From the NCBI GenBank assembly GCA_043821025.1, contig JBDRDF010000006.1, positions 1 through 58,974 of the forward strand: 58,974 nt of DNA, in the 5' to 3' direction. This stretch comes from Candidatus Omnitrophota bacterium (GTDB lineage Bacteria; Omnitrophota; Gorgyraeia; Pluralincolimonadales; CAZUZR01). Of this stretch, positions 1 to 58,974 are shown one piece after another; position 1 is the stretch's first letter, and every line of letters starts with the position of its first letter. The notes under the pieces were generated by a model. That model was not told the origin of the DNA, made no database searches, and saw nothing but the letters and a program-made list of their open reading frames with translations. Position numbers and translations under genes: made by a program.

Positions 1-16
1 GATTTATGTCTCTCAT
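1..16 (-). CDS. 5' end of an unidentified gene running off the left edge (MRDIN...)
   Basis: ATG at 16..14 is preceded by AAGGAGG (30..24) with a 7-nt spacer. Only 5 codons lie inside the window. Confidence 0.35.
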
Positions 17-79
17 GGTATATCCTCCTTTAGGGCTTCTTGCCCCGGTTATCACGCAATAACCGTGAGGATATACCAT
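15..79 (-). promoter_or_regulatory. SD/start-codon sequestering stem enclosing two small hairpins, in the 5' leader of the left-edge gene
   Basis: A perfect 13-bp pairing joins 15..27 (atggtatatcctc) to 67..79 (gaggatataccat). On the minus-strand RNA it covers GAGG of the SD, the spacer and AU of the AUG. Inner hairpins are cggttat/ataaccg (46..65) and gggc/gccc (33..45). Confidence 0.4.
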
Positions 80-148
80 TTTTATTTACATTTCAAAGAA
101 CTATTGAGATGGAAAGCGTCCATAATATTTTACACTATCTAATAGGAA

Positions 149-267
149 TGAAATTTAAGTCTTGCTTGGCCTTCCTTTATTACTCGATTAAGGTTAATAG
201 CACCTGCGTCATAAACCGGCTCTGCGCAAGACATTAAATTTCAAAGATAATAAATATTTCTGTAATT
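149..267 (+). repeat. Intergenic repeat module 2, copy 1 (flanks core copy A)
   Basis: Collinear similarity to 51536..51657. Inverted 11-mers tgaaatttaag (149..159) and ttaaatttca (234..243) bound it. Indels between copies are not multiples of 3. Confidence 0.6.
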
Positions 268-399
268 CTGAATATCGCATCCGCACGTAGAAGATTCGAG
301 CGGGCAAGGTTGCCCACACTTAACCTTAAGGCAGAGCGAGAAGATTCTCCGAGCGAGTGAGACACGCTGGGTCGAACGAGCGGTGCGGGAGATATTCAG
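268..399 (+). repeat. Structured core repeat, copy A
   Basis: Closing stem is ctgaatatc (268..276) / gatattcag (391..399). The core runs from ccgcacg to cggtgcgg and is near-identical to copies B and C. GAGCG(A/G)G-type boxes (the fourth reads GAGCGGT) start at 298, 334, 351 and 378. Confidence 0.8.
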
Positions 400-438
400 A
401 ATAGAAGAAGTATCTATTGATTTGATAAACAGGGAATG

Positions 439-1635
439 TTATTTATCTGTCTTCAGCCAAAATAGGTCTTCGTCAGATATATCTTTATCTCTGCCTATCT
501 TCATAGGGTCGTAGCCAAATTTACCCAGTAAATACCAGGCAGAGGAAGCGAGGGAAAGATATCGCTCGACGCCCTCCCATAACTGACCACGTCCATAATG
601 AGTGCCTGGATTGGTAGCATAAGGAATCCCATATAATTGAGGATCTTTTGAGCTGGGAACGAACATCTTCTCAAGTTCTCTCAAATAATATTCTGCCATA
701 AAATTTAAACCTGCACTGCGATAAGCAACTACCATTTCACCTGTCCCTTCCAACCAGATCGAATCTAAATCGAGGTCAAAACAGAACCCAGTGATATTTT
801 TATTATTAACTAAAGCGATCTTGGTCGTGCGATAAGAATCTGCTTCTTCAAGTATTTGAATGGGCATCTTTTTGAAAGCGCAATATCCCCATGAATGCAG
901 GTCAAGAGCGTATTTATAAGTAGGGTGTTCTTTCCAAGCAAGAAATGTCTTCTTTTCAGCATCCCAATATTCATGTTTAAGATATTGAAGTATCTTTTTA
1001 TGGAAAGAATCGTAGCCGCTGACAGCATTGAAGACGTCGATAGTACCCTCGGTAGATTTTAAAATCTTCTGGCCTTGTTTATCATATCCGCCCCAAAGCC
1101 CACCATCTGCCTCATCCTGCAGAGAGCGCAGCCACGTCTCAAGACTTAAAGATAACGCTTCATATTTCCGAGTATTTGTTAGATGATGGTAATTATTTAA
1201 CGCTATAAGTAACCAAGCATTATCTCCCAACCACCGATGAGGCGTTCCATCTAACGGAATGCCTTGGCGATCGCGAAATTGACCAAAGCCACCTGGAGAT
1301 TGCCTTAGTTCATCTATGTGCTGGTCGAAGAAATCAAATATTTTTTCAGCCCTATCAAAATCCCCGTAGGCGCAAAAGACAACTGCTGATAAAGCATTTT
1401 CATAAAGAGATACAAAATTGCTGCCATCTGAACTCTCTAACAATCCATTAGGCAGCTGAAGGCCCTTTACCCAATCATAAACTCTTTGGGCTTTCCGGTC
1501 AGCGACGACAATGTGCGGTGGGACGACAACTACTTCTTTCTTTCTAATTAAAGAAGCACAACCCGGTAAAGTAAAAAGTGCCAAAAAAATAATCCAAGCT
1601 AAAATAAAATATGTGCGTGTTTGTCCTTTAGCCAT
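439..1635 (-). CDS. Predicted lipoprotein of unknown function, possibly an alpha/alpha-toroid-like fold
   Basis: 398-aa ORF with an N-terminal signal sequence and lipobox-like LPGC. I recognise no confident family. Confidence 0.55.
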   Translation of the reverse strand: MAKGQTRTYFILAWIIFLALFTLPGCASLIRKKEVVVVPPHIVVADRKAQRVYDWVKGLQLPNGLLESSDGSNFVSLYENALSAVVFCAYGDFDRAEKIFDFFDQHIDELRQSPGGFGQFRDRQGIPLDGTPHRWLGDNAWLLIALNNYHHLTNTRKYEALSLSLETWLRSLQDEADGGLWGGYDKQGQKILKSTEGTIDVFNAVSGYDSFHKKILQYLKHEYWDAEKKTFLAWKEHPTYKYALDLHSWGYCAFKKMPIQILEEADSYRTTKIALVNNKNITGFCFDLDLDSIWLEGTGEMVVAYRSAGLNFMAEYYLRELEKMFVPSSKDPQLYGIPYATNPGTHYGRGQLWEGVERYLSLASSAWYLLGKFGYDPMKIGRDKDISDEDLFWLKTDK

Positions 1636-1678
1636 TCTGTTAACTTATCTTTATTCTTAAGAAACGAATGAAAGTCTT

Positions 1679-3175
1679 TTATATTACTTTAATATCCTCT
1701 ACGTGGAGGAGGGGGTCGGCTTTTACGATTACCTTGCCTTTAAAAACCCTCTCGATGGATTCTATGGCAGGCCTATCCTCGTTAAATAACCGCGAAGCCA
1801 CTTCGGGATGGACGTGAAGTTCCACTTGTTTTTTTCTGCTTTCTTTTAAAAATTTTTTTACTTTTCTTAGGGCCTGGATTGATATTGTCGGCACCGATTT
1901 TATGAGGCCCTTTCCCTCACAATATGGGCATTCCCTAAAAGAGACGCTCTCCAAACTCCTTCGCATCCTTTGGCGCGTCATCTCTACCAAACACAATTCG
2001 GAAAGTGGCGAGACATCTGTTTTTGCCTTATCGCGCTTTAGCGCATCCAAAAGCGCTTCAAAAACTTTGCGCCTATGCCCTGCCTGGGCCATATCTATGA
2101 AATCTATTACGATTATCCCGCCTAAGTCCCTCAGCCGAATTTGCCGCGCGATTTCCTTTGCGGCTTCCATATTTGTCGCAAAGGCGGTCTCTTCTAAGTT
2201 TTTCTTCTCGGTGAACTTGCCGCTATTTACATCGATAGCGACGAGCCCTTCGGTCGGCTCAATTACAATATACCCGCCAGACTTCAGGAAGACCTTCCGC
2301 TCGAATATCTTCTCTATCTCTTTCTCTATTAATTTTCTATCGAATAACGGTATGTCGCCCTCATATAATTCCACCTTTGACCTAAGATGAGGGGAAACGG
2401 CACTCAAGAAATGACTTATCTTTCCATAATCATCTCTTGAATCTATTATCAACTTGTCTATATTCTCTATTAAATAATCCCTAACAACCCTAAGCGTTAA
2501 ATCATATTCCTCATGTAAAAGGGAAGGCGCCGCTTTTCGAGAAGCGCCCAATTTGATCTTACGCCAAAGCGAAAGCAAATATTTTAAATCCCGTGAAATG
2601 TCGCGCTTCGATTTACCAACCCCTGCTGTCCTGATAATAACGCCCATATCGCTTGGAATTTCAAGTTGTCCTAAGATTTCTCTTAGCCTCGAGCGCTCTT
2701 TTTCGTCGGAGATTCGGCGCGAAATGCCCAAATGTCTATCAAAAGGCAATAACACCAAATACCTCCCTGGCAAAGAGATGTGAGTTGTAAGGCGAGGGCC
2801 CTTTGTCCCAAACGGCTCCTTGGTCACTTGAACCAAAACCTCTTGACCCTTTTTTAAAAGTTGTTCTATGGATTGCTGCGGCTGGATGCCACGCGCGGGA
2901 TATAATTCCTCTAACTCATCTCGCTCAAAGGCCTCGCTCTCTAATCCGATGCCAACGACATCGGCTAAATATAAATATCCATTTTTTTCTAATCCGAGAT
3001 TTACGAAGGCCGCCTTGACAGCAGGGACTATAGAACTGACTCTTGCCTTGTAAACATTTCCAACGAGCTGCCTTACGCCGATCCTTTCTACAAAAAATTC
3101 TTCAAGGACTTTATTTTCAACTATAGCAACCCTCTTCTCCTGTGGCTCAATATTTATCAAAATCTCTTTATACAT
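1679..3175 (-). CDS. rng: Ribonuclease G (RNase E/G family)
   Basis: 498 aa with an N-terminal S1-like region and RNase E/G catalytic-core sequence character. The position downstream of DUF2344 is typical. Confidence 0.85.
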   Translation of the reverse strand: MYKEILINIEPQEKRVAIVENKVLEEFFVERIGVRQLVGNVYKARVSSIVPAVKAAFVNLGLEKNGYLYLADVVGIGLESEAFERDELEELYPARGIQPQQSIEQLLKKGQEVLVQVTKEPFGTKGPRLTTHISLPGRYLVLLPFDRHLGISRRISDEKERSRLREILGQLEIPSDMGVIIRTAGVGKSKRDISRDLKYLLSLWRKIKLGASRKAAPSLLHEEYDLTLRVVRDYLIENIDKLIIDSRDDYGKISHFLSAVSPHLRSKVELYEGDIPLFDRKLIEKEIEKIFERKVFLKSGGYIVIEPTEGLVAIDVNSGKFTEKKNLEETAFATNMEAAKEIARQIRLRDLGGIIVIDFIDMAQAGHRRKVFEALLDALKRDKAKTDVSPLSELCLVEMTRQRMRRSLESVSFRECPYCEGKGLIKSVPTISIQALRKVKKFLKESRKKQVELHVHPEVASRLFNEDRPAIESIERVFKGKVIVKADPLLHVEDIKVI

Positions 3176-3490
3176 TTAACCAATAACCTCGACGTGTTTA
3201 ATAGATATTCCCTCTGGCAATTGACGTTGTAATCTATTCTTAAAATCATCTAAAGATAGTGACGAAGTCAATTGAAATACAGCTTCTTCCGCTTCGCTTT
3301 CTACGCCTAATTTTAGCGCACGTTTAAACCTTATTTTAGGCCTTGGGCTAAAACCTTTCGAAAGCGCAACTGGGATATCGGCCCTTCGCGTTGCACGCTG
3401 GAATAACCTGACTAAATCCAGATGGGATATATATTTCATATTACCTTTTTTGGCAAATATAATTCTATATATCTTGCTTTCATTAACCAC
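3176..3490 (-). CDS. Radical-SAM-linked protein (DUF2344/TIGR03936-like), short form
   Basis: YISHLDLVRLFQRATRRADIPVALSKGFSPRPKI matches my memory of the DUF2344 N-terminal half. Its stop abuts the rng start. It is only 104 aa. Confidence 0.55.
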   Translation of the reverse strand: MVNESKIYRIIFAKKGNMKYISHLDLVRLFQRATRRADIPVALSKGFSPRPKIRFKRALKLGVESEAEEAVFQLTSSLSLDDFKNRLQRQLPEGISIKHVEVIG

Positions 3491-3773
3491 CTTCTACAAT
3501 ATCCTTCACTTCCTTAATCATCTTTTTAAGTTCTTCTATTTCTCTCTTCAATTTTTCAAGTTCGGCGTGCGTCTTCATATTCTCTTTATGTAGCACCTCG
3601 GTCGTGTTTTTAATCAAATAATCCGTGCCTAATTCTGCTTCTCTGCCTCTGAAGCGCGCCGCCTTTTCAAATTCATCATCGTAATTTACAACTTCGCTCA
3701 ACGCAATACGACATAATAGCGAAAGTAACACGATAAAGAATAACGATATTAATACCACCGAGCCCTTCTTCAT
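3483..3773 (-). CDS. Small membrane-anchored coiled-coil protein, unknown function
   Basis: 96 aa with an N-terminal hydrophobic helix and a charged heptad-like C-terminus. GAGGAGG lies upstream of the ATG. Confidence 0.5.
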   Translation of the reverse strand: MKKGSVVLISLFFIVLLSLLCRIALSEVVNYDDEFEKAARFRGREAELGTDYLIKNTTEVLHKENMKTHAELEKLKREIEELKKMIKEVKDIVEGG

Positions 3774-3790
3774 CTTAATCCTCCTCTCAA

Positions 3791-3835
3791 TAATAAAAAA
3801 GGCATTCGCTTTTTAAAATTTCGCGTCATGCCTTT
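3791..3835 (-). terminator. Rho-independent terminator after pilQ
   Basis: Stem aaaggcat (3798..3805) / atgccttt (3828..3835), followed on the minus strand by UUUAUUAUU. Confidence 0.5.
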
Positions 3836-3852
3836 CTTAATTAAAAACTTCA

Positions 3853-5544
3853 CTATTTCTTTTTAAAGAACCCCTTATTTCCTTTCGTGTACCCTTCTGG
3901 CTTTACTTTTTCCTTCTTTTCTTCCTTTTTCGCAGGTGATTCCTCGGGCGAAATATCCGGCTGTCCGACCTCCTGCGCCTTTTGTATCATTGCCATCTCC
4001 TGTTCTGAAATCTCACCGGGTTTGACAACCCTTGCGGTAATAAATATTAATAAATCTATTTTTTCGATATCCGTTGTGCGCCTTGAAAATATAGCGCCTA
4101 CTATTGGAATATCGCTTAAAATCGGAATGCCTATCTTGCTTTTCTTTTTCACGTCTTTCAATAAACCACCGATTACTATCGTCTCGCCGTTTCCCATAAT
4201 TATCTGAGTTTCTACTTCCCTCGTCGAAAGAACTGGATATCTAGTTACGCCGATGAGGGTACCAGGACTTACTTCATCGGTTTTCTCAGATATCACTGGA
4301 TGGACAATCATATTTATAAATTTTTCGTCTCCGCTTACCTGCGGGACAACGTATAGTTGAATCCCTATGTCTTGATACCACGCCAAACTATAGGTAGCTG
4401 TCCCACTTGTTCCTGAAACCGAACTTTCAATTATAGGCCATTTTGTGCCCACCAAAATCGCTGCTTCCTGACCACTTAAAGTCAATATTCTAGGCGCAGA
4501 AAGCACGTTCGTTCTTACATCTTCTTCAAGCGCACTAATATAAATTTCAAATTGTTTTCCCGTTAACCTCCTATACAATAAGCCAAGACCAGTATTTGCA
4601 GCTGTAAGAGCAGTAGCTTTTGGGCCAAATACAGACGGCGGAACCATCGTCCAGTGTGATGCGGTAATTCTTCCTTCGCGGTGTGCTTCGCCGACGCTAA
4701 CCGCACCTACAGTCCCAGTTGCTGCGGAAATAGTTTGAAACTCAAGTCCTATATCCTTTAAGACATCCCTATTTACCTCCATTATCCTCGCTTCTATCAA
4801 AACTTGAGTTGGCTTAATATCTATCTCTTTTATTACCCTCGCAATCCTCTCTAAATAACTAGGGGTATCCGTTATTACTAAAGCGCGGGACCTCGCTGCT
4901 TCCCTTACTCTACGCTCCTTTCCCGCTTCCATTTCCCCACCAACTTTTACCGCTCCAAATTCCCATCCTTTTTGTCCGGTAACTTCTAAAACGGATATCT
5001 TTCCTTGCGGAGAAAGTTGTGGCTCCAACAGCTTTTTTGCATCTGAGGCATCAAGGAATTGCAGGGTAAAAACCTTTGTTGTGACGGGTTCGATCTCTGT
5101 CAATTCTTTCTCTTTCTCCCTACGCTCTTTCATTACATCTACTGTCGAAACCGTGATTATATTGCCTTCGCGCTCATAAGCGAAGCCGGATGTCTTCAAT
5201 ATAACCTCTAATGCCTGTTCCCAAGGAACATCAACGAGTCGCATCGTAACGGTTCCAGCAACCTCTTTACTCGCGATGATATTGATGCCGCTTTTATAAG
5301 ATAATACGCGCAATACATTTTGTATATCGGCGTCTTTAAAATCCAAGGTCACATTGCCCTCTTTCATTGTTGGCGTTGCCGCTTCCTCGACTTTCGTTTC
5401 TGGTTGCGCCTGTGCTGTTAGTTCTTGTACGGCGCGGTCTTTAGTTTCTTGTGCTTCACCGAACAACCCAATAATCCAAAAACCCAATAATCCTATAACC
5501 CCTATAAATAAAAGCCGCCTTATCATATTATTCCTCCTCTTCAC
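3853..5544 (-). CDS. pilQ: Type IV pilus secretin PilQ
   Basis: 563 aa with a secretin C-terminal domain (GIPILSDIPIVGAIFSRR...LLIFITARVV) and N-terminal secretin-N-type repeats. It follows pilMNOP. The start may instead be M7 (5526). Confidence 0.85.
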   Translation of the reverse strand: MKRRNNMIRRLLFIGVIGLLGFWIIGLFGEAQETKDRAVQELTAQAQPETKVEEAATPTMKEGNVTLDFKDADIQNVLRVLSYKSGINIIASKEVAGTVTMRLVDVPWEQALEVILKTSGFAYEREGNIITVSTVDVMKERREKEKELTEIEPVTTKVFTLQFLDASDAKKLLEPQLSPQGKISVLEVTGQKGWEFGAVKVGGEMEAGKERRVREAARSRALVITDTPSYLERIARVIKEIDIKPTQVLIEARIMEVNRDVLKDIGLEFQTISAATGTVGAVSVGEAHREGRITASHWTMVPPSVFGPKATALTAANTGLGLLYRRLTGKQFEIYISALEEDVRTNVLSAPRILTLSGQEAAILVGTKWPIIESSVSGTSGTATYSLAWYQDIGIQLYVVPQVSGDEKFINMIVHPVISEKTDEVSPGTLIGVTRYPVLSTREVETQIIMGNGETIVIGGLLKDVKKKSKIGIPILSDIPIVGAIFSRRTTDIEKIDLLIFITARVVKPGEISEQEMAMIQKAQEVGQPDISPEESPAKKEEKKEKVKPEGYTKGNKGFFKKK

Positions 5545-5890
5545 TGCTTAAATTTATTGTGACCTCCTCACCAGCCCTGTTGAGGATCGCTCTCTTTCGT
5601 TCTATTTTTATAACTTTATAATCTCCGAACATATCTCCTACCCTTAAAACTACGCCGCTTATTATCGCATAGGATTCACCCTTATCATCCCAAAGTATTC
5701 CTTCTAAATTCAGTTCCACAATATCGCTAACAGGGCGAATTTCGGGAAGTAAATTTCCCTCTTTATCAACTAAAGGGAAAAAGGGGTCTCTCTTGCTATG
5801 GGGGTCGTATTTAAATATCCCTTGTCCAAATGAAAATGAAGCCGCTGAAACAACAAACAAAATGAATAGCGTAACTACTATAAACTTCAC
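5528..5890 (-). CDS. pilP: PilP-like pilus assembly protein
   Basis: 120 aa with a signal/anchor sequence and an RDPF motif. It sits between pilO and pilQ. Confidence 0.6.
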   Translation of the reverse strand: MKFIVVTLFILFVVSAASFSFGQGIFKYDPHSKRDPFFPLVDKEGNLLPEIRPVSDIVELNLEGILWDDKGESYAIISGVVLRVGDMFGDYKVIKIERKRAILNRAGEEVTINLSSEEEE

Positions 5891-6477
5891 TTGCTTAGCG
5901 CCTCCTCTCGCAAGAGATAAATCATAATTAATAATTTCACATCGTGATTATACATATCATTCGTATTAGATTCTACTTTCACATCTGCGAACGACATAAG
6001 ATTTTTTGCATTTTCTATTCTATTTATAAATTCTCCAAGCGCGTGATAGCCGCCTTTTGCCTCAATCTCTATTGGATTCTCCGCATAAATTGTAAGCGGC
6101 GCCTCTACTTCAACCTGTTTGATTTGTTGCTTAACCGGCTCCATCTTTAGGATCTTTACTTTTGATGCACTTGCAAGGCGAGATATATCTTGAAGGATAT
6201 CGGGTAAATCAGAACGAGGTGGCAAAGCCAATTTAATATCCTCTAACTTTGCCTGCAGAGACGCTAACCGATTCTCCATTTGGGACTTCTTTGCAATTAA
6301 AGTTTCGGACTGTTTTAAATTATCTTTGATTTGGGGTATCTCTCGAGACAATTTACTTAACGCTCGAATAGCGGGGCGCATGACGCATTGAATTAAGACG
6401 AGGATTATTAAAGCAGCGACGATTATAAGCGATGCCGCCTTTGCTCTTTCCGCTTTAGGCAAAATCAATGGCATCAA
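5887..6477 (-). CDS. pilO: PilO-like pilus assembly protein
   Basis: 196 aa with a single TM helix followed by coiled coil. It sits between pilN and pilP and overlaps its neighbours. Confidence 0.65.
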   Translation of the reverse strand: MMPLILPKAERAKAASLIIVAALIILVLIQCVMRPAIRALSKLSREIPQIKDNLKQSETLIAKKSQMENRLASLQAKLEDIKLALPPRSDLPDILQDISRLASASKVKILKMEPVKQQIKQVEVEAPLTIYAENPIEIEAKGGYHALGEFINRIENAKNLMSFADVKVESNTNDMYNHDVKLLIMIYLLREEALSK

Positions 6478-7092
6478 TTATAAATTCCTTCCCGCTTTAA
6501 AATGACAAGCTATTATAAAATCTATTACCTCCGTACGCCCTATTTTCCTGCGTTCCACCTTGGTAAGTTCGATCTCATCGAAATCTTCGGAAAACGAGTT
6601 ATTCCCTTTAAGGGAATTTACAAATTTGCCGACGGAGCCAGGCTCTTCCGCGCCCGAAACTATACTTGAACCTTCTAATATTAACAACTGCTTTGGCACC
6701 GCCGATTTAGCGCTGGATTCGGTTCTTTTAACGTATATCCTTCTCAGCCAGATGCCCGAAACTACCGAATCGGATAGGTCATTTAATTTCTTTGCCCAAT
6801 TAAACCTAAAAGAGGATAACCTATTAGCGGCATCGACTTTAGAAGAGAATTCTTTCAGTTTATTTTCCAGCGCTTTTGCCTCAGCGCTTGAAGCTGAGAT
6901 CGAAGTTAATCTTTTATTTAAAGAGTTGAAGGAGGCTTTCTTCGCTTGAGCCATAATTAATAATAGAACTTGAATAAAGATTAAGAATCCGATGATTCCA
7001 GCGACGATTGGCAAGGCTGGCAATTTTGGAAGCTTTAAAGGTTGCCTTTTCTTCTTGCGCAGTTCCTCGGGCAGAAGGTTAATCTCTATCAT
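6478..7092 (-). CDS. pilN: PilN pilus assembly protein
   Basis: N-terminus MIEINLLPEE... followed by a TM helix. It overlaps the pilM stop. Confidence 0.75.
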   Translation of the reverse strand: MIEINLLPEELRKKKRQPLKLPKLPALPIVAGIIGFLIFIQVLLLIMAQAKKASFNSLNKRLTSISASSAEAKALENKLKEFSSKVDAANRLSSFRFNWAKKLNDLSDSVVSGIWLRRIYVKRTESSAKSAVPKQLLILEGSSIVSGAEEPGSVGKFVNSLKGNNSFSEDFDEIELTKVERRKIGRTEVIDFIIACHFKAGRNL

Positions 7093-8018
7093 TGAATTCT
7101 CTGCCTCATCGCAAGTCCTAAGCAGACCGCCAATTGATTAGAGACATCTTTTAGAGATTCCTTGGATATATTTGGAGAAATCGTTAAATTTTTAGTTGGA
7201 TCCCAAACGGAGGATTCTATTCCAAATGCTTGCGATAATCGTTCGGACAATCCTGCTTGTCTGGAACCACCGCCGCTTAAGTAAATGCCGTCTATTCCTT
7301 TTCCAAATTGATTCTCATAATAGTCGAAGGATAAGCGTATCTGTGTGTCTAAATTTTCCAGGTTCTCAGCACCTATAGGGGTATCTCGAACAAAATTTAA
7401 CATCTCATCCTTTAATATGCATACGTTGGTCATGCTTGCGCCAATATTTATTAGCGCAAGGGTTTTCTCCTTTCCCAATCCAGCGTTATTAAAAATAAAG
7501 GCGTTTGTTATCGCAATCGAATCGCAATCGATAGCCTCTACTTCAAGCCCCGCCTCAGTAAGGTATGTCAATCTCTCGTCGATTAATTCCTTTTTGGCAG
7601 CTACTATTAAAACTTTTATCTTATTATCCCCTGTCTTCTCGTCTACAATTTGCGCATCTAGATAGACTTCGTCTATATTAAATGGAATGTGCTTTTCCGC
7701 TTCATATCTTATCGCAGATTTAAGTTCGTCTTCGCTCATCTTCGGAAATAAAACCTGCCGCACAACAACCGACTGACCTGCCACTGATATTACAACTTTT
7801 TTTATGTTAGAAGTGCCCATCGCTTGCTTAATCGCCTGAACAATCTTGTCTCTGGAACGTTCTCCCTCAAAGGGTTGAATTGAAAAGTAATCAAGTTGAT
7901 AGCAACCGGACTTTTGAGCGCTCAGCGCTAGCACCTTCACTGAAGATGTGCCTATATCCAAACCGACTCTGTTCTTCGTTTTGCTTAAGCTTATAAAAGG
8001 AATTTTAATCATATTCAT
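7089..8018 (-). CDS. pilM: PilM actin-like pilus assembly ATPase
   Basis: GLDIGTSSVKV and LINIGASMTNV actin-fold motifs. It is the first gene of pilMNOPQ. Confidence 0.85.
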   Translation of the reverse strand: MNMIKIPFISLSKTKNRVGLDIGTSSVKVLALSAQKSGCYQLDYFSIQPFEGERSRDKIVQAIKQAMGTSNIKKVVISVAGQSVVVRQVLFPKMSEDELKSAIRYEAEKHIPFNIDEVYLDAQIVDEKTGDNKIKVLIVAAKKELIDERLTYLTEAGLEVEAIDCDSIAITNAFIFNNAGLGKEKTLALINIGASMTNVCILKDEMLNFVRDTPIGAENLENLDTQIRLSFDYYENQFGKGIDGIYLSGGGSRQAGLSERLSQAFGIESSVWDPTKNLTISPNISKESLKDVSNQLAVCLGLAMRQRIQ

Positions 8019-8021
8019 CTT

Positions 8022-8165
8022 CTACGGAAGCAAATCTTCTAAACTAGTTGGATAACCATGAGGAATGACATTCGTATAGTAACTCTGACAGGCAGTTGAA
8101 ATGGTGTTGCAGGAAGTTATCTCAACTAAGGCAAGACCATCGTCAGGTAACTTTTTCGTTGCCAT
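8022..8165 (-). pseudogene. Pilin gene relic (47-codon ORF, internally deleted and C-terminally truncated)
   Basis: Hand translation gives MATKKLPDDGLALVEITSCNTISTACQSYYTNVIPHGYPTSLEDLLP*. NTISTACQSYYTNVIPHGYPTSLEDLL aligns with pilin RTISIACESYRAAQTPIAYPTTLAALS at 14/27 identities. GLALVEI resembles GFTLVEI. There is no SD. Confidence 0.45.
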
Positions 8166-8173
8166 CGTGGTTT

Positions 8174-8202
8174 ATTTTATATTTTTCACGCAAAAAAGTC
8201 AA
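8174..8202 (-). promoter_or_regulatory. Putative sigma70-type promoter upstream of pilM
   Basis: Minus strand reads TTGACT (8202..8197), 17 nt, TAAAAT (8179..8174). Confidence 0.4.
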
Positions 8203-8272
8203 GGAAAATTGCCGCTTTTTTCGGAATATGTATAAGGCGGGTGAGGATTTGGAGAAAAACAATTTGCGTCCG

Positions 8273-9247
8273 CTATTCTTTGCGCCAGGAGATTATCTGG
8301 ACTTCGGTGCCAGGGTTTATATTGTTTCTGATAGCGTCCATATACGCCTGATTATATTGGGCTGTGATGCTGCCTCGCAAGTCCACATAGTTGCCTGCCC
8401 AGACGCTTCCGTTAACATTCAGACTGCTCCCGCCGCCGAGATTCTTGAAGTAACCCCTTGTATAAACACACCCGTTAATCGAAGCGTTACCGGTAATTTC
8501 AACGTTTTGGACTATGTTACCGCCGACGATTACAAATCCTCCGACGGATGTAGTTCCGTGCATGATCAAGTCGGTCTCTATATAGACTACATTAGGCACC
8601 CCCTCGGTTGGATTATACCAGAATGAAGTCGGCAAAGGCCTGTCTACCGTCGGATAATAATTATTCTGGCTTATAGCGATCTGCTTTAGATAATCAAAAT
8701 CCAGCAAAGCCAGGGGACTGATACTCGGATCGGGTTTTATGTTTTCGAGCGGGATGTTTCCTTCGCCGCTTATACTACCGGCATAACGTACATCTCCCGT
8801 GACGCTATACGCAGTTCCCGTGAAACTTACGTTTCCCGCGGAATATATGGCATTACTCCAGAAATTATCGTCAAGATCCTTTTTCTGAAGAAACGCCTCT
8901 ATCCTGTAATTTGCGCGGGCGTTGGGCGGCACATCAGGCACAAACCCTTCGCCGACTACTTTCCATTTCTTGCCTGCCTCGATGGTATAGATGGTCAAAG
9001 AATACTTCCCTGTCCCCAGACTAACCCCCGTTTCCGAATCACTGTTTGATGGAAGTTTCGCTATCGCTTTATCTATCGCCGCTTCGGCAAGATAAAAAGC
9101 CTCTGTCGATTCTTTATGTCGTTCTGCCGATCTCGTCTCCCCGATTATCCTCGCCAGCATCGAGACGCTTAATATCACAAGGACGGTTATTACAAGAAAT
9201 GTCACTATAAGTACCGAACCGCGCCTTTTTAATATCCTATCATCCAT
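8273..9247 (-). CDS. PilX-N-type pilus-associated protein with a beta-helix-like C-terminus
   Basis: The N-terminus RRGSVLIVTFLVITVLVILSVSMLA is a PilX_N-like uncleaved hydrophobic segment. The C-terminus is G/N/V-rich and repetitive. It lies downstream of the minor pilins. Confidence 0.6.
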   Translation of the reverse strand: MDDRILKRRGSVLIVTFLVITVLVILSVSMLARIIGETRSAERHKESTEAFYLAEAAIDKAIAKLPSNSDSETGVSLGTGKYSLTIYTIEAGKKWKVVGEGFVPDVPPNARANYRIEAFLQKKDLDDNFWSNAIYSAGNVSFTGTAYSVTGDVRYAGSISGEGNIPLENIKPDPSISPLALLDFDYLKQIAISQNNYYPTVDRPLPTSFWYNPTEGVPNVVYIETDLIMHGTTSVGGFVIVGGNIVQNVEITGNASINGCVYTRGYFKNLGGGSSLNVNGSVWAGNYVDLRGSITAQYNQAYMDAIRNNINPGTEVQIISWRKE

Positions 9248-9260
9248 GGCTCTTCTCCTA

Positions 9261-10091
9261 TTAGTTCCTCGGCCTTGCCGAGGCGTCCAAAGTGATCGAC
9301 AGGTTTCTTCTTCCTTGCGAAAGCGTCGTCTCGCTTTTTGACAGGAACAGTCTTATCTTCAAGACGTTTCCCGATAGTGTGAAATCCGCGCCCCTCTCGA
9401 GGACTCCATTCGCGTTATCCGCAGGCATGTTGTTATTCCCGTCGTTCTCGCTCGCATCCAATACCCCGTTATTGTTGCCGTCTTCCGATGATATGTAATT
9501 AGCCCTCGCGGAGCCGGAATTCCTCGGGATCACCAAAGTGGTCCCGTCGCCGCGCGCGAGGCTTATCAAACCTGCGGTCACGCTCGCAAGAGTAAGCGGA
9601 AAAATATTCGGAGCGCTTCCGTAATAACCGGTCGAGCTTCCGTAATCGACGTATTTCCTGAGCTGATTTATCCCGTCGCTTGTGACATACGGGCAGTATA
9701 TTATCGCGGAACGCCAGCTCGGCTTGTAATCTGAATCGAGATGGACGTAATCGTTATTCGCATGCTGGCCGTCTTCCGAAGCGATACCGGGATTGCCCCT
9801 GGCCGAAGCAAAAATGAGTATCTGGTGGTCCTGATTATTCAGCGGATCGGTAAAAAACGGTATCATGCCGGTAAGCACGTCAACTGTTATGGTCCCGGCG
9901 GCGCTCTCGGTAAGGTCTCTTGTTATTTCCTCTATGGCCGTCTTACCGTTGTCAGTAAGCTGCGCCTGAACGTCAAGGGCCTCAAATGCCGCCCTGGCCT
10001 GGGAATAGAAAAGATATATAAGGCCGCTTAATATCACGAAAATGACCAGCACAATCATCATCTCGACTAGAGTATAGGCTTTTCTATCCAT
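9261..10091 (-). CDS. Minor pilin (prepilin-type N-terminal cleavage/methylation domain), PilW-like
   Basis: MDRKA/YTLVEMMIVLVIFVIL class III signal with E5, 276 aa. It contains an EF-hand-like loop, DGNNNGVLDASE. Confidence 0.75.
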   Translation of the reverse strand: MDRKAYTLVEMMIVLVIFVILSGLIYLFYSQARAAFEALDVQAQLTDNGKTAIEEITRDLTESAAGTITVDVLTGMIPFFTDPLNNQDHQILIFASARGNPGIASEDGQHANNDYVHLDSDYKPSWRSAIIYCPYVTSDGINQLRKYVDYGSSTGYYGSAPNIFPLTLASVTAGLISLARGDGTTLVIPRNSGSARANYISSEDGNNNGVLDASENDGNNNMPADNANGVLERGADFTLSGNVLKIRLFLSKSETTLSQGRRNLSITLDASARPRN

Positions 10092-10094
10092 TTT

Positions 10095-10499
10095 CTATCT
10101 CTGCGTCATCCACGTCGTCACGGTCAGGTTCCTGTTTTTTGTCTTCTCTCGCCAGTTAACGGTAACGAGTATAGGCAGCGGATCGGCGGTCTGGTTAGCG
10201 TAACTTACGATTATCGTCTCATCCGTAAGTTTTTTGGGTCCGATGTTTCCAGAAAGGTCCGTCTCTTGCGGAAAATTATTTATGACATTGTTGTTTGTAA
10301 AGGGTGTTGTGTCCCTTATGTCTTCGAGTATATATCTTGCATCGTTTGAGGCGATTATCCTGTTCCTGCACGATTCCATAAATACGATATAATTGATAAA
10401 AAGCATAAGAAGAGGCATGAGCGCGGCGATTAAGATCGTAGCCGCGATCATGAGTTCGATCAATGAAAATCCGTTCTTGCCCGTCCCTTTTTGTCTCAT
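10095..10499 (-). CDS. Minor pilin (prepilin-type N-terminal domain), PilV-like
   Basis: MRQKGTGKNG/FSLIELMIAATILIA class III signal, 134 aa. Confidence 0.75.
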   Translation of the reverse strand: MRQKGTGKNGFSLIELMIAATILIAALMPLLMLFINYIVFMESCRNRIIASNDARYILEDIRDTTPFTNNNVINNFPQETDLSGNIGPKKLTDETIIVSYANQTADPLPILVTVNWREKTKNRNLTVTTWMTQR

Positions 10500-10509
10500 C
10501 TCATATGGT

Positions 10510-10578
10510 CTATTCTACAGGCGCGCCGGCGGCGACCATCAACTCTAATAATGTAAAGCCGCCTCTAATTTTAGTCAT
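10510..10578 (-). pseudogene. Relic of a prepilin N-terminus (22 codons)
   Basis: Hand translation gives MTKIRGG/FTLLELMVAAGAPVE*. The cleavage/methylation motif is canonical, but the ORF stops after 22 codons, 10 nt before the next gene. Confidence 0.45.
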
Positions 10579-10599
10579 GTGAGATCACTTACCCGTCAG

Positions 10600-10627
10600 T
10601 TTATAATACCTAATATAAAAAAGTCAA
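10600..10627 (-). promoter_or_regulatory. Putative sigma70-type promoter for the minor-pilin genes
   Basis: Minus strand reads TTGACT (10627..10622), 16 nt, TATAAA (10605..10600). Confidence 0.35.
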
Positions 10628-10650
10628 GAAAAAATACCTTGAAGCTGCAA

Positions 10651-11085
10651 TTACTCGATAGGCGTTCCGCTAGAATTGTTTAACCTAATTACGCCCGCCT
10701 GATTCACAAAGAAAACCCTCGTTCCCGTAACGTTAGGGTCTTGAGGAGTAGCGGTACAAGTATATTGAGAGGTGCTAACCCTCGTATAGGCAAAAGTATA
10801 ACCCTGTTTTGTACCGCCGCCTAATGTGGGATCGATATAGGGTGGCGTTGCGCTACTTAATGCTCCTAAGGTTCCAGGATAATTTGGCGATGCCTGATCG
10901 ACGCTATAACTCTCACACGCAATAGCTATTGTATGTAACGCTGCTATCGCTGCAGTTTCATTGGCATTTAGACGCACACGGCGTAAATTAGGTATCGAAA
11001 TTGCGGCTAATAAAGCTATGATTCCAACGACGATCATAATCTCAATGAGCGAAAAACCTTTTTTTTCGCAAAACCTCATCATCAT
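10651..11085 (-). CDS. pilA: Type IV pilin (major-pilin-like), paralog 3
   Basis: MMMRFCEKKG/FSLIEIMIVVGIIALLAAISIPNL. It shares conserved blocks with the two pilins at 20103 and 20747. Confidence 0.85.
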   Translation of the reverse strand: MMMRFCEKKGFSLIEIMIVVGIIALLAAISIPNLRRVRLNANETAAIAALHTIAIACESYSVDQASPNYPGTLGALSSATPPYIDPTLGGGTKQGYTFAYTRVSTSQYTCTATPQDPNVTGTRVFFVNQAGVIRLNNSSGTPIE

Positions 11086-11178
11086 TTAAGTCCCTCCTTC
11101 CTCGCTAATTAGGTTTTTAAAGAACATTAGCTTAAAACGATGAATTTATAATTTCGCACCCTCGGCCTTTCTAATAAA

Positions 11179-11206
11179 AGTATATCATAAATCCTATGTT
11201 TATTAA
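11179..11206 (-). promoter_or_regulatory. Putative sigma70-type promoter of pilin paralog 3
   Basis: TTAATA (11206..11201), 16 nt, TATACT (11184..11179). It is positionally homologous to the promoters at 20630 and 21266. Confidence 0.45.
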
Positions 11207-11238
11207 AGACGTTATTAAATTAAGCAGATGGAGTTGCA

Positions 11239-13053
11239 TTAATCTTCTATTAACTCCAAAGCATCTTTTGCGGGCTTGTAATCCTTGGATATCTTCAGAG
11301 CTTTAAGCCAGTGCGCTTTGGCTTTTCGATATTCACCTTTTTTATAATACAAATGTCCAACATCTACGTGCACTCCGGGATACTCGGGATAAAGTCTTAA
11401 ATACTCTTCGTATGCCTTAATTGCTTCATCTATAAGGCCTGCCCTTCTATAACTTAATGCGAGATTATAACGGGCGTCGTCGAAGTAGGGATTCTTCTTT
11501 AATGCAATAAGAGCTGCTTCGATCGAGTCTTTATATTGACCTTTTTTACCATAAACAACAGCTAAACTGTTGTAGGCTGTTGCCCTCTCGGAATACATCT
11601 CTGTCGCTATTTTATATATCTTTATTGCTTCGTCGACTAATCCTTTCTTAAGATAAATATGTCCGAGTAAATCAAGGGCTTCATAATACGAGGGGCATAA
11701 TTTCAGCGCTATCTTGACCTCTTCCATCGCTTCATCTAAAAAATCCATCTTATAATATGCATTGGCTAAATTAAGATGTGCCCGTGGGCTATTAGGGACT
11801 GCCTTGGCTGTGTCGTACCAAAGGGTAAAGTCGTTATTCCACACTCTGTTCCTTTCAAATGTGACTCTTCCCGAAGCTATAATTATAAGGAAAAATACAA
11901 AAAATACCGATGCCTTCCAATTCAAATGAGGCATTCTAATATCTTTTTTCAGTAGCCAAGAAAATAAAAATCCCATCGCAATACAAAAACCTACCGATGG
12001 GATATACATATAACGCTCAGCAAATATGTTTCCCTGCGGGAATATATTACTTACTGGCAAAATGGTAATAAAAAACCAAATTATGGAAAACGACAAGATT
12101 GTATATTTCTTAACATTTTTGATGGCGAGAAACAAAAATAATAACATAATAATTATCCCTAACAACACTGCCGGCTCAAACAAGGAATTTGCTGCCTGAA
12201 AGAGATAATCCGCCTTTAAATTGTAGGGGAAGAATAAAAGCCTTATATAAAAAGTCATGATTTTTATCACCGTAAAGAACCACCAGTGAGGGGTCGTTCC
12301 GGGCAGATAATTTGACGCGTAACGAACATTTTCGACGATAAAAGAGCTGCCTATAACGTAAAAGCGTATGAGCAAATACAATCCCAGAACAACAAAAAAG
12401 CCGATGTGAAAACGCATAAAGTTCCTAATAACGCTTTTTACGTTGCGTTTACTTATGTAAAGAAAATCTAAACAAAGAACGACCAAGGGCAACGTTATAG
12501 CCATTTCCTTAACCAACAACGAGATAAAAAAACAAAGCAACGAAAACAAATAAAAAATCGATTTCGTTGTAAGAGTGTATTTCAAAAATAGAATCAACGA
12601 AAGCAGAAAAAAGGCAAACGCTATAACATCGACCCTACCGCTTACAAAACTGACTGCTTCGGTATGTATAGGGTGCACGCTAAATAGTAAGGCCGAAAAA
12701 AATGAAATAAGCTTATCCTTTGATAACATCTCAGCAAAGAAAAAAATTAAAACACTAACTAATATATGAAAGATTAAATTGGTAAGATGATAACCAAATG
12801 GGTTATTATGCCAAAATGCATAGTCTAACATAAAGGAAGCGGCCAACAACGGGCGATAATATCCGCTGACCATCGTCTGTATGCCGATATTCCAGAAATC
12901 CTGAACAAAAAATTTAGGCAGGAATTTAAAAGATTTCATATAGGGATTGGGGACTACGAAAATATTATCGTCCCAGACAAAATGCGCAAATAAGGTATTA
13001 AAATATGAAGCCAAACAAGCGATAGCAATTAAGATACTTTTGCGAACTTGCAT
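11239..13053 (-). CDS. Polytopic GT-C-type glycosyltransferase with C-terminal TPR repeats (PMT/TMTC-like)
   Basis: 604 aa. FVWDD acidic motif in the first loop, YRPL..., more than 10 TM helices, and a TPR array at the C-terminus. Confidence 0.7.
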   Translation of the reverse strand: MQVRKSILIAIACLASYFNTLFAHFVWDDNIFVVPNPYMKSFKFLPKFFVQDFWNIGIQTMVSGYYRPLLAASFMLDYAFWHNNPFGYHLTNLIFHILVSVLIFFFAEMLSKDKLISFFSALLFSVHPIHTEAVSFVSGRVDVIAFAFFLLSLILFLKYTLTTKSIFYLFSLLCFFISLLVKEMAITLPLVVLCLDFLYISKRNVKSVIRNFMRFHIGFFVVLGLYLLIRFYVIGSSFIVENVRYASNYLPGTTPHWWFFTVIKIMTFYIRLLFFPYNLKADYLFQAANSLFEPAVLLGIIIMLLFLFLAIKNVKKYTILSFSIIWFFITILPVSNIFPQGNIFAERYMYIPSVGFCIAMGFLFSWLLKKDIRMPHLNWKASVFFVFFLIIIASGRVTFERNRVWNNDFTLWYDTAKAVPNSPRAHLNLANAYYKMDFLDEAMEEVKIALKLCPSYYEALDLLGHIYLKKGLVDEAIKIYKIATEMYSERATAYNSLAVVYGKKGQYKDSIEAALIALKKNPYFDDARYNLALSYRRAGLIDEAIKAYEEYLRLYPEYPGVHVDVGHLYYKKGEYRKAKAHWLKALKISKDYKPAKDALELIED

Positions 13054-14291
13054 ATAAGCTCCGAGCCTAATATATATTTGTAAGATTCCATTTTAAATCC
13101 CATATTCTCCATACGCCTGACCAAATCCCCTCTGGTATAATGCGAGATGTGCTCATCGGCATAACCTCCGGGGACTAATTTTTTATACAGCCATTCTATT
13201 ATACGCCAAGAGAGCCTTGAATAATCTGGAGTTCCCAAAATCAGAATTCCGCCTTTCTTTAACACCCTCTTTAACTCCTCAAAAATTGTATCTTTTTGCT
13301 TTAAATGCTCGATTACCTGCGAACAGATTATCTCATCGAAGACGGCGTCTTTAAAAGGAAGGTCTTTTATATCCGCATTTACAAGTGGGTTGCCTAACGA
13401 CAGATTATAGCGTAATTTCTTGAGGTTTATGTCCAGACCGATTGCCTGAGGAAAAGCCCCTAAAATTTTACTTGTGCCGCATCCCGCATCGAGGATACGC
13501 CGTGGATATCCGGCGTAACCGCAAATGATCTTATATCTTTTGCGTTGCCAAAAACGTTGCAAAGGTATTCTACTATAAAATGCACGTTCATCATAATCGG
13601 CTGCTGCTATTGTATTCCTTACCTTCCACAACTTAAAAAATGTGCGCAAGTAGCCAAGTCCAAATCTAATTATTCTCGCATGGGATCTTCCTTTGGACCG
13701 GGGTTGATAATGAAATGGGATTTCTTTAACCTTAAACCCATTCATATAGGCCTTGACCAAAATCTCAATTAAGACATTAAAATCCCTCTCAGAAAAATCA
13801 ATCTCATCAAAAATTTCAGCATTATATAATCTAAAACCGCTCGATATATCCCTTAAAGGCAAAGATAGAGCCGTAGATAAAAACCTATTCAAAATTGTAC
13901 TTAATATTCGACGCGAAATCGGCATATTAGCCAACCCGCCTCTTACATATCGAGAAGCAATAACGATATGGGCAGCGTCTCTGTGGAAGAATAATCTTTT
14001 TATGATGTAAGGGTTATGCGAAAAGTCCGCATCCATGGTAATTATATATTTACCTTTTGCGATTTGGATCGCCTCCCTTAAGGCACCTCCGTAGCCAGGG
14101 TGTTCCTGAATAAAGACCTTTGCCCCCTTGTCTTTGGCAATTTGAAAGGTATTATCCTTTGAGCCGGCATCAACAACGATAATTTCATAATCGTAATTCA
14201 AACCTCTAAATATCTCTTTTATCTTATCGATAAGAATGGCTATATTTGTTGCTTCGTTAAAAGTGGGCAGTATGATAGAGAAGCCCATCAT
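13029..14291 (-). CDS. GT2 polyprenyl-phosphate sugar synthase (Dpm1/GtrB/CsbB-like) fused to a class I SAM methyltransferase
   Basis: The N-terminus carries IILPTFNE..., IIVVDAGSKDNT and DADFSHNP. The C-terminus carries ILDAGCGTSK...VIEHL...GGILILGTP. Confidence 0.75.
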   Translation of the reverse strand: MMGFSIILPTFNEATNIAILIDKIKEIFRGLNYDYEIIVVDAGSKDNTFQIAKDKGAKVFIQEHPGYGGALREAIQIAKGKYIITMDADFSHNPYIIKRLFFHRDAAHIVIASRYVRGGLANMPISRRILSTILNRFLSTALSLPLRDISSGFRLYNAEIFDEIDFSERDFNVLIEILVKAYMNGFKVKEIPFHYQPRSKGRSHARIIRFGLGYLRTFFKLWKVRNTIAAADYDERAFYSRIPLQRFWQRKRYKIICGYAGYPRRILDAGCGTSKILGAFPQAIGLDINLKKLRYNLSLGNPLVNADIKDLPFKDAVFDEIICSQVIEHLKQKDTIFEELKRVLKKGGILILGTPDYSRLSWRIIEWLYKKLVPGGYADEHISHYTRGDLVRRMENMGFKMESYKYILGSELICKFAKVS

Positions 14292-16675
14292 TATTTTATT
14301 CCTCCCTTAAATTTGTTTTTAACAATGCGATTAGCTAAAGTGACCGAACTAAATATTAAGAAAGACAACGTTATAAAAAGACCTATCTTTAGCGATGCAG
14401 GAGAATAGAGGAACTCTACTGTATGAATACCCGCAGGTAAATATACTGCCCTTAATATATAATCGGCCTTCAGGATATGCACCTTCTTCCTATCAACATA
14501 AGCCCTCCAGCCAGGAAAATAGTTATCGCATAAAACTAAAAAGCCATCTGCTCTAACATCCGCTTTGACTACCACCCTGTTTGGTGAGTAAGTAGTAATC
14601 ACCGGTTCTGGTTCAATTATAGTAGTTGAACCCTCTTTATTCAATTTAAAATTCTCCTCTAATATTACCGTATCCTTAAAATCAAAAGCCTCGTCGGAAA
14701 GCGCATTCAGAATGTCATCCCTATTTGAAATGAACTTTGCTTTGTGAACGATAAAAGCTTTGGGCAAAGAAATAGGGGTTTGATATATAGTGACATCGTC
14801 ATCGTAATACACCTTCTCAAAATGAGAAAAATCAGATTTCATATCCCCATTTACCAATATATATTTTAAATTCAATAATGCAAATAAACGCGACGGTCTT
14901 CTAATGGAATCGATTACGAAAGGAATATCTAAAGGACGGCCTTGCGTGAAATTTATAAATTCATTGTATCTCCTTGGGACGCATCCGCTATAACCACCTA
15001 TGCTTGGAATTTTATCCATCATCCCTGCATTTCTAGTTAAAGCGCCCAAGGGCAAATACCGACTTTTGCCTATATTACTTTTTAAAAAGTTTACGGCCTT
15101 ATTATCCAAATGACAATCTTTGATTGTAGAGTATGCAAAATAATTACATCCAAAACTTAAAAGATCGCTAATTATAAATAAAGCGACTAAAAATTTCATC
15201 AAATTCTCTTTAAGTGTTCGTTTGACGTAAAATATAAATAGTAAGATGCCTAATAAAACAAATAGAATTGAGTTATTTAAGCTAAGAATTGCAATTTTTT
15301 TTACAAAATCAGGGCTAAATAAACAACCGAAATTAAACCCTGTTTGAGCGGACAATTTATCGTAAGAGACAATAAAGGAATAAACTCTATTCCAGAACGA
15401 TGGAAAATAACTTAAAATGAGCCTCGCACTAAATAAAATGAGAAATAATATAAACCCAAAGATTATTGTAAAAATCAGTTTCCTATCCGTCTCGTTACTA
15501 ATATAATAGTCCTTAAGATTTCTACAACCTAAAGATGCAAGAACGGAGAGTGAAAAAATTCCAAGGATAAGAAATCTGCCGTTCGCACGAAACATATTAA
15601 AACCTATCATATATCTAAAAAGGTATCTGTAAATTGGAAGATATGCGCCTAGCGATAATATAAACGATAATAACAATAAACCTGTAAAAAACCTACTGTA
15701 CCTACCACCTTTTATAATTGCAAAAAAAGCTAAGAATAAAGGCAATATTCCTACATATAAAGAAACTTCCCAGGGATACCACTTACCCCAATATAGAGCC
15801 TTATTTATCCATCCGAAGAAACCTGGTATCAAAATTGTAACTATGTTTTCGGGCGGCATTGAGAAAGGGTAGCTCCAAACTGGATTATTGTATCTTATCG
15901 ATTCCTTTGTCAGTTCAATTAGCGGAAGCAACTGAATTGACGATAGCCCTATACCTAATATCGTAGAACTTAAAAAAATATAAAAAGGATACAAGGTTTT
16001 CTTTATAGAATGATTATCCTTATAGTTATACAAACTCACATCGGCTACATATAAAAATAAGGCAACAAGGGTTATAAATACAAATTGTATATGGCCGGCA
16101 AAGACCTGCAAGGATAATACAAATCCTGTTAAAATGTTAAAGATATACCCTTCCTTAGATAAGGACTTATCGATAAGAAAAAATAACAGAGGCAACCAAG
16201 CGATTACACATAAGACGGTGAGGTGACCAGAAAAAACTCGAGTTATAAAAGCAGACGATAAAGCAAACACACTTGCGCCGACGAAACAAGAAAAACTGTC
16301 GAGCGTTAACCTCTTAAGATATATATACATAAATATACCTGCCATAACTTGATGTAGAACTATAAGAAAATTTATTGCCAAAGGCAATGGTAAAAACAGG
16401 TGTATAAGATTAAATGGATAAAATATAGCTAATTGAGATTCTGCTAAGAGGGGAACGCCAGAGAATATATAGGGATTCCATAGAGGTATTATCCCTTTTG
16501 ATAATAAACCGAACCCAAAATTCCTGATAATAACGAAGAAATCAATTATGTCTCCACTGGAACTTCCTAATATTAATTCCTTCTTTAAACCAATAAGGAA
16601 CAAATAGGGAAAAATAATTATTAAAGATAAAATAGATATCAAAAAAACTTCGTTAGTAATTCTTGATTTTAACAT
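14291..16675 (-). CDS. YfhO-family polytopic membrane glycosyltransferase
   Basis: 794 aa with many TM helices. The C-terminal YFPGWRAYVDRKKV...GIHTVEFLYSP is typical of YfhO. Its stop overlaps the GT2 start (TAATG). Confidence 0.7.
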   Translation of the reverse strand: MLKSRITNEVFLISILSLIIIFPYLFLIGLKKELILGSSSGDIIDFFVIIRNFGFGLLSKGIIPLWNPYIFSGVPLLAESQLAIFYPFNLIHLFLPLPLAINFLIVLHQVMAGIFMYIYLKRLTLDSFSCFVGASVFALSSAFITRVFSGHLTVLCVIAWLPLLFFLIDKSLSKEGYIFNILTGFVLSLQVFAGHIQFVFITLVALFLYVADVSLYNYKDNHSIKKTLYPFYIFLSSTILGIGLSSIQLLPLIELTKESIRYNNPVWSYPFSMPPENIVTILIPGFFGWINKALYWGKWYPWEVSLYVGILPLFLAFFAIIKGGRYSRFFTGLLLLSFILSLGAYLPIYRYLFRYMIGFNMFRANGRFLILGIFSLSVLASLGCRNLKDYYISNETDRKLIFTIIFGFILFLILFSARLILSYFPSFWNRVYSFIVSYDKLSAQTGFNFGCLFSPDFVKKIAILSLNNSILFVLLGILLFIFYVKRTLKENLMKFLVALFIISDLLSFGCNYFAYSTIKDCHLDNKAVNFLKSNIGKSRYLPLGALTRNAGMMDKIPSIGGYSGCVPRRYNEFINFTQGRPLDIPFVIDSIRRPSRLFALLNLKYILVNGDMKSDFSHFEKVYYDDDVTIYQTPISLPKAFIVHKAKFISNRDDILNALSDEAFDFKDTVILEENFKLNKEGSTTIIEPEPVITTYSPNRVVVKADVRADGFLVLCDNYFPGWRAYVDRKKVHILKADYILRAVYLPAGIHTVEFLYSPASLKIGLFITLSFLIFSSVTLANRIVKNKFKGGIK

Positions 16676-16695
16676 ATTTACTAAATAGGACTATA

Positions 16696-18360
16696 CTATC
16701 TTTGGCCTTCATCCATAAGGCTCTTTATCGCTGCTTTAGCTACATCATAATTAGGATTTATCTCTAACGCTTTCTTCCATAAAGCATTCGCTTTCTCAAA
16801 GTTATTTTCTTGGGCATAGATCACCCCTAAATTATAATAAATTTTCTCCGATTTCGCATTGATTTTCAAGGCATCATCAAAAATCTCCTTCGCTTTAGCA
16901 AATTCTGCACGTTTTACATATAAACAACCCAAATTATTGTAGGTATCTATTAATTTAGGATCTAATTCTATGGCTTTTTTATACTCCTTCTCTGCCTCAT
17001 CCAATAGGCCTTTGCGTGAAAGCATAGTTCCTATATTATGATGCATAATAGGTAAAAGCCAAATTTTGTCCTTATCTTTGTCGATTATCTCTATTACCTT
17101 TTCGTACTTATTTATAGCCGAGTCAAATAGGTCATTGTCGGCGTAATAATTTCCTAAACAGTAATGGGCATTATAACTAAAGGGGGAAAATTTTAAAGTC
17201 CACTTAAAGAAAGTTAAGGTATTCGTCCAATTGAAATTTTGGATTATAGCAAGGGAAGAATAAAATAAAATCCAACTAACTAAAATGACAAAAGCAAACT
17301 TTCTTCTATTCTGCCGTATATTTCCTAATAAGTTCCCTATTATAAGAAATATCCCTATACAAGGCAGATAAAGAAAATGCTCTGCTAAAATCAGAGGAAA
17401 AATAAGGTTCGATTGCGGAAGAAGCATAATAAAAAACCATAACGAACCAAACAGCACTAGCTCTCTTCTACCTCTGTATTTAGTGAAAAGATAAATAAAT
17501 ATGATAAGGATAATTAAAAAAGCTATTACGTAAGGGTCGAAAATGCTTTTCGCAACGTCCATTCTTCTTTCCATATGAAGATTTATTGGCATAATCATAA
17601 TTTTTAAGTATATGATTATGCTCTTTAAAAAAGTAAGGACTCTTGAAAAAAAATCTATTTCAAGGGAGAAAAAATTTTTTCTAAAAAAGAGGGGGCGGCC
17701 AGTAAAATTAAATATGGTGAGCCGTAGGATGATATACAAAATGTCAAAGATTAAAAATAAAGTGTAATATTTCAACTTTGCTCTGACATATCTTTTAAAG
17801 CAAAGGTCGTAAAGGATTAAAACTAGTGGGAAAATTATGGCTTGTTCCCTCGAAAGAAGGCAAAGGATAAAAAAGAGTAATGAGATGATATAGCGCTCTT
17901 TTATATAAAATAGAAAAGCTGAAAGAACGAATAGCCCAAAAAGCAAGTCGGACCTTCCCGAAATATAAGTAACTGCTTCCGTATGAAAAGGGGCACAGAT
18001 GAAGAGAAGCGAACATACTAAAGGTACAAGTAGATTTTTAGTAATATTTTCGAAGATAAAAAATATCAATAAAGCGTTCAAAATATGTATGATTATATTG
18101 GTTAAGTGGTATCCCCATGGCGCAAGCTTATATATAGAATAGTCAAATAGATAGGTTAATGCTTGAAGTGGACGATAATAGTCACTTTTAAAGAGGAGCT
18201 CAGAAGTAAAGATTTTGCCGAGATTATTAAAATTTTTTATTAAAGGATTATTTGAAATTAAATCGACATCGTCCCAAATAAAATCGCCACCGAGAGCATT
18301 GAGATAACATATTAGACCTATTACGACGATTAAAATAATTATGATTTGCCTATTTAACAA
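16696..18360 (-). CDS. Second PMT/TMTC-like GT-C glycosyltransferase with TPR repeats
   Basis: 554 aa with FIWDD and YRPLQ motifs, a polytopic N-terminus and C-terminal TPRs. It is a paralog of 11239..13053. Confidence 0.7.
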   Translation of the reverse strand: MLNRQIIIILIVVIGLICYLNALGGDFIWDDVDLISNNPLIKNFNNLGKIFTSELLFKSDYYRPLQALTYLFDYSIYKLAPWGYHLTNIIIHILNALLIFFIFENITKNLLVPLVCSLLFICAPFHTEAVTYISGRSDLLFGLFVLSAFLFYIKERYIISLLFFILCLLSREQAIIFPLVLILYDLCFKRYVRAKLKYYTLFLIFDILYIILRLTIFNFTGRPLFFRKNFFSLEIDFFSRVLTFLKSIIIYLKIMIMPINLHMERRMDVAKSIFDPYVIAFLIILIIFIYLFTKYRGRRELVLFGSLWFFIMLLPQSNLIFPLILAEHFLYLPCIGIFLIIGNLLGNIRQNRRKFAFVILVSWILFYSSLAIIQNFNWTNTLTFFKWTLKFSPFSYNAHYCLGNYYADNDLFDSAINKYEKVIEIIDKDKDKIWLLPIMHHNIGTMLSRKGLLDEAEKEYKKAIELDPKLIDTYNNLGCLYVKRAEFAKAKEIFDDALKINAKSEKIYYNLGVIYAQENNFEKANALWKKALEINPNYDVAKAAIKSLMDEGQR

Positions 18361-18401
18361 TTAATGCTCCTTAAGAATTTTTTCAGTCCATTTTCTATAA
18401 A

Positions 18402-19913
18402 TCAGATGCGTTTCAGTGTAGTTTCTTTACTTATGATATCTCTAAATAAAAGAATGGTTACAAATAAAAATATAAAAAATATAAAATTAAACTTTATTTT
18501 TGATTCCACTATTTTAAGAGAGGGCTTATAATCAAGATTTAAAAAAACATAAGCGATATCATTTTCATATATCTTCTGCCAGTGTAAATCTTCCTCATTA
18601 AGAATTTCGTCTTTCATAGGAAGTTTTACCCAAATTATTATTTTTGCATATCGATGATAAGGAAGTTTGTTTTCTAGTTTAACTTCTCCAAATAGAGAAT
18701 TGGATGCTGGTCGTTGAGCAAGCGCAGAGAAAATTTGAGAAACAATGTTGACATTAGAGAAAATTATATCCGAAGAATGGGTATTGCTTTTAATAACTTC
18801 CAAAATAGGGTCATAAAATTTGGATATAAAAAGTGGTTTATATTTGTAAAACCCATAAATCTTTCCACTAAGAAAATTATAATATGTAGAGTTGGCTAAA
18901 TTAAACTTCGGACGTCCCTCGGCTAAGTTGAAAGTAGCATGAGAAAAAAATAAAAAGAGAAAAATAATTGCAATAAAAAACTTTGCTTTCTTCTGACCAA
19001 GTACAGAAAAAATTCTTTCAAAAAACAAGGAGGAAAAAAATACAAGCCCGATTATTCCCTGCGCAGCAAAAAATCTATAAGGATACTTTACAAATACCAC
19101 AATACTACCTATAAGATATCCCCAAAAAAGAAGAAAGGGAAAATCTTTTCTTCTAAAATGCAACAATAAAGAGAACAACCCAAAAACAATAATAAAAATG
19201 CTAAAGTTAATAAATTTAGCCTCTCCTAAAACTTCTAAAGCAAGATAGCTTAAGTATCTTATCTGATGATAAAGAATGGGAAAAGCAAGAAACGTACTTA
19301 TAAAGATAATTTTTAAACAAGGTTTTCTATACTCCCTGTTGAACAATGCCAAAAACAAAAATGAGATAATAAATATCCAAGGCACACCCGAATGTGCATA
19401 AAAAGATAGCATTAAAAGCAGAGTAGAACTTATAAATTTCTTCTTTTTTATAAAAAACCAGCTTAACAAACCAAAAATTATGGATATGCTTGCGGGAATG
19501 TTCTCTGACACAGATGAATAAAAAGGGAAAAAACTACTTAAGGTGATAAAATTAATGAACGAAAACCTTTCATTGATAAATTCCCTCGTAACATACCAAA
19601 CAGAAAAGAAAAACAAAGGAGTAATTAAAACCTCCGTAAGCCTTAATGAATTCAGCCCGCTTATTCCTATCTTCTGCAAGAACACTAAGATAAAATGATA
19701 TAGCGGAGGATACAAATGAGGTCTGCCAAAAGGAGCAAAGCCCCACCAGTCCCATCCTACCCACCCTCCAGATTGAATAAAACCATTAGCTACTGATAAA
19801 TGATAATAACCATCCACGAAGTGGGGATAACAATTAAATCTTGCTACCGAAACAATAAAAACAAAAATTATTAAACCTAAACTGGCTAAATCAAAATGGT
19901 TATATCTTCTCAT
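18402..19913 (-). CDS. Polytopic membrane protein, GT-C-like (putative glycosyltransferase)
   Basis: 503 aa with at least 12 TM helices. An acidic/aromatic first-loop motif, FVDGYYH, is reminiscent of STT3/ArnT-type enzymes. Function is inferred from context only. Confidence 0.4.
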   Translation of the reverse strand: MRRYNHFDLASLGLIIFVFIVSVARFNCYPHFVDGYYHLSVANGFIQSGGWVGWDWWGFAPFGRPHLYPPLYHFILVFLQKIGISGLNSLRLTEVLITPLFFFSVWYVTREFINERFSFINFITLSSFFPFYSSVSENIPASISIIFGLLSWFFIKKKKFISSTLLLMLSFYAHSGVPWIFIISFLFLALFNREYRKPCLKIIFISTFLAFPILYHQIRYLSYLALEVLGEAKFINFSIFIIVFGLFSLLLHFRRKDFPFLLFWGYLIGSIVVFVKYPYRFFAAQGIIGLVFFSSLFFERIFSVLGQKKAKFFIAIIFLFLFFSHATFNLAEGRPKFNLANSTYYNFLSGKIYGFYKYKPLFISKFYDPILEVIKSNTHSSDIIFSNVNIVSQIFSALAQRPASNSLFGEVKLENKLPYHRYAKIIIWVKLPMKDEILNEEDLHWQKIYENDIAYVFLNLDYKPSLKIVESKIKFNFIFFIFLFVTILLFRDIISKETTLKRI

Positions 19914-19940
19914 GCTTTTTTACTCTAATATTATCAATAG

Positions 19941-19968
19941 GTTATAACAGAAGCGTCCCTGATGTCAA
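19941..19968 (-). promoter_or_regulatory. Putative sigma70-type promoter for the glycosylation gene block
   Basis: TTGACA (19968..19963), 16 nt, TATAAC (19946..19941). Confidence 0.4.
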
Positions 19969-20023
19969 GGAGTAAAATTAGAACATCCATCTTCGCTAAA
20001 GTTGGGACAATTTTAATGCAATA

Positions 20024-20070
20024 TATAAAAAGAAAGAGGCGATAACAATTTTAATTTTGCTATCGCCTCT
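20024..20070 (-). terminator. Rho-independent terminator after pilin paralog 2
   Basis: Stem agaggcgata / tatcgcctct (20035..20070), followed on the minus strand by UUUCUUUUUAUAU. Confidence 0.7.
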
Positions 20071-20102
20071 TCTTCAAATTGGGTCTTTACGCCGTACGTC
20101 GC

Positions 20103-20531
20103 TTACGAGATAGGCGAACCCGACGAATTGTTCAACTTGATTACGCCATCCTCACTCACGAAGAAGACCCTCGTACCAGTAAAGCCGGTGGTCTCAGGAG
20201 TAGCAGTGACGCTGAAGGTATTCGCGGTACCAGCGGGTGCGGTAAAAGTATAACCTTGTTTTGTTCCGGTACCTAATGTAGCATCAATATACGGAGGTGT
20301 TGCACCACTTAAGGCTGCTAAGGTGGTGGGATAAGCTATTGGTGTCTGGGCAGCACGATAACTCTCGCACGCAATGCTTATTGTGCGTAATGCTCCTATC
20401 GCAGATACCTCATTAGCATTATGTCTGGCACGCAGTAAGTTGGGTATCGCTATTGTGGCTAATAAAGCTATGATTGCAACTACTATCATAAGCTCAACGA
20501 GCGTAAAACCCTTCCTTCCGCAGAACCTCAT
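20103..20531 (-). CDS. pilA: Type IV pilin, paralog 2
   Basis: MRFCGRKG/FTLVELMIVVAIIALLA, 142 aa, ending ...SSGSPIS. Confidence 0.9.
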   Translation of the reverse strand: MRFCGRKGFTLVELMIVVAIIALLATIAIPNLLRARHNANEVSAIGALRTISIACESYRAAQTPIAYPTTLAALSGATPPYIDATLGTGTKQGYTFTAPAGTANTFSVTATPETTGFTGTRVFFVSEDGVIKLNNSSGSPIS

Positions 20532-20629
20532 CTTATTTCTCCCTTTCTTCCTTCCCTAATTGGGTTTTTAAAGAGCATTGGCTTAAGGCAATAAACCTAT
20601 AATTTCACGCCTTCGGCCTTCTAATAAAA

Positions 20630-20657
20630 AGTATAGCATAAAACCTATCTTTGTTAA
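20630..20657 (-). promoter_or_regulatory. Putative sigma70-type promoter of pilin paralog 2
   Basis: TTAACA (20657..20652), 16 nt with TGc, TATACT (20635..20630). Confidence 0.5.
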
Positions 20658-20667
20658 AGAATTATTA

Positions 20668-20714
20668 TATAAAAAGAAAGAGGCGATAACAATTTTAATT
20701 TTGCTATCGCCTCT
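20668..20714 (-). terminator. Rho-independent terminator after pilin paralog 1
   Basis: The hairpin (20679..20714) is identical to the one at 20035 and is followed by a U-rich tract. Confidence 0.7.
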
Positions 20715-20746
20715 TCTTCAAATTGGGTCTTTACGCCATACGTCGC

Positions 20747-21169
20747 TTACGAGATAGGCGAACCCGCCGAATTTGTCAACTTGATTACGCCATCCTCACT
20801 CACGTAGAAGATCCTCGTACCAGTAACGCCAGTGGACTCAGGAGTAGCAGTGACGCTGAAGATATTCGCGGTACCAGCGGGTGCGGTAAAAATATAACCT
20901 TGTTTTGTTCCGGTACCTAATGTAGCATCAATATACGGAGGTGTTGAGCCACTTAAGGCTCCTAAGGTGGTGGGATAAGCCGCATTTACGGCACGATAAC
21001 TAATGCATGCACTGGCTAATGTGCGTAAAGCTCCTATCGCAGCTGTCTCATTAGCATTATGTCTGGCACGCAGTAAGTTAGGTATCGCTATTGCGGCTAA
21101 TAAAGCTATGATTGCAACTACTATCATAATCTCAACGAGCGTAAAACCCTTCTTTCCGCAGAACCTCAT
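20747..21169 (-). CDS. pilA: Type IV pilin, paralog 1
   Basis: MRFCGKKG/FTLVEIMIVVAIIALLA, 140 aa, ending ...SAGSPIS. Confidence 0.9.
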   Translation of the reverse strand: MRFCGKKGFTLVEIMIVVAIIALLAAIAIPNLLRARHNANETAAIGALRTLASACISYRAVNAAYPTTLGALSGSTPPYIDATLGTGTKQGYIFTAPAGTANIFSVTATPESTGVTGTRIFYVSEDGVIKLTNSAGSPIS

Positions 21170-21265
21170 CTTATTTCTCCCCTCCTTCCTTCCCTAATTG
21201 GGTTTTTAAAGAGCGAAGCTCTGGCGATAAACCTATAATTTCACGCCTTCGGCCTTCTGATAAAA

Positions 21266-21293
21266 AGTATAGCATAAAATTTATTTTTGTCAA
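21266..21293 (-). promoter_or_regulatory. Sigma70-type promoter of pilin paralog 1 (extended -10)
   Basis: TTGACA (21293..21288), 16 nt ending in TGc, TATACT (21271..21266). The leader to the ATG is about 95 nt. Confidence 0.6.
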
Positions 21294-21304
21294 GAAAATT
21301 AACC

Positions 21305-22513
21305 TCATCCCGTTACTACCTGCAGTAATTTTACTATCGGTAGGAACATAGAAATAACGATGCCGCCGACGACGATGCCCAAAAAGGCTATTATCAGAGG
21401 CTCTATTAAACTTGTCAGCCCTGAGACAGCCGCATCGACTTCGCTCTCATAATACTCTGCTATTTTACCCAACATCTCCTCTAATTTCCCCGTTTGCTCC
21501 CCAACCGAAATCATCCTCGTAACCATCGGCGGGAAGACGTTGCTAGCCGCTAAAGGCTGTGCGATTGACTCACCTTCTCTTATACTCGACCTGGTTTTAA
21601 TCACAGCTGCCTCAATTATTTTATTACCAGACGTTTTACCGACTATCTCTAACGCGGTTAATATAGAAACGCCGCTTCTCTGTAAAGTAGAAAGGGTTCG
21701 AGCGAATCTTGCGATAGCCACTTTCTTTAATAAAGGACCTAAGACCGGCAACTTCAATGTTAATGTATCAAATATCAGCTTCCCCTTATCCGTGCGGGTA
21801 AATCGTGCCAGGGCAATTATAAAAATTACAAACGACGTTGTAACCATTGGAAACCACTTTCTTGTAAAATCTGAAAGACTTATTAAAATCCGAGTCGCCA
21901 ACGGTAATTCAACCCCAATTGTTACAAACATGCTCTTAAATGTGGGCACGACTTTCACAATCAAAAATGTGGTTATCGCAATTGCCATAAATACAACTAC
22001 CGCTGGATAAATTAAGCTCGAGCGCACTTTTCTGATTAAGGCGAGCGTCTTCTCAAGATACGACGCAACTCTCTCTAATATCTCATCCAATTGACCGCTT
22101 GATTCTCCGGCCTTGACCATATTCATAAAAAATGGAGAAAAGACATTGGGCTGACGGGCTACGGCTTCCGAGAGGCTCAACCCCCCTTCCACATCATCAC
22201 GAATTTTTCTAATTACATTTTTGAAAGACCTCTTTTCCACCTGGTCCTGCAAGGCATCGAGGGCGCCAACCAAGGGGATTCCTGCATCCACTAATGTAGC
22301 GAGCATCCTTGAAAATATCGCTAGGTCATCTAATGTTACACTCTCCCTTATAATAGCTAATCCTTTAGCTTTCGCCTTTTGCTCTTCAATGGACACTATT
22401 ATCAGCTCGCGTTTGCGAAGGCTCTCAATCAAAGCCAAGCTGCTTACGGCTTCTAAGGAACCAGTAACAGTTTTACCCTCTCTATCTTTTGCTACGTATC
22501 TAAATATCGCCAA
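21305..22513 (-). CDS. pilC: Type IV pilus platform protein PilC (GspF family)
   Basis: 402 aa with two T2SSF-type repeats and three TM segments. It lies downstream of pilB. Confidence 0.9.
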   Translation of the reverse strand: MAIFRYVAKDREGKTVTGSLEAVSSLALIESLRKRELIIVSIEEQKAKAKGLAIIRESVTLDDLAIFSRMLATLVDAGIPLVGALDALQDQVEKRSFKNVIRKIRDDVEGGLSLSEAVARQPNVFSPFFMNMVKAGESSGQLDEILERVASYLEKTLALIRKVRSSLIYPAVVVFMAIAITTFLIVKVVPTFKSMFVTIGVELPLATRILISLSDFTRKWFPMVTTSFVIFIIALARFTRTDKGKLIFDTLTLKLPVLGPLLKKVAIARFARTLSTLQRSGVSILTALEIVGKTSGNKIIEAAVIKTRSSIREGESIAQPLAASNVFPPMVTRMISVGEQTGKLEEMLGKIAEYYESEVDAAVSGLTSLIEPLIIAFLGIVVGGIVISMFLPIVKLLQVVTG

Positions 22514-22519
22514 CTCTCT

Positions 22520-24229
22520 TTACTCCGCTGCGGTTACCCTCAAAACCTCTTCCACCGTGGTATTGCCCACCGCCAAATTCTCAAACGCAGCCTCGCGCAA
22601 TGTCATCATAGATTTCTTTGTTACCGCATACTCCTTTATCTTATCGCTATGAACGCGTTCGAGTATCATTTCCTTTATCGCTTCGTCTATAGTTAAAGCC
22701 TCCAAAATCCCAAATCTGCCATAGTAACCAGTGTTATTACATTTGCTACATCCCTTTCCTTTATAAAAGGTAACTTTCTCCTTTCTTTTGAAACCGATCT
22801 TCTCTAATACCGCTTTAGAAATCTCAACAGGCTCTTTGCAGTTATTGCAAATCTTGCGCATCAATCTCTGCGCACAGGCGAAGATTAAACTTGATGCTAC
22901 CAAAAACGGCTCCACTCCCATATCGATCAATCTGGTTATGGCGCTCGGTGCATCGTTTGTATGGAGTGTGGACAAAAGTATTTGTCCCGTCAGTGCGGCT
23001 TTTATCGCAATGTCTGCTGTCTCAAAATCTCTGATTTCTCCGACCATAACTATATCGGGCGCTTGGCGCAAAAATGCCCGCAAACCGCTCGCAAACGTTA
23101 GGCCGATCTCGGGTTTCACTTGAACCTGCGTTATTCCCAAAAGTTGATACTCAATCGGATCTTCGATTGTGACGATATTTTTCTCAGGGACATTCAGCAT
23201 GTTTAAAATCGAATACAAAGTTGTCGATTTTCCACTTCCCGTTGGACCGGTTACGAGGAACATCCCATAGGGCTTGGCTATAGATTCTCTTAGTTCTTCT
23301 AGCGGTTGAGGCAAAAATCCTAATTTTTCCAGTCCTATCGTTATGCTCGACTTATCCAAAACCCTTAAAACCACTTTCCCTCCATAAACAATGGGAAGAA
23401 CCGAAACCCTGAAATCTATTTCTCTGTCTTCCATCTTAACTTTAAATCTGCCATCTTGTGGAATGCGCCATTCCGTGATATCAAGATCGGACATTATCTT
23501 AAGCCTCGTCAAGAGTGCATTCTGATTCGCTTTTGGCAAATGTAAAAAGTCGCGCAACGTTCCATCTATGCGATATCGTATCCTTAAATCTTTTTCGGCG
23601 GGCTCAACATGGATATCGGAGGCTCTCCTTTTTAGGGCTTCGCTTATCATTAAATCAACCATCTTTAATATCGGTGCTTTCTGGCTTTCGATTGCCAAAG
23701 TAGACACGTCAAACCTCTCCTCTGCTTCGCCCGATAACAACTCATATTCTTCCGCCTTCGTATCCTCCATTATCTGTTTTATCAAAACTTCCTCTGCCCC
23801 ATAATAGTTAGAAATTGCTTCTGTTATATCCTTATCGGTCACTATAACAGGGTCTATTTCATATTTTGTCAAAATTTTTAAATCATCTAGCGCGAATATA
23901 TCCAAAGGGTCGGACATAGCCACGGTCATTCTATTGCCGATCCTAGATACTGGTATAACGTGATAGAGTCGGGCTACCTTTTCTGGAACTAATGAGATGA
24001 GCTCCTTGTCTATTTTGTACTTTGAGAGGATTATCGGAGGTATGTTCAATTCCTGGCTAAAGATCGTTAGTAAATCCTTCTCTTCAATTAATCCTTGAGA
24101 AGCCAATATCTTGCTTAAGTTTCCGCCCTTCTTCTTCTGAATTTTTAATGCCTCGTCGAGCTTCTCCTTTGTAATCCAACCCTTATCGATTAAAACCTCT
24201 GTGATCCTATCCCTAAAAGTCTTGGGCAT
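22520..24229 (-). CDS. pilB: Type IV pilus assembly ATPase PilB (GspE family), paralog 2
   Basis: N-terminal T2SSE_N/MshEN-like domain. Walker A GPTGSGKST, Walker B VMVGEIRD, His box STLHTND, and tetracysteine CNNC...CSKC. Confidence 0.9.
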   Translation of the reverse strand: MPKTFRDRITEVLIDKGWITKEKLDEALKIQKKKGGNLSKILASQGLIEEKDLLTIFSQELNIPPIILSKYKIDKELISLVPEKVARLYHVIPVSRIGNRMTVAMSDPLDIFALDDLKILTKYEIDPVIVTDKDITEAISNYYGAEEVLIKQIMEDTKAEEYELLSGEAEERFDVSTLAIESQKAPILKMVDLMISEALKRRASDIHVEPAEKDLRIRYRIDGTLRDFLHLPKANQNALLTRLKIMSDLDITEWRIPQDGRFKVKMEDREIDFRVSVLPIVYGGKVVLRVLDKSSITIGLEKLGFLPQPLEELRESIAKPYGMFLVTGPTGSGKSTTLYSILNMLNVPEKNIVTIEDPIEYQLLGITQVQVKPEIGLTFASGLRAFLRQAPDIVMVGEIRDFETADIAIKAALTGQILLSTLHTNDAPSAITRLIDMGVEPFLVASSLIFACAQRLMRKICNNCKEPVEISKAVLEKIGFKRKEKVTFYKGKGCSKCNNTGYYGRFGILEALTIDEAIKEMILERVHSDKIKEYAVTKKSMMTLREAAFENLAVGNTTVEEVLRVTAAE

Positions 24230-24230
24230 C

Positions 24231-25937
24231 TTAATCTTGCTCTCCTATTGTAACGCGTAGAATCTCCTCTAAAGTTGTTGTGCCATCAAGGGCCTTCCTC
24301 AATCCACATTCCCTCAGGGTCATAAATCCCGCTCTGCGGGCCGCTTCGAAGATCTGACTCTCGTGCGCGCCCCTTGCTATCAATTCCTTCAACTGTGTGT
24401 TTAAAGTCAGGGCCTCTATCAAGCCCACCCTACCTCTAAAACCTGTGTTATAACAATTGTCGCAGCCTTTCCCTCGATAGAATTTTGCCTGGCCCGACGG
24501 AACTTTTAATCTCAATTTCTCTAAAAGGGCACTGGGAATTTCGTATGGCTCTTTGCAATGTTGGCATATCTTCCTAATCAATCTTTCTGCCGCAACCAAA
24601 ATTACCGAAGAACTAATAAGAAATGGTTCGATCCCTATATTCATTAATCTAACGATGGCGCTTGTTGCTGTATTTGTATGAACTGTGCTTAAAACTAAAT
24701 GGCCTGTTAATGCTGCCTTTATCGCGATATCGGCTGTTTCGAGATCTCTGATTTCTCCAACCATGATGACATTTGGATCCTGCCTTAAGATAGAACGAAG
24801 CACAGATGCAAAACTAAGTTTTGCATCCGGATTAACATTAACTTGATTTATCCCCGGTAAAAGATACTCCACAGGATCTTCAACGGTAACAAAATTTTTC
24901 TCGGGCGTATCGATAAATTTCAATATGGAATATAAAGTGGTCGTCTTCCCCGAACCTGCAGGCCCGCACGCCAAAATCATCCCATGAGGACGCTTGGCTG
25001 CTTTCTTAAGTTCCTCAAGGGGCTCTGGCTCAAAACCTAATTTATCTATGTCCAGCATTACCTGCGACTTATCCAAAATTCTGAGCGCAACTTTTTCGCC
25101 CAACGAAGAAGGCACGGTTGAAATCCTGAAATCCACCTCTCTATTTTGAATTTTAATTTTAAATCTTCCGTCTTGAGGCAAACGTCTTTCGGCGATATCC
25201 AGATTAGACATGACCTTTATCCTCGAAACTATTCCGGTATGCATAGCTTTTGGCAAAGACTCTATTTGATGAAATATGCCGTCTATCTTATACCTTACTC
25301 GAACTTCGTTCTCCATCGGTTCAATCAATATATCGCTCGCCCTCGCCTTCGTAGCGTCTAAGACAATCGCATCTGTAATCTTAACGATCGGCGTCTCCCT
25401 AACAAGCTGCCTTAGACCAGCGATGTCAACTTCTTCCTCCTTTCCTATCCCGTGTTCAATTTTCGTCTCTTCGGCCAATTTTTCAATCGCCGCCAACACG
25501 GCGCTACCATAGTATTTCTCTATCGCAACCCGAACATCCTCCTGGCTCGTTATTATCGGAGCGACTTCTAAGCCCGTAATCTTTTTTATATCATCCATGG
25601 CGAAGACGTTTAACGGGTCCGCCATGGCCACAGATAATATATTCCCGATTTTAGAGATAGGCATAATTTGATAATGTACAGCAATTTTGCTTGGAATTAT
25701 CTTTGTAATCTCTGGGTCAATCTTATATTTGGAAAGCGAGATGGGTGGGATTCCTAACTTCTGGCTTAAGATCGCCATCAATTCATTTTGACCGATAAAG
25801 CCAAGCGTAACTAAAATATTCCCTAACGAGCCGCCCTGCTCTTTCTGAACCTTAAGCGCCTCATTTAATTTTTCCTCTGTAAGAATTCCTTTTTTTATTA
25901 ATATTTCGCTTAACTGTTCCTTAAGCCCCGCGGGCAT
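24231..25937 (-). CDS. pilB: Type IV pilus assembly ATPase PilB (GspE family), paralog 1
   Basis: Same architecture as paralog 2, with GPAGSGKTT, IMVGEIRD, STVHTN and CQHC...CDNC. Confidence 0.9.
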   Translation of the reverse strand: MPAGLKEQLSEILIKKGILTEEKLNEALKVQKEQGGSLGNILVTLGFIGQNELMAILSQKLGIPPISLSKYKIDPEITKIIPSKIAVHYQIMPISKIGNILSVAMADPLNVFAMDDIKKITGLEVAPIITSQEDVRVAIEKYYGSAVLAAIEKLAEETKIEHGIGKEEEVDIAGLRQLVRETPIVKITDAIVLDATKARASDILIEPMENEVRVRYKIDGIFHQIESLPKAMHTGIVSRIKVMSNLDIAERRLPQDGRFKIKIQNREVDFRISTVPSSLGEKVALRILDKSQVMLDIDKLGFEPEPLEELKKAAKRPHGMILACGPAGSGKTTTLYSILKFIDTPEKNFVTVEDPVEYLLPGINQVNVNPDAKLSFASVLRSILRQDPNVIMVGEIRDLETADIAIKAALTGHLVLSTVHTNTATSAIVRLMNIGIEPFLISSSVILVAAERLIRKICQHCKEPYEIPSALLEKLRLKVPSGQAKFYRGKGCDNCYNTGFRGRVGLIEALTLNTQLKELIARGAHESQIFEAARRAGFMTLRECGLRKALDGTTTLEEILRVTIGEQD

Positions 25938-25956
25938 TTTGCTTTTTTAAAGTCTC

Positions 25957-26403
25957 CTATTTTTTATAATATTTATCTATCGCTTTTTTAATATCCGTTG
26001 CTGTAGAAACAAATATCTGAATCGAAGAACCTGTTATAAGTTCGATGTCTTCGATCGCCTGCATATTTAATGGGTCTGCCATCGCGATCGTAACGGTATT
26101 GCCAATTTTATCGATCGGAATGAGGCAATACTGCCTTGCGACATTCTCTGGAATTAATTTAATCGCTCCTTCATCAATCTCATAATTTGAAAGCGGCAGG
26201 TACGGAAAGCCGTATTGTATAGTAATTGCTTGCGCTATTTGCTCTTCGGTAACATAACCTAGGCTTGCTAAAATCTGACCTAAAAGCCCGCCCTTCTCCT
26301 TCTGAATTTTTAATGCTTCGTCCAACTGGGCTTGTTTTATTATTCCTTTTTCGAGGAGCAGTTGCCCTATCGTCTTTGTTATTATACGGCGAGAAGGTAT
26401 CAT
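25957..26403 (-). CDS. Stand-alone GspE-N / MshEN-like domain protein
   Basis: 148 aa, homologous to the N-terminal domains of both PilBs. It carries two tandem 24-residue MshEN-like motifs (TIGQLLLEKGIIKQAQLDEALKIQ and LLGQILASLGYVTEEQIAQAITIQ). Confidence 0.75.
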   Translation of the reverse strand: MIPSRRIITKTIGQLLLEKGIIKQAQLDEALKIQKEKGGLLGQILASLGYVTEEQIAQAITIQYGFPYLPLSNYEIDEGAIKLIPENVARQYCLIPIDKIGNTVTIAMADPLNMQAIEDIELITGSSIQIFVSTATDIKKAIDKYYKK

Positions 26404-26410
26404 TTTGTCT

Positions 26411-27472
26411 CTATCTCTTAAATAATCTCTCCAGATCTTCCGGATCGGTGCTTCGTGATATCGCGTCTTCGTAGGTTATCAATTTATTCGAATACAACTC
26501 AAATAATGACTGATTCATCATCCTCATCCCTTCTTTTTGGCACGTCTGTATCACTGAATATAATTGGTGCGTCTTTGCCTCCCGAACGAGACTTCGGACA
26601 GCTGGATTCGCTATTAAAACCTCGCTGGCGAGAACCCTCCCACGACGACTTACTCTCGGGATTAACTGCTGGGATAATACGCCGAGCAAAACGAAAGAAA
26701 GCTGAATCCTTACCTGTTGTTGCTTATGTGCGGGAAAGACGTCGATTACGCGGTTTATAGTCTGAACGGCATCCGAGGTATGCAGCGTAGAAAGGACTAA
26801 ATGCCCGGTTTCAGCGATATTTAACGCTGCTTCGATCGTCTCGAGGTCGCGCATCTCGCCGATTAAAATTACATTTGGGTCCTGCCTTAAAACGTGCTTT
26901 AACGCATTCGCAAATGATTGGGTATCCGCGCCCACTTCTCGTTGTTCCACAAGCGCCTTTTGATTTTTATGCATATACTCTATCGGATCTTCGATTATTA
27001 CGATGTGGCAATTCCTCTCCGCATTTATCTTATCGACCATCGACGCTAAAGTCGTTGACTTTCCGCTTCCGGTAGCACCCGTAACTAACACTAACCCCTT
27101 TGGCCTTTTGCATAAATCGTTAACTACCCCTATCGGCAAACCGCATTCCTCAAAGGTCATAATGTGAACGGGAAGTAATCTTACTGCCGCCCCGACAACT
27201 CCCCTTTGTAAAAATACGTTCACCCTAAAACGTCCTAGTCCTTCTATTCCGAACGACATATCTAACTCAAACTCTCGCTCAAATCTTTCTATCTGCTGTG
27301 GTTTTAACATACTGTAGGCAAGCTTCTTTGAATCATCTGGCGTAAGAGGGGGGTATTCGGTCGGAACTAACTTTTCATCTATCCTTAAATGCGGCGATGT
27401 ATACGCAGAGATATGTAAATCTGACGCAATTTTTTGTACCATCAATTTTAAAAGTGTCTCAATCTGTACCAT
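26411..27472 (-). CDS. pilT: Twitching-motility retraction ATPase PilT
   Basis: 353 aa with GATGSGKST, LIGEMRD and STLHTSD. The PilT signature appears as AVRSLVRE plus GMRMMNQSL. Confidence 0.9.
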   Translation of the reverse strand: MVQIETLLKLMVQKIASDLHISAYTSPHLRIDEKLVPTEYPPLTPDDSKKLAYSMLKPQQIERFEREFELDMSFGIEGLGRFRVNVFLQRGVVGAAVRLLPVHIMTFEECGLPIGVVNDLCKRPKGLVLVTGATGSGKSTTLASMVDKINAERNCHIVIIEDPIEYMHKNQKALVEQREVGADTQSFANALKHVLRQDPNVILIGEMRDLETIEAALNIAETGHLVLSTLHTSDAVQTINRVIDVFPAHKQQQVRIQLSFVLLGVLSQQLIPRVSRRGRVLASEVLIANPAVRSLVREAKTHQLYSVIQTCQKEGMRMMNQSLFELYSNKLITYEDAISRSTDPEDLERLFKR

Positions 27473-27485
27473 ATTCCCTCCTTAT

Positions 27486-28919
27486 CTAAGAAGCGACTGT
27501 ATTCTTCCCGCGAAGTTTTGCTTCGCTTAAAGAAGCTTTGGCTTTTTTAATTAAGTCCTCGGCAATAGCGCCATCTATAGGATTTTCGCTTACTCCGCCA
27601 CTGACGGTAAGAAACTGCCTCGGATAGCCTTCTCCTCCGACTATGCCAAGCGCTTCGATACGTTGCCGTAACGCCTCGGCTATGGAGTTGGCTTGCCTTT
27701 TATTCTTTTCAGGGAGCACTACGGCAAATTCATCGCCGCTTAACCTTCCGACCCTGTCGATCTCTGTTACGTTGGCTTCTATGGTCTTGCCTATCTTCTC
27801 TATAGCTTCCTCCACTGCTAACTCACCATTTATATCGTGATATACCTTAAAATCATCTATATTAAAAATCATGAATGAACACGGCCGATGGTAAAGCACA
27901 GCTCGTCTTATCTCTTCTTCCAGGCGATTGCGGATGAACCTCTCATTATAGAGGCCTGTTAACTCATCCCTTATAGCTAACTCCCTCGCTCTCTTCGTTA
28001 GCGCTTCATTCTCTACGGCGATCGCAATTTGTTTAGAAAATAATTTTAAAAGCTCGATATTGTCTTCCCTATATTCATAATCGGGTAGAGCGTTGCCTAA
28101 GCATAAGATACCGATGATCTTTCCATGAGCGACAATTGGGGTTAAAGCACAGTTTTTAAGTTCAAACATCTCGAGAAATTCGCTGGAATCCTTAGTCGGT
28201 TTTGAACGCCTATCAAGGACCAATGCCTTAACATCCGAAACTACATTGCCAAGGAACCCAGCTCCCACTCTCAACTTGAGGGTCTTCAAGTCCTCTTTTT
28301 TTAAGTTATGATTGGCGTTCATAGTTAAACTATCTTTATCTTCGATCAACATCAAAAATGTAGTATTTACTTCGTCGATTTGAGCTAACTTATCGACAAT
28401 CACATTTAAAATATCGTCCAAAGGCGAGCCCTGAGAGATGAGGTTGCCGATTTGTAGCAAATTTGATAGAACCAATACCTTTCTGCTTATCTCCATATTA
28501 ATCTCTCTCGTGCGCTCGCCATAAGAGTTAAGTTCATCCATATTCTCCCTTATTCGCCGACTTAAGATATTCAAAGTAGCGCCCAACTCGCCAATTTCAT
28601 CTTCGCCACGGACTTCTATCTCGCGGGACAAATCACCTCTTGCGATGACCTTGGCTTTAATGGTGATATCGACGATGGGCACCACGATATCCCTGGCGAT
28701 TTTAAAGCCGAGCATTGAAATTATGATAGTAATGGCAATTACGATAGATGTATCCAAAATAGATACATCCAAAATTGAAGTCGCATTCCGAAAGATATAA
28801 TTTGTGGCGAGATAGACGCAAATAAGAAGCGGAATTATTGACATGAGGACAAAAGCAACCATTAATTTATAACGAAGTCCAGCAGGAACGAGTGACAGTT
28901 TCTTAAAAAAACCTGCCAT
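27486..28919 (-). CDS. Membrane HAMP-GAF-GGDEF protein (divergent diguanylate-cyclase domain)
   Basis: Two TM helices, a HAMP domain (GDLSREIEVRGEDEIGELG) and a GAF-like middle region. The GGDEF domain carries DELTGLYN and SGDEF (27726..27740). Confidence 0.8.
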   Translation of the reverse strand: MAGFFKKLSLVPAGLRYKLMVAFVLMSIIPLLICVYLATNYIFRNATSILDVSILDTSIVIAITIIISMLGFKIARDIVVPIVDITIKAKVIARGDLSREIEVRGEDEIGELGATLNILSRRIRENMDELNSYGERTREINMEISRKVLVLSNLLQIGNLISQGSPLDDILNVIVDKLAQIDEVNTTFLMLIEDKDSLTMNANHNLKKEDLKTLKLRVGAGFLGNVVSDVKALVLDRRSKPTKDSSEFLEMFELKNCALTPIVAHGKIIGILCLGNALPDYEYREDNIELLKLFSKQIAIAVENEALTKRARELAIRDELTGLYNERFIRNRLEEEIRRAVLYHRPCSFMIFNIDDFKVYHDINGELAVEEAIEKIGKTIEANVTEIDRVGRLSGDEFAVVLPEKNKRQANSIAEALRQRIEALGIVGGEGYPRQFLTVSGGVSENPIDGAIAEDLIKKAKASLSEAKLRGKNTVAS

Positions 28920-28951
28920 CTAAATCATCTCCCTTCCGTCTTTTATTAAGA

Positions 28952-28980
28952 AGTATACACTTAACCTAAATATGTGTCAA
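28952..28980 (-). promoter_or_regulatory. Sigma70-type promoter at the head of the pilus operon
   Basis: TTGACA (28980..28975), 17 nt, TATACT (28957..28952). It sits 7 nt after the radical SAM stop. Confidence 0.6.
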
Positions 28981-28986
28981 ACATAA

Positions 28987-30621
28987 TTATTTCACCTCAA
29001 TAAATTCCCATGGCAGTGCCTCTTCTAATGCGCGTTCTCTCAATGCATAATAATCGGGTTCTACGCCTGATTCTTTAAACGCCTTCATCCAATTATCGTA
29101 ATTAAAATGATCGCTCCAGCCGTCAAATTTGCAACCCATTTTCCAAGCGTTGTAAATACAAGCACATAACTTCTTGTCTCCGCGCGAAAGGGCTGCTTCG
29201 ATATAGTTCATTTTGGCGTCGTGAAAACTAAAGTTGATCCTCGACCTGAACGACCTCTCCCTTATATATCTCTGTCTTTTTTTAATCTCTTCTATCGAGA
29301 GCATCGCAACGCGCTCAAATTGCGTATGTGGTTTTGGAACGAAAACGGATACGGAAGCATTTATATTTGCGGCTCTTCCGTCAATTTTAATTTTAACCTC
29401 GGATATCTCCTTTGCCAAATTCACTATCGCGTCCAAATCGTTATAGTCCTCCTGTGGCAGTCCAATCATAAAATATAATTTAATCTTACGCCAGCCGTTC
29501 TTAAATGCCTGATAAGCACACTCCTTCAATGCCTCCAAGGATATATCCTTGTTTATCATCTTCCTCATCTTTTCGCTGCCGACCTCCGGCGCAAATGTAA
29601 GTGTAGTGCGCCTGCCAGATGTAATTTCTAACGGAAACCTTGTAATTGAATCCTCCGCCCTAAGCGAGGGCAACGAGATACTAATGCCTTTATCTTTGAA
29701 AATATCCTTTAACGAAGAAACGATCTCCATAATTCGCGAATGGTCGCCGGATGAAAGTGAAATCAACGAGACCTCATCGTACCCCGTATTCCCATAAAGT
29801 ACTTTTGTAAGGGATATAAGTTTTTCTACAGAACGTTCCCTATTAGGTCCATAAATTACTCCTGCCTGACAAAATCTACATCTCCTTCGGCAACCACGCA
29901 TAACCTCCAACTGCATCCTGTCGTGAACTATTTCAATGTATGGGACGACAGGCCTAACCGGATAAGGCGCTTCATCTAAATTTAAAACCGTTCGCTTTTT
30001 AACTTTCGAAGGAAAGGCTGGGACATAAATTCCCCCTAAATTAGCAAGCCGCTGTAATAGTTCATTTTTGCCCCTGCCATCTTTCCTGTTTTCTATAAAA
30101 ATATCGACTATTTCTAAAATAGCCTCCTCCGCATCGCCGATTACAAAACAATCAAAAAAATCTGCCATCGGTTCAGGATTGAATGCGCATGGGCCTCCGC
30201 CGATAATTAAGGGATGCGACTCATTACGTTGGTTCGAAAAAACAGGGATGCCCGCAAGGTCAAGCATATTTAATACATTCGTGTAACCCAATTCGTATTG
30301 GAGCGAGAAACCGACTATATCGAATTCTTTAAGCGGCCTCTTTGTCTCCAACGTAAATAAAGGAATTTGTTTCTCTCTCATTATATTTTCCATATCATGC
30401 CAAGGCGCAAAGGCCCGCTCGCACGCTACATCTTCCCTTTCGTTCAAGATAGAGTACAAAATCTTTAAGCCTAAATGGCTCATTCCAATATCATAGACAT
30501 CCGGAAAACAGAGCGCCACTTTGCACTCAATGGCTTTCTCATTTTTTATAACGCTATTTAATTCTCCGCCAATATATCTTGCGGGCCTGGTAACTTTTAG
30601 CAAAATATCTTCTGTTAACAT
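28987..30621 (-). CDS. B12-binding-domain radical SAM protein (TIGR03960-like)
   Basis: CRRRCRFCQ is a CxxxCxxC motif. The N-terminus KVTRPARYIGGELN is typical. I chose the ATG at 30621 (TAATG overlap with the rodA stop) rather than the ORF-track start at 30747. Confidence 0.8.
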   Translation of the reverse strand: MLTEDILLKVTRPARYIGGELNSVIKNEKAIECKVALCFPDVYDIGMSHLGLKILYSILNEREDVACERAFAPWHDMENIMREKQIPLFTLETKRPLKEFDIVGFSLQYELGYTNVLNMLDLAGIPVFSNQRNESHPLIIGGGPCAFNPEPMADFFDCFVIGDAEEAILEIVDIFIENRKDGRGKNELLQRLANLGGIYVPAFPSKVKKRTVLNLDEAPYPVRPVVPYIEIVHDRMQLEVMRGCRRRCRFCQAGVIYGPNRERSVEKLISLTKVLYGNTGYDEVSLISLSSGDHSRIMEIVSSLKDIFKDKGISISLPSLRAEDSITRFPLEITSGRRTTLTFAPEVGSEKMRKMINKDISLEALKECAYQAFKNGWRKIKLYFMIGLPQEDYNDLDAIVNLAKEISEVKIKIDGRAANINASVSVFVPKPHTQFERVAMLSIEEIKKRQRYIRERSFRSRINFSFHDAKMNYIEAALSRGDKKLCACIYNAWKMGCKFDGWSDHFNYDNWMKAFKESGVEPDYYALRERALEEALPWEFIEVK

Positions 30622-31721
30622 TAAAATACCTTTCGCTTGAATTTTATATTTTCTAAAATTCCAACGGAAACTAAAGATGATATCAGAAAAGAACCACCGT
30701 AAGTTAGGAAAGGCAGCGGAAGTCCAACCACCGGCATAAGCCCGCATACCATCCCGATATTTACTATTATATGCACTGCAAATATAGTCACTATCCCATA
30801 AGCTAGGGATTTACCGTAAATATCGCTTGTCGTATCTGCGATGAGTATCCCTCTATTTAAAAATTTATAATATAGCCCTAAAAGAAAAGCACATCCGATG
30901 AATCCCCATTCCTCGCCCACGACGGAGAAGATGAAATCGGTATGGCGCTCAGGCAAGAAATTCAATTGATTTTGAGTTCCGCTCAACCAACCCTTTCCGA
31001 ATAAACCGCCAGAACCTATTGCTATCTTTGATTGGATGATAGTATAGCCCGCACCTAATGGGTCTAAATTTGGATTTAAAAAGACTAAAAGCCTCGCCTT
31101 TTGATAATCTTTAAGGAATAGCCAAATAAAAGGAACACAAACAAGCCCCATTGCTAACAGCTGTAAAATATGTTTAATCCTCGCACCGCCGATTAAAAGC
31201 ATCACGAACAAAATTGGAATAAATATCAAAGCCGTCCCTAAATCGGGCTCCTTAAATATCAACGATATAGGAACCGCTGCCATAATCAAAGGAATGACAA
31301 GCGCCCTTGGTTTAACTATATTACCTTTAACGTCGCCTAAGTATTTGGCAAGCGCCAATACAAACGTAATCTTAGCGAACTCTGACGGCTGAAAAGCGAA
31401 CGAGCCAAATTCGAGCCATCTTCTCGCCCCATATCTTACATCGCCGATTATCAGTACTAAAACCAAAAGCAATATATTTAAAATAAAAAGATGATATCCG
31501 AAATCGATTAACCTCTGATAACCGATCTTAAAGAATATAATGGCGAGCACTGCACCTAATACGGTCCACTGCAATTGTCTTAATGGAAGATTTATATGGG
31601 CGAGGATATACTTCTGATATGATGCGCTGTAGAGGAAGAAGAACCCCATTATTAGAATGATGAGCACAATTAATATAAGACCGTAATCGAATTCACCTTT
31701 CAATTTCAGATACGATTTCAT
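30621..31721 (-). CDS. rodA: Rod-shape SEDS glycosyltransferase RodA
   Basis: 366-aa FtsW/RodA/SpoVE-family protein downstream of mrdA. Confidence 0.9.
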   Translation of the reverse strand: MKSYLKLKGEFDYGLILIVLIILIMGFFFLYSASYQKYILAHINLPLRQLQWTVLGAVLAIIFFKIGYQRLIDFGYHLFILNILLLVLVLIIGDVRYGARRWLEFGSFAFQPSEFAKITFVLALAKYLGDVKGNIVKPRALVIPLIMAAVPISLIFKEPDLGTALIFIPILFVMLLIGGARIKHILQLLAMGLVCVPFIWLFLKDYQKARLLVFLNPNLDPLGAGYTIIQSKIAIGSGGLFGKGWLSGTQNQLNFLPERHTDFIFSVVGEEWGFIGCAFLLGLYYKFLNRGILIADTTSDIYGKSLAYGIVTIFAVHIIVNIGMVCGLMPVVGLPLPFLTYGGSFLISSLVSVGILENIKFKRKVF

Positions 31722-31722
31722 T

Positions 31723-33453
31723 TTAACCGTCTTTCAAAATATCCGTGTTGTTTCTAACGAACTCCAAAATTTGCTTTGCTAACTCTGCTGCGACAAGCCC
31801 TCCCTTCCCGCCGTGTTCAACTAAAATAACGAAAGCGATCTTTGGATTATCAGCAGGCGCATAACCTATAAACCAGGCGTGGGCTTCGCCCTGGGGATTT
31901 TGAGCCGTTCCAGTTTTAGCCGCGAACTTAAGGCCCTCGACTCTCGCCCTTTGTCCAGTACCCGTATCCGAATCTACGACTTGCCTTAAAGCCTGCTTTA
32001 TTATATTGAAAGCATCTTTTGAAATATTTATCGTCCTTGGCTTGGGCGCAATAATCTCTAAGTCACCTAATTTTTTAATAAGGTGCGGGCGAGGAATATT
32101 TCCTTCCGTCGCAAAAATTGAAATCACTTCAGTCATCTGTAAGGGCGTGACAGAAAGATAACCTTGTCCGATCGAATAATTAACGGTCTCCCCCTCATAC
32201 CAATTTTCGCCCTTGGCTGTCTTTTTCCACCAAACTGTGGGAACGAAGCCCTTGCCCTCTCCAGCTAAATCAATTCCGCTTGGCCTGCCTAATCCAAGTT
32301 TATGTGCATATTCGGCTAAAATATCCGGACCTAACTTGCGACCTAAATTATAAAAGTAAATGTTACAGGAATGTATAAGCCCTTCCCGCAAATTCTGTGG
32401 CCCATGCCCTTCCCCTCTCCAACAGTCAAATTCGATATTTCCCACCCAAAATTTCCCACCGCAATTAAATGTAGTATTTTCGTTTATCTTTTTAGTTTCG
32501 AGCCCTGCCAGGGCGATTATTATTTTAAATGTTGAGCCCGGTGGATACTGTCCATTTATCGCCCGATTGATCATCGGATGTGCGCCCGACCTCAAAAGGC
32601 CCATTGCTGCTTCGTTCTTATTTGGCTCTATAAAAATATTCGGATCATATGGCGGGGACGAAGACATCGCCAAAATCTCTCCGTTATTTGGATTCATCAC
32701 AACTATCGCTCCCTTTCTACCAGCCAAACATTCAGAAACGTAGGACTGCAACTTAGCATCTATGGTCAATGTAATATCCTTGCCTTTTTTCGGGGTTTTA
32801 GTGCCAAGTGTTTTTACAAGTCTGCCGATCGCATCGACTTCAAGCTGCATTCCGCCGCCCTCTCCTTTTAAATACCTATCGTATATACGCTCAACTCCGG
32901 AGCGCCCGACCAAATCCCTGACCGAATAACCATAATCTCTAAGGCGCTCTAATTCTTCCTTATTAATCAGGCTTAGATATCCTGTGATATGAGATGCCCT
33001 TTCATTATATATGTACCATCTCAAAGCCTTAGGCCGAACTAAAACTCCGGGTATATCTTGCTTCATCTCTTCCAAAACGAATGCCGTCTCTTTATCTATA
33101 TCTCTGGCTATCGTAATCGGAGCAAATGGCGCTTGATATTCTTGCCTCACAATCGCTTCTATATTTTCCTTCGGGGTGCCAATGACTTTGGCTATGCGAG
33201 CGAATGTTTTATCTTCATCTTTTATCTCCTGCGGAAAAACGATCACGTCGAATGAAAGCCGATTATCCACTATGGGAATACCATTCCTATCATAAATCGT
33301 CCCGCGCAAGCCATCCAATGGAACCAACCTTATATGGTTCTTTTGGGATAACACCTGATACAATGGCCATCTTATTATCTGCAAATAAAATATGCCGAAG
33401 AAAAGGATAAAAAAACAAATAGAAATTACCGTTAAATAAATTCTGCCTCTCAT
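31723..33453 (-). CDS. mrdA: Penicillin-binding protein 2 (elongasome transpeptidase)
   Basis: STFK, SCN and KTGT motifs. It lies between mreD and rodA. Confidence 0.9.
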   Translation of the reverse strand: MRGRIYLTVISICFFILFFGIFYLQIIRWPLYQVLSQKNHIRLVPLDGLRGTIYDRNGIPIVDNRLSFDVIVFPQEIKDEDKTFARIAKVIGTPKENIEAIVRQEYQAPFAPITIARDIDKETAFVLEEMKQDIPGVLVRPKALRWYIYNERASHITGYLSLINKEELERLRDYGYSVRDLVGRSGVERIYDRYLKGEGGGMQLEVDAIGRLVKTLGTKTPKKGKDITLTIDAKLQSYVSECLAGRKGAIVVMNPNNGEILAMSSSPPYDPNIFIEPNKNEAAMGLLRSGAHPMINRAINGQYPPGSTFKIIIALAGLETKKINENTTFNCGGKFWVGNIEFDCWRGEGHGPQNLREGLIHSCNIYFYNLGRKLGPDILAEYAHKLGLGRPSGIDLAGEGKGFVPTVWWKKTAKGENWYEGETVNYSIGQGYLSVTPLQMTEVISIFATEGNIPRPHLIKKLGDLEIIAPKPRTINISKDAFNIIKQALRQVVDSDTGTGQRARVEGLKFAAKTGTAQNPQGEAHAWFIGYAPADNPKIAFVILVEHGGKGGLVAAELAKQILEFVRNNTDILKDG

Positions 33454-33462
33454 GACTTACTC

Positions 33463-33993
33463 TTATTCGGGGCGGCCCCCTTCAAAAACCCGCTTCTTAA
33501 ATATTATCTCTTTATATTCTATCTGCCTTGGCGGTAATAAGAATTCTAGCAGGATGAATACTAACGGCGCTAAAGCTGAGGTGTATATCACCGATGGGAG
33601 GGAGATGAAAAATAGCGCTTTATGATACGGCAAGCCCAAAGTGGAGATTAAAAGGTTATAAAGTAAGGCCTGATACGTAACAGTTATAAATGATAAAATC
33701 GCTTGCGCTAATGGCAATTCCTTATATACCGCTTCTTTGAAAAGGCCCGCAAAGAAACCTATCGAAATATAAATTATTAAGATTAGAGAATGGGTTCCAG
33801 AAAGCGCCATTTTTAAAATTCCGCCTATTAAACCACAAAGCGCTCCAGTCTCTTTCGTCGTATTAAGTCCGAAATATAAAATCCCAAGTAATAAAAACTC
33901 GGGACTTACACCGCATAATTTAATGTAATTGCAACTTGCGGCTTCAAAAACGGAAATGAAAATGAGCGTTATAAAAATAGAAAGCCAGCTCAT
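33463..33993 (-). CDS. mreD: Rod shape-determining protein MreD
   Basis: 176-aa polytopic protein directly after mreC. Confidence 0.75.
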   Translation of the reverse strand: MSWLSIFITLIFISVFEAASCNYIKLCGVSPEFLLLGILYFGLNTTKETGALCGLIGGILKMALSGTHSLILIIYISIGFFAGLFKEAVYKELPLAQAILSFITVTYQALLYNLLISTLGLPYHKALFFISLPSVIYTSALAPLVFILLEFLLPPRQIEYKEIIFKKRVFEGGRPE

Positions 33994-34769
33994 TCTATTA
34001 CCATTACCTCCTCTATTGCCATCGGATTTGCTGCTGGTTCAATCAACGCGAATTGATATAGCCCGTTCGGCTCCATCTTCACATCCAAAACCGTACCGAT
34101 TAAAAAGCCCTTCGGATAAATCCCGCTTAAGCCAGATGATACAACTAAATCGTTGGCCTTCACATCTGCATCTTTAGGGATGAATTTCATAATTGAGCGG
34201 CCTCTAGCAATTCCATAGATTAAACCGCTTGCCCTAGTCCTCTGTGAAATTGCGGCAACTCTTATCTCAGGATCGGTAATCAATGAAACTCTTGTGCTTG
34301 ATATTCCTACCGCTGTGATTTTTCCGATGAGCGCACCGTTGGCAAATACCGCCGTATCTGTGCGCAATCCATCGTTCGAACCTTTATCGATGATTAAACC
34401 TTCGGTCCAATTGGAGGAATGCCTGCCTATCACCCTACAAACTATTGAACGGCTGGGCAATTTATCCTTTATAGCGAGGATCTCTTTTAGCCTTTTATTC
34501 TCTGCTAATGCTTCGTTTAAAGTGGCGAGTTTAGATTTTAGGTCTGTTACTTCGCGCTTTAGTCGTAAGTTCTCGCCAGCGATGCTCTTGAAGTGTAGAA
34601 GTTCGTAGCCGGTTTTAAAAATGGCTGAAATTATTTTGGTGGGAATTTTAATTAAGGTATATAGCCCTAAAGTTACTCTATTCGATGCGGCTTGAAACGC
34701 GATAAAAAAAATTATGATTAGGGAGATCGCAACGACAAGGAATAATGGCTTGCTTTGAATTCTTTTCAC
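33990..34769 (-). CDS. mreC: Rod shape-determining protein MreC
   Basis: N-terminal TM helix, coiled coil and beta-barrel domains. It overlaps mreB and mreD. Confidence 0.85.
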
Positions 34770-35860
34770 ATCGAATATTGAGATTCAGGGATCTTTGCAG
34801 CGGTTGTTACCGTTACTTTCTTTAGGTATCTTATCTCGCTTAAGACCTTCCCTGTGCCCAATGCCACAGCGGTTATCGGGTCGTCAGCGATATGAACCGG
34901 AAGGCCGGTCTGTTCTGAAAGGAGTTTGTCAATCCCTCTTAACAATGCGCCGCCGCCAGCTAATACTAGTCCGCGTTCTATCAAATCAGCTGATAATTCT
35001 GGGGGCGTTCGCTCAAGGGTAATCCTCACCGCTTCAACTATTGCAGCGATTGGCTCAGCGAGCGCTTCTCTGACTTCCTCTGAAGATATAGTAACTGTCT
35101 TGGGTAAACCGGCAACCAGATCTCGTCCGCGTACTTCCGTCGTCAACTCCTCTTCCAACGGATAAGCTGAGCCGATCTTTATCTTTATCTCCTCTGCGGT
35201 GCGTTCTCCGATCATCAAGTTATATGTCTTCTTCAGGTGTTGAATTATCGCGTCGTCCATCTCATCTCCGCCGATGCGTATGGATTTGGAAAATACTATA
35301 TCCGCCAATGAAATCACCGCCATTTCCGTAGTACCACCGCCTATATCAATTATCATATTACCTGCCGGCTCTTGAATCGGCAGCCCTACCCCAATAGCGG
35401 CGGCTATCGGCTCTTCAACCAGATAGACTTCTCGAGCACCCGCACGCTCTGCTGAATCTTTAACCGCTCGCTTTTCAACTTCGGTAATTCCCGACGGAAT
35501 CGCAATCACCATTCGGGGTCTAACTAAAACCTTTCTATTATGAACCTTCTTAATGAAATAACGAAGCATCGATTCAGTTATTTCAAAATCGGCGATTACG
35601 CCGTCCTTCATCGGTCTGATTGCGACGATAGAGCCAGGGGTTCGGCCGAGCATTCGCTTTGCTTCTTCGCCGACGGCCAGGACATTGTTTGTCCCTTTTT
35701 GGATTGCAACTACCGATGGCTCGCAAAGGACAATGCCCTCGCCTTTGACGTACACAAGCGTGCTTGCGGTCCCCAAATCGATGCCCATATCATTGGAAAA
35801 CATACCAGAAATATAATTAAGGCCCTTCCTTAAGATATCGAATCGCTTCTTCATAATCAT
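34766..35860 (-). CDS. mreB: Actin homolog MreB
   Basis: [13 protein letters not shown] and [14 protein letters not shown] are canonical actin-fold motifs. Confidence 0.95.
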
Positions 35861-35878
35861 TCCTCCGGATAAAGTAAA

Positions 35879-35907
35879 AGCATAACAAAACCCCGCCTAA
35901 AAGTCAA
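35879..35907 (-). promoter_or_regulatory. Putative sigma70-type promoter of the mre operon
   Basis: TTGACT (35907..35902), 17 nt, TATGCT (35884..35879). Confidence 0.4.
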
Positions 35908-35928
35908 CGGTAAATAATAATTCTTACC

Positions 35929-36067
35929 GTTCCGATATCTCCCGCACCGCTCGATTTATCCCTGCGAGTCAAATCTCGCTCGGAGAACCTTCTCGCTCTG
36001 CCTTAAGGTTATATTCTGGGCAACCATGCCCGCTTGAATCTTCTACGTGCGGATGCGATATCGGAAC
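35929..36067 (-). repeat. Structured core repeat, copy C (inverted relative to A, B and D)
   Basis: The reverse complement aligns along the whole core of A and B. The closing stem is gttccgatatc (35929..35939) / gatatcggaac (36057..36067). Confidence 0.8.
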
Positions 36068-36111
36068 ATCCAGAATTAAATTGTCTACTTTGAAATTATA
36101 TATTTTGCATA

Positions 36112-36254
36112 GGCTTGTGTCCGCAAGGAACCTCTTTAGTACGAGCGGGCAGGGTTTCCGCCCGCTATCTTATTCCAGCGGAAGAGCGAGGACTAAAGCG
36201 GAGCGAGAAAAGTCACGCTGGGACTTTTCGAGCGGTTCCTAAGGAACACAAGCC
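36112..36254 (+). repeat. Structured core repeat, copy D (divergent member)
   Basis: It has the same order of GAGCGGG, GAGCGAG, GAGCGAG...CGCTGGG and GAGCGG boxes. Inner helices are compensated. The closing stem is ggcttgtgt (36112..36120) / acacaagcc (36246..36254). Confidence 0.65.
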
Positions 36255-36262
36255 GAAGTAAT

Positions 36263-37543
36263 TTATACTAAAAGCGAGTGTAAATGCTTAATGAAATCTG
36301 GATAGGATTTTATGACACAATCCATGTTGTCGATGGTGGTTTCGCCCTCTGCAGCTAAGCCGGCGATTGCCATAGACATTGCGGTCCTGTGATCGCCGAA
36401 GCTCTTCGCTTTTATACCTTTCAAATTTTTTGAGCCGACAATTGTAATTTCATCGCCTTTAACCGAAAAACTTGCGCCCATCGCTTTAAGATTGGTCGCC
36501 ATAGAGTTTATCCTGTCGGTCTCCTTATACCTTAACTCATGCGCACCTCTTATTATAGTCGTTCCGTGGGCACACGCCGCTGCAACCATTGCGACCGGCA
36601 ATTCATCTATCGCGTGCGGAATTAAATCGCCTTCTATTGAAATGCCGTGCAAATCGCTACTTTCAACGTGTATATCACCTACAGGTTCCGAAGCAACTTC
36701 CTTTATATTCTTAATCTTTATCTTCGCCCCCATAATTTTTAAAATATCTATGATGCCGGACCTCGTCGGATTTATCCCAGACCTTAAAACTATGGATGAG
36801 CCCTTTGCAATCGTTGCGCCAACGATAAAAAATGCGGCGCTGGAAATATCACCTGAAATCTCTATATCCTGTGGCTTAAGTTCGACACCGCCTCTTATAG
36901 AAACCTTAAGCCCTTCGATTGAAACCTGTGCTCCGTATGCCCTTAACATCCTCTCGGTGTGATCCCTTGATTTCGATGGTTCTGTAATCGATGAGATTCC
37001 ATCGGCGTAAAGTCCTGCCAAAAGAACAGCGGACTTTACTTGAGCGCTTGCTATTTTGGAAACATAATCTATCGCCTTTAATTTTCCGCCGTAAATTGTA
37101 ATTGGGGCGTAATTGGCGTCGTCTTTCCCTGCTATTTTTGCGCCCATAGCGCGCAAGGGTTCAACCACACGCCCCATCGGCCTTTTGGATAGCGAATTGT
37201 CTGCGGTTAAAGTCGCTTGGAAAGGTTGCCCTGCCAATATGCCCATTAAGATGCGCATCGAGGTGCCAGAATCTCCCATATATAGGTAAGTCGTTGGCTT
37301 ACTTAAACCCAAACGACCTTTGCCGCTGACGGATATCTCTCCTCGGGCCTCTTGTATATTTATCCCCAACGCCCGAAACGCAGCGATTGTAATATCTGTA
37401 TCGGCAGAATGCAAAAAGTTTCTAATCCTGCTAGTTCCATTGGCGATGGAACCTAGCATTATCGCTCTGTGGGAAATGGATTTATCGCCAGGTAAGATAA
37501 CTGAGCCGAATAATCTCTTGGCAGGTAAAATTTTGAATTCCAA
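36263..37543 (-). CDS. aroA: 3-phosphoshikimate 1-carboxyvinyltransferase (EPSP synthase)
   Basis: 426 aa with LPGDKSISHR and full-length EPSP synthase character. Confidence 0.92.
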   Translation of the reverse strand: MEFKILPAKRLFGSVILPGDKSISHRAIMLGSIANGTSRIRNFLHSADTDITIAAFRALGINIQEARGEISVSGKGRLGLSKPTTYLYMGDSGTSMRILMGILAGQPFQATLTADNSLSKRPMGRVVEPLRAMGAKIAGKDDANYAPITIYGGKLKAIDYVSKIASAQVKSAVLLAGLYADGISSITEPSKSRDHTERMLRAYGAQVSIEGLKVSIRGGVELKPQDIEISGDISSAAFFIVGATIAKGSSIVLRSGINPTRSGIIDILKIMGAKIKIKNIKEVASEPVGDIHVESSDLHGISIEGDLIPHAIDELPVAMVAAACAHGTTIIRGAHELRYKETDRINSMATNLKAMGASFSVKGDEITIVGSKNLKGIKAKSFGDHRTAMSMAIAGLAAEGETTIDNMDCVIKSYPDFIKHLHSLLV

Positions 37544-37544
37544 A

Positions 37545-38312
37545 TTACAAGGCTTTCGCTAAATCGCCCTCTTTAATTTCTCCGCTATCCGGCAAGATAT
37601 TCGCCGCGGACATCGTCTCATAAACCTTTTCGACTTGCGCCTTTCCTATTAAATTCCCATCTCTATAAACGCCGAAGACTATGCCCGGGGTTATCCCTTT
37701 ATTGTTTCCTGCTCCTATTACTATGAAATTGAAATCTTTATTGACGACCAGTACTTTTCCTTCTTGGCCGCTGCCGGGCTTCACCACTATCTTATCTAAT
37801 TCAACTTCTTTTTTCGACTGTAATTCCTGAATCTGTTTTGCGAGGGATTCGTTCTGCGTTTTGATGGTCTTTAACTGATCTTGAAGGGACGTATGTTCTT
37901 TCTTTATCTTATCAAATTGCTCCTGAAGGGCAAGCTTCTCTTTCCTTTCACTTTCCAAACTAGTCCTTAAGGTTTCGGCTGCGTGCGATATTTCATCGAA
38001 TTTAGATAATGCTTCCTCTTTCGCCTTTTTCTCATCGGCGAGTGTGGCGGCCAATTCTTCGGCTTGGCTTTGCAAACTTGTAAATTGTCCTTCAGTGCTT
38101 GCTAATTGAGACTCTAGGTCAGCTCGTATTCTCTTCTGTTCTTCCAATTCATTCTGAAGCGCTTCTTTGACCTGAATAGCTTCCTGTAGCGATTTCTCTG
38201 AAGAGAGACGAGCTTTGTTTGCTTGCTGTCTTCCGAGGAATTGCTGGATTGCGACTAATAAAAATACAATACATAATAATGACAATAATATAACAGGTAG
38301 CCGCGATTTCAT
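37545..38312 (-). CDS. Membrane-anchored coiled-coil protein with a small C-terminal beta-rich domain, unknown function
   Basis: 255 aa: a TM helix, about 150 aa of Q/E/K/L-rich heptads, then a GKVLVVNKDFNFIVIGAG...GDLA domain. Confidence 0.5.
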   Translation of the reverse strand: MKSRLPVILLSLLCIVFLLVAIQQFLGRQQANKARLSSEKSLQEAIQVKEALQNELEEQKRIRADLESQLASTEGQFTSLQSQAEELAATLADEKKAKEEALSKFDEISHAAETLRTSLESERKEKLALQEQFDKIKKEHTSLQDQLKTIKTQNESLAKQIQELQSKKEVELDKIVVKPGSGQEGKVLVVNKDFNFIVIGAGNNKGITPGIVFGVYRDGNLIGKAQVEKVYETMSAANILPDSGEIKEGDLAKAL

Positions 38313-38382
38313 TTAACCCCTCCTTTGTAGTGTTCTCTTCCTTTAATGAATTTTGATCCGCTTCTTAAATTCACTTTAATTT

Positions 38383-38411
38383 AGTATATAGAAAACAATG
38401 TAAAAATGCAA
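38383..38411 (-). promoter_or_regulatory. Putative sigma70-type promoter for the coiled-coil gene and aroA
   Basis: TTGCAT (38411..38406), 17 nt, TATACT (38388..38383). Confidence 0.45.
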
Positions 38412-38452
38412 GAAAAATTTTACCCCTACACCAATATCATTGGTGTAGGGGT
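38412..38452 (-). terminator. Rho-independent terminator after rluD
   Basis: Perfect 14-bp stem acccctacaccaat / attggtgtaggggt (38422..38452) with a 3-nt loop. On the minus strand it is followed by AAAAUUUUUCU. Confidence 0.6.
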
Positions 38453-39343
38453 TTAGCCGATTAACCTTTTTATGTCATTCGGTAATTCGGCCACGAATTC
38501 TAGATTCGCGCCCGTTCGCGGATGGCGAAAACTTAAAGCGTAAGAGTGTAACGCCTGCCTATTAAATTTACCTTTCGCCCCGTATTTCTCATCACCTAAG
38601 ATGGGATGGCCTAAATACGCCATATGGACTCTGATTTGATGGGTCCTGCCCGTCTTTAAATTCAATTCAACCATCGTAAAATCCTTGAATCGCTTAAGAA
38701 CCTTATATTCGGTAACCGCCTTTTTCGGCGAATCATAACGCACGGCCATCTTTTGTCTAAGGCGGGGGTGCCTTCCTATCGGCAAATCGACAACTCCCTC
38801 ATCTAATTCCACAACGCCCTTCACTAATGCGATGTATCTCTTTTTTATAGTCCGCTCCTTAAACTGTTTTGCAAGTTCCGCATGGCTGAAATTATTCTTC
38901 GCAATAACCATAATCCCCGATGTATCCTTATCCAACCTATGGACAATTCCAGGCCGAGCCTCATCTACTGCGGAAAGAGTTTTACAATGGTGAAGCAGCG
39001 CATTCACTAAAGTCCCAGAAGTAATCCCTGGCCCTGGATGGGAAGCAATCCCCGGTGGTTTATTAACTACTATTATGTCATCGTCTTCGTAAATTATATT
39101 AAGCGGGATATCCTCTGGCTCTAAGCCTGAAAGCGGTAGTTCTTCTAAGGCAACTTCTATCTTCTCGCCGGGTTTAACCCTATGATGCACTTTAACCCTT
39201 ACGCCATTAACCAAAATATTTCCGTTATCTATCAATCTTTTAATGTGGGAGCGGGAGATCGGTTTAGGAAAAACGGAAACCAAATACTGGTCGAGGCGAA
39301 TTGAAGGCTCGCGCTCGCTTACCTCGAAGGTAAATTTTTCCAT
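38453..39343 (-). CDS. rluD: 23S rRNA pseudouridine synthase, RluA/RluD family
   Basis: S4-like N-terminus, with HRLDKDTSG and the catalytic region. Confidence 0.88.
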   Translation of the reverse strand: MEKFTFEVSEREPSIRLDQYLVSVFPKPISRSHIKRLIDNGNILVNGVRVKVHHRVKPGEKIEVALEELPLSGLEPEDIPLNIIYEDDDIIVVNKPPGIASHPGPGITSGTLVNALLHHCKTLSAVDEARPGIVHRLDKDTSGIMVIAKNNFSHAELAKQFKERTIKKRYIALVKGVVELDEGVVDLPIGRHPRLRQKMAVRYDSPKKAVTEYKVLKRFKDFTMVELNLKTGRTHQIRVHMAYLGHPILGDEKYGAKGKFNRQALHSYALSFRHPRTGANLEFVAELPNDIKRLIG

Positions 39344-40041
39344 AATATAATCGTCGTCGCTAAAACTATTACCGAAATAATTTGATAAACGGTAAGCCCC
39401 ATTAACACTATCGGATTGTCTCCCCTTAAAAACTCATTGAAGAATCTAAGGGTCGAATAGAATATCAAATATAAAAAGAACGTCTTCCCATCGCCGGGTT
39501 TTCGCCCTCTTAAAATTAAATAGACCAAAAACATCGCCACCGATTCATAAAGTTGTGTCGGATGAACCGGAACCTCTGCTGGGCCAAATCTTACTCCTAT
39601 GGCAAGCGTCGTAGGTTTGCCATAACAACAACCGTTTAAAAAACATCCGATTCGACCTATTGCCTGACCTAGAGCGACATATGGGATTATTAAATCGCCT
39701 GCCTTTAAAAGGGGAAGTTTCTTTGCACGCAAAAACCATATGGCAACTAAAATCGCTAAGATAAGGCCGCCATACCAAGCTAACCCTCCCCTCCAAATCA
39801 TCAGGACTTGAAGAGAATCGTCTTTATAATACTCTAAATTCAGGAAAACGTATAAGAGGCGAGCGCCCAAAATCCCTGCGATGATAAGGTAAATCCCTAA
39901 GTCAAGTATAGCGCCGCCATCCATTCCGATAGAGAACGCGCGTCGTCTCGCCAAAAATATAGCGAGCAAAAAAGCGAACGCAAGCATCAATCCATAGGAA
40001 TATATGTGTATCGGACCAAACTTGAACAGGACGGGATACAT
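39319..40041 (-). CDS. lgt: Prolipoprotein diacylglyceryl transferase
   Basis: 240-aa polytopic protein with GARLLYV, GGLAWYGG and HPTQLYES blocks. Confidence 0.88.
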   Translation of the reverse strand: MYPVLFKFGPIHIYSYGLMLAFAFLLAIFLARRRAFSIGMDGGAILDLGIYLIIAGILGARLLYVFLNLEYYKDDSLQVLMIWRGGLAWYGGLILAILVAIWFLRAKKLPLLKAGDLIIPYVALGQAIGRIGCFLNGCCYGKPTTLAIGVRFGPAEVPVHPTQLYESVAMFLVYLILRGRKPGDGKTFFLYLIFYSTLRFFNEFLRGDNPIVLMGLTVYQIISVIVLATTIILWKNLPSR

Positions 40042-40051
40042 CTATATCTTC

Positions 40052-40471
40052 TTACCTTTTGATAATCAATAGAAACAACAAAAACGTACCGATAGATATG
40101 CACGAATCTGCTACGTTAAATACCGGCCAAACTTTAAAATCCAAAAAATCGACGACGTAGCCGAACCGTAACCTATCGATTGAATTTCCTATCGCTCCCC
40201 CTAAGATTAGTGCCAACGGTAGATATGAATTCACCTTCTTTTTGCTTAAAAAATATATGATAAATGTGATTGCTAAACCTGAGACTAAAATAAAAAAGGC
40301 GGCCTGATTTTTAAATAATCCGAAGGCCGCGCCAGTATTCTTAACCAATGTCAGATAAAATATTTTATTGATTATTAAGTAGGACTCACCGTACTTCAGG
40401 CAGGTTATGACTATCGCTTTCGTAATTTGGTCAAGGATAACTACGAAAATAGCGATTAGGAAAGGACACAT
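40052..40471 (-). CDS. lspA: Lipoprotein signal peptidase II
   Basis: 139 aa with NTGAAFG and FNVADS motifs. Confidence 0.88.
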   Translation of the reverse strand: MCPFLIAIFVVILDQITKAIVITCLKYGESYLIINKIFYLTLVKNTGAAFGLFKNQAAFFILVSGLAITFIIYFLSKKKVNSYLPLALILGGAIGNSIDRLRFGYVVDFLDFKVWPVFNVADSCISIGTFLLFLLIIKR

Positions 40472-40863
40472 TAAATTATCTTCTTTTTAGGCTCCTCCTT
40501 TGATTGGCATTCTACGCAAAGGCTTGCATATGGAACGGCTAAAAGTCTGTTTTTTGCAATCGGCTTTTCGCAACTTACACAATTGCCATATGTTTTATCA
40601 TCTATGTGTTTGAGCGCTTCATCTATTGCGTAAAGTATCTTCTGTTGAACGTTCGTCGCTATGCCTAAAGAAAACTCCCTATCAAAGTTGTCGGTCGCTA
40701 CGTCTGCCATGTGAAAAGTATATGCGGATAAATCGCCAGCAGCATCTCGCTGCGATTTGCTGAGCATATCCTTTTCAACGTGTTGTATCTCGCTTAAAAT
40801 ATTTTCCTTCTTTTTGAGCAATATCTTCTTAAATTTCTCCAGTTCTTTTTTTGTCATCTTCAT
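40471..40863 (-). CDS. DksA/TraR-family C4 zinc-finger protein
   Basis: CVSC...(17)...CVEC finger with a coiled-coil N-terminus. Confidence 0.75.
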   Translation of the reverse strand: MKMTKKELEKFKKILLKKKENILSEIQHVEKDMLSKSQRDAAGDLSAYTFHMADVATDNFDREFSLGIATNVQQKILYAIDEALKHIDDKTYGNCVSCEKPIAKNRLLAVPYASLCVECQSKEEPKKKII

Positions 40864-40879
40864 ATCTAGCGTTCTCCCT

Positions 40880-43654
40880 TCATCTTCTACTTAACACCCC
40901 TACGCACCGCGAACACAATTTTGGATGAGATGCGTCTTTTCCAACGCTTAAAGAATAATTCCAACAACGTTCGCATTTCTGACCAGCTGCTTTATCTACA
41001 TAAACGCCTACATCCTCGACCTCTAAAAGTCCCTTTTTATCCTTTGGAATTTCCTTGACGTTCTCTAATTTGAAATCCGAGACAATGAATACGCTTGCCA
41101 ATTCATTTGTATAGCCACGCAAAAAATCATATTTATTAGCATCTTTTATGTATAAAGTAACCGAGGCCTCCATAGAATCACCGATTAAATTACTCATCCT
41201 CTTTCCCTCAAGCGCCTTCATCACATAAGGACGTAGGTTAAGTATCTTATCCCACCTTTCCTCTATATCTTTATCAATATATCCTTCGCGAATCTCCGGC
41301 CACAACGAAGTATGCACGCTCTTATCTGCGTCAACCAATGGTAGCTTCGACCAAATCTCATCAGCGGTAAAAGGAGCAATAGGAGCTAACGATTTCACTA
41401 GTATAAAGATTACATCATAAATCGTTGTCTGACAAGACCTGCGCTCTTTTGAGTTCGGCGCATAAGTATACAACCTATCTTTCAAAACGTCAAGATAAAA
41501 ACTCGATAATTCAATTGTGCAGAAATTATAGATTAAACGAAAGACCTTGTGAAATTCAAAATCGTCATATGCTTTTGTTATCTCCTCTAATAGTGAGTTC
41601 GCCTTTGATGCAGCCCACTTGTCGATCTCTAAAAGTTCGCTATATGCAATCCTATTATCTCTGGGATTGAAGTCGTATAAATTACCGACTATGAATCGAC
41701 AGGTATTTCTAATCTTTCTATATGCTTCGGATGTCCGTTCGAGTATCTCCTTAGAGATTCTGATATCTTCGTAGTAGTCGCAAGATGCAGCCCACATCCT
41801 CAAAACGTCGGCTCCGTAAGAAGCAATTATATCTTGTGGCGAGATGACGTTTCCTAACGATTTCGACATCTTCCTTCCTTCTCCATCAACGACAAAGCCA
41901 TGGGTCAAGACACCTTTAAACGGCGCTTTATTATCGATTGGCATAGAAGTTAAGATGGCGCTCTGAAACCAACCGCGGTGCTGGTCGCTTCCCTCGAGAT
42001 ATAAATCAGCGGGAAATCGAAGTTCATTTCTTTTTTTAAGCACCGCCTGATGACTTACCCCCGAATCAAACCAGACATCTATTATATCTTCCTCTTTCTT
42101 AAATTTATTTCCACCGCATGAACAAGTAAAATTAGGTGGCAATAATTCCTCCGCAGTCTTAATAAACCAAATATTCGAACCATCTTTTTCCATTAAATCT
42201 GCTACATTATTTATCAATCTCGAATCCAGAATCGGCTTTTTACAATCCTCGCAATAGAAAGCAGGGATAGGAACGCCCCAATACCTCTGACGAGAAAGGC
42301 ACCAATCGGGCCTGTTAGTAATCATAGCCGATATCCTCTTCTCTCCAATTTGCGGAATCCATTTCACGCCCTTTACTACCTTAAGTGTATTTTTTCTTAA
42401 CTCCTTGTTATCGACGTTCATAAACCACTGGACCGTCGCCCTGAATATAACCGGCTCCTTACATCTCCAGCAATGAGGATATGAGTGCGTGATTTCTCCA
42501 GCATATAAAAGGTTACCGTCTTTCTTTAATCTCTCTATAATTGCAGCGTTGGCTTTAAAAACATTTAACTCTGAAAATTCGCCGGCTGTTTTATCGAACT
42601 TTCCTTTTTCATCAACGGGCATAATCGTCGGCAATCCATATTTTTGCCCTGTCAAATAATCTTCTTGACCATGTCCTGGCGCGGTGTGAACGCACCCCGT
42701 CCCTTCCTCGTTAGAAACATAATTGGCCAAAACAACTTTTCCCTCTCGCCCGCTAAATGGATGAATATATTTTAATCCCTCTAAATCCTTGCCTTTAAGC
42801 GCCCCTATCTTTTTATAATTTTTAAAATTCAATTTCTCTATAACTGCGTTGAGCAAATCCTCCGCCACAAAGAAATTTTCGTCTCCTACCTTTATCTCAA
42901 CATAAAAATATTCTGGATGAACCGCAACAGCCACGTTTGAAACCAACGTCCATGGAGTTGTCGTCCAAATAATTAAATAATGCTTATCATCCTCGACCTT
43001 TGGGTCTTTAATCTTAAACTTCGCATATATCGACGGCGAAGTGTGGTCTTCGTATCCAACCTCTGCTTCTGCAAGTGCGGTTTCGCATTTAATGCACCAA
43101 TTAACCGGTTTTACTCCTTTATAAATATATCCATCCTCAACCAACTTCGCGAATGCGCGCACAATCTCGGCAACGTACTCCGGTTTTAATGTAAGGTAAG
43201 GATTCTCCCAATCGCCGAATACGCCAAGCCGCTTGAATTGTTCTTTCTGCACCTCAACATATTTCAACGCATAATCTGCCGCTTTCTTCCTAAATTCGAG
43301 TTGTCCTACCTCTGATTTTGAAATGCCTAATTCTTTGAACAACTGATGTTCAACAGGAAGGCCGTGGCAATCCCAACCCGGTACATAAGGCGCATCGTAT
43401 CCGCGCATCGTCTTATATTTGACGATGATATCCTTCAACGTCTTATTTAGTGAGTGGCCGATATGGATATCGCCGTTCGCATATGGCGGGCCATCGTGCA
43501 ATATATATTTCGGCCTTCCGGAAAATTTCTTCCGAATAAGGCAATATAGCTCTATCTTATCCCAAAATTTTAAAATCTCGGGCTCCCTTTTAGGAAGCTG
43601 TGCTTTCATCGGAAAATCCGTCTTAGGTAAATTTAACGTATCCTTATAATTCAT
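40880..43654 (-). CDS. ileS: Isoleucyl-tRNA synthetase
   Basis: 924 aa with HIGH (DIHIGH), KMSKS and a C-terminal Cys cluster. Confidence 0.95.
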   Translation of the reverse strand: MNYKDTLNLPKTDFPMKAQLPKREPEILKFWDKIELYCLIRKKFSGRPKYILHDGPPYANGDIHIGHSLNKTLKDIIVKYKTMRGYDAPYVPGWDCHGLPVEHQLFKELGISKSEVGQLEFRKKAADYALKYVEVQKEQFKRLGVFGDWENPYLTLKPEYVAEIVRAFAKLVEDGYIYKGVKPVNWCIKCETALAEAEVGYEDHTSPSIYAKFKIKDPKVEDDKHYLIIWTTTPWTLVSNVAVAVHPEYFYVEIKVGDENFFVAEDLLNAVIEKLNFKNYKKIGALKGKDLEGLKYIHPFSGREGKVVLANYVSNEEGTGCVHTAPGHGQEDYLTGQKYGLPTIMPVDEKGKFDKTAGEFSELNVFKANAAIIERLKKDGNLLYAGEITHSYPHCWRCKEPVIFRATVQWFMNVDNKELRKNTLKVVKGVKWIPQIGEKRISAMITNRPDWCLSRQRYWGVPIPAFYCEDCKKPILDSRLINNVADLMEKDGSNIWFIKTAEELLPPNFTCSCGGNKFKKEEDIIDVWFDSGVSHQAVLKKRNELRFPADLYLEGSDQHRGWFQSAILTSMPIDNKAPFKGVLTHGFVVDGEGRKMSKSLGNVISPQDIIASYGADVLRMWAASCDYYEDIRISKEILERTSEAYRKIRNTCRFIVGNLYDFNPRDNRIAYSELLEIDKWAASKANSLLEEITKAYDDFEFHKVFRLIYNFCTIELSSFYLDVLKDRLYTYAPNSKERRSCQTTIYDVIFILVKSLAPIAPFTADEIWSKLPLVDADKSVHTSLWPEIREGYIDKDIEERWDKILNLRPYVMKALEGKRMSNLIGDSMEASVTLYIKDANKYDFLRGYTNELASVFIVSDFKLENVKEIPKDKKGLLEVEDVGVYVDKAAGQKCERCWNYSLSVGKDASHPKLCSRCVGVLSRR

Positions 43655-44481
43655 ATTCTTTCGATTAACTTATAAATGAGTTTTGTAAGGCGCGGTTCTG
43701 CCTCATTGGCGATTTTGATGATCTCTTCTATATTTGAGGGCTTCAATGTATCAGGAATACATACATCGGTAATGCAACTTATGCCAAATATACGAAGACC
43801 TGCGTGTCTTGCGACGACCACTTCTGGAACGGTTGACATCCCGACCGCATCCGCTCCAATTGCGTGGAAAAATCTATACTCCGCCCTCGTCTCTAGATTA
43901 GGGCCGGTTACGCCGATGTAAACTCCCTTATGTAATTTTATCTTCTCCTCAAGGGCGACCTTTTCGGCCAGTTTTATCAACTTCAAATCATACGGGTCAC
44001 ACATATCCGGAAATCTAGGGCCCAGACTCTCATCATTTGGCCCTATCAACGGGTTTATGCCCATCAGATTTATGTGGTCAACTATCGCCATCAAATCCCC
44101 TGCTTTAAACAACGGGTTCATCCCGCCAGCCGCGTTTGACACAATCAAAATCTTTGCGCCCAACGCTTTGACGACCCTTACCGGATAAGTTACTTCTTGT
44201 AAGGAATAGCCCTCATAATAATGAAATCTGCCCTCTAATGCCACCACTTTTTTGTTTCCTATTTTGCCGAATACCAATTCCCCTTTATGACCGATTGCAG
44301 TCGATACTGGAAAATGGGGTATCTTGGAATATTCGATGCTTTTTCTTCCGCTAATCCTCTCGGCCAATTTTCCCAGGCCCGTCCCTAAAATAATCGCAAT
44401 CTGCGGCGAGACCCTAAACTCCGACTTGATAAATTCAACCGTCTCGTTTAATTTCCTTCTTAAATCTTCCATCTTTTTCAA
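43651..44481 (-). CDS. punA: Purine nucleoside phosphorylase (PunA/PNP family 2)
   Basis: 276 aa with GHKGELVFGKI...EGRFHYYEG...SNAAGG blocks. Confidence 0.85.
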   Translation of the reverse strand: MKKMEDLRRKLNETVEFIKSEFRVSPQIAIILGTGLGKLAERISGRKSIEYSKIPHFPVSTAIGHKGELVFGKIGNKKVVALEGRFHYYEGYSLQEVTYPVRVVKALGAKILIVSNAAGGMNPLFKAGDLMAIVDHINLMGINPLIGPNDESLGPRFPDMCDPYDLKLIKLAEKVALEEKIKLHKGVYIGVTGPNLETRAEYRFFHAIGADAVGMSTVPEVVVARHAGLRIFGISCITDVCIPDTLKPSNIEEIIKIANEAEPRLTKLIYKLIERI

Positions 44482-44487
44482 TCCTCC

Positions 44488-44787
44488 TTAAAATTTTAAT
44501 CTCGTGCCAAAATCAATTAAAGTTAAGACTAAAAATTTCTGCAAGAAAATCAAAATTAAAATCGCTATTACAGGTGAAATGTCAAATGGTCCAAGAGTAG
44601 GCATAAACCTTCTTATCGGTGCCAAAATGGGATCCGTCGCCCTATTTAAAAATTGTACTATTGGATTAAAGGGGTCTGGATTTACCCAACTGATTAACGC
44701 GCGTACAAGAATAAGCCAATATAATATTGGAATTGCTATCTCTAAGGCTCGAGCAAGCCCAATAAAAAAATTTCCCAAAACAAACAT
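44488..44787 (-). CDS. yggT: YggT/YlmG-family membrane protein
   Basis: 99 aa with ALISWV and P...R.. motifs, in the ylm context. Confidence 0.8.
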   Translation of the reverse strand: MFVLGNFFIGLARALEIAIPILYWLILVRALISWVNPDPFNPIVQFLNRATDPILAPIRRFMPTLGPFDISPVIAILILIFLQKFLVLTLIDFGTRLKF

Positions 44788-44793
44788 TAGTCT

Positions 44794-45612
44794 TTAGCTC
44801 CTCGACAATTCCTTGGAACGTCTTATCGCTGCGCGCACTGCACAAGCGATGATCTTCCTCGTACCCGACTTTTCAAATACCCTTATCGCAGCTTCGGTTG
44901 TGCCGCCCTTTGATGTTACGCGTTGGCGAAGCACTCCTGCGTCTTCTTCAGATTCAATGAGCAGTCGAGCACTACCCAAAGCTGTCTTTGAAACCAACTT
45001 CTTTAAAATTTCCTTTTTCAATCCTAAATCTATGCCTGCATCTACCAAGGCCTCTATCAAATAAAAGAAATACGCCGGACCGCTACCGGAAATAGCGGTT
45101 ACTAAATCGAAATATTTTTCGCCCAATTCCACACAATCCCCAGCGCTAAAAAATATCGCCTTCGCAATTTTCAAATCGCCCTTTGTGGCGTACCTGCCCT
45201 TACAAATAGCGGATATACCTTCGCCGACCAAAGCGGGTGTATTAGGCATGGCCCTTACAACGCGTGGACGTTTCCCTAACTTTTTTTCGATGCGCCGAGT
45301 CCTTACACCGGCTGCGATAGAAATAAGTAGTTTCTTTTTTCCAAAAAGAGATATATCGCTTAAAACTAAATCCATATCCTTTGGCTTAACTGCCATAATT
45401 ATCGCATCGGAGCGTTCGCTAAGTCCTTCAATGGATTGCGCTATCGATATGCGGAATCGCCGCTTGATATTCTGACATTTCTTTAAGTCAACATCGTATC
45501 CAAACAACCGATTCCTCTTGACTGCGCCACTTTTTATTAAGCCCTTTAATAGAGCGCAGCCCATATTGCCTAATCCGATTACGCCGATAGTCTTATCCTT
45601 CAAATATCGCAC
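44794..45612 (-). CDS. proC: Pyrroline-5-carboxylate reductase
   Basis: 272 aa with a GLGNMG Rossmann motif and a P5CR C-terminal domain. Confidence 0.9.
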   Translation of the reverse strand: MRYLKDKTIGVIGLGNMGCALLKGLIKSGAVKRNRLFGYDVDLKKCQNIKRRFRISIAQSIEGLSERSDAIIMAVKPKDMDLVLSDISLFGKKKLLISIAAGVRTRRIEKKLGKRPRVVRAMPNTPALVGEGISAICKGRYATKGDLKIAKAIFFSAGDCVELGEKYFDLVTAISGSGPAYFFYLIEALVDAGIDLGLKKEILKKLVSKTALGSARLLIESEEDAGVLRQRVTSKGGTTEAAIRVFEKSGTRKIIACAVRAAIRRSKELSRS

Positions 45613-46270
45613 GGCCTATCCTCACCATATTCGCACCTACTTCGATCGCCACCTCAAAATCCTGCGTCATCCCCATAGAGAGCCATTGCATTCTAACATT
45701 TTCTACCTTCCTTGCCGCAATCGCCTGCGACAATTCTCTCGTTCTTCTAAAATACGGCCTTGCCTTTTCTGGTGCATCAACTACCGGCGCCATCGTCATC
45801 AATCCCATAACCCTCAAATTAGGCAAGGTGGATATTTCTTCGATTAAATTCGACACGCCTTCCGGCAAAACCCCGTACTTCGTCGCCTCCGCAGAGGTCT
45901 TAACCTCTATTAATATATCTTTTACAATCCTTAACTTACTTGCCTGTTTTGAAATCTTTTGTGCCAATTTCAACGAATCAACCGAATGTATCAAATCGAA
46001 AATGTAAACTGCATCTTTTACTTTATTTGTTTGAAGGTGACCTATAAAATGCCATTTGACCTTTTTTCCGATCGCAACGAATTTTTTAACCGCATCCTGA
46101 ATATAATTTTCTCCTATATCCGTAACGCCTGCTTTAATCGCCTGCTCAATCTGTGGTATTCCAACTTCTTTTGTAACGCAAACTAAAACTATTTCATCGC
46201 CGCTTCTGCCAACGCGCTTGGCTGCATCCTCAATCCTTCGCCTTACGTGCATTAAATTTTCATAAATCAT
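45593..46270 (-). CDS. yggS: YggS/YlmE-family PLP-binding protein
   Basis: 225 aa with VTK...GENY.Q and HFIGHLQTNK blocks. Confidence 0.88.
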   Translation of the reverse strand: MIYENLMHVRRRIEDAAKRVGRSGDEIVLVCVTKEVGIPQIEQAIKAGVTDIGENYIQDAVKKFVAIGKKVKWHFIGHLQTNKVKDAVYIFDLIHSVDSLKLAQKISKQASKLRIVKDILIEVKTSAEATKYGVLPEGVSNLIEEISTLPNLRVMGLMTMAPVVDAPEKARPYFRRTRELSQAIAARKVENVRMQWLSMGMTQDFEVAIEVGANMVRIGRAIFEG

Positions 46271-46301
46271 TAAGGTTCAAAAATCCGCCTCTGGCAGGGG
46301 A

Positions 46302-47534
46302 TTAAAAATAGTCGCTAAATATATCCTGGGCTCTTCTCAATAATTTTCCGATAGGGCTATTCCCAAAGATATTCCGCCTAACTTTTCTTCTCAACCTTTC
46401 TTCAAGCCGATACTTCACAAGCCCTAAGCAAGCGATATAGTCAGAATTATTTATAACCGTACTTTCGCCTAAAAATCCTTTCGCTAAAGCCATCCTAACC
46501 GGCATATTCAAAGATAATTCCATCATCTCCAAAAAACCGCCTAAACTAGATAGTTCACCTGCTACTACGCAACCGGATGCAGCCTCTTTTGCATAAGGCA
46601 GATTTTTTAACTTCTCAGCAACATCGGAAATAAGGCCTTTCGCTTTTGGTTCAATTGCATTAAATATTGAGGCCTTCGATATCGTACGCTTAATCCCACC
46701 GATTCGTAAGATGATTTTTTCATCATCCGTTATAGCGGCCCTATCTAAACTGGCATTTCGTTTGATTATATCCTCGGCGTATTCATGGGGTATCCTACAA
46801 TTAGCCGAAATCGAATCGACAAAATCGCCGCTGCCTGTCGGCAACACCTCAATATTTTTTATCTCGCCTGCGTTATATACTACGATATGCGTCGTCGGAT
46901 AGGAAATATAAATTAAAACAACTCCCAAATCCTTCTCGAGGTCCTCAAGGGTCGCTTTTCCCGCTGCGATGCCTGACAGAACAATATCCTCTCTTTCGAA
47001 GCCAGCCGTGTTTATCGCCCTGGTGATATTCTGGATATTGGTTATAAGTCCGGCGACGATCTGCATATCAACTTCAAGCCTCATCCCATACATCCCAGTT
47101 GGGTCCTTTATACCTTCCTGTCCATCTAATATGAAACCGCGAACGATGGAATGAACAATCTCTCTGTCGAACGGAAGTGCAATCGTCCTTGCGCCTTTAA
47201 TTACTCGCTCGATATCCCGTTTGGTAATCTCATTTTCTTTATCGGCGATAGTTACAGTTCCTTTTGTATTATAAGTCCGTATATTTGGCCCGTCACAATT
47301 CGCAATTAATGAAACGACCTTTGCGTGCGCAGTAGATTCCGCCTTATCAACCGCTTCGGCTATCGAGGAAGCAACTTCATTTAAATCGGAAATAGCGCCT
47401 TTTTCGATTCCCTTAGCTTTAGAAGATGCAGCCCCTAAGACGCGGATTGCGCCTTTATCGTCAACGGAACAGACCGCACAGGTAATTTGGCTTGCGCTTA
47501 TATTGAGAGCCGTTAGGATTTTATCCTGTTTCAT
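46302..47534 (-). CDS. ftsA: Cell division protein FtsA homolog (divergent nucleotide-binding motifs)
   Basis: 410 aa, collinear with FtsA and placed after ftsQ. The C-terminus is a basic/amphipathic tail. The phosphate motifs are degenerate (see findings). Confidence 0.8.
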   Translation of the reverse strand: MKQDKILTALNISASQITCAVCSVDDKGAIRVLGAASSKAKGIEKGAISDLNEVASSIAEAVDKAESTAHAKVVSLIANCDGPNIRTYNTKGTVTIADKENEITKRDIERVIKGARTIALPFDREIVHSIVRGFILDGQEGIKDPTGMYGMRLEVDMQIVAGLITNIQNITRAINTAGFEREDIVLSGIAAGKATLEDLEKDLGVVLIYISYPTTHIVVYNAGEIKNIEVLPTGSGDFVDSISANCRIPHEYAEDIIKRNASLDRAAITDDEKIILRIGGIKRTISKASIFNAIEPKAKGLISDVAEKLKNLPYAKEAASGCVVAGELSSLGGFLEMMELSLNMPVRMALAKGFLGESTVINNSDYIACLGLVKYRLEERLRRKVRRNIFGNSPIGKLLRRAQDIFSDYF

Positions 47535-48337
47535 TTCTTCACTTGTTTGGTGCCGATTGCGACATCCGTAAATCTCATATCGACGTAATCGACGTTTTGC
47601 CTTTGTATCTTTGGGTCGTCTAAAATTCTCGATAATAATTCCAACTTCTTCTCGAAATCGCCTTCGCCTAAAACTACATTTATCCCATCCATCTTGAAAG
47701 TAGTATTTTCAGGATAGGAGACGTCTATGTTCTCAACTATCGAACCCTTGAATTCTTTTATCTCACTAACTAATGCCAAAAGATTTAATGCCTTCAAAAG
47801 CCTAGGCGATTTAATTTTTTTCCCTACGCTCGGATTAAAAAGCTGTGATTCTAAACCTATTATAAAAGGTAAGGATTCAAGTTCTTTTTCTGAAACCTGT
47901 GGTAATACCATTCCTTCGTAATCAACTTGATAAAACTTTCCCACCTTTATTTTAGCGACGACTCTCCTATCTATAATCGTTGCGATAAGTCTGTTCGGGA
48001 GATATTTGGTTATCAGTACGTTCTGAAATTCTGGATGGGCCATTTTAATCTTATTCGACAGCGTAATCGGGTCAGCAATAAAAATGTTTGCCTTGGGGCT
48101 CAATTTGAAAAATTCCTTTTTGGACTCAAGGCCTTCGCTTTCGCTCAATTTTATTATCTCGATTGCATGGCAGTCAAAATACGAAGCGGTCCGCAAAAAA
48201 TTGTATAGCCGAAAAAATGCACCGATAATAAGCGCGCATACCACAAGTGCAATAAGGACGGCCTTGCTATTGTGTCCAACAAACTCGCCGCTCTGTTTTA
48301 TAAATTCGAATTTTAACGCCTTACGTTTTCTTCTCAT
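47531..48337 (-). CDS. ftsQ: Cell division protein FtsQ/DivIB
   Basis: 268 aa with a TM helix, POTRA and FtsQ-type domains. It lies between ddl and ftsA. Confidence 0.8.
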   Translation of the reverse strand: MRRKRKALKFEFIKQSGEFVGHNSKAVLIALVVCALIIGAFFRLYNFLRTASYFDCHAIEIIKLSESEGLESKKEFFKLSPKANIFIADPITLSNKIKMAHPEFQNVLITKYLPNRLIATIIDRRVVAKIKVGKFYQVDYEGMVLPQVSEKELESLPFIIGLESQLFNPSVGKKIKSPRLLKALNLLALVSEIKEFKGSIVENIDVSYPENTTFKMDGINVVLGEGDFEKKLELLSRILDDPKIQRQNVDYVDMRFTDVAIGTKQVKK

Positions 48338-49242
48338 CTTAGAAAGGCGGATTCAAGCATCTTTTCGCACAATTCAGGAAAGTCTATTCCTGCTGCCTTA
48401 GCCGCTTTAGGAAGAAGGCTAATCTGTGTCAAGCCAGGTATCGTATTTACCTCCAATACGATAGGGGCGCTTTGCTTGTTCAAAATCATATCAACCCTCG
48501 AGAATGACCTGCAACCTAAACTTTTATGCGCTCGAAGGCCTGCCTTTTGCGCAGATTCGAATTCGGCCTTCGAAATCGGAGCGGGAACTAAATATTCTGT
48601 CATCCCAGAGGTATATTTAGCAACATAATCATAGAATCTGCGTTTCGGGACAATCTGTATAACGGGTAACGCCCTATCCTCAAGAATTCCAACCGCAATC
48701 TCTTTGCCCTCTATGTATTCCTCGATGATTATCTCCTCGCCAAATTCAAATGCCTGATCCATGGCGCTTTTCAGCTCCTCTTTTCTATCGACGATCGTAA
48801 GCCCGACCGAAGAGCCCTGCGCAGAAGGTTTAACCACAACTGGCATCTTAAATTTTAAATTTGGGCTCAGGCCATTTTGCAAAACTTCGTAGTTAGGTAT
48901 GAAAAGGCGAGCCTTTTGAAATATCTTTCTCGAAGCGATTTTATCCATCGCCAAGCGACTCGCCTCAACCCTTGAACCCGTATAAGGGATATTCGATTCT
49001 TCCAACATCGATTGGAGCTCACCATCTTCGCCGAAACTTCCGTGCAGTGCGATAAAGACGACGTCGATATCGAGTGATTTTAGCTCCTCCTTCGTAGGCA
49101 TGTATAATTCAATGGGCTTTACATCATATCCCTTGCTCAATAAAGCATCTAATACCGCCTTTCCAGAACAAAGGGAAACCTCTCTTTCAGCAGATGGACC
49201 CCCCATCAAAACGCCAATGCGACCGAAATTTCTTACCATCAA
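48334..49242 (-). CDS. ddl: D-alanine--D-alanine ligase
   Basis: 302-aa ATP-grasp protein in the dcw context. Confidence 0.92.
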   Translation of the reverse strand: MMVRNFGRIGVLMGGPSAEREVSLCSGKAVLDALLSKGYDVKPIELYMPTKEELKSLDIDVVFIALHGSFGEDGELQSMLEESNIPYTGSRVEASRLAMDKIASRKIFQKARLFIPNYEVLQNGLSPNLKFKMPVVVKPSAQGSSVGLTIVDRKEELKSAMDQAFEFGEEIIIEEYIEGKEIAVGILEDRALPVIQIVPKRRFYDYVAKYTSGMTEYLVPAPISKAEFESAQKAGLRAHKSLGCRSFSRVDMILNKQSAPIVLEVNTIPGLTQISLLPKAAKAAGIDFPELCEKMLESAFLR

Positions 49243-50132
49243 AATTCTCCGATAAGTTGAACTTCTAATTGTAACATAATCCCGTGATCTTTAAAAACTT
49301 TTTTTTGAATTTCATCTATAAGGCGTAAAACATCCGATGCGCTTGCTTGCCCTAGATTGAGTATAAAATTCGCATGTTTTGTAGAGACGCGAGCATCGCC
49401 GATCGAACGCCCTTTAAAGCCAGAAAGTTCAATTAACTTTCCGCTTGAGATATCTTCGGACGGATTCTTGAATATACATCCGACGCTAGGGTAACTTAAA
49501 TCTTGAACTCGCCTTTTCCTATTCAAATTACTTTTAAGCTCGGCACGAATTACATCTTTATCCTTATTTACCAATTTAAATTTCGCACTTATTAAAATAA
49601 ATTCGCTTAAGTCGGAATTCCTATATGAAAACTTTGTCTGACTCCTTTTTAAGGTTACTGCTTTCAAATCCTTAATCGCAACAACCTCCTCCGAAAAATC
49701 GCCTATGCCATTTGAGGGCGAACCAGCGTTCATGACCAATGCCCCACCTATAGTGCCTGGCAAACCTGCCAAAAATTCGCATCCACCTAAGCTCCGTTGT
49801 GTTGCCTCTGTAAGAAATCCCGATATCCTCGTCCCGCAACCTGCTTCAACAACTTCCCCATCGAATTTCGTATAACTAAAATTGGGGTCGTTTAAAACTA
49901 CTACAAATCCCCTAATGCCTTTATCTCCGACCAATATTTTACTGCCGCCACCTAATATAAATAAGTTTGTATGATTATCTTTAGCGTATCGCAAAATATT
50001 TAAGAGGTCTTCTACATCGCTGGGCGTAACCCAAACATCCGCTGGTCCGCCAATCCTAAACGATGTATGGTGGTTCATCGGCTCGTCGTATTTAACCACG
50101 CCTTTTATAAATTTCAATTCTCCCTTATTCAT
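49239..50132 (-). CDS. murB: UDP-N-acetylenolpyruvoylglucosamine reductase
   Basis: 297 aa with FAD-binding and MurB C-terminal blocks. Confidence 0.92.
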   Translation of the reverse strand: MNKGELKFIKGVVKYDEPMNHHTSFRIGGPADVWVTPSDVEDLLNILRYAKDNHTNLFILGGGSKILVGDKGIRGFVVVLNDPNFSYTKFDGEVVEAGCGTRISGFLTEATQRSLGGCEFLAGLPGTIGGALVMNAGSPSNGIGDFSEEVVAIKDLKAVTLKRSQTKFSYRNSDLSEFILISAKFKLVNKDKDVIRAELKSNLNRKRRVQDLSYPSVGCIFKNPSEDISSGKLIELSGFKGRSIGDARVSTKHANFILNLGQASASDVLRLIDEIQKKVFKDHGIMLQLEVQLIGEF

Positions 50133-51517
50133 TTCACCTGCCTTTTAACCGAGAGTTCCTTAGCCAGTTCCTCCGCTACAGAAGTCACATCGCCAGCGCC
50201 TAAGACCAAAACCATATCTCCAAGACGAACGTAATTTAATAAATATTCTTTAACATCTCGCCTCGATAAAAAGATGGCGCTTTTATGTCCTTTAGATTTT
50301 GTCTCCTCGTATATATCTTTTCCGGAAACGCCCTCTATGGGTTCTTCAGACGCTGCATAAATATCGGTTATAACCAGATGGTCGGCTAAGTCAAAACACC
50401 TGCCAAATCTTTCCTTTAAATACTTCGTGCGAGAGTACCTATGGGGCTGAAACAAAACGACGAGGCGTTTGGGGTTCCAATTCTTCGCTGCGAGTATCGT
50501 CGCTTTAATCTCTGCGGGATGATGCGCATAATCATCTATTATGCTTATGCCATCCTTGCAGTACTTTCTCTGAAATCTTCTTTCAGCGCCCCTGAAATCT
50601 TCCACCGTATCTTTTATCGTCTTAAAATCTAAGCCGATCTGTAAAGCGACCGCAAACGCTGCCATCGCATTTGATACATTATGGATGCCTGGGATGTTTA
50701 ACGCTGCCCTGCCTAAATTATCTCCATTATATACAACGCTAAATTCTGTATGGTCCTCATGCATCTTAATATCTTCGGGATATATATCCAGCCCCTTTGA
50801 GAGGCCGAAATATGTTATATCCTTCTCATAGGCGCGAAGCGCACGCTTTATATTATCGCAATCGCCGCAAGCAAAAAGCCTCCCCCCCCGTCTTATCTTC
50901 TCGATGAATTTCATGTACGAGGACATAATCTCGCGGATATTTCTATAATAATCGAGATGTTCCTCATCGATATTCGTAATAACGCAATAGAACGGCTCTA
51001 AATGGACGAATGAGCCGTCGCTCTCATCTGCCTCAACCACAAAATAATCTCCCCGACCTAAAACTGCATTTCCATTAATCGATGCGACTTCGCCTCCTAA
51101 TATAGCGGTAGGGTCTAACTTTGCGCGAAATAGGATATGCGATATCAATGAAGTTGTCGTTGTTTTTCCATGTGCGCCTGTAACGGCAATTCCTTTTTTG
51201 CCATTCATAAGCAACGCTAACATCTCAGCCCTGTGAAGGGTAGCTATCTTCTTATCTCGTGCCGACTTCAGTTCAGGGTTTTCTGCCGTTATAGAAGAGG
51301 AAAATACCACGATATCTGCCCCGTTTATATTTTTTTCATTATGCCCTAAAAATACCTCTCCGCCACAAGTCCTGATCTTCTCGATAAGCCGCGAAGATTT
51401 AACGTCGGAACCTGTTACCTTATGGCCCATCTTCCGCAATACCAGCGCTATTGCGCTCATCCCGATTCCGCCTATGCCGATGAAGTGGATATGTTTTTTG
51501 CTGTTTAATTTCATCAC
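50129..51517 (-). CDS. murC: UDP-N-acetylmuramate--L-alanine ligase
   Basis: 462 aa with GIGGIGMS and GAHGKTTT motifs. The start is GTG at 51517 or ATG at 51514. Confidence 0.93.
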   Translation of the reverse strand: MMKLNSKKHIHFIGIGGIGMSAIALVLRKMGHKVTGSDVKSSRLIEKIRTCGGEVFLGHNEKNINGADIVVFSSSITAENPELKSARDKKIATLHRAEMLALLMNGKKGIAVTGAHGKTTTTSLISHILFRAKLDPTAILGGEVASINGNAVLGRGDYFVVEADESDGSFVHLEPFYCVITNIDEEHLDYYRNIREIMSSYMKFIEKIRRGGRLFACGDCDNIKRALRAYEKDITYFGLSKGLDIYPEDIKMHEDHTEFSVVYNGDNLGRAALNIPGIHNVSNAMAAFAVALQIGLDFKTIKDTVEDFRGAERRFQRKYCKDGISIIDDYAHHPAEIKATILAAKNWNPKRLVVLFQPHRYSRTKYLKERFGRCFDLADHLVITDIYAASEEPIEGVSGKDIYEETKSKGHKSAIFLSRRDVKEYLLNYVRLGDMVLVLGAGDVTSVAEELAKELSVKRQVK

Positions 51518-51535
51518 TTTCCTGATGTATTACTT

Positions 51536-51657
51536 TGAAATTTAAGCCTTAGCTTGTGTCCTTATTTTATTACTCGCTTAAGTTAATATATGGCTAAAGT
51601 CATAAACCGGCTTTTGCGCCAAGACATTAAATTTCAATATAGTATATCAAAAATAAA
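51536..51657 (+). repeat. Intergenic repeat module 2, copy 2 (flanks core copy B)
   Basis: Collinear with 149..267, with inverted 11-mers at 51536..51546 and 51627..51637. Confidence 0.6.
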
Positions 51658-51798
51658 GATTTTCGACTGGAGGCCGCACGTAGAAGATTCAAGCGGGCAC
51701 GGTTGCCCACAATTTAACCTTAAGGCAGAGCGAGAAGATTCTCCGAGCGAGATTTGACTCGCTGGGTCAAATCGAGCGGTGCGGCGAAGACGAAAATC
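51658..51798 (+). repeat. Structured core repeat, copy B
   Basis: The closing stem is gattttcg (51658..51665) / cgaaaatc (51791..51798). The core is near-identical to copy A. Confidence 0.8.
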
Positions 51799-51826
51799 GG
51801 CATTTTGATAATATAGATTTAACATA

Positions 51827-52909
51827 TTAAATTTCTAATATATAATCAGCCAATCGTCTGGCCGCATCCGGTACAGAAAAACGCCTCGCGCATTCCGATA
51901 TAGCATTTAACCGTGCCTTATTGTTCTTTAATTCAAATATCTTATCCTTTAAAATTGCAGGCGTTAATTCCGACTCATCCAAAGTAATCGCCCCGCCTTC
52001 TTTCTCAATCGCTATTGCATTGTAATATTGATGACCTCCGGCGTACCTGTAAGGGATCAATATCGACGGAAGTCCCAAAGCTGCTATCTCAAAAATCGCT
52101 GTTGCACCTGCCCTCGAAATAATCAGGTCAGCCGCTCGATAAGCAACGCCTATATCATCGACGAAATTATAAACCTTTGCTTCGATACCGCAATCACGAT
52201 ATCTATCGCGTAGGATGTTATAATCGCGCGTCCCAGCAATGTGAATTACCTGTACTTGTCTCTTATCTTCATCGCTTATCAATCCCGCAAGATCGTGCAT
52301 GAGCATATTTATCCTATGAGAACCTTGACTGCCTCCCATTATCAAAATCGTAAATTTTGCCAAACTTAAACCAAACGACTTTATCGCCTTCTCTTTATCG
52401 TTCACTAAGAGTTTCTTTCTTATAGGATTTCCGACGAAGACCGCATTTTCCTTAAAGAACCCTTTTGTCTCCTTATAGCTTACCGCTACGCCCCTCGCAA
52501 AAAACGAGAGTAGTTTGTTCGCCAAACCAGGCAAATAATTTTGTTCATGAATAAAAAGGCATTTCCCAGACATCGCAGCAAATATACATATCGGGAATGA
52601 AGCATAGCCGCCGAACCCAACAACGATATCAGGATTAAACCTCATCAAAATCCAAATCGATCTAAAAGAAGCGGCAGTAAATTTTATTAAAAAGAGCAAG
52701 TACTTAATTGGATTATAAACCGTTAACTTCGCAGTTGGTATAAAGGCGTAAGGCGATCCCGATGAATTAAATATCTTCCTTTCAAGCGGATGGTTCGTCC
52801 CGACTAAAATAATATCTTTAACCGCTTCTTTTGTTTTAAGTTCCTGCGCGAGGCTAAGCCCCGGAAATATATGCCCGCCTGTCCCCCCGCATGCAATTAA
52901 TACCTTCAT
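51827..52909 (-). CDS. murG: Lipid II synthase MurG
   Basis: 360-aa GT28 protein with a GGTGGH motif. Confidence 0.93.
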   Translation of the reverse strand: MKVLIACGGTGGHIFPGLSLAQELKTKEAVKDIILVGTNHPLERKIFNSSGSPYAFIPTAKLTVYNPIKYLLFLIKFTAASFRSIWILMRFNPDIVVGFGGYASFPICIFAAMSGKCLFIHEQNYLPGLANKLLSFFARGVAVSYKETKGFFKENAVFVGNPIRKKLLVNDKEKAIKSFGLSLAKFTILIMGGSQGSHRINMLMHDLAGLISDEDKRQVQVIHIAGTRDYNILRDRYRDCGIEAKVYNFVDDIGVAYRAADLIISRAGATAIFEIAALGLPSILIPYRYAGGHQYYNAIAIEKEGGAITLDESELTPAILKDKIFELKNNKARLNAISECARRFSVPDAARRLADYILEI

Positions 52910-54009
52910 GTCTTAAGCTGGCTTCTTTCGCTGCACTTTGCGATGTTAAGCAACAGCGCAACTCCCATCATATCGAATATGAGCGATGAACCACCATAAC
53001 TAATAAACGGAAGCGGGAGACCCTTCGTCGGTATTGAGCCCGTTGCAACTCCGATGTTAATCACCGCCTCTAACCCTATCATCAGCACTATTCCCAATGC
53101 CGCCAAATGTCCGAACAGGTCTCTCGACCTTATAGCTATCCTAACCCCCAGCCATATGAAGACGATAAATAATATTACTATCGAGGCCGTGCCGATCAAA
53201 CCCAATTCCTCACCGATTATTGAAAATATAAAATCCGTGTGCGCACCGGGTAGATAAAATAATTTTTGCCGAGATTGCCCTAAGCCCACGCCAAAAAGAC
53301 CGCCGGAACCTAATGCTATATAAGATTGAATTATCTGAAAACCTATGCCTTGCGGATCTTCCCAAGGATTTAAAAATGCCGAGATCCTCTTCATCCTATA
53401 CGGCTTTGCTAAAATTATTACGCCCAATGCAGGAAGCGAAGAGACTAAAAGTGGCACAAGATGGAATAACCTTATTCCGGCTATGAACAACATCATATAC
53501 ACAACGGCGGCAATCGCAACGGCAGTTCCCAAGTCAGGTTGAAGTAATATGAGTCCCACGCTTACGCCTAATATTATCATCGGCGGCAAAAAACCGTGAA
53601 AGAAACTTCTTATTTCGCTCTGCTTCCTGGAAAGCACATCGGCAATATATAAGATTAAAGCCAATTTTAAAGCTTGGGATGGTTGAAAACTAAATATAGA
53701 AAATCTGAACCAACGTCTGGCGCCTGCGATCTCTCGCCCGATCCCAGGGATAAGGACCAATATCAACAGGATAAAAGAAATTATTAATACGGGTTTGATG
53801 TATTTCTTAATAACATTGTAATCGACGGACATGATCCATAATGAGGCAGTAATCCCTAAAAATAAGTATATCAAATGGCGCTTTAAAAAATATGCGCTAT
53901 CCTTAAGATATTCGTAGGCGTAAATGGCGCTGGCACTATAAACCATGACAATTCCGAACGCGATAAGGATGACCGTTACCACAAATAGTTGAAGCCTCAA
54001 TTTTCTCAT
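52906..54009 (-). CDS. ftsW: Divisome SEDS protein FtsW
   Basis: 367-aa FtsW/RodA family member between murD and murG. Confidence 0.9.
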   Translation of the reverse strand: MRKLRLQLFVVTVILIAFGIVMVYSASAIYAYEYLKDSAYFLKRHLIYLFLGITASLWIMSVDYNVIKKYIKPVLIISFILLILVLIPGIGREIAGARRWFRFSIFSFQPSQALKLALILYIADVLSRKQSEIRSFFHGFLPPMIILGVSVGLILLQPDLGTAVAIAAVVYMMLFIAGIRLFHLVPLLVSSLPALGVIILAKPYRMKRISAFLNPWEDPQGIGFQIIQSYIALGSGGLFGVGLGQSRQKLFYLPGAHTDFIFSIIGEELGLIGTASIVILFIVFIWLGVRIAIRSRDLFGHLAALGIVLMIGLEAVINIGVATGSIPTKGLPLPFISYGGSSLIFDMMGVALLLNIAKCSERSQLKT

Positions 54010-54015
54010 ATCGAA

Positions 54016-55398
54016 TTAACTTCCACGCGCGTTGTTTAAATAGCCGTTTTTAATCCTAAAAACCACTTCCTTAAAAATCCTGCCGCGATCCTCGAAGTTC
54101 CTGAACATATCGAAACTGGCGCACATCGGCGATAATAAAACGCAATCGCCTTCAACTGCGTTAAAATAGGCTATCTTTACGGCCTCCTCCATTGAATTCG
54201 CCTCGGTTATGGGAATTACGCCCCTTAAATCTTCTTTTATCTTCCCCTTCGATGTTCCAATTAGGACCGCGCTCTTTACCTTCGAGGCTAACATTGACCT
54301 TGCTTTTCTGAAATCGCTGCCTTTGTCTTTGCCGCCTACGATTAAAATCACTGGCCTATCACAGGCCTCCAAGGCCCTCATAGTCGAAAGCACGGTCGTG
54401 CTTTTGGAATCGTTTATAAAATCGATATTATCGATTGAAGTTACATATTCGTACCTACGTTCCAGACCTTTAAAATCTTTTACTGCATCTGTTATGTGTT
54501 GAGGGTTTATTCCAAAAATAGCTGCAACGCATAAACTCGCAAGCGCATTTTCAACATTGTGTCCGCCTTTGATCTTTAATTCCGATATGTCGCATAAAGT
54601 ACGCTCCGTGCCGTTCGCAGAAATAATCATCTGATCGCTATCCAAATATGCGCCGACCACCTTCCTCTTCCGGGAGAAATATAAGAGAACGGCTTTCGTC
54701 TTACCCTTAAATTCCCTTAATAATTCATCATCGTAGTTTAGTATCGTCCAATCGTTATCATCTTGATTACGAAATATTTGCGCCTTCGCATTTATATACG
54801 AATTTAGATCTGGGTGTCTATCAAAATGATTTTGTGAAATGTTCAATAGGACTGAAACGTAGGGCTTAAATTCCTTTATCCTCTCCAATTGAAAAGAACT
54901 TACCTCTAACACCACTATGGAATCGCTTTTGATATTTGGCAACTCACCGCAAAATGGATTGCCTAAATTTCCGCAAACTACAACGTCCTTGCCGCCTTTT
55001 TTTAATATCTCCCCTATAAGAGTAGTAACTGTCGATTTGCCGTTCGTTCCCGTAATTGCGACGATTGGCACATCGCAACATAAATAACCTAGTTCTATCT
55101 CGCTAATTATTGGAATGCCATATTCGATAGCCCAAATTACAACGGGTGAAGTATCTGGGATGCCGGGGCTTATCACAATTAAATCTTTATCTTTAATGAA
55201 CTCGGGCGTGTGTTCTTTGATCTCAACCTTAATGCCATTAGATTTAAGAACTTCTTCGTTTTTCCTTAAATCCTCGGAATCGCCGGAATCGGTAGCATAT
55301 ACATCTGCCTCTAAGCTGTGCAGAAGGTGCACAGCTGCCATGCCACTGCGCGCAAGCCCAACGACCGCTACTTTTTTATTCTTGAAATCGTATCTCAT
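54016..55398 (-). CDS. murD: UDP-N-acetylmuramoylalanine--D-glutamate ligase
   Basis: 460 aa with a GTNGKST P-loop, in the dcw context. Confidence 0.93.
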   Translation of the reverse strand: MRYDFKNKKVAVVGLARSGMAAVHLLHSLEADVYATDSGDSEDLRKNEEVLKSNGIKVEIKEHTPEFIKDKDLIVISPGIPDTSPVVIWAIEYGIPIISEIELGYLCCDVPIVAITGTNGKSTVTTLIGEILKKGGKDVVVCGNLGNPFCGELPNIKSDSIVVLEVSSFQLERIKEFKPYVSVLLNISQNHFDRHPDLNSYINAKAQIFRNQDDNDWTILNYDDELLREFKGKTKAVLLYFSRKRKVVGAYLDSDQMIISANGTERTLCDISELKIKGGHNVENALASLCVAAIFGINPQHITDAVKDFKGLERRYEYVTSIDNIDFINDSKSTTVLSTMRALEACDRPVILIVGGKDKGSDFRKARSMLASKVKSAVLIGTSKGKIKEDLRGVIPITEANSMEEAVKIAYFNAVEGDCVLLSPMCASFDMFRNFEDRGRIFKEVVFRIKNGYLNNARGS

Positions 55399-56483
55399 CT
55401 GAGTTTCAACGTAGATAAGCTTAAAAGTGCTAAAATCGCTCCAACGATCCAGAATCTAACTACAACTTTGTTTTCAGACCAACCCTTCATCTGAAAATGG
55501 TGATGGAGTGGCGCCATTAAAAATATGCGCCTCTTGAATAACCTGTATGATGCGACTTGTAAAATGACCGACACCGCCTCCGCAACGAAAACTCCCCCAA
55601 CCAATAGAAGAAGCAACTCCTTCTTTATAAGTATTGAGACCACCCCGATTGCACCACCCAACGCCAAAGAGCCACAATCGCCCATAAAAACTTCCGCAGG
55701 ATGGGAGTTAAACCATAAAAAACCCAAACTCGCACCTAAAATCGTTGCACAAAATATCGCAAGTTCCCCAGTTCCCGGGACGTAAATGATGTTCAAGTAA
55801 TCGCTGATCTTGAAATTTCCCGTTACATAACTTAAGCCCGTATATGTAAGAGCGATCATTATCGCGCAGCCGATCGCCAAGCCATCGAGCCCATCGGTTA
55901 AATTCATAGCATTCGATGCACCGACTATCACTAACATCGAGAAGACGATATACCATAATCCTAAATCTACGATTAAATTCTTAAAAAACGGCACGTCCAG
56001 ATTCAGTCCGATTTGGGGGTCGAAGTAAATATAAAGCCCTATCAATAGCCCTAGGATAACCTGACCCATCAGCTTAGATACAGCCGTCAACCCCTTCGAC
56101 CTGTTGCGCGACAACTTTATATAATCGTCTACGAAGCCGACGACGCAGAGCCAAGCTGTAGAAAATATCGCAAGCAGTACATATTTATTTGTCAAGTCCG
56201 CCCATAAAATCGTAGATAGAATAACCGCCAACACGATAAATAGCCCGCCCATCGTAGGGGTGCCTTCTTTATCTTTATGAAATTCGTAAATGCCCTGTGC
56301 TTCCTCCTTCCGAACAATTTGCCCAATCTTAAATTGTTTTAACCTTCCAATTATAAACGGACCTAACATAACGCTAATCAAAAATGCGGTTACCGCTCCG
56401 GCCGCAGCCCTAAACGTGATATACTTAAATACATTGAAGCCAAAGAAAATATCCCTTAATGGGTAAAAGAGGTGGTAAAGCAC
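55395..56483 (-). CDS. mraY: Phospho-N-acetylmuramoyl-pentapeptide transferase
   Basis: 362-aa polytopic protein with NLTDGLDGLA and HHHF motifs. Confidence 0.95.
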   Translation of the reverse strand: MLYHLFYPLRDIFFGFNVFKYITFRAAAGAVTAFLISVMLGPFIIGRLKQFKIGQIVRKEEAQGIYEFHKDKEGTPTMGGLFIVLAVILSTILWADLTNKYVLLAIFSTAWLCVVGFVDDYIKLSRNRSKGLTAVSKLMGQVILGLLIGLYIYFDPQIGLNLDVPFFKNLIVDLGLWYIVFSMLVIVGASNAMNLTDGLDGLAIGCAIMIALTYTGLSYVTGNFKISDYLNIIYVPGTGELAIFCATILGASLGFLWFNSHPAEVFMGDCGSLALGGAIGVVSILIKKELLLLLVGGVFVAEAVSVILQVASYRLFKRRIFLMAPLHHHFQMKGWSENKVVVRFWIVGAILALLSLSTLKLR

Positions 56484-57835
56484 TTTTTTATCTCCTCCAT
56501 CTTAATTGCGCGCGACCCCTTCACCAATACCAAATCGCCTGCTTTTAATATATCTTTGAGCGCCTTCGCGGCATCCGTGGAATTTTCAAAATGGAGGAGG
56601 GATAGACCGCCTTGACCCTCCTCCTGTGCGCCCTCCAAAATAAATCTGGAGAGCGGGCCCACACCCACCAAGATATCTACTTTAGCAACCGCTGCTTGTC
56701 TACCTACTTGCTTGTGAAAATTAGGACTGCCTTCTCCTAATTCTAGCATATCTCCAGCGATTATTATTTTCCTTTTGGAATCGTTTATCCCTTTAAGCGA
56801 CTCGATGGCGCTCGCCATCGAGATGGGATTTGAATTATAACAATCGAAGATGAACTTGATGCCGTCTATTACCACGTATTCCATCCTTAAATTTGGCAAC
56901 TTGAAATTCTCTAACGCTTCTTCCATCTCTTCGACTTTCACGCCATATAACGAGCCGACTGCTATGCTCGCCAGTGCATTATAAATATTGTGCCTCCCTA
57001 AAATTTTCAAATGGAATCTGTGCTTATCATTTAAGATGAACTCCATTGCGCCTTCGTACGCCTTTATTTTAGTAGCCCTGAAATTACAATTGGAGTTTAA
57101 GCCGAACGTCATAACTTCCGCACACAGTTCTTTCGCGCCCTTTACCAAATCTTCATCATCGCCGTCTACAATCGAGATGCCATCGCTTCCCAACCGCTTT
57201 AGAAGGCCTAACTTTTCCTCCCTTATCTTATCCACGGAATTAAAATACTCTAAATGCGAGGGACCTATATTTACGATTATGCCGCAACTGGGTTGGACGA
57301 TCTCAGCAAGCCTTGCGATTTCACCGAAATGACTCGTCCCTAATTCAACGACTGCGATTTCATAAACGTCGTTTAATTTTAAAAGGGCAAGCGGCACGCC
57401 GATGAAATTATTTTCCGTCCCCTCGTTCTTCAGCATGTTATATGCCTTCGTGAGGATAGACGCTATCATCTCTTTTGTGGTCGTCTTCCCGTTGGAGCCG
57501 GTGACCGCGATTATTGGAATATCAAATTTACGCCTATGAAAATTCGCGATATCTCCCAACGCCTTAACCGAATCACCAACTTTTATCAAGACGAAATCGT
57601 TACGATTTAGATTGGCGAAATCTTTGTCCAAGCCTACAACGGCACCGACTGCGCCTTTAGATTGCGCCTTTTGAGTAAAGTCATGTCCGTCGAAATTTTG
57701 ACCTTTAATAGCAACGAACAGTTCGCCTCGCTTTATTCTCCTGGTGTCCGTTGAAATTCCAATAAAGGTAACTTCGTCCTTGCCACTTAATAACAAACCT
57801 TTAGTTGCCTCTAAGATCGTCTTAACATCAAACAT
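56456..57835 (-). CDS. murF: UDP-N-acetylmuramoyl-tripeptide--D-alanyl-D-alanine ligase
   Basis: 459 aa with GSNGKTTT, in the dcw context. Confidence 0.92.
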   Translation of the reverse strand: MFDVKTILEATKGLLLSGKDEVTFIGISTDTRRIKRGELFVAIKGQNFDGHDFTQKAQSKGAVGAVVGLDKDFANLNRNDFVLIKVGDSVKALGDIANFHRRKFDIPIIAVTGSNGKTTTKEMIASILTKAYNMLKNEGTENNFIGVPLALLKLNDVYEIAVVELGTSHFGEIARLAEIVQPSCGIIVNIGPSHLEYFNSVDKIREEKLGLLKRLGSDGISIVDGDDEDLVKGAKELCAEVMTFGLNSNCNFRATKIKAYEGAMEFILNDKHRFHLKILGRHNIYNALASIAVGSLYGVKVEEMEEALENFKLPNLRMEYVVIDGIKFIFDCYNSNPISMASAIESLKGINDSKRKIIIAGDMLELGEGSPNFHKQVGRQAAVAKVDILVGVGPLSRFILEGAQEEGQGGLSLLHFENSTDAAKALKDILKAGDLVLVKGSRAIKMEEIKKCFTTSFTH

Positions 57836-58974
57836 AGGATCTTCCTTGTTACTTCCCTGTCGTCGAAGGGTACGGTTCTATCCTTAAAAACCTGATATGT
57901 CTCGTGACCTTTGCCTGCGATCAATACGCAATCCCCCTCTTTCGCCTTAGATAAAGCTTCGTTTATCGCTTGTTCCCTATCTAAAATTATCGTATGTTCT
58001 CTATTTTCAATTCCCCCTACTATCTCTTTAGCGATCGACTCTGGTTCTTCGCTCCTTGGATTATCGGATGTAACGATGATGTAATCTGTAAACTCGCTTG
58101 CCACCCTACCCATCCTTGGGCGTTTAGTCCTATCCCTCTCACCACCGCAACCGAATACGACGATTATTCGCTTCGATATAAGTGGCTTCAAAGTAAAGAG
58201 CACATTATAGAGGGCGTCATCTGTATGCGCGTAATCTACGAATACCTTGAAAGGCTGTCCACAATCTATCGCTTCAAGCCTGCCTGGAACCGAAACGATA
58301 TTCTCTACACCCACCTTGATTAAATCGAGCGGAAGTCCTAAGCGAACTCCAGCAGCTATTGAAGCGGTAATATTATAGATGTTGTGCAAACCTATCAACT
58401 TCGTACTGATATCCATCTTTCTATTTGGAGCCTCAACTACGAATTTAGTCCCGCCTAACGATAGATCTGTGCAAGTTGCAAGAAATTCCGCATCGGATTT
58501 AATCCCGTAAGTTGTAATTTTTCCCTTCGAGCGTTTAAGGAGTTTTCTACCCCATTCGTCATCTACGTTTATTACCGCATAAGAACCGTCATCCAGCCCC
58601 TCAAACAATTTTGCCTTAGCATCGAAATATTCATCGTATGTCCTATGGTAGTCGAGATGGTCGCCTGTTAAATTTGTGAATATCCCAACTGCGTACTTAA
58701 TCCCCTCAACCCTTCGCTGGTCAAGCGAATGCGACGAAACTTCCATCGCTACAAAATCGATTGAATTACGAACCATCTCGTTCATAAAATTATGCAATTC
58801 GATAGGCCCGGGTGTTGTATTTGTCGCAGGGATAATCCTTTTCCCAACTCTATAATTTATCGTTCCCACGATTCCAACACTGTGCCATGCGGTAGTTAGG
58901 ATAATATAAAACAAATATGAGATCGTCGTCTTGCCGGTGGTTCCGGTTATACCAATGCACTTTATATTATCGGA
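57811..58974 (-). CDS. murE: UDP-N-acetylmuramoyl-L-alanyl-D-glutamate--2,6-diaminopimelate (or L-Lys) ligase, 5' end outside the window
   Basis: The frame stays open to the window edge. Hand translation upstream of the ORF-track start gives ...CIGITGTTGKTTISY (Mur ligase P-loop), so the TTG start at 58914 is an artefact. Confidence 0.9.
   Translation of the reverse strand, partial: SDNIKCIGITGTTGKTTISYLFYIILTTAWHSVGIVGTINYRVGKRIIPATNTTPGPIELHNFMNEMVRNSIDFVAMEVSSHSLDQRRVEGIKYAVGIFTNLTGDHLDYHRTYDEYFDAKAKLFEGLDDGSYAVINVDDEWGRKLLKRSKGKITTYGIKSDAEFLATCTDLSLGGTKFVVEAPNRKMDISTKLIGLHNIYNITASIAAGVRLGLPLDLIKVGVENIVSVPGRLEAIDCGQPFKVFVDYAHTDDALYNVLFTLKPLISKRIIVVFGCGGERDRTKRPRMGRVASEFTDYIIVTSDNPRSEEPESIAKEIVGGIENREHTIILDREQAINEALSKAKEGDCVLIAGKGHETYQVFKDRTVPFDDREVTRKILCLMLRRS

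Follow-up and report, generated by a model that had tools for sequence, protein, structure and literature searches.

An intergenic repeat dispersed in Omnitrophota genomes appears to be a new, multiplied family of structured RNA

A stretch of 58,974 nucleotides from a Candidatus Omnitrophota bacterium (hereafter the window) carries four copies of an element that appears to be a dispersed intergenic repeat and a complex conserved RNA fold at once, and our verdict, drawn from sequence, is that it represents a new structured RNA family that has been multiplied in these genomes. The element thus unites the behaviour of a dispersed palindromic repeat with the signature of a complex functional RNA, which are usually seen apart. 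Probably it is a structured RNA module, with an apex recognised by a cellular factor and a basal stem (P0) serving as a generic duplex handle, the family having been multiplied and then kept by selection.

The four-copy repeat family described in the original prediction was confirmed (Table 1). On re-reading, the coordinates given for copies A to D, for their closing inverted repeats and for the boxes in copy A were all exact, and the shared core is visible in a four-way alignment. Core identity is 90% between A and B, 94% between B and C, 86% between A and C, and about 60% between D and the other three. A covariance model built from relatives scored the four copies at 105-138 bits (E values of 1e-30 to 1e-40), so that the repeat is not a chance feature, and at E<=1 it detected no fifth copy in the 59-kb window. 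The size originally given, 130-145 nt, was too short, since the closing stem runs outward to about 28-35 bp and the unit is about 215 nt long; P0 has no sharp outer limit, and the whole-element extents in Table 1 are approximate. The genes beside the four copies are of the housekeeping kind (Table 1). Copies C and D are oriented head-to-head, and orthologs or paralogs of the D type are present in loci L027, L009, L013 and L014. A second, different repeat of about 110 nt, here called repeat E, lies directly 5' of both A and B. It was rejected as a degenerate member of the family, as it has no match to the model at E<=1 and has its own terminal inverted repeat.

Table 1. Copies of the element in the window, their parts and the neighbouring genes
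Feature	Position	Strand	Basis or remark
Copy A, whole element with extended P0	249..418	+	28-nt inverted repeat, 82% complementary; covariance model 263-397, 113.9 bits; fold
Copy A, P0 arms	249-276 and 391-418	+	inverted repeat
Copy A, closing inverted repeat	268-276 / 391-399		CTGAATATC / GATATTCAG
Copy A, core	281..388	+	consensus structure and covariation
Copy A, P1	281-286/383-388	+	consensus structure, covariation
Copy A, P2	289-297/340-348	+	central G293.A344 and A294.G343; consensus structure, covariation
Copy A, box 1 (GAGCGGG)	298..304	+	putative G298.A339, A299.G338, G300-C337 and C301-G336 extend P2
Copy A, P3 hairpin	311..333	+	TGCC 311-314 / GGCA 330-333; CCTTAAGG palindrome in loop
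Copy A, box 2 (GAGCGAG)	334..340	+	putative partner strand of box 1
Copy A, box 3	351-357	+	putative pairs with box 4 and its flank: G357-C377, A356.G378, G355.A379, C354-G380, G353-C381
Copy A, P4	358-363/371-376	+	loop ACGCTGG 364-370
Copy A, box 4	378-384	+	putative partner strand of box 3
Copy A, predicted pseudoknot	G303, G304, C305 (5' strand); G366, C367, U368 (3' strand)	+	covariation
Neighbours of copy A			RNase E/G gene and an unknown gene
Copy C, whole element	35902..36089	-	covariance model 35933-36070, 125.5 bits; ortholog in L027
Copy C, closing inverted repeat	35929-39 / 36057-67		GTTCCGATATC / GATATCGGAAC
mreB, neighbour of copy C	34766-35860		C lies upstream, in the same orientation as the flanking genes; Pfam
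Copy D, divergent subfamily, whole element	36102..36262	+	covariance model 36108-36249, 105.2 bits
Copy D, closing inverted repeat	36112-20 / 36246-54		GGCTTGTGT / ACACAAGCC
EPSP_synthase-family (MurA-like) gene, neighbour of copy D	36263-37543		D abuts its stop codon
murC, neighbour of copy B	50129-51517	-	B antisense; Pfam
Copy B, whole element	51643..51815	+	covariance model 51656-51793, 137.6 bits; orthologous copy in L013
Copy B, closing inverted repeat	51658-65 / 51791-98		GATTTTCG / CGAAAATC
murG, neighbour of copy B	51827-52909	-	B antisense; Pfam

To extend the family beyond the window, a one-genome-per-species collection was scanned with an exact pattern built from the positions invariant in A to D. 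The scan gave 27 loci, mostly from MAGs of Candidatus Omnitrophota and of 'uncultured Planctomycetia', with 13 of the pattern matches coming from one MAG, CAZUZR01; a relaxed pattern gave 111 metagenome stretches. A covariance model (R1) was then built from 26 copies aligned with MAFFT and, in the loci found by the patterns, it detected 115 copies at E<1e-5, including some that do not fit the pattern. This collection, of the kind proposed in the original prediction, comprises the four copies of the window and 111 more from Omnitrophota-type MAGs and metagenomes; its members range from 48 to 78% GC, and the examined parts of one MAG contain at least 17 copies. The genes of the window are 78-86% identical to contigs of CAZUZR01 and CAZXJX01, which makes its source a relative of these MAGs. 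A link to phages was considered and set aside, as the viral contigs gave one weak match (19.9 bits) inside a GC-rich coding region, which we treated as chance.

In the core, the stem P1 leads to a three-way junction from which the arms P2-P3 and P4 branch off. Without any model, RNAalifold recovered P1, P2, P3 and P4 from 26 copies aligned independently with MAFFT, with changes on both sides in 22 of the 31 pairs. In that structure the family consensus of P1 is GCMGCAC/GUGCKGC, P2 continues across an internal region into a P3 hairpin whose length varies, and P4 carries the conserved loop C(U)CGCUGGG. Among the 115 copies, standard pairs occupy 92.9% of the cells, against 32-52% in slid controls, in which the 3' partners were moved by 1-3 columns. 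Double changes were found in 837 cells, compared with 234 in shuffles, 25 of the 31 pairs covary, and the covariation score is 0.573 (slid controls, 0.07-0.12; shuffled, 0.138). The 115-copy alignment was fitted to the covariance model, which favours the structure, and the model-free result from 26 copies agrees with it. Both analyses support the original claim that this is a structured RNA family whose interior is conserved and whose helices covary, and the compensatory swaps reported for copy D are real (P1, GGAACC/GGTTCC; P2, CTTTAGT/ACTAAAG; P4, AAAAGTC/GACTTTT).

Some details of the fold differ from those first described. The hairpin GGGCA-N4-TGCCC, the palindrome CCTTAAGG and the palindrome GAGAA-NN-TTCTC are all present, but they are restricted to this lineage, and the helices found family-wide are instead P3, in which all four pairs covary (UA/GC/CG), and P2. 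The GGGCA/TGCCC hairpin of A to C, and GCGGGC/GCCCGC of D, would compete with P3 and the pseudoknot described below; the hairpin may be an alternative conformer, and many members cannot form it. Likewise, the four direct GAGCG boxes begin at 298, 334, 351 and 378 of copy A as stated, but they look like the pairing strands of tandem-G.A helices and are not obviously protein-binding iterons. Box 1 stands after the 5' strand of P2 and box 2 before the 3' strand of that helix; boxes 3 and 4 bracket P4. The boxes are best read as two helices (1 with 2, and 3 with 4), each with a tandem G.A, which would extend P2 and P4. When CGAGC is set antiparallel to GAGCG, the steps are C-G, G.A, A.G, G-C and C-G, and RNAalifold itself placed the G-C and C-G pairs beside the G.A steps; the pairs given for box 1 in Table 1 are based on the RNAalifold pairs on either side of these steps. 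The boxes are invariant, so their pairing rests on geometry and lies beyond the reach of covariation. That the P4 loop (CUCGCU) might instead pair with the AGCGAG boxes was considered and rejected, the variable loop position (U/A/G) showing no covariation with the invariant boxes. In the subfamily of the window, the middle of P2 also has a G.A/A.G step (AGAAGAUUC with GAAGAUUCU), which becomes Watson-Crick elsewhere (CAAAAUGCC/GGCAUUUUG, CUUUAGU/ACUAAAG), and a further tandem-G.A step, UGA...GAA, connects P1 to P0.

When all column pairs were scanned for mutual information, the known helices came out together with a single strong pair outside them, 57:182, between the third G of GAGCGGGCA and the C of the loop CGCUGGG. 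This pair is G-C in 88 sequences, C-G in 16 and something else in 1, and beside it lie one invariant C-G pair and one pair that is G.U or G-C. The predicted structure is a 3-bp pseudoknot between the GGGC strand after box 1 (conserved as GGGCAnGGU) and the P4 loop, GGC pairing with GCU, which docks the P2-P3 and P4 arms side by side. All 16 double changes may derive from one evolutionary event. The apex as a whole includes about 45 highly conserved nucleotides. It might represent a ribozyme or the RNA core of a ribonucleoprotein, in either case a functional RNA of complex fold and of a new class, that became an amplified repeat throughout Omnitrophota-like genomes; the family would in that reading be an RNA-based genetic element and no relic of a DNA transposon. 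We regard this reading as unlikely.

The core also differs between its two strands. On the strand of copy A (the sense strand), the core helices contain 90 G.U and 40 A.C pairs, and the complement would turn the G.A steps into C.U and the G.U pair of the pseudoknot into C.A. In 98 of 101 copies the sense strand is more stable than its complement, by 11 kcal/mol on average, a gap owed partly to the G-richness of the sense strand; for copies A to D, the z-scores against shuffles are alike on both strands. From the G.U excess, the strand-specific G.A and G.U pairs and the folding advantage, we conclude that selection sees the single-stranded sense strand, for which RNA is the natural candidate and single-stranded DNA a formal possibility. 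The element is moreover better conserved than the genes that flank it: C and D are 95.7% and 88% identical to their orthologs in L027, and the genes there are 78-85% identical.

The median length of the unit is about 215 nt, of which P0 accounts for about 32 bp interrupted by small internal loops; the 45-nt flanks of P1 pair at a mean of -33 kcal/mol, against -17 for mismatched partners. The closing stems had been described as different in each copy. Their sequences do differ between the four copies, but they are not copy-specific, as stems are shared within subfamilies at other loci: the B-type stem GATTTTCG recurs in L003, L010, L013, L014, L043 and L099, and with a different core in L001, L015, L018 and L061, and the A-type stem GTAATTCTGAATATC recurs in L009. 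A comparison of C with A reveals symmetric insertions in both arms of P0. In a subset of the members outside the window, P0 has a conserved internal loop, sometimes two (GCGGG-UGA.../...GCAGGA-CCCGC), which is only k-turn-like. A symmetric DNA-level count in P0 gave 110 G.U and 89 A.C pairs, a difference that is not significant; we therefore dropped this asymmetry as a proof of RNA, and the outer stem gives no clear RNA signal. A shared GC-rich sequence 5' of four CAZUZR copies, considered as the end of a group II intron, matched no Rfam intron and turned out to be a 66-nt insertion inside the element.

For this outer stem, the alternative named in the original prediction, a DNA element inserting into palindromes or creating them, is the weaker reading. 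Extended to the whole unit, it becomes a selfish or neutral palindromic repeat of the REP/BIME, REPIN, ERIC or MITE kind, kept as DNA in a cruciform or single-stranded form, in which template switching makes the paired changes and quasipalindrome correction takes the place of selection on RNA. We consider this improbable, though several features of P0 and of the genomic distribution fit it: the slight G.U/A.C asymmetry and the symmetric insertions in P0, the copy number within one MAG, the absence of promoter and terminator signals (see below), and the placement of the copies, which are strictly intergenic, occur in both orientations and recur as inverted pairs as in BIMEs. Head-to-head pairs (minus, then plus) were found in at least seven loci, the intervening DNA of the widely spaced ones carrying unrelated small genes, and one P0 subfamily can occupy non-orthologous loci (the A type lies between rng and rplU in L009 and elsewhere in the window). 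Copy number, intergenic niche, inverted pairs and this sharing of a P0 subfamily show that whole units have multiplied within genomes.

The apex is harder to reconcile with a DNA repeat. MITEs and REPs have conserved ends and young copies. Here the interior is conserved and the outer stems are wholly different between subfamilies, with no terminal inverted repeat common to all copies, in agreement with the original remark that the family is unlike a MITE. No target-site duplication was seen, and inspection by eye of A to D and the B-type copies gave no consistent direct repeat at the ends of P0. Between genomes that have diverged widely, some 45 positions, unpaired or in non-Watson-Crick pairs, stay conserved on a single strand only, and template switching in a hairpin is a poor explanation for covariation of the pseudoknot pair, P1 and P2, whose arms lie 50-100 nt apart. 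The 150 neighbouring ORFs matched 174 unrelated Pfam families, and those listed included no transposase, reverse transcriptase or HUH gene and showed no enrichment of integrase or Cas genes; the absence of mobile-element genes, including transposase, reverse transcriptase and cas genes, next to the copies of the window, as claimed earlier, was confirmed with Pfam. An association with particular genes was rejected, as the recurrent neighbours are explained by synteny only.

The syntenic positions are kept across genomes that are only 68-86% identical, which also argues against a mobile DNA repeat. The position between murA and mreB is held in four genomes: it contains a head-to-head pair in the window, in L027 and in L082 (only about 68% identical, with the pair members 540 nt apart), and in L005 repeat E replaces the D-type copy. 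Between murG and murC there is B in the window, and B together with a D-type copy in L013; between rng and rplU there is a pair in L009 and in L079, separated in the latter by 1.2 kb with two small ORFs; and between murJ and uvrC there is one copy each in L007 and L023. A conserved fold that is strand-specific and pseudoknotted, and that keeps its syntenic positions between deeply diverged genomes, bears the mark of a functional RNA and is unlike a MITE or REP.

Orientation and transcription signals are less favourable to the structured RNA module. All genes of the window lie on the minus strand, so that A, B and D are antisense to them and C is sense, and between co-directional genes of the family's loci 36 copies are antisense and 19 sense, which is awkward for a module acting inside an operon mRNA. 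Upstream of the elements there was no enrichment of promoters on either strand in a scan that covered sigma-70-like sites only. The lineage does use a canonical promoter, as seen in TTGACA-17-TATAAT before rplU in L009, and copy C has one 10/12 match immediately upstream (CGGACA-17-TATAAT, 36123-36095, minus strand). The antisense bias and the missing promoter signals count against simple versions of the reading as an RNA module.

The bias against the sense orientation within operons would fit an RNA that damages its own transcript, and it is here that a catalytic apex has to be weighed, for example a new class of self-cleaving ribozyme that, by analogy with hammerhead and twister, is multi-copy and in either orientation in intergenic DNA. 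The apex is a compact three-way junction with a loop-strand pseudoknot, its degree of conservation, some 45 nucleotides, is typical of ribozymes and aptamers, and multiple copies with unrelated neighbours would also suit such an RNA. Against this, a search of the Rfam ribozyme models found no similarity even at E<=10 and no cleavage site could be inferred, and we hold a self-cleaving apex to be very unlikely.

The element might alternatively act in cis, either as a leader (riboswitch or attenuator) of the downstream gene or as a hairpin at the ends of transcription units. In favour of a riboswitch, the fold is complex and conserved and may have an alternative hairpin that competes with P3 and the pseudoknot, and some copies do lie 30-90 nt upstream of a co-directional gene (uvrC in L007 and L023, mreB in the window). 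However, only 39 of 102 copies are followed by a co-directional gene, the genes downstream have unrelated functions, the rplU promoter of L009 sits downstream of the element, and neither many copies per genome nor a 32-bp basal stem is a riboswitch feature; a leader function is largely refuted by this context and has almost no probability in our estimate. A bidirectional terminator or 3'-end protector, for which the stem alone would matter, accords with the distances, as the 3' side of the element is typically 20-60 nt away from a convergent gene's stop codon (median distances to genes are 44-87 nt on the 3' side and 140-190 nt on the 5' side), and P0, P1, P2 and P4 can also form on the complementary strand. 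Yet no T-run follows P0 across the family, no terminator-like site was found at any of A to D, several copies lie within conserved operons (murG-murC, for example) in which one would not expect termination, and the strand-specific apex and pseudoknot would be left unexplained. We attach little credence to this explanation.

If the element is a structured RNA module as proposed above, the functional molecule would be the sense-strand RNA, made as part of transcripts that cover intergenic regions or operon boundaries, or from promoters that escaped the present scans. The conserved apex would offer a surface that some cellular factor, protein or nuclease, recognises specifically, and the P0 duplex would be a generic double-stranded handle, either cut by RNase III-type enzymes or protecting transcript ends. 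Whole units, P0 included, would have been duplicated into intergenic sites, often head-to-head, and then held by selection.

Omnitrophota are uncultured, mostly ultra-small and little-known bacteria, and a conserved, pseudoknotted fold that can reach a dozen or more copies in one genome, lodged in core operons (murG-murC, murA-mreB, rng-rplU), would add something new to their biology that experiments can address. Should the apex prove to be catalytic or to bind a protein, the family would be a new RNA class; if it is a DNA element, it would be an unusual one, with its interior conserved instead of its ends. Under either reading, the covariance model lets annotators mask or label such regions.

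Finally, the element was compared with known systems. At gathering thresholds, cmscan with the 4227 models of Rfam 15, a scan also proposed originally, gave no match in the whole window; a permissive scan of copy A and one GC-rich member gave only chance-level matches (E>1, 11-16 bits), and a tRNA scan found nothing. The about 215-nt structured element is apparently new to the literature, no prior description having been found within an incomplete coverage.

ERIC/IRU and the Correia elements of Neisseria (NEMIS) are imperfect palindromes of 100-160 bp in transcribed intergenic DNA. The present element resembles them in being dispersed, multi-copy, intergenic and in either orientation, with a long hairpin that is likely an RNase III-type duplex. 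In contrast to the present family, they are limited to a genus or family, their ends are conserved, and they lack a conserved multi-helix apex, a pseudoknot and deep covariation; our element has variable ends and an apex conserved over its whole GC range. A REP is a palindrome of about 20-40 nt whose 5' GTAG is conserved, and REP/BIMEs and REPINs are mobilised by RAYT (HUH) transposases. They share with our element the location in intergenic 3' regions, the recurring inverted pairs of units and strand-specific sequence features. However, a REPIN has conserved paired arms and a free loop, the unit described here is several times longer than a REP, no RAYT gene was seen near any copy, and the 'GTAG' that follows P1 in A to C is only partly family-wide (GTTG, GTGG or CTCT in other members), so that it does not qualify as a REP/BIME.

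Among structured RNAs, the hammerhead, twister and twister-sister ribozymes likewise combine a three-way junction and a tertiary loop contact with tandem G.A pairs, multiple copies and unrelated neighbours, although a basal stem as long as P0 would be unusual for a small self-cleaving ribozyme. In architecture only, the rod helix, the three-way-junction cap and the short tertiary tie, together with amplification as a repeat, recall the Alu domain of SRP RNA and Alu/SINEs, from which the element differs in having no sequence similarity, no match to the Rfam SRP models, no S domain and no sign of retrotransposition. It resembles the Rfam orphan motifs STAXI and HEARO in having a fold backed by covariation, several copies per genome and no assigned function; unlike them, it has no associated gene class (integrase, HNH) that we could find and falls outside all the Rfam 15 models. 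A retron msr/msd or other RT-linked RNA would have a reverse transcriptase gene next to it, and none adjoins any copy. A kink-turn has a three-nucleotide bulge and then tandem sheared G.A pairs, set between a canonical and a non-canonical helix, and the putative box-box helices have the tandem G.A and no bulge. For each known class that could be checked, the defining feature was lacking, and compensatory changes beyond controls, the general mark of a conserved structured RNA, were found. The closest known systems are ERIC, Correia and REP/BIME elements in behaviour and, in architecture, the small ribozymes and, loosely, the SRP Alu domain.

The element, a repeated structured family of about 215 nt, is accompanied at its copies A and B in the window by a second, distinct repeat of about 110 nt, which we call repeat E and which also occurs outside the window at loci L003, L005, L056 and L062. 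Repeat E folds into a long hairpin, its termini form an inverted repeat (CTTTGAAATTTAA...TTAAATTTCAAAG), and it was not detected in the search with the covariance model of the element. It has GGCTTGTGTCC in common with the stem of the D-type copies (the divergent subfamily of copy D). At orthologous or analogous loci, repeat E takes the site of a D-type copy; L005 has repeat E where the window has copy D, and L013 has a D-type copy where the window has repeat E.

Five element copies of one metagenome-assembled genome (MAG), CAZUZR01, contain a GC-rich insertion of about 66 nt with two hairpins (GTCGMCGCGCGAC...GCCGCCGAGTTTGTGAGGCGGCCGGA). The insertion sites are of two kinds, after box 1 of the element and inside the loop of P4, one of the helices of its three-way junction, and are preceded by GG each time. 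The outer stem of the insertion shows covariation (GTCGAC/GTCGAC versus GTCGCC/GGCGAC). The insertion itself could be a miniature mobile element nested within these copies, or else an optional domain of them. The pseudoknot of the element, which is formed by the strand after box 1 and the P4 loop, would be disrupted by it.

Compared with the window, L027 (4910-5860) carries about 870 additional nt that separate the murA-like gene from the D-type copy and include a 264-aa ORF; the last approximately 80 nt of the murA-like gene are apparently duplicated there. In the head-to-head pairs (a minus-strand copy followed by a plus-strand copy) with distant members, unrelated small genes lie between the two copies; judged by eye from their translations alone, one appears ORF6N-like, one seems to have an HNH-like motif and some others resemble small membrane proteins. 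Genes may insert preferentially into the pair spacer, or cassettes may be bordered by the pairs. At L012, from one Omnitrophota MAG, an element copy (300-435, plus strand) is convergent with a 6S RNA gene (480-662, minus strand; Rfam, 69.9 bits) at a distance of about 45 nt.

Locations of the additional features
Feature	Location	Strand	Remark
Repeat E	window 148-258 and 51534-51650	+	directly 5' of copies A and B
66-nt insertion	L003 ~5470-5535; L009 ~1722-1787; L013 ~1310-1375 (-); L014 ~4398-4463; L017 1590-1655		
DNA between widely spaced head-to-head pairs	L079 8812-10022; L001 2343-3934; L015 195-1012; L082 2821-3358; L106 128-845		
Predicted leader fold	window 14-80	-	5' leader of gene (MRD...) starting at position 16
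Three paralogous genes	window 10651-11209, 20103-20660 and 20747-21293		~140 aa each

All genes of the window are on the minus strand, and the plus-strand GC skew is negative in every 6-kb bin of positions 1-54000 (-0.07 to -0.22); the window is probably on one replichore, with its genes co-oriented with replication. The leader at 14-80, which had no match in Rfam, was predicted to adopt a stable three-way fold (-34.7 kcal/mol, z = -5.7), in which pairing of GGUAUAUCCUC with GAGGAUAUACC would bury the AUG together with the AGGAGG ribosome-binding site; we regard this leader as a candidate attenuator or riboswitch. Upstream of each of the three paralogs is a conserved leader of about 70-115 nt, and these leaders are 67-95% identical; this triplication is unconnected with the element family.

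The basal stem of the element is missing one feature in all four window copies (A-D), namely a conserved asymmetric internal loop (5' GCGGG-UGA/UGG ... 3' GCAGGA-CCCGC) that is present in many members outside the window (flanks of L004, L007, L011, L023, L030, L059, L076 and others) and is doubled in tandem in some of them. This k-turn-like internal loop is a putative protein-binding site.

Follow-up and report, generated by a model that had tools for sequence, protein, structure and literature searches.

Why should a type IV pilus operon carry five glycosyltransferase-like genes in the midst of its pilin genes? The question is posed by a stretch of 58,974 nucleotides (the window) from a groundwater Omnitrophota bacterium, in which the five genes form a cluster within such an operon on the minus strand (Table 1). 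The reading that we favor, as a reasonably probable one on the basis of sequence comparison and analogy, is that the cluster constitutes a pilin-accessory O-glycosylation cassette drawing upon a polyprenyl-phosphate sugar.

Table 1. Features of the pilus operon, by position in the window
Feature	Position	Strand	Description
Three minor-pilin-like genes	8273-10499	-	134, 276, 324 aa; prepilin-type N-termini; context
Pilin 3	10651-11085	-	144 aa; N_methyl motif; divergent paralog immediately after TPR_A
TPR_A	11239-13053	-	604 aa; TMTC/PMT-like GT-C + TPR; proposed pilin O-glycosyltransferase
GT2-MT	13029-14291	-	420 aa; GT2 + class I SAM methyltransferase fusion; proposed donor synthase
YfhO-family GT-C	14291-16675	-	794 aa; PF09586
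TPR_B	16696-18360	-	554 aa; TMTC/PMT-like GT-C membrane domain, C-terminal TPR domain
X5	18402-19913	-	503 aa; predicted GT-C-fold membrane protein, Omnitrophota-specific; variable cluster member
Terminator copy, pilin 1/glycosyltransferase gene interval	20033-20072	-	identical to that after pilin 2; terminator scan
Pilin 1	20103-20531	-	142 aa; N_methyl motif; tandem duplicate of pilin 2
Rho-independent terminator after pilin 2	20677-20716	-	16-bp stem + T-run
Pilin 2	20747-21169	-	140 aa; N_methyl prepilin motif; expressed major-pilin candidate, proposed acceptor
Promoter-like site upstream of pilin 2	21266-21293	-	TTGACA-16-TATACT, 11/12 matches, extended TG; top score in scan

The variable region of the pilus operon

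An earlier note on this DNA had described five genes lying between pilin 3 and pilins 1 and 2, and a check against the list of open reading frames recovers all five, along with the three prepilin genes, exactly as claimed. The cluster occupies the variable region of the operon, with pilC and the major pilins on one side and the minor pilins and pilMNOPQ on the other. Its GC content (30-39%) is lower than that of its surroundings (~42%), and third-position values divide it further: GC3 is 0.27 in X5, 0.31 in the YfhO gene, and 0.33 in TPR_B, as against 0.40 in GT2-MT and TPR_A and 0.39-0.47 in the operon, a gap that suggests separate histories for the first three genes. The three minor-pilin-like genes, at 0.51-0.61, lie above the rest of the operon; a PilX-like homolog is found at the equivalent position in one relative (locus L007). 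A flippase gene of the GtrA, MATE, or Wzx type is absent from the cluster, in which there is no additional reading frame of at least 80 aa and the gaps measure at most ~40 bp.

Pilins 1 and 2 share 83% protein identity within a 620-bp DNA duplication (91.5% identical) that takes in the terminator, and pilin 3 is 62-63% identical to both. The description of pilins 1 and 2 as Ser/Thr-rich proteins ending in ...SPIS is accurate, with Ser+Thr content at 20-22% (20% for pilin 2). The further analogy once drawn between that terminal serine and the glycosylated one of P. aeruginosa 1244 pilin is not supported by comparison: the C-terminal residue of pilin 3 is E, the cluster-linked pilins of relatives have Cys-loop tails such as ...C..W..Q, and the C-terminal Ser is not conserved. 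The P. aeruginosa 1244 enzyme, TfpO, is also of a different class from the GT-C proteins of this cluster. TfpO has been described as unrelated to TfpW (PMC11841053), the pilin arabinosyltransferase discussed below.

Pilins 2 and 1 are each succeeded by a strong terminator with a 16-bp stem, ahead of the accessory genes, an arrangement that has been described in Pseudomonas as a pilin-terminator-accessory-gene cassette (PMC11841053). Groundwater metatranscriptome contigs cover pilin 2 to a depth of up to ~40 and pilin 3 weakly. The RNA contigs stop at 20714/20715, at the terminator after pilin 2, and one contig end falls at 21258, a few bases downstream of the promoter-like site. The five enzyme genes have no RNA contig coverage, although data of this kind are unable to show absence of transcription.

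Domain content of the five proteins

GT2-MT had been called a Dpm1/CsbB-like GT2, a description that captures one half of the protein. Its N-terminal domain (PF00535 at 5e-26) has as best PDB match the Pyrococcus Dol-P-Man synthase 5MLZ (E 3e-26), with ArnC and GtrB next, and its best NCBIfam matches are the AglJ and Dol-P-hexose transferase models; with a GT-A GT2 domain, a DXD motif, and Dol-P/Und-P sugar synthases as its nearest relatives, it conforms to the Dpm1/GtrB/ArnC type. What had been missed is the C-terminal half, a class I SAM methyltransferase domain. The likeness to CsbB fails in that GtrB and CsbB possess C-terminal transmembrane helices, whereas a hydrophobic-segment scan found none in GT2-MT. 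Orthologs are 72-81% identical, with the D87-A-D89 (DAD 87-89) and LDxGCG motifs invariant, and the end of the gene overlaps the start of TPR_A by 25 nt, as it also does in L004 and L007. Where GT2-MT is remote from pilins, its partner is still a GT-C (YfhO, GT87, or PMT_2), a pairing that fits a donor synthase serving any adjacent GT-C.

The two TPR proteins, which are 30% identical to one another, had been described as PMT/TMTC-like enzymes with WDD motifs. The motifs and repeats are present as described: FVWDD at 25-29 in TPR_A and FIWDD at 27-31 in TPR_B follow TM1, and C-terminal TPRs are found in both (TPR_2 at 1e-23 in Pfam). In an alignment of 67 homologs, the DD pair (D28, D29) is invariant, as are R67, H89, P128, E183, P276, and Y350, and the conserved membrane domain of ~400 residues carries invariant DD, HPxHTE, and ERYxYxPS motifs that, to judge from sequence, are typical of GT-C catalysis. 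The TPR_A segment 'LLFSVHPIHTE' parallels 'LLFAVHPIHT' of human TMTC3, and TPR_B has the motifs PFHTE and AEHFLYLP. On the other hand, the membrane domains of both proteins match no Pfam model even at E 10, PMT_2 and TMTC_DUF1736 included, and a profile of the family found no match among PDB sequences. Among 16 family members searched against Pfam, two match PMT_2 (3.5e-9) and two match TMTC_DUF1736 (0.0023), and precomputed PF13231 matches exist for family members; the putative TMTC/PMT-like assignment thus rests on family members and motifs. The AlphaFold (AF2) model of TPR_A (pLDDT 93) places a helical repeat at 408-603, and the top 50 Foldseek matches to the untrimmed model are all TPR proteins. 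By analogy with the topology of TfpW and the TMTCs, we infer that the TPR domains lie on the non-cytoplasmic side.

Assignment of the YfhO-family protein was correct, with PF09586 matched at 1e-29 and 104 bits against a gathering cut-off of 28.5; it has ~13 or more hydrophobic segments and a long loop ahead of the last helix. X5 belongs to no Pfam family, and the 98 homologs found are all unnamed or 'hypothetical', each named organism among them being an Omnitrophota. Residues D34, H38, R280, and E410 are invariant across 71 homologs, the first two lying just past TM1, and D34 provides the conserved acidic residue expected of a GT-C in the first extracytoplasmic loop. Because its AF2 model (pLDDT 93.4) matches AglB, PglB, STT3, ArnT, and AftA in Foldseek (probability 1.0, TM 0.48-0.56), the earlier description of this fifth polytopic protein as GT-C-like holds at the level of the predicted fold. 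Taken together, the logic originally proposed, of a cytoplasmic polyprenyl-phosphate GT2 feeding periplasm-facing GT-Cs, fits every domain assignment.

Recurrence of the genes beside pilins

Linkage between pilin and GT-C genes in relatives had been set beforehand as a refutation test, and the linkage is found in two phyla. Of nine distinct Omnitrophota loci with the overlapping genes GT2-MT → TPR_A, frequently joined by the YfhO gene, seven have pilin or pilus genes as neighbors of the pair. In L001, seven pilin paralogs are followed by YfhO, GT2-MT, and TPR_A; in L007/L008, L009, L011, L049, and L050, the pair adjoins pilins or PilB/PilC/PilM/secretin. In L004, a pilin remote from the pilus machinery is nested between TPR_B and GT2-MT-TPR_A-YfhO, with UDP-sugar dehydrogenase and epimerase genes as neighbors. 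No pilin lies within the DNA available for the orthologous loci L051 and L052. YfhO and GT2-MT occur together in L001, L002, L004, L005, L007, and L012. What does not recur is the set of five as one conserved unit: TPR_B is found in one relative (the 51% ortholog in L004, adjoining the pilin) and X5 in none of the relatives' GT2-MT loci, and these two genes are variable additions.

Among Proteobacteria, 80 pilA loci were sampled, and in 15 of them a gene next to that of the major pilin matches a profile built from the membrane domain of TPR_A (E 1e-16 to 1e-53; reading frames of 538-718 aa, one of them truncated where its contig ends), as compared with none in 110 control loci totaling 1.3 Mb (Fisher p = 1e-6). 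All but one of the 15 lie directly downstream, on the same strand and no more than 250 bp past the pilin stop, and a Dpm1-like GT2 follows in eight. In a second sample, centered on pilD, three of four matches have a pilin gene beside them, at a distance of 0.01-0.35 kb. A methyltransferase-GT2 fusion is also present in one Magnetococcales locus. With the pair linked to pilins in Omnitrophota, and with genes of the TPR_A family beside pilA in Proteobacteria but in no control locus, pilin O-glycosylation is the best reading of the cluster, and a reasonably probable one.

A proposed pathway, its rivals, and known systems

In the pathway that we propose, the GT2 domain of GT2-MT would, to judge from homology, charge polyprenyl phosphate on the cytoplasmic face with a hexose-type sugar taken from a nucleotide sugar, and the fused methyltransferase, from the fact of its fusion, would probably methylate either that sugar or a precursor of it. 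The lipid-linked sugar would then be turned toward the periplasm by a flippase encoded outside the cluster. There, TPR_A and TPR_B would use the first-loop DD to transfer it to Ser/Thr residues of the membrane-anchored pilins prior to assembly, the periplasmic TPR domains presumably recognizing the pilin; this step is suggested by architecture, by pilin adjacency in two phyla, and by the precedents of TfpW and the TMTCs. YfhO and X5 would most likely extend the glycan or modify other sites on the pilin, which is the weakest step of the scheme.

That last step could be dispensed with if only GT2-MT → TPR_A, and perhaps TPR_B, served the pilins, with YfhO and X5 modifying another envelope molecule (a lipid, a glycopolymer, or periplasmic proteins). 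The two genes would then be present because the variable region gathers acquired genes, and the lipid-linked donor could be shared. Such a division would accord with the GC3 departure of X5, YfhO, and TPR_B, with the finding that none of 160 sampled pilus loci from Proteobacteria has YfhO or X5, and with a Latescibacterota contig in which YfhO and GT2-MT are paired without any pilin. X5 homologs, moreover, are mostly found after truA among housekeeping genes (relatives at 25-58% identity sit there amid fatty-acid, leucine, and asd genes), a context that suggests a general envelope role. Yet five or six of the Omnitrophota loci linked to pilins have YfhO alongside GT2-MT and TPR_A, protein glycosylation is an established activity of YfhO-family enzymes, and in a different Omnitrophota pilus operon a lone X5 homolog (58% identity) has two pilin genes to one side and pilM to the other, an independent linkage to pilins. 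We regard this division of labor as unlikely, though deserving of consideration.

It is less probable again that the genes lie in the pilus operon by coincidence and specify a general protein O-glycosylation system or one acting on LPS or another envelope polymer. Omnitrophota and other phyla encode a very large TPR-GT-C family (966 matches among scored candidates), which is mostly found away from pilins, and most of its members cannot be pilin-specific. PMT-type enzymes are general protein O-mannosyltransferases, YfhO enzymes are known to act on teichoic acids, which counts against a pilin reading, TPR_B has a weak match (E 1.5e-11) to a family for 'cell surface glycopolymer formation', and the low-GC cluster looks like an inserted island. 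Against these points stand the recurrence of the family by pilin genes in two distant phyla with none in control loci, the L004 pilin nested among glycosylation genes away from pilus machinery, and the pilin-terminator-accessory layout. Very improbable, finally, is the notion that the TPR proteins are non-catalytic, membrane-anchored assembly factors akin to PilF/PilW: PilW and Tgl TPR models do pick up their TPR domains (E 1e-15 to 1e-17), with scores well short of the curated cut-offs, but such TPR matches are generic, the membrane domain conserves invariant motifs typical of GT-Cs, and TPR_A is translationally coupled to the donor synthase.

The precedents that come nearest to the proposed pilin O-glycosylation are TfpW, the Pgf and PgtC2 systems of streptococci, and the TMTCs, and the novelty claimed in the earlier note is softened accordingly, as GT-C + TPR and YfhO + GT2 arrangements are both already described. 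TfpW, the group IV pilin arabinosyltransferase of the P. aeruginosa/paraeruginosa group, is a GT-C + TPR enzyme encoded after pilA; it modifies several Ser/Thr residues, and pilin glycosylation by it requires its DDX motif. The elements that define its family (GT-C, DDX, C-terminal TPR, and a major-pilin neighbor) are all found here, and by published description the likeness extends to a polytopic protein of ~600-650 aa, a DD(X) in the first periplasmic loop, a TPR domain that is periplasmic in TfpW and putatively so here, a lipid-phosphate monosaccharide donor (a proposed one here), and the same cassette organization directly beside the major pilin gene. TfpW differs in its D-arabinofuranose (DprE/PRPP) donor route, whereas a Dpm1-like GT2 with a methyltransferase is the only donor-type gene of this cluster, which comes from another phylum and has two TPR-GT-C paralogs and two further GT-C families. 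The TfpW motif YX6PFX7P, a proline-rich element close to the TPR domain, is absent from TPR_A, TPR_B, and 19 proteobacterial and 120 Pseudomonas-type homologs, Y269-X6-P276 being the one part that is conserved.

In the streptococcal systems (PgfS/PgfM1/PgfM2 and GtrB/PgtC2), a polyprenyl-phosphate GT2 and YfhO-family GT-Cs O-glycosylate Ser/Thr-rich extracytoplasmic protein regions, with two GT-Cs in one pathway; GT2-MT and YfhO match the PgfS and PgfM2 NCBIfam models weakly, far below equivalog cut-offs. These Gram-positive systems target adhesins and membrane-protein tails rather than pilins, and have neither a TMTC-like enzyme nor a methyltransferase fusion. Eukaryotic TMTC1-4/PMT enzymes share with TPR_A a DD after TM1 and 'LLF.VHPIHTE' in TM3, as well as a C-terminal TPR domain (lumenal there, putatively periplasmic here) and a Dpm1-type donor synthase; the bacterial setting and the failure of TPR_A and TPR_B to reach the PMT_2 or TMTC_DUF1736 thresholds set the two apart. 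CsbB/YfhO and GtrABC-type systems follow the same synthase, flippase, and GT-C logic, but modify teichoic acids or O-antigen, and the flippase gene is missing here. Similar in gene order are the pairs of TPR protein and GT2 beside pilA in Proteobacteria such as Pseudomonas, Stutzerimonas, Alcanivorax, and Allohahella, whose TPR proteins are the homologs found by the TPR_A profile: uncharacterized and annotated at source as TPR proteins only, they share the position after the pilin gene, frequent tandem paralogs, and often the adjacent Dpm1-like GT2, and differ in having no YfhO or X5 and in a GT2 that usually stands without a methyltransferase. The Omnitrophota cluster would then be an enlarged form of a pilin-glycosylation module that has been little studied and that many Proteobacteria likewise carry next to their pilin genes.

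The pilus locus and its enzymes

Between ~3.8 kb and 29 kb all genes are on the minus strand and form a single type IV pilus locus (Table), in which the coordinates that an earlier note, made from sequence alone, had assigned to the five cluster genes and the pilins all proved exact when the ORFs were checked. The closest named relatives of the window are Candidatus Omnitrophota genomes, and many groundwater metagenomes contain DNA near-identical to it. Upstream of the pilins, the stretch 24231-28919 encodes two full PilB-type ATPases with MshEN domains, a stand-alone 148-aa MshEN-domain protein, a PilT-like ATPase and a HAMP-GAF-GGDEF protein, a set also carried by another sampled locus, L131; its presence hints at c-di-GMP control of the pilus.

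Table. The pilus locus of the window, and gene content of related Omnitrophota loci (L-numbers)
Locus	Feature	Position	Strand	Content
Window	Locus start		minus	Radical-SAM protein, GGDEF/GAF/HAMP protein, PilT-like ATPase, small MshEN-domain protein
Window	Next		minus	Two PilB-type ATPases, PilC, then pilin 2, pilin 1
Window	Pilin 2	20747-21169	minus	
Window	Pilin 1	20103-20531	minus	
Window	Locus middle		minus	Five cluster genes, then pilin 3 and three minor-pilin-like genes
Window	X5	18402-19913	minus	Family of about 100 proteins, all unnamed or "hypothetical"
Window	TPR_B	16696-18360	minus	Polytopic N-terminal domain of ~400 residues, then TPR repeats
Window	YfhO	14291-16675	minus	Clear Pfam family member, 104 bits
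Window	GT2-MT	13029-14291	minus	GT2 and fused class I SAM methyltransferase with conserved motifs; no membrane helix
Window	TPR_A	11239-13053	minus	Polytopic N-terminal domain of ~400 residues, then TPR repeats
Window	Pilin 3	10651-11085	minus	
Window	Locus end		minus	PilM, PilN-like, PilO, small ORF, secretin; RNase G further on
L001	Seven pilin paralogues in a row	2835-8984		Directly upstream of YfhO, GT2-MT, TPR_A
L004	Gene order			TPR_B orthologue, pilin, GT2-MT, TPR_A, YfhO; no pilus machinery in view
L007/L008	Gene order			Pilin, split TPR_A paralogue, extra GT2, YfhO, GT2-MT, TPR_A, minor pilins, PilM to secretin
L009, L011	Gene order			PilB, PilB, PilC, GT2-MT, TPR_A
L049, L050	Gene order			GT2-MT, TPR_A, then pilins

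The membrane domains of TPR_A and TPR_B, the two putative GT-C proteins with TPR repeats, give no direct match to a Pfam model. Across an alignment of 67 homologues, the TPR_A family holds D28, D29, R67, G87, H89, P128, E183, P276, Y350 and W405 invariant, with the DD pair placed just after TM1, and the TPR_A segment LLFSVHPIHTE is almost identical to LLFAVHPIHT in TM3 of human TMTC3 (PMC7801869). Among 16 family members scanned, two match PMT_2 (3.5e-9) and two match TMTC_DUF1736, and some homologues are labelled "protein O-mannosyl-transferase" in one source. Because of these motifs and family-member matches, the description of both proteins as TMTC/PMT-like appears fair. A structure search with the full TPR_A model was swamped by TPR matches, and a profile of the membrane domain found no match among PDB sequences. 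The public TPR_A gene call (P0001, 566 aa) starts 38 codons late and so leaves out TM1 together with the catalytic WDD motif; the longer ORF of 604 aa, whose start overlaps the GT2-MT stop, has the backing of homologues.

The GT2 domain of GT2-MT is closest to archaeal dolichyl-phosphate hexose synthases and, when compared with solved structures, finds the Pyrococcus Dol-P-Man synthase first (3e-26), then ArnC and GtrB; its Dpm1-like character had been recognized from the sequence, but the methyltransferase fusion had been missed. The assignment of YfhO to its family was borne out by the Pfam match. For X5, earlier called GT-C-like, a confident structure model predicts the GT-C fold seen in AglB, PglB, STT3, ArnT and AftA, in keeping with that description. 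An Asp after TM1 is invariant across the X5 family, and all organisms named in it are Omnitrophota. Were X5 a TPR-less paralogue of TPR_A, the two families should be related at the profile level, but profile-profile comparison returns a probability of 3.5%, that is, no relation, so X5 belongs to a separate GT-C family. Its relatives (25-58% identity) follow truA with overlapping starts in housekeeping neighbourhoods, and one, at 58% identity, occurs by itself, with two short pilins on one side and pilM on the other, in a pilus operon syntenic with the window. In three Omnitrophota genomes, Velamenicoccus archaeovorus among them, the end of truA and the X5 family gene overlap (L129, L130 and L133; gene at 10001 or 2404), within the conserved order fab genes, leuCD, leuB, asd, truA, X5.

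Gene linkage to pilins in two phyla

We surveyed Omnitrophota loci with full-length GT2-MT orthologues and mapped all window proteins onto them. The GT2-MT and TPR_A pair, whose stop and start overlap by 25 nt in the window and in relatives, adjoins pilus genes in seven distinct loci; a pilin was not seen in L051 and L052, both short or partial. The earlier note had proposed checking relatives for a pilin/GT-C linkage, and such a linkage holds for a conserved core of GT2-MT and TPR_A, often with YfhO, but X5 has an orthologue in none of the related GT2-MT loci and TPR_B in just one. Upstream of the cluster, that one locus, L004, carries two UDP-sugar dehydrogenases and two epimerases. Beside its putative pilin-glycosylation genes, a UDP-glucose/GDP-mannose dehydrogenase gene (1460-4204) harbors an intein with a LAGLIDADG endonuclease domain, and immediately upstream of it is a paralogue that lacks the intein.

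The case for the TPR_A family acting on pilins rests most heavily on its linkage to proteobacterial pilA. We sampled 80 proteobacterial major-pilin loci (L135-L214) via the conserved pilin N-terminus and searched their ORFs with the TPR_A membrane-domain profile, which matched in 15 of them (E 1e-16 to 1e-53). In contrast, the profile found nothing in 110 control loci from diverse prokaryotes, 1.3 Mb in total, which had been gathered solely by their GT2 domain (Fisher p = 1e-6). The matching ORFs are 538-718 aa long, one copy being cut by a contig end, and many contain TPRs; in 14 of the 15 loci the match shares the strand of the pilin and begins no more than 250 bp from its stop, tandem pairs occur in four loci, and a Dpm1-like GT2 lies beside the TPR_A-like gene in eight. 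A second, pilD-centred sample gave four matches, three of them at 0.01-0.35 kb from a pilin gene. A GT-C/TPR gene of ~640 aa follows about one-fifth of the sampled proteobacterial pilA genes, and one Pseudomonas example has thousands of homologues, also ~640 aa long and named just "tetratricopeptide repeat protein". Database proteins P0219-P0338 are homologues of such a pilA-adjacent gene in Pseudomonas, Stutzerimonas and relatives. In a Magnetococcales pilA locus (L168, 8818-10335), a methyltransferase-GT2 fusion in reverse domain order comes directly after the TPR_A-like GT-C.

Distant GT2-MT copies, from Latescibacterota and others, do not lie beside pilins, and each adjoins a GT-C (YfhO, GT87 or PMT_2). 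Given this constant pairing, GT2-MT would behave as a donor synthase, with the neighbouring GT-C setting the acceptor.

Probable mosaic origin, pilin expression and candidate sites

GT2-MT and TPR_A have a GC3 of 0.40, like the operon (neighbouring genes, 0.39-0.47), X5, TPR_B and YfhO (14291-19913) lie at 0.27-0.33, and the minor pilins (8273-10499) at 0.51-0.61. Such heterogeneity within one operon suggests mosaic acquisition in a pilin variable region and, taken with the variable gene content, marks the pilC-pilM stretch as mosaic and variable. A recent horizontal island was considered and rejected: GC3 fits a foreign or separate origin of X5, TPR_B and YfhO, but not of GT2-MT and TPR_A. 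Within the pilus locus of L007, RelB/ParE and HEPN/nucleotidyltransferase toxin-antitoxin pairs (2162-2622 and 12282-12976) lie on either side of the putative glycosylation genes, in keeping with a variable region prone to recombination.

Pilins 1 and 2 share 83% identity and stem from a tandem duplication of ~620 bp (19990-21300; 91.5% identity) that spans the pilin gene and an identical 40-nt terminator hairpin with a 16-bp stem. Groundwater metatranscriptome contigs span pilin 2 as a discrete unit, from 21258 to 20714, and their ends coincide with a predicted promoter (21293-21266, the best promoter-like site) and a terminator (20716-20677); expression of pilin 2 thus yields a short transcript. 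Pilin 1 is uncovered, coverage of pilin 3 and of one minor pilin is weak, and the five enzyme genes are without coverage, though contig data do not show absence of expression. A terminator precedes the enzyme genes, the layout described for pilin-accessory cassettes (PMC11841053).

The C-terminal Ser of pilins 1 and 2 (...SPIS) had been likened to the glycosylated Ser148 of strain 1244 pilin. This hypothesis was rejected on an alignment of pilins from related loci: the ending is absent from cluster-linked pilins elsewhere, which have Cys-containing tails, and so the analogy was dropped. Beyond the N-terminal helix, the aligned pilins widely share a T-P-P-Y-I-D stretch, and naming it as a candidate glycosylation site is guesswork.

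Proposed activity and known systems

From homology, GT2-MT would carry out the donor step and the GT-C enzymes the transfer step, while gene linkage in two phyla and the example of TfpW point to pilin as the probable acceptor; what the methyltransferase, YfhO and X5 contribute is inferred, and the cluster encodes no flippase gene. The best reading, which we consider somewhat probable, is that the cluster glycosylates pilins. The earlier interpretation survives in part, with the GT2-MT/TPR_A pilin linkage but without the C-terminal Ser or the five genes as one conserved unit. A broader proposal is possible yet doubtful: that TMTC-like GT-C/TPR proteins fed by Dpm1-like synthases are a phylum-spanning, hitherto unrecognised class of dedicated type IV pilin O-glycosyltransferases, found beside that fifth of proteobacterial pilA genes and annotated just as "TPR proteins", and that Omnitrophota have a periplasmic assembly line in which four GT-Cs of three families, X5 being new, assemble a methylated oligosaccharide on pilins step by step, all drawing on one lipid-linked donor.

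Pilin glycosylation alters the chemistry of the pilus surface. Phages specific for the pilus are blocked by it in Pseudomonas (PMC11841053). That a variable, putative glycosylation cassette sits beside multiplied pilin genes suggests that the Omnitrophota pilus surface is under diversifying selection. An Omnitrophota survey paper lists pili among symbiosis-related traits of these ultra-small, possibly host-dependent cells, and leaves glycosylation unmentioned. If the cluster does act on pilins, X5 gains a first functional lead for an Omnitrophota-only GT-C family, and there would be a defined acceptor for bacterial relatives of the human TMTC O-mannosyltransferases and, because the module is present in culturable Pseudomonas and Stutzerimonas, a tractable model of them; the same uncharacterised module stands beside pilA in many Proteobacteria, which opens it to testing there.

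Literature searches returned nothing on pilin glycosylation with YfhO, nothing on Omnitrophota with type IV pili and glycosyltransferases, and no paper joining these elements on pilins or reporting them in Omnitrophota. The view that a multi-enzyme TMTC-like/YfhO pilin system is undescribed holds to that extent, but streptococci use YfhO-family enzymes, together with a GT2, to glycosylate Ser/Thr-rich regions of proteins (bioRxiv 10.1101/2024.05.05.592596), so a YfhO enzyme acting on protein is not new in itself, and TfpW already joins a GT-C to TPRs. This GT-C, 646 aa long, combines a DDX motif with a periplasmic TPR domain; its gene comes immediately after pilA, and pilin arabinosylation requires it (bioRxiv 10.1101/2020.04.19.049825). 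TPR_A and TPR_B are likened to TfpW on shared architecture and gene context; its motif YX6PFX7P is absent from both and from the homologues examined, and the donor pathways differ. To our knowledge, the only well-studied types of pilin-glycosylation enzyme are TfpW and TfpO/PglL, the latter transferring a glycan en bloc. The pairing of a TMTC-like GT-C and a Dpm1-like GT2 would, if the reading is correct, be a third route, widespread in Proteobacteria and in uncultured Omnitrophota.
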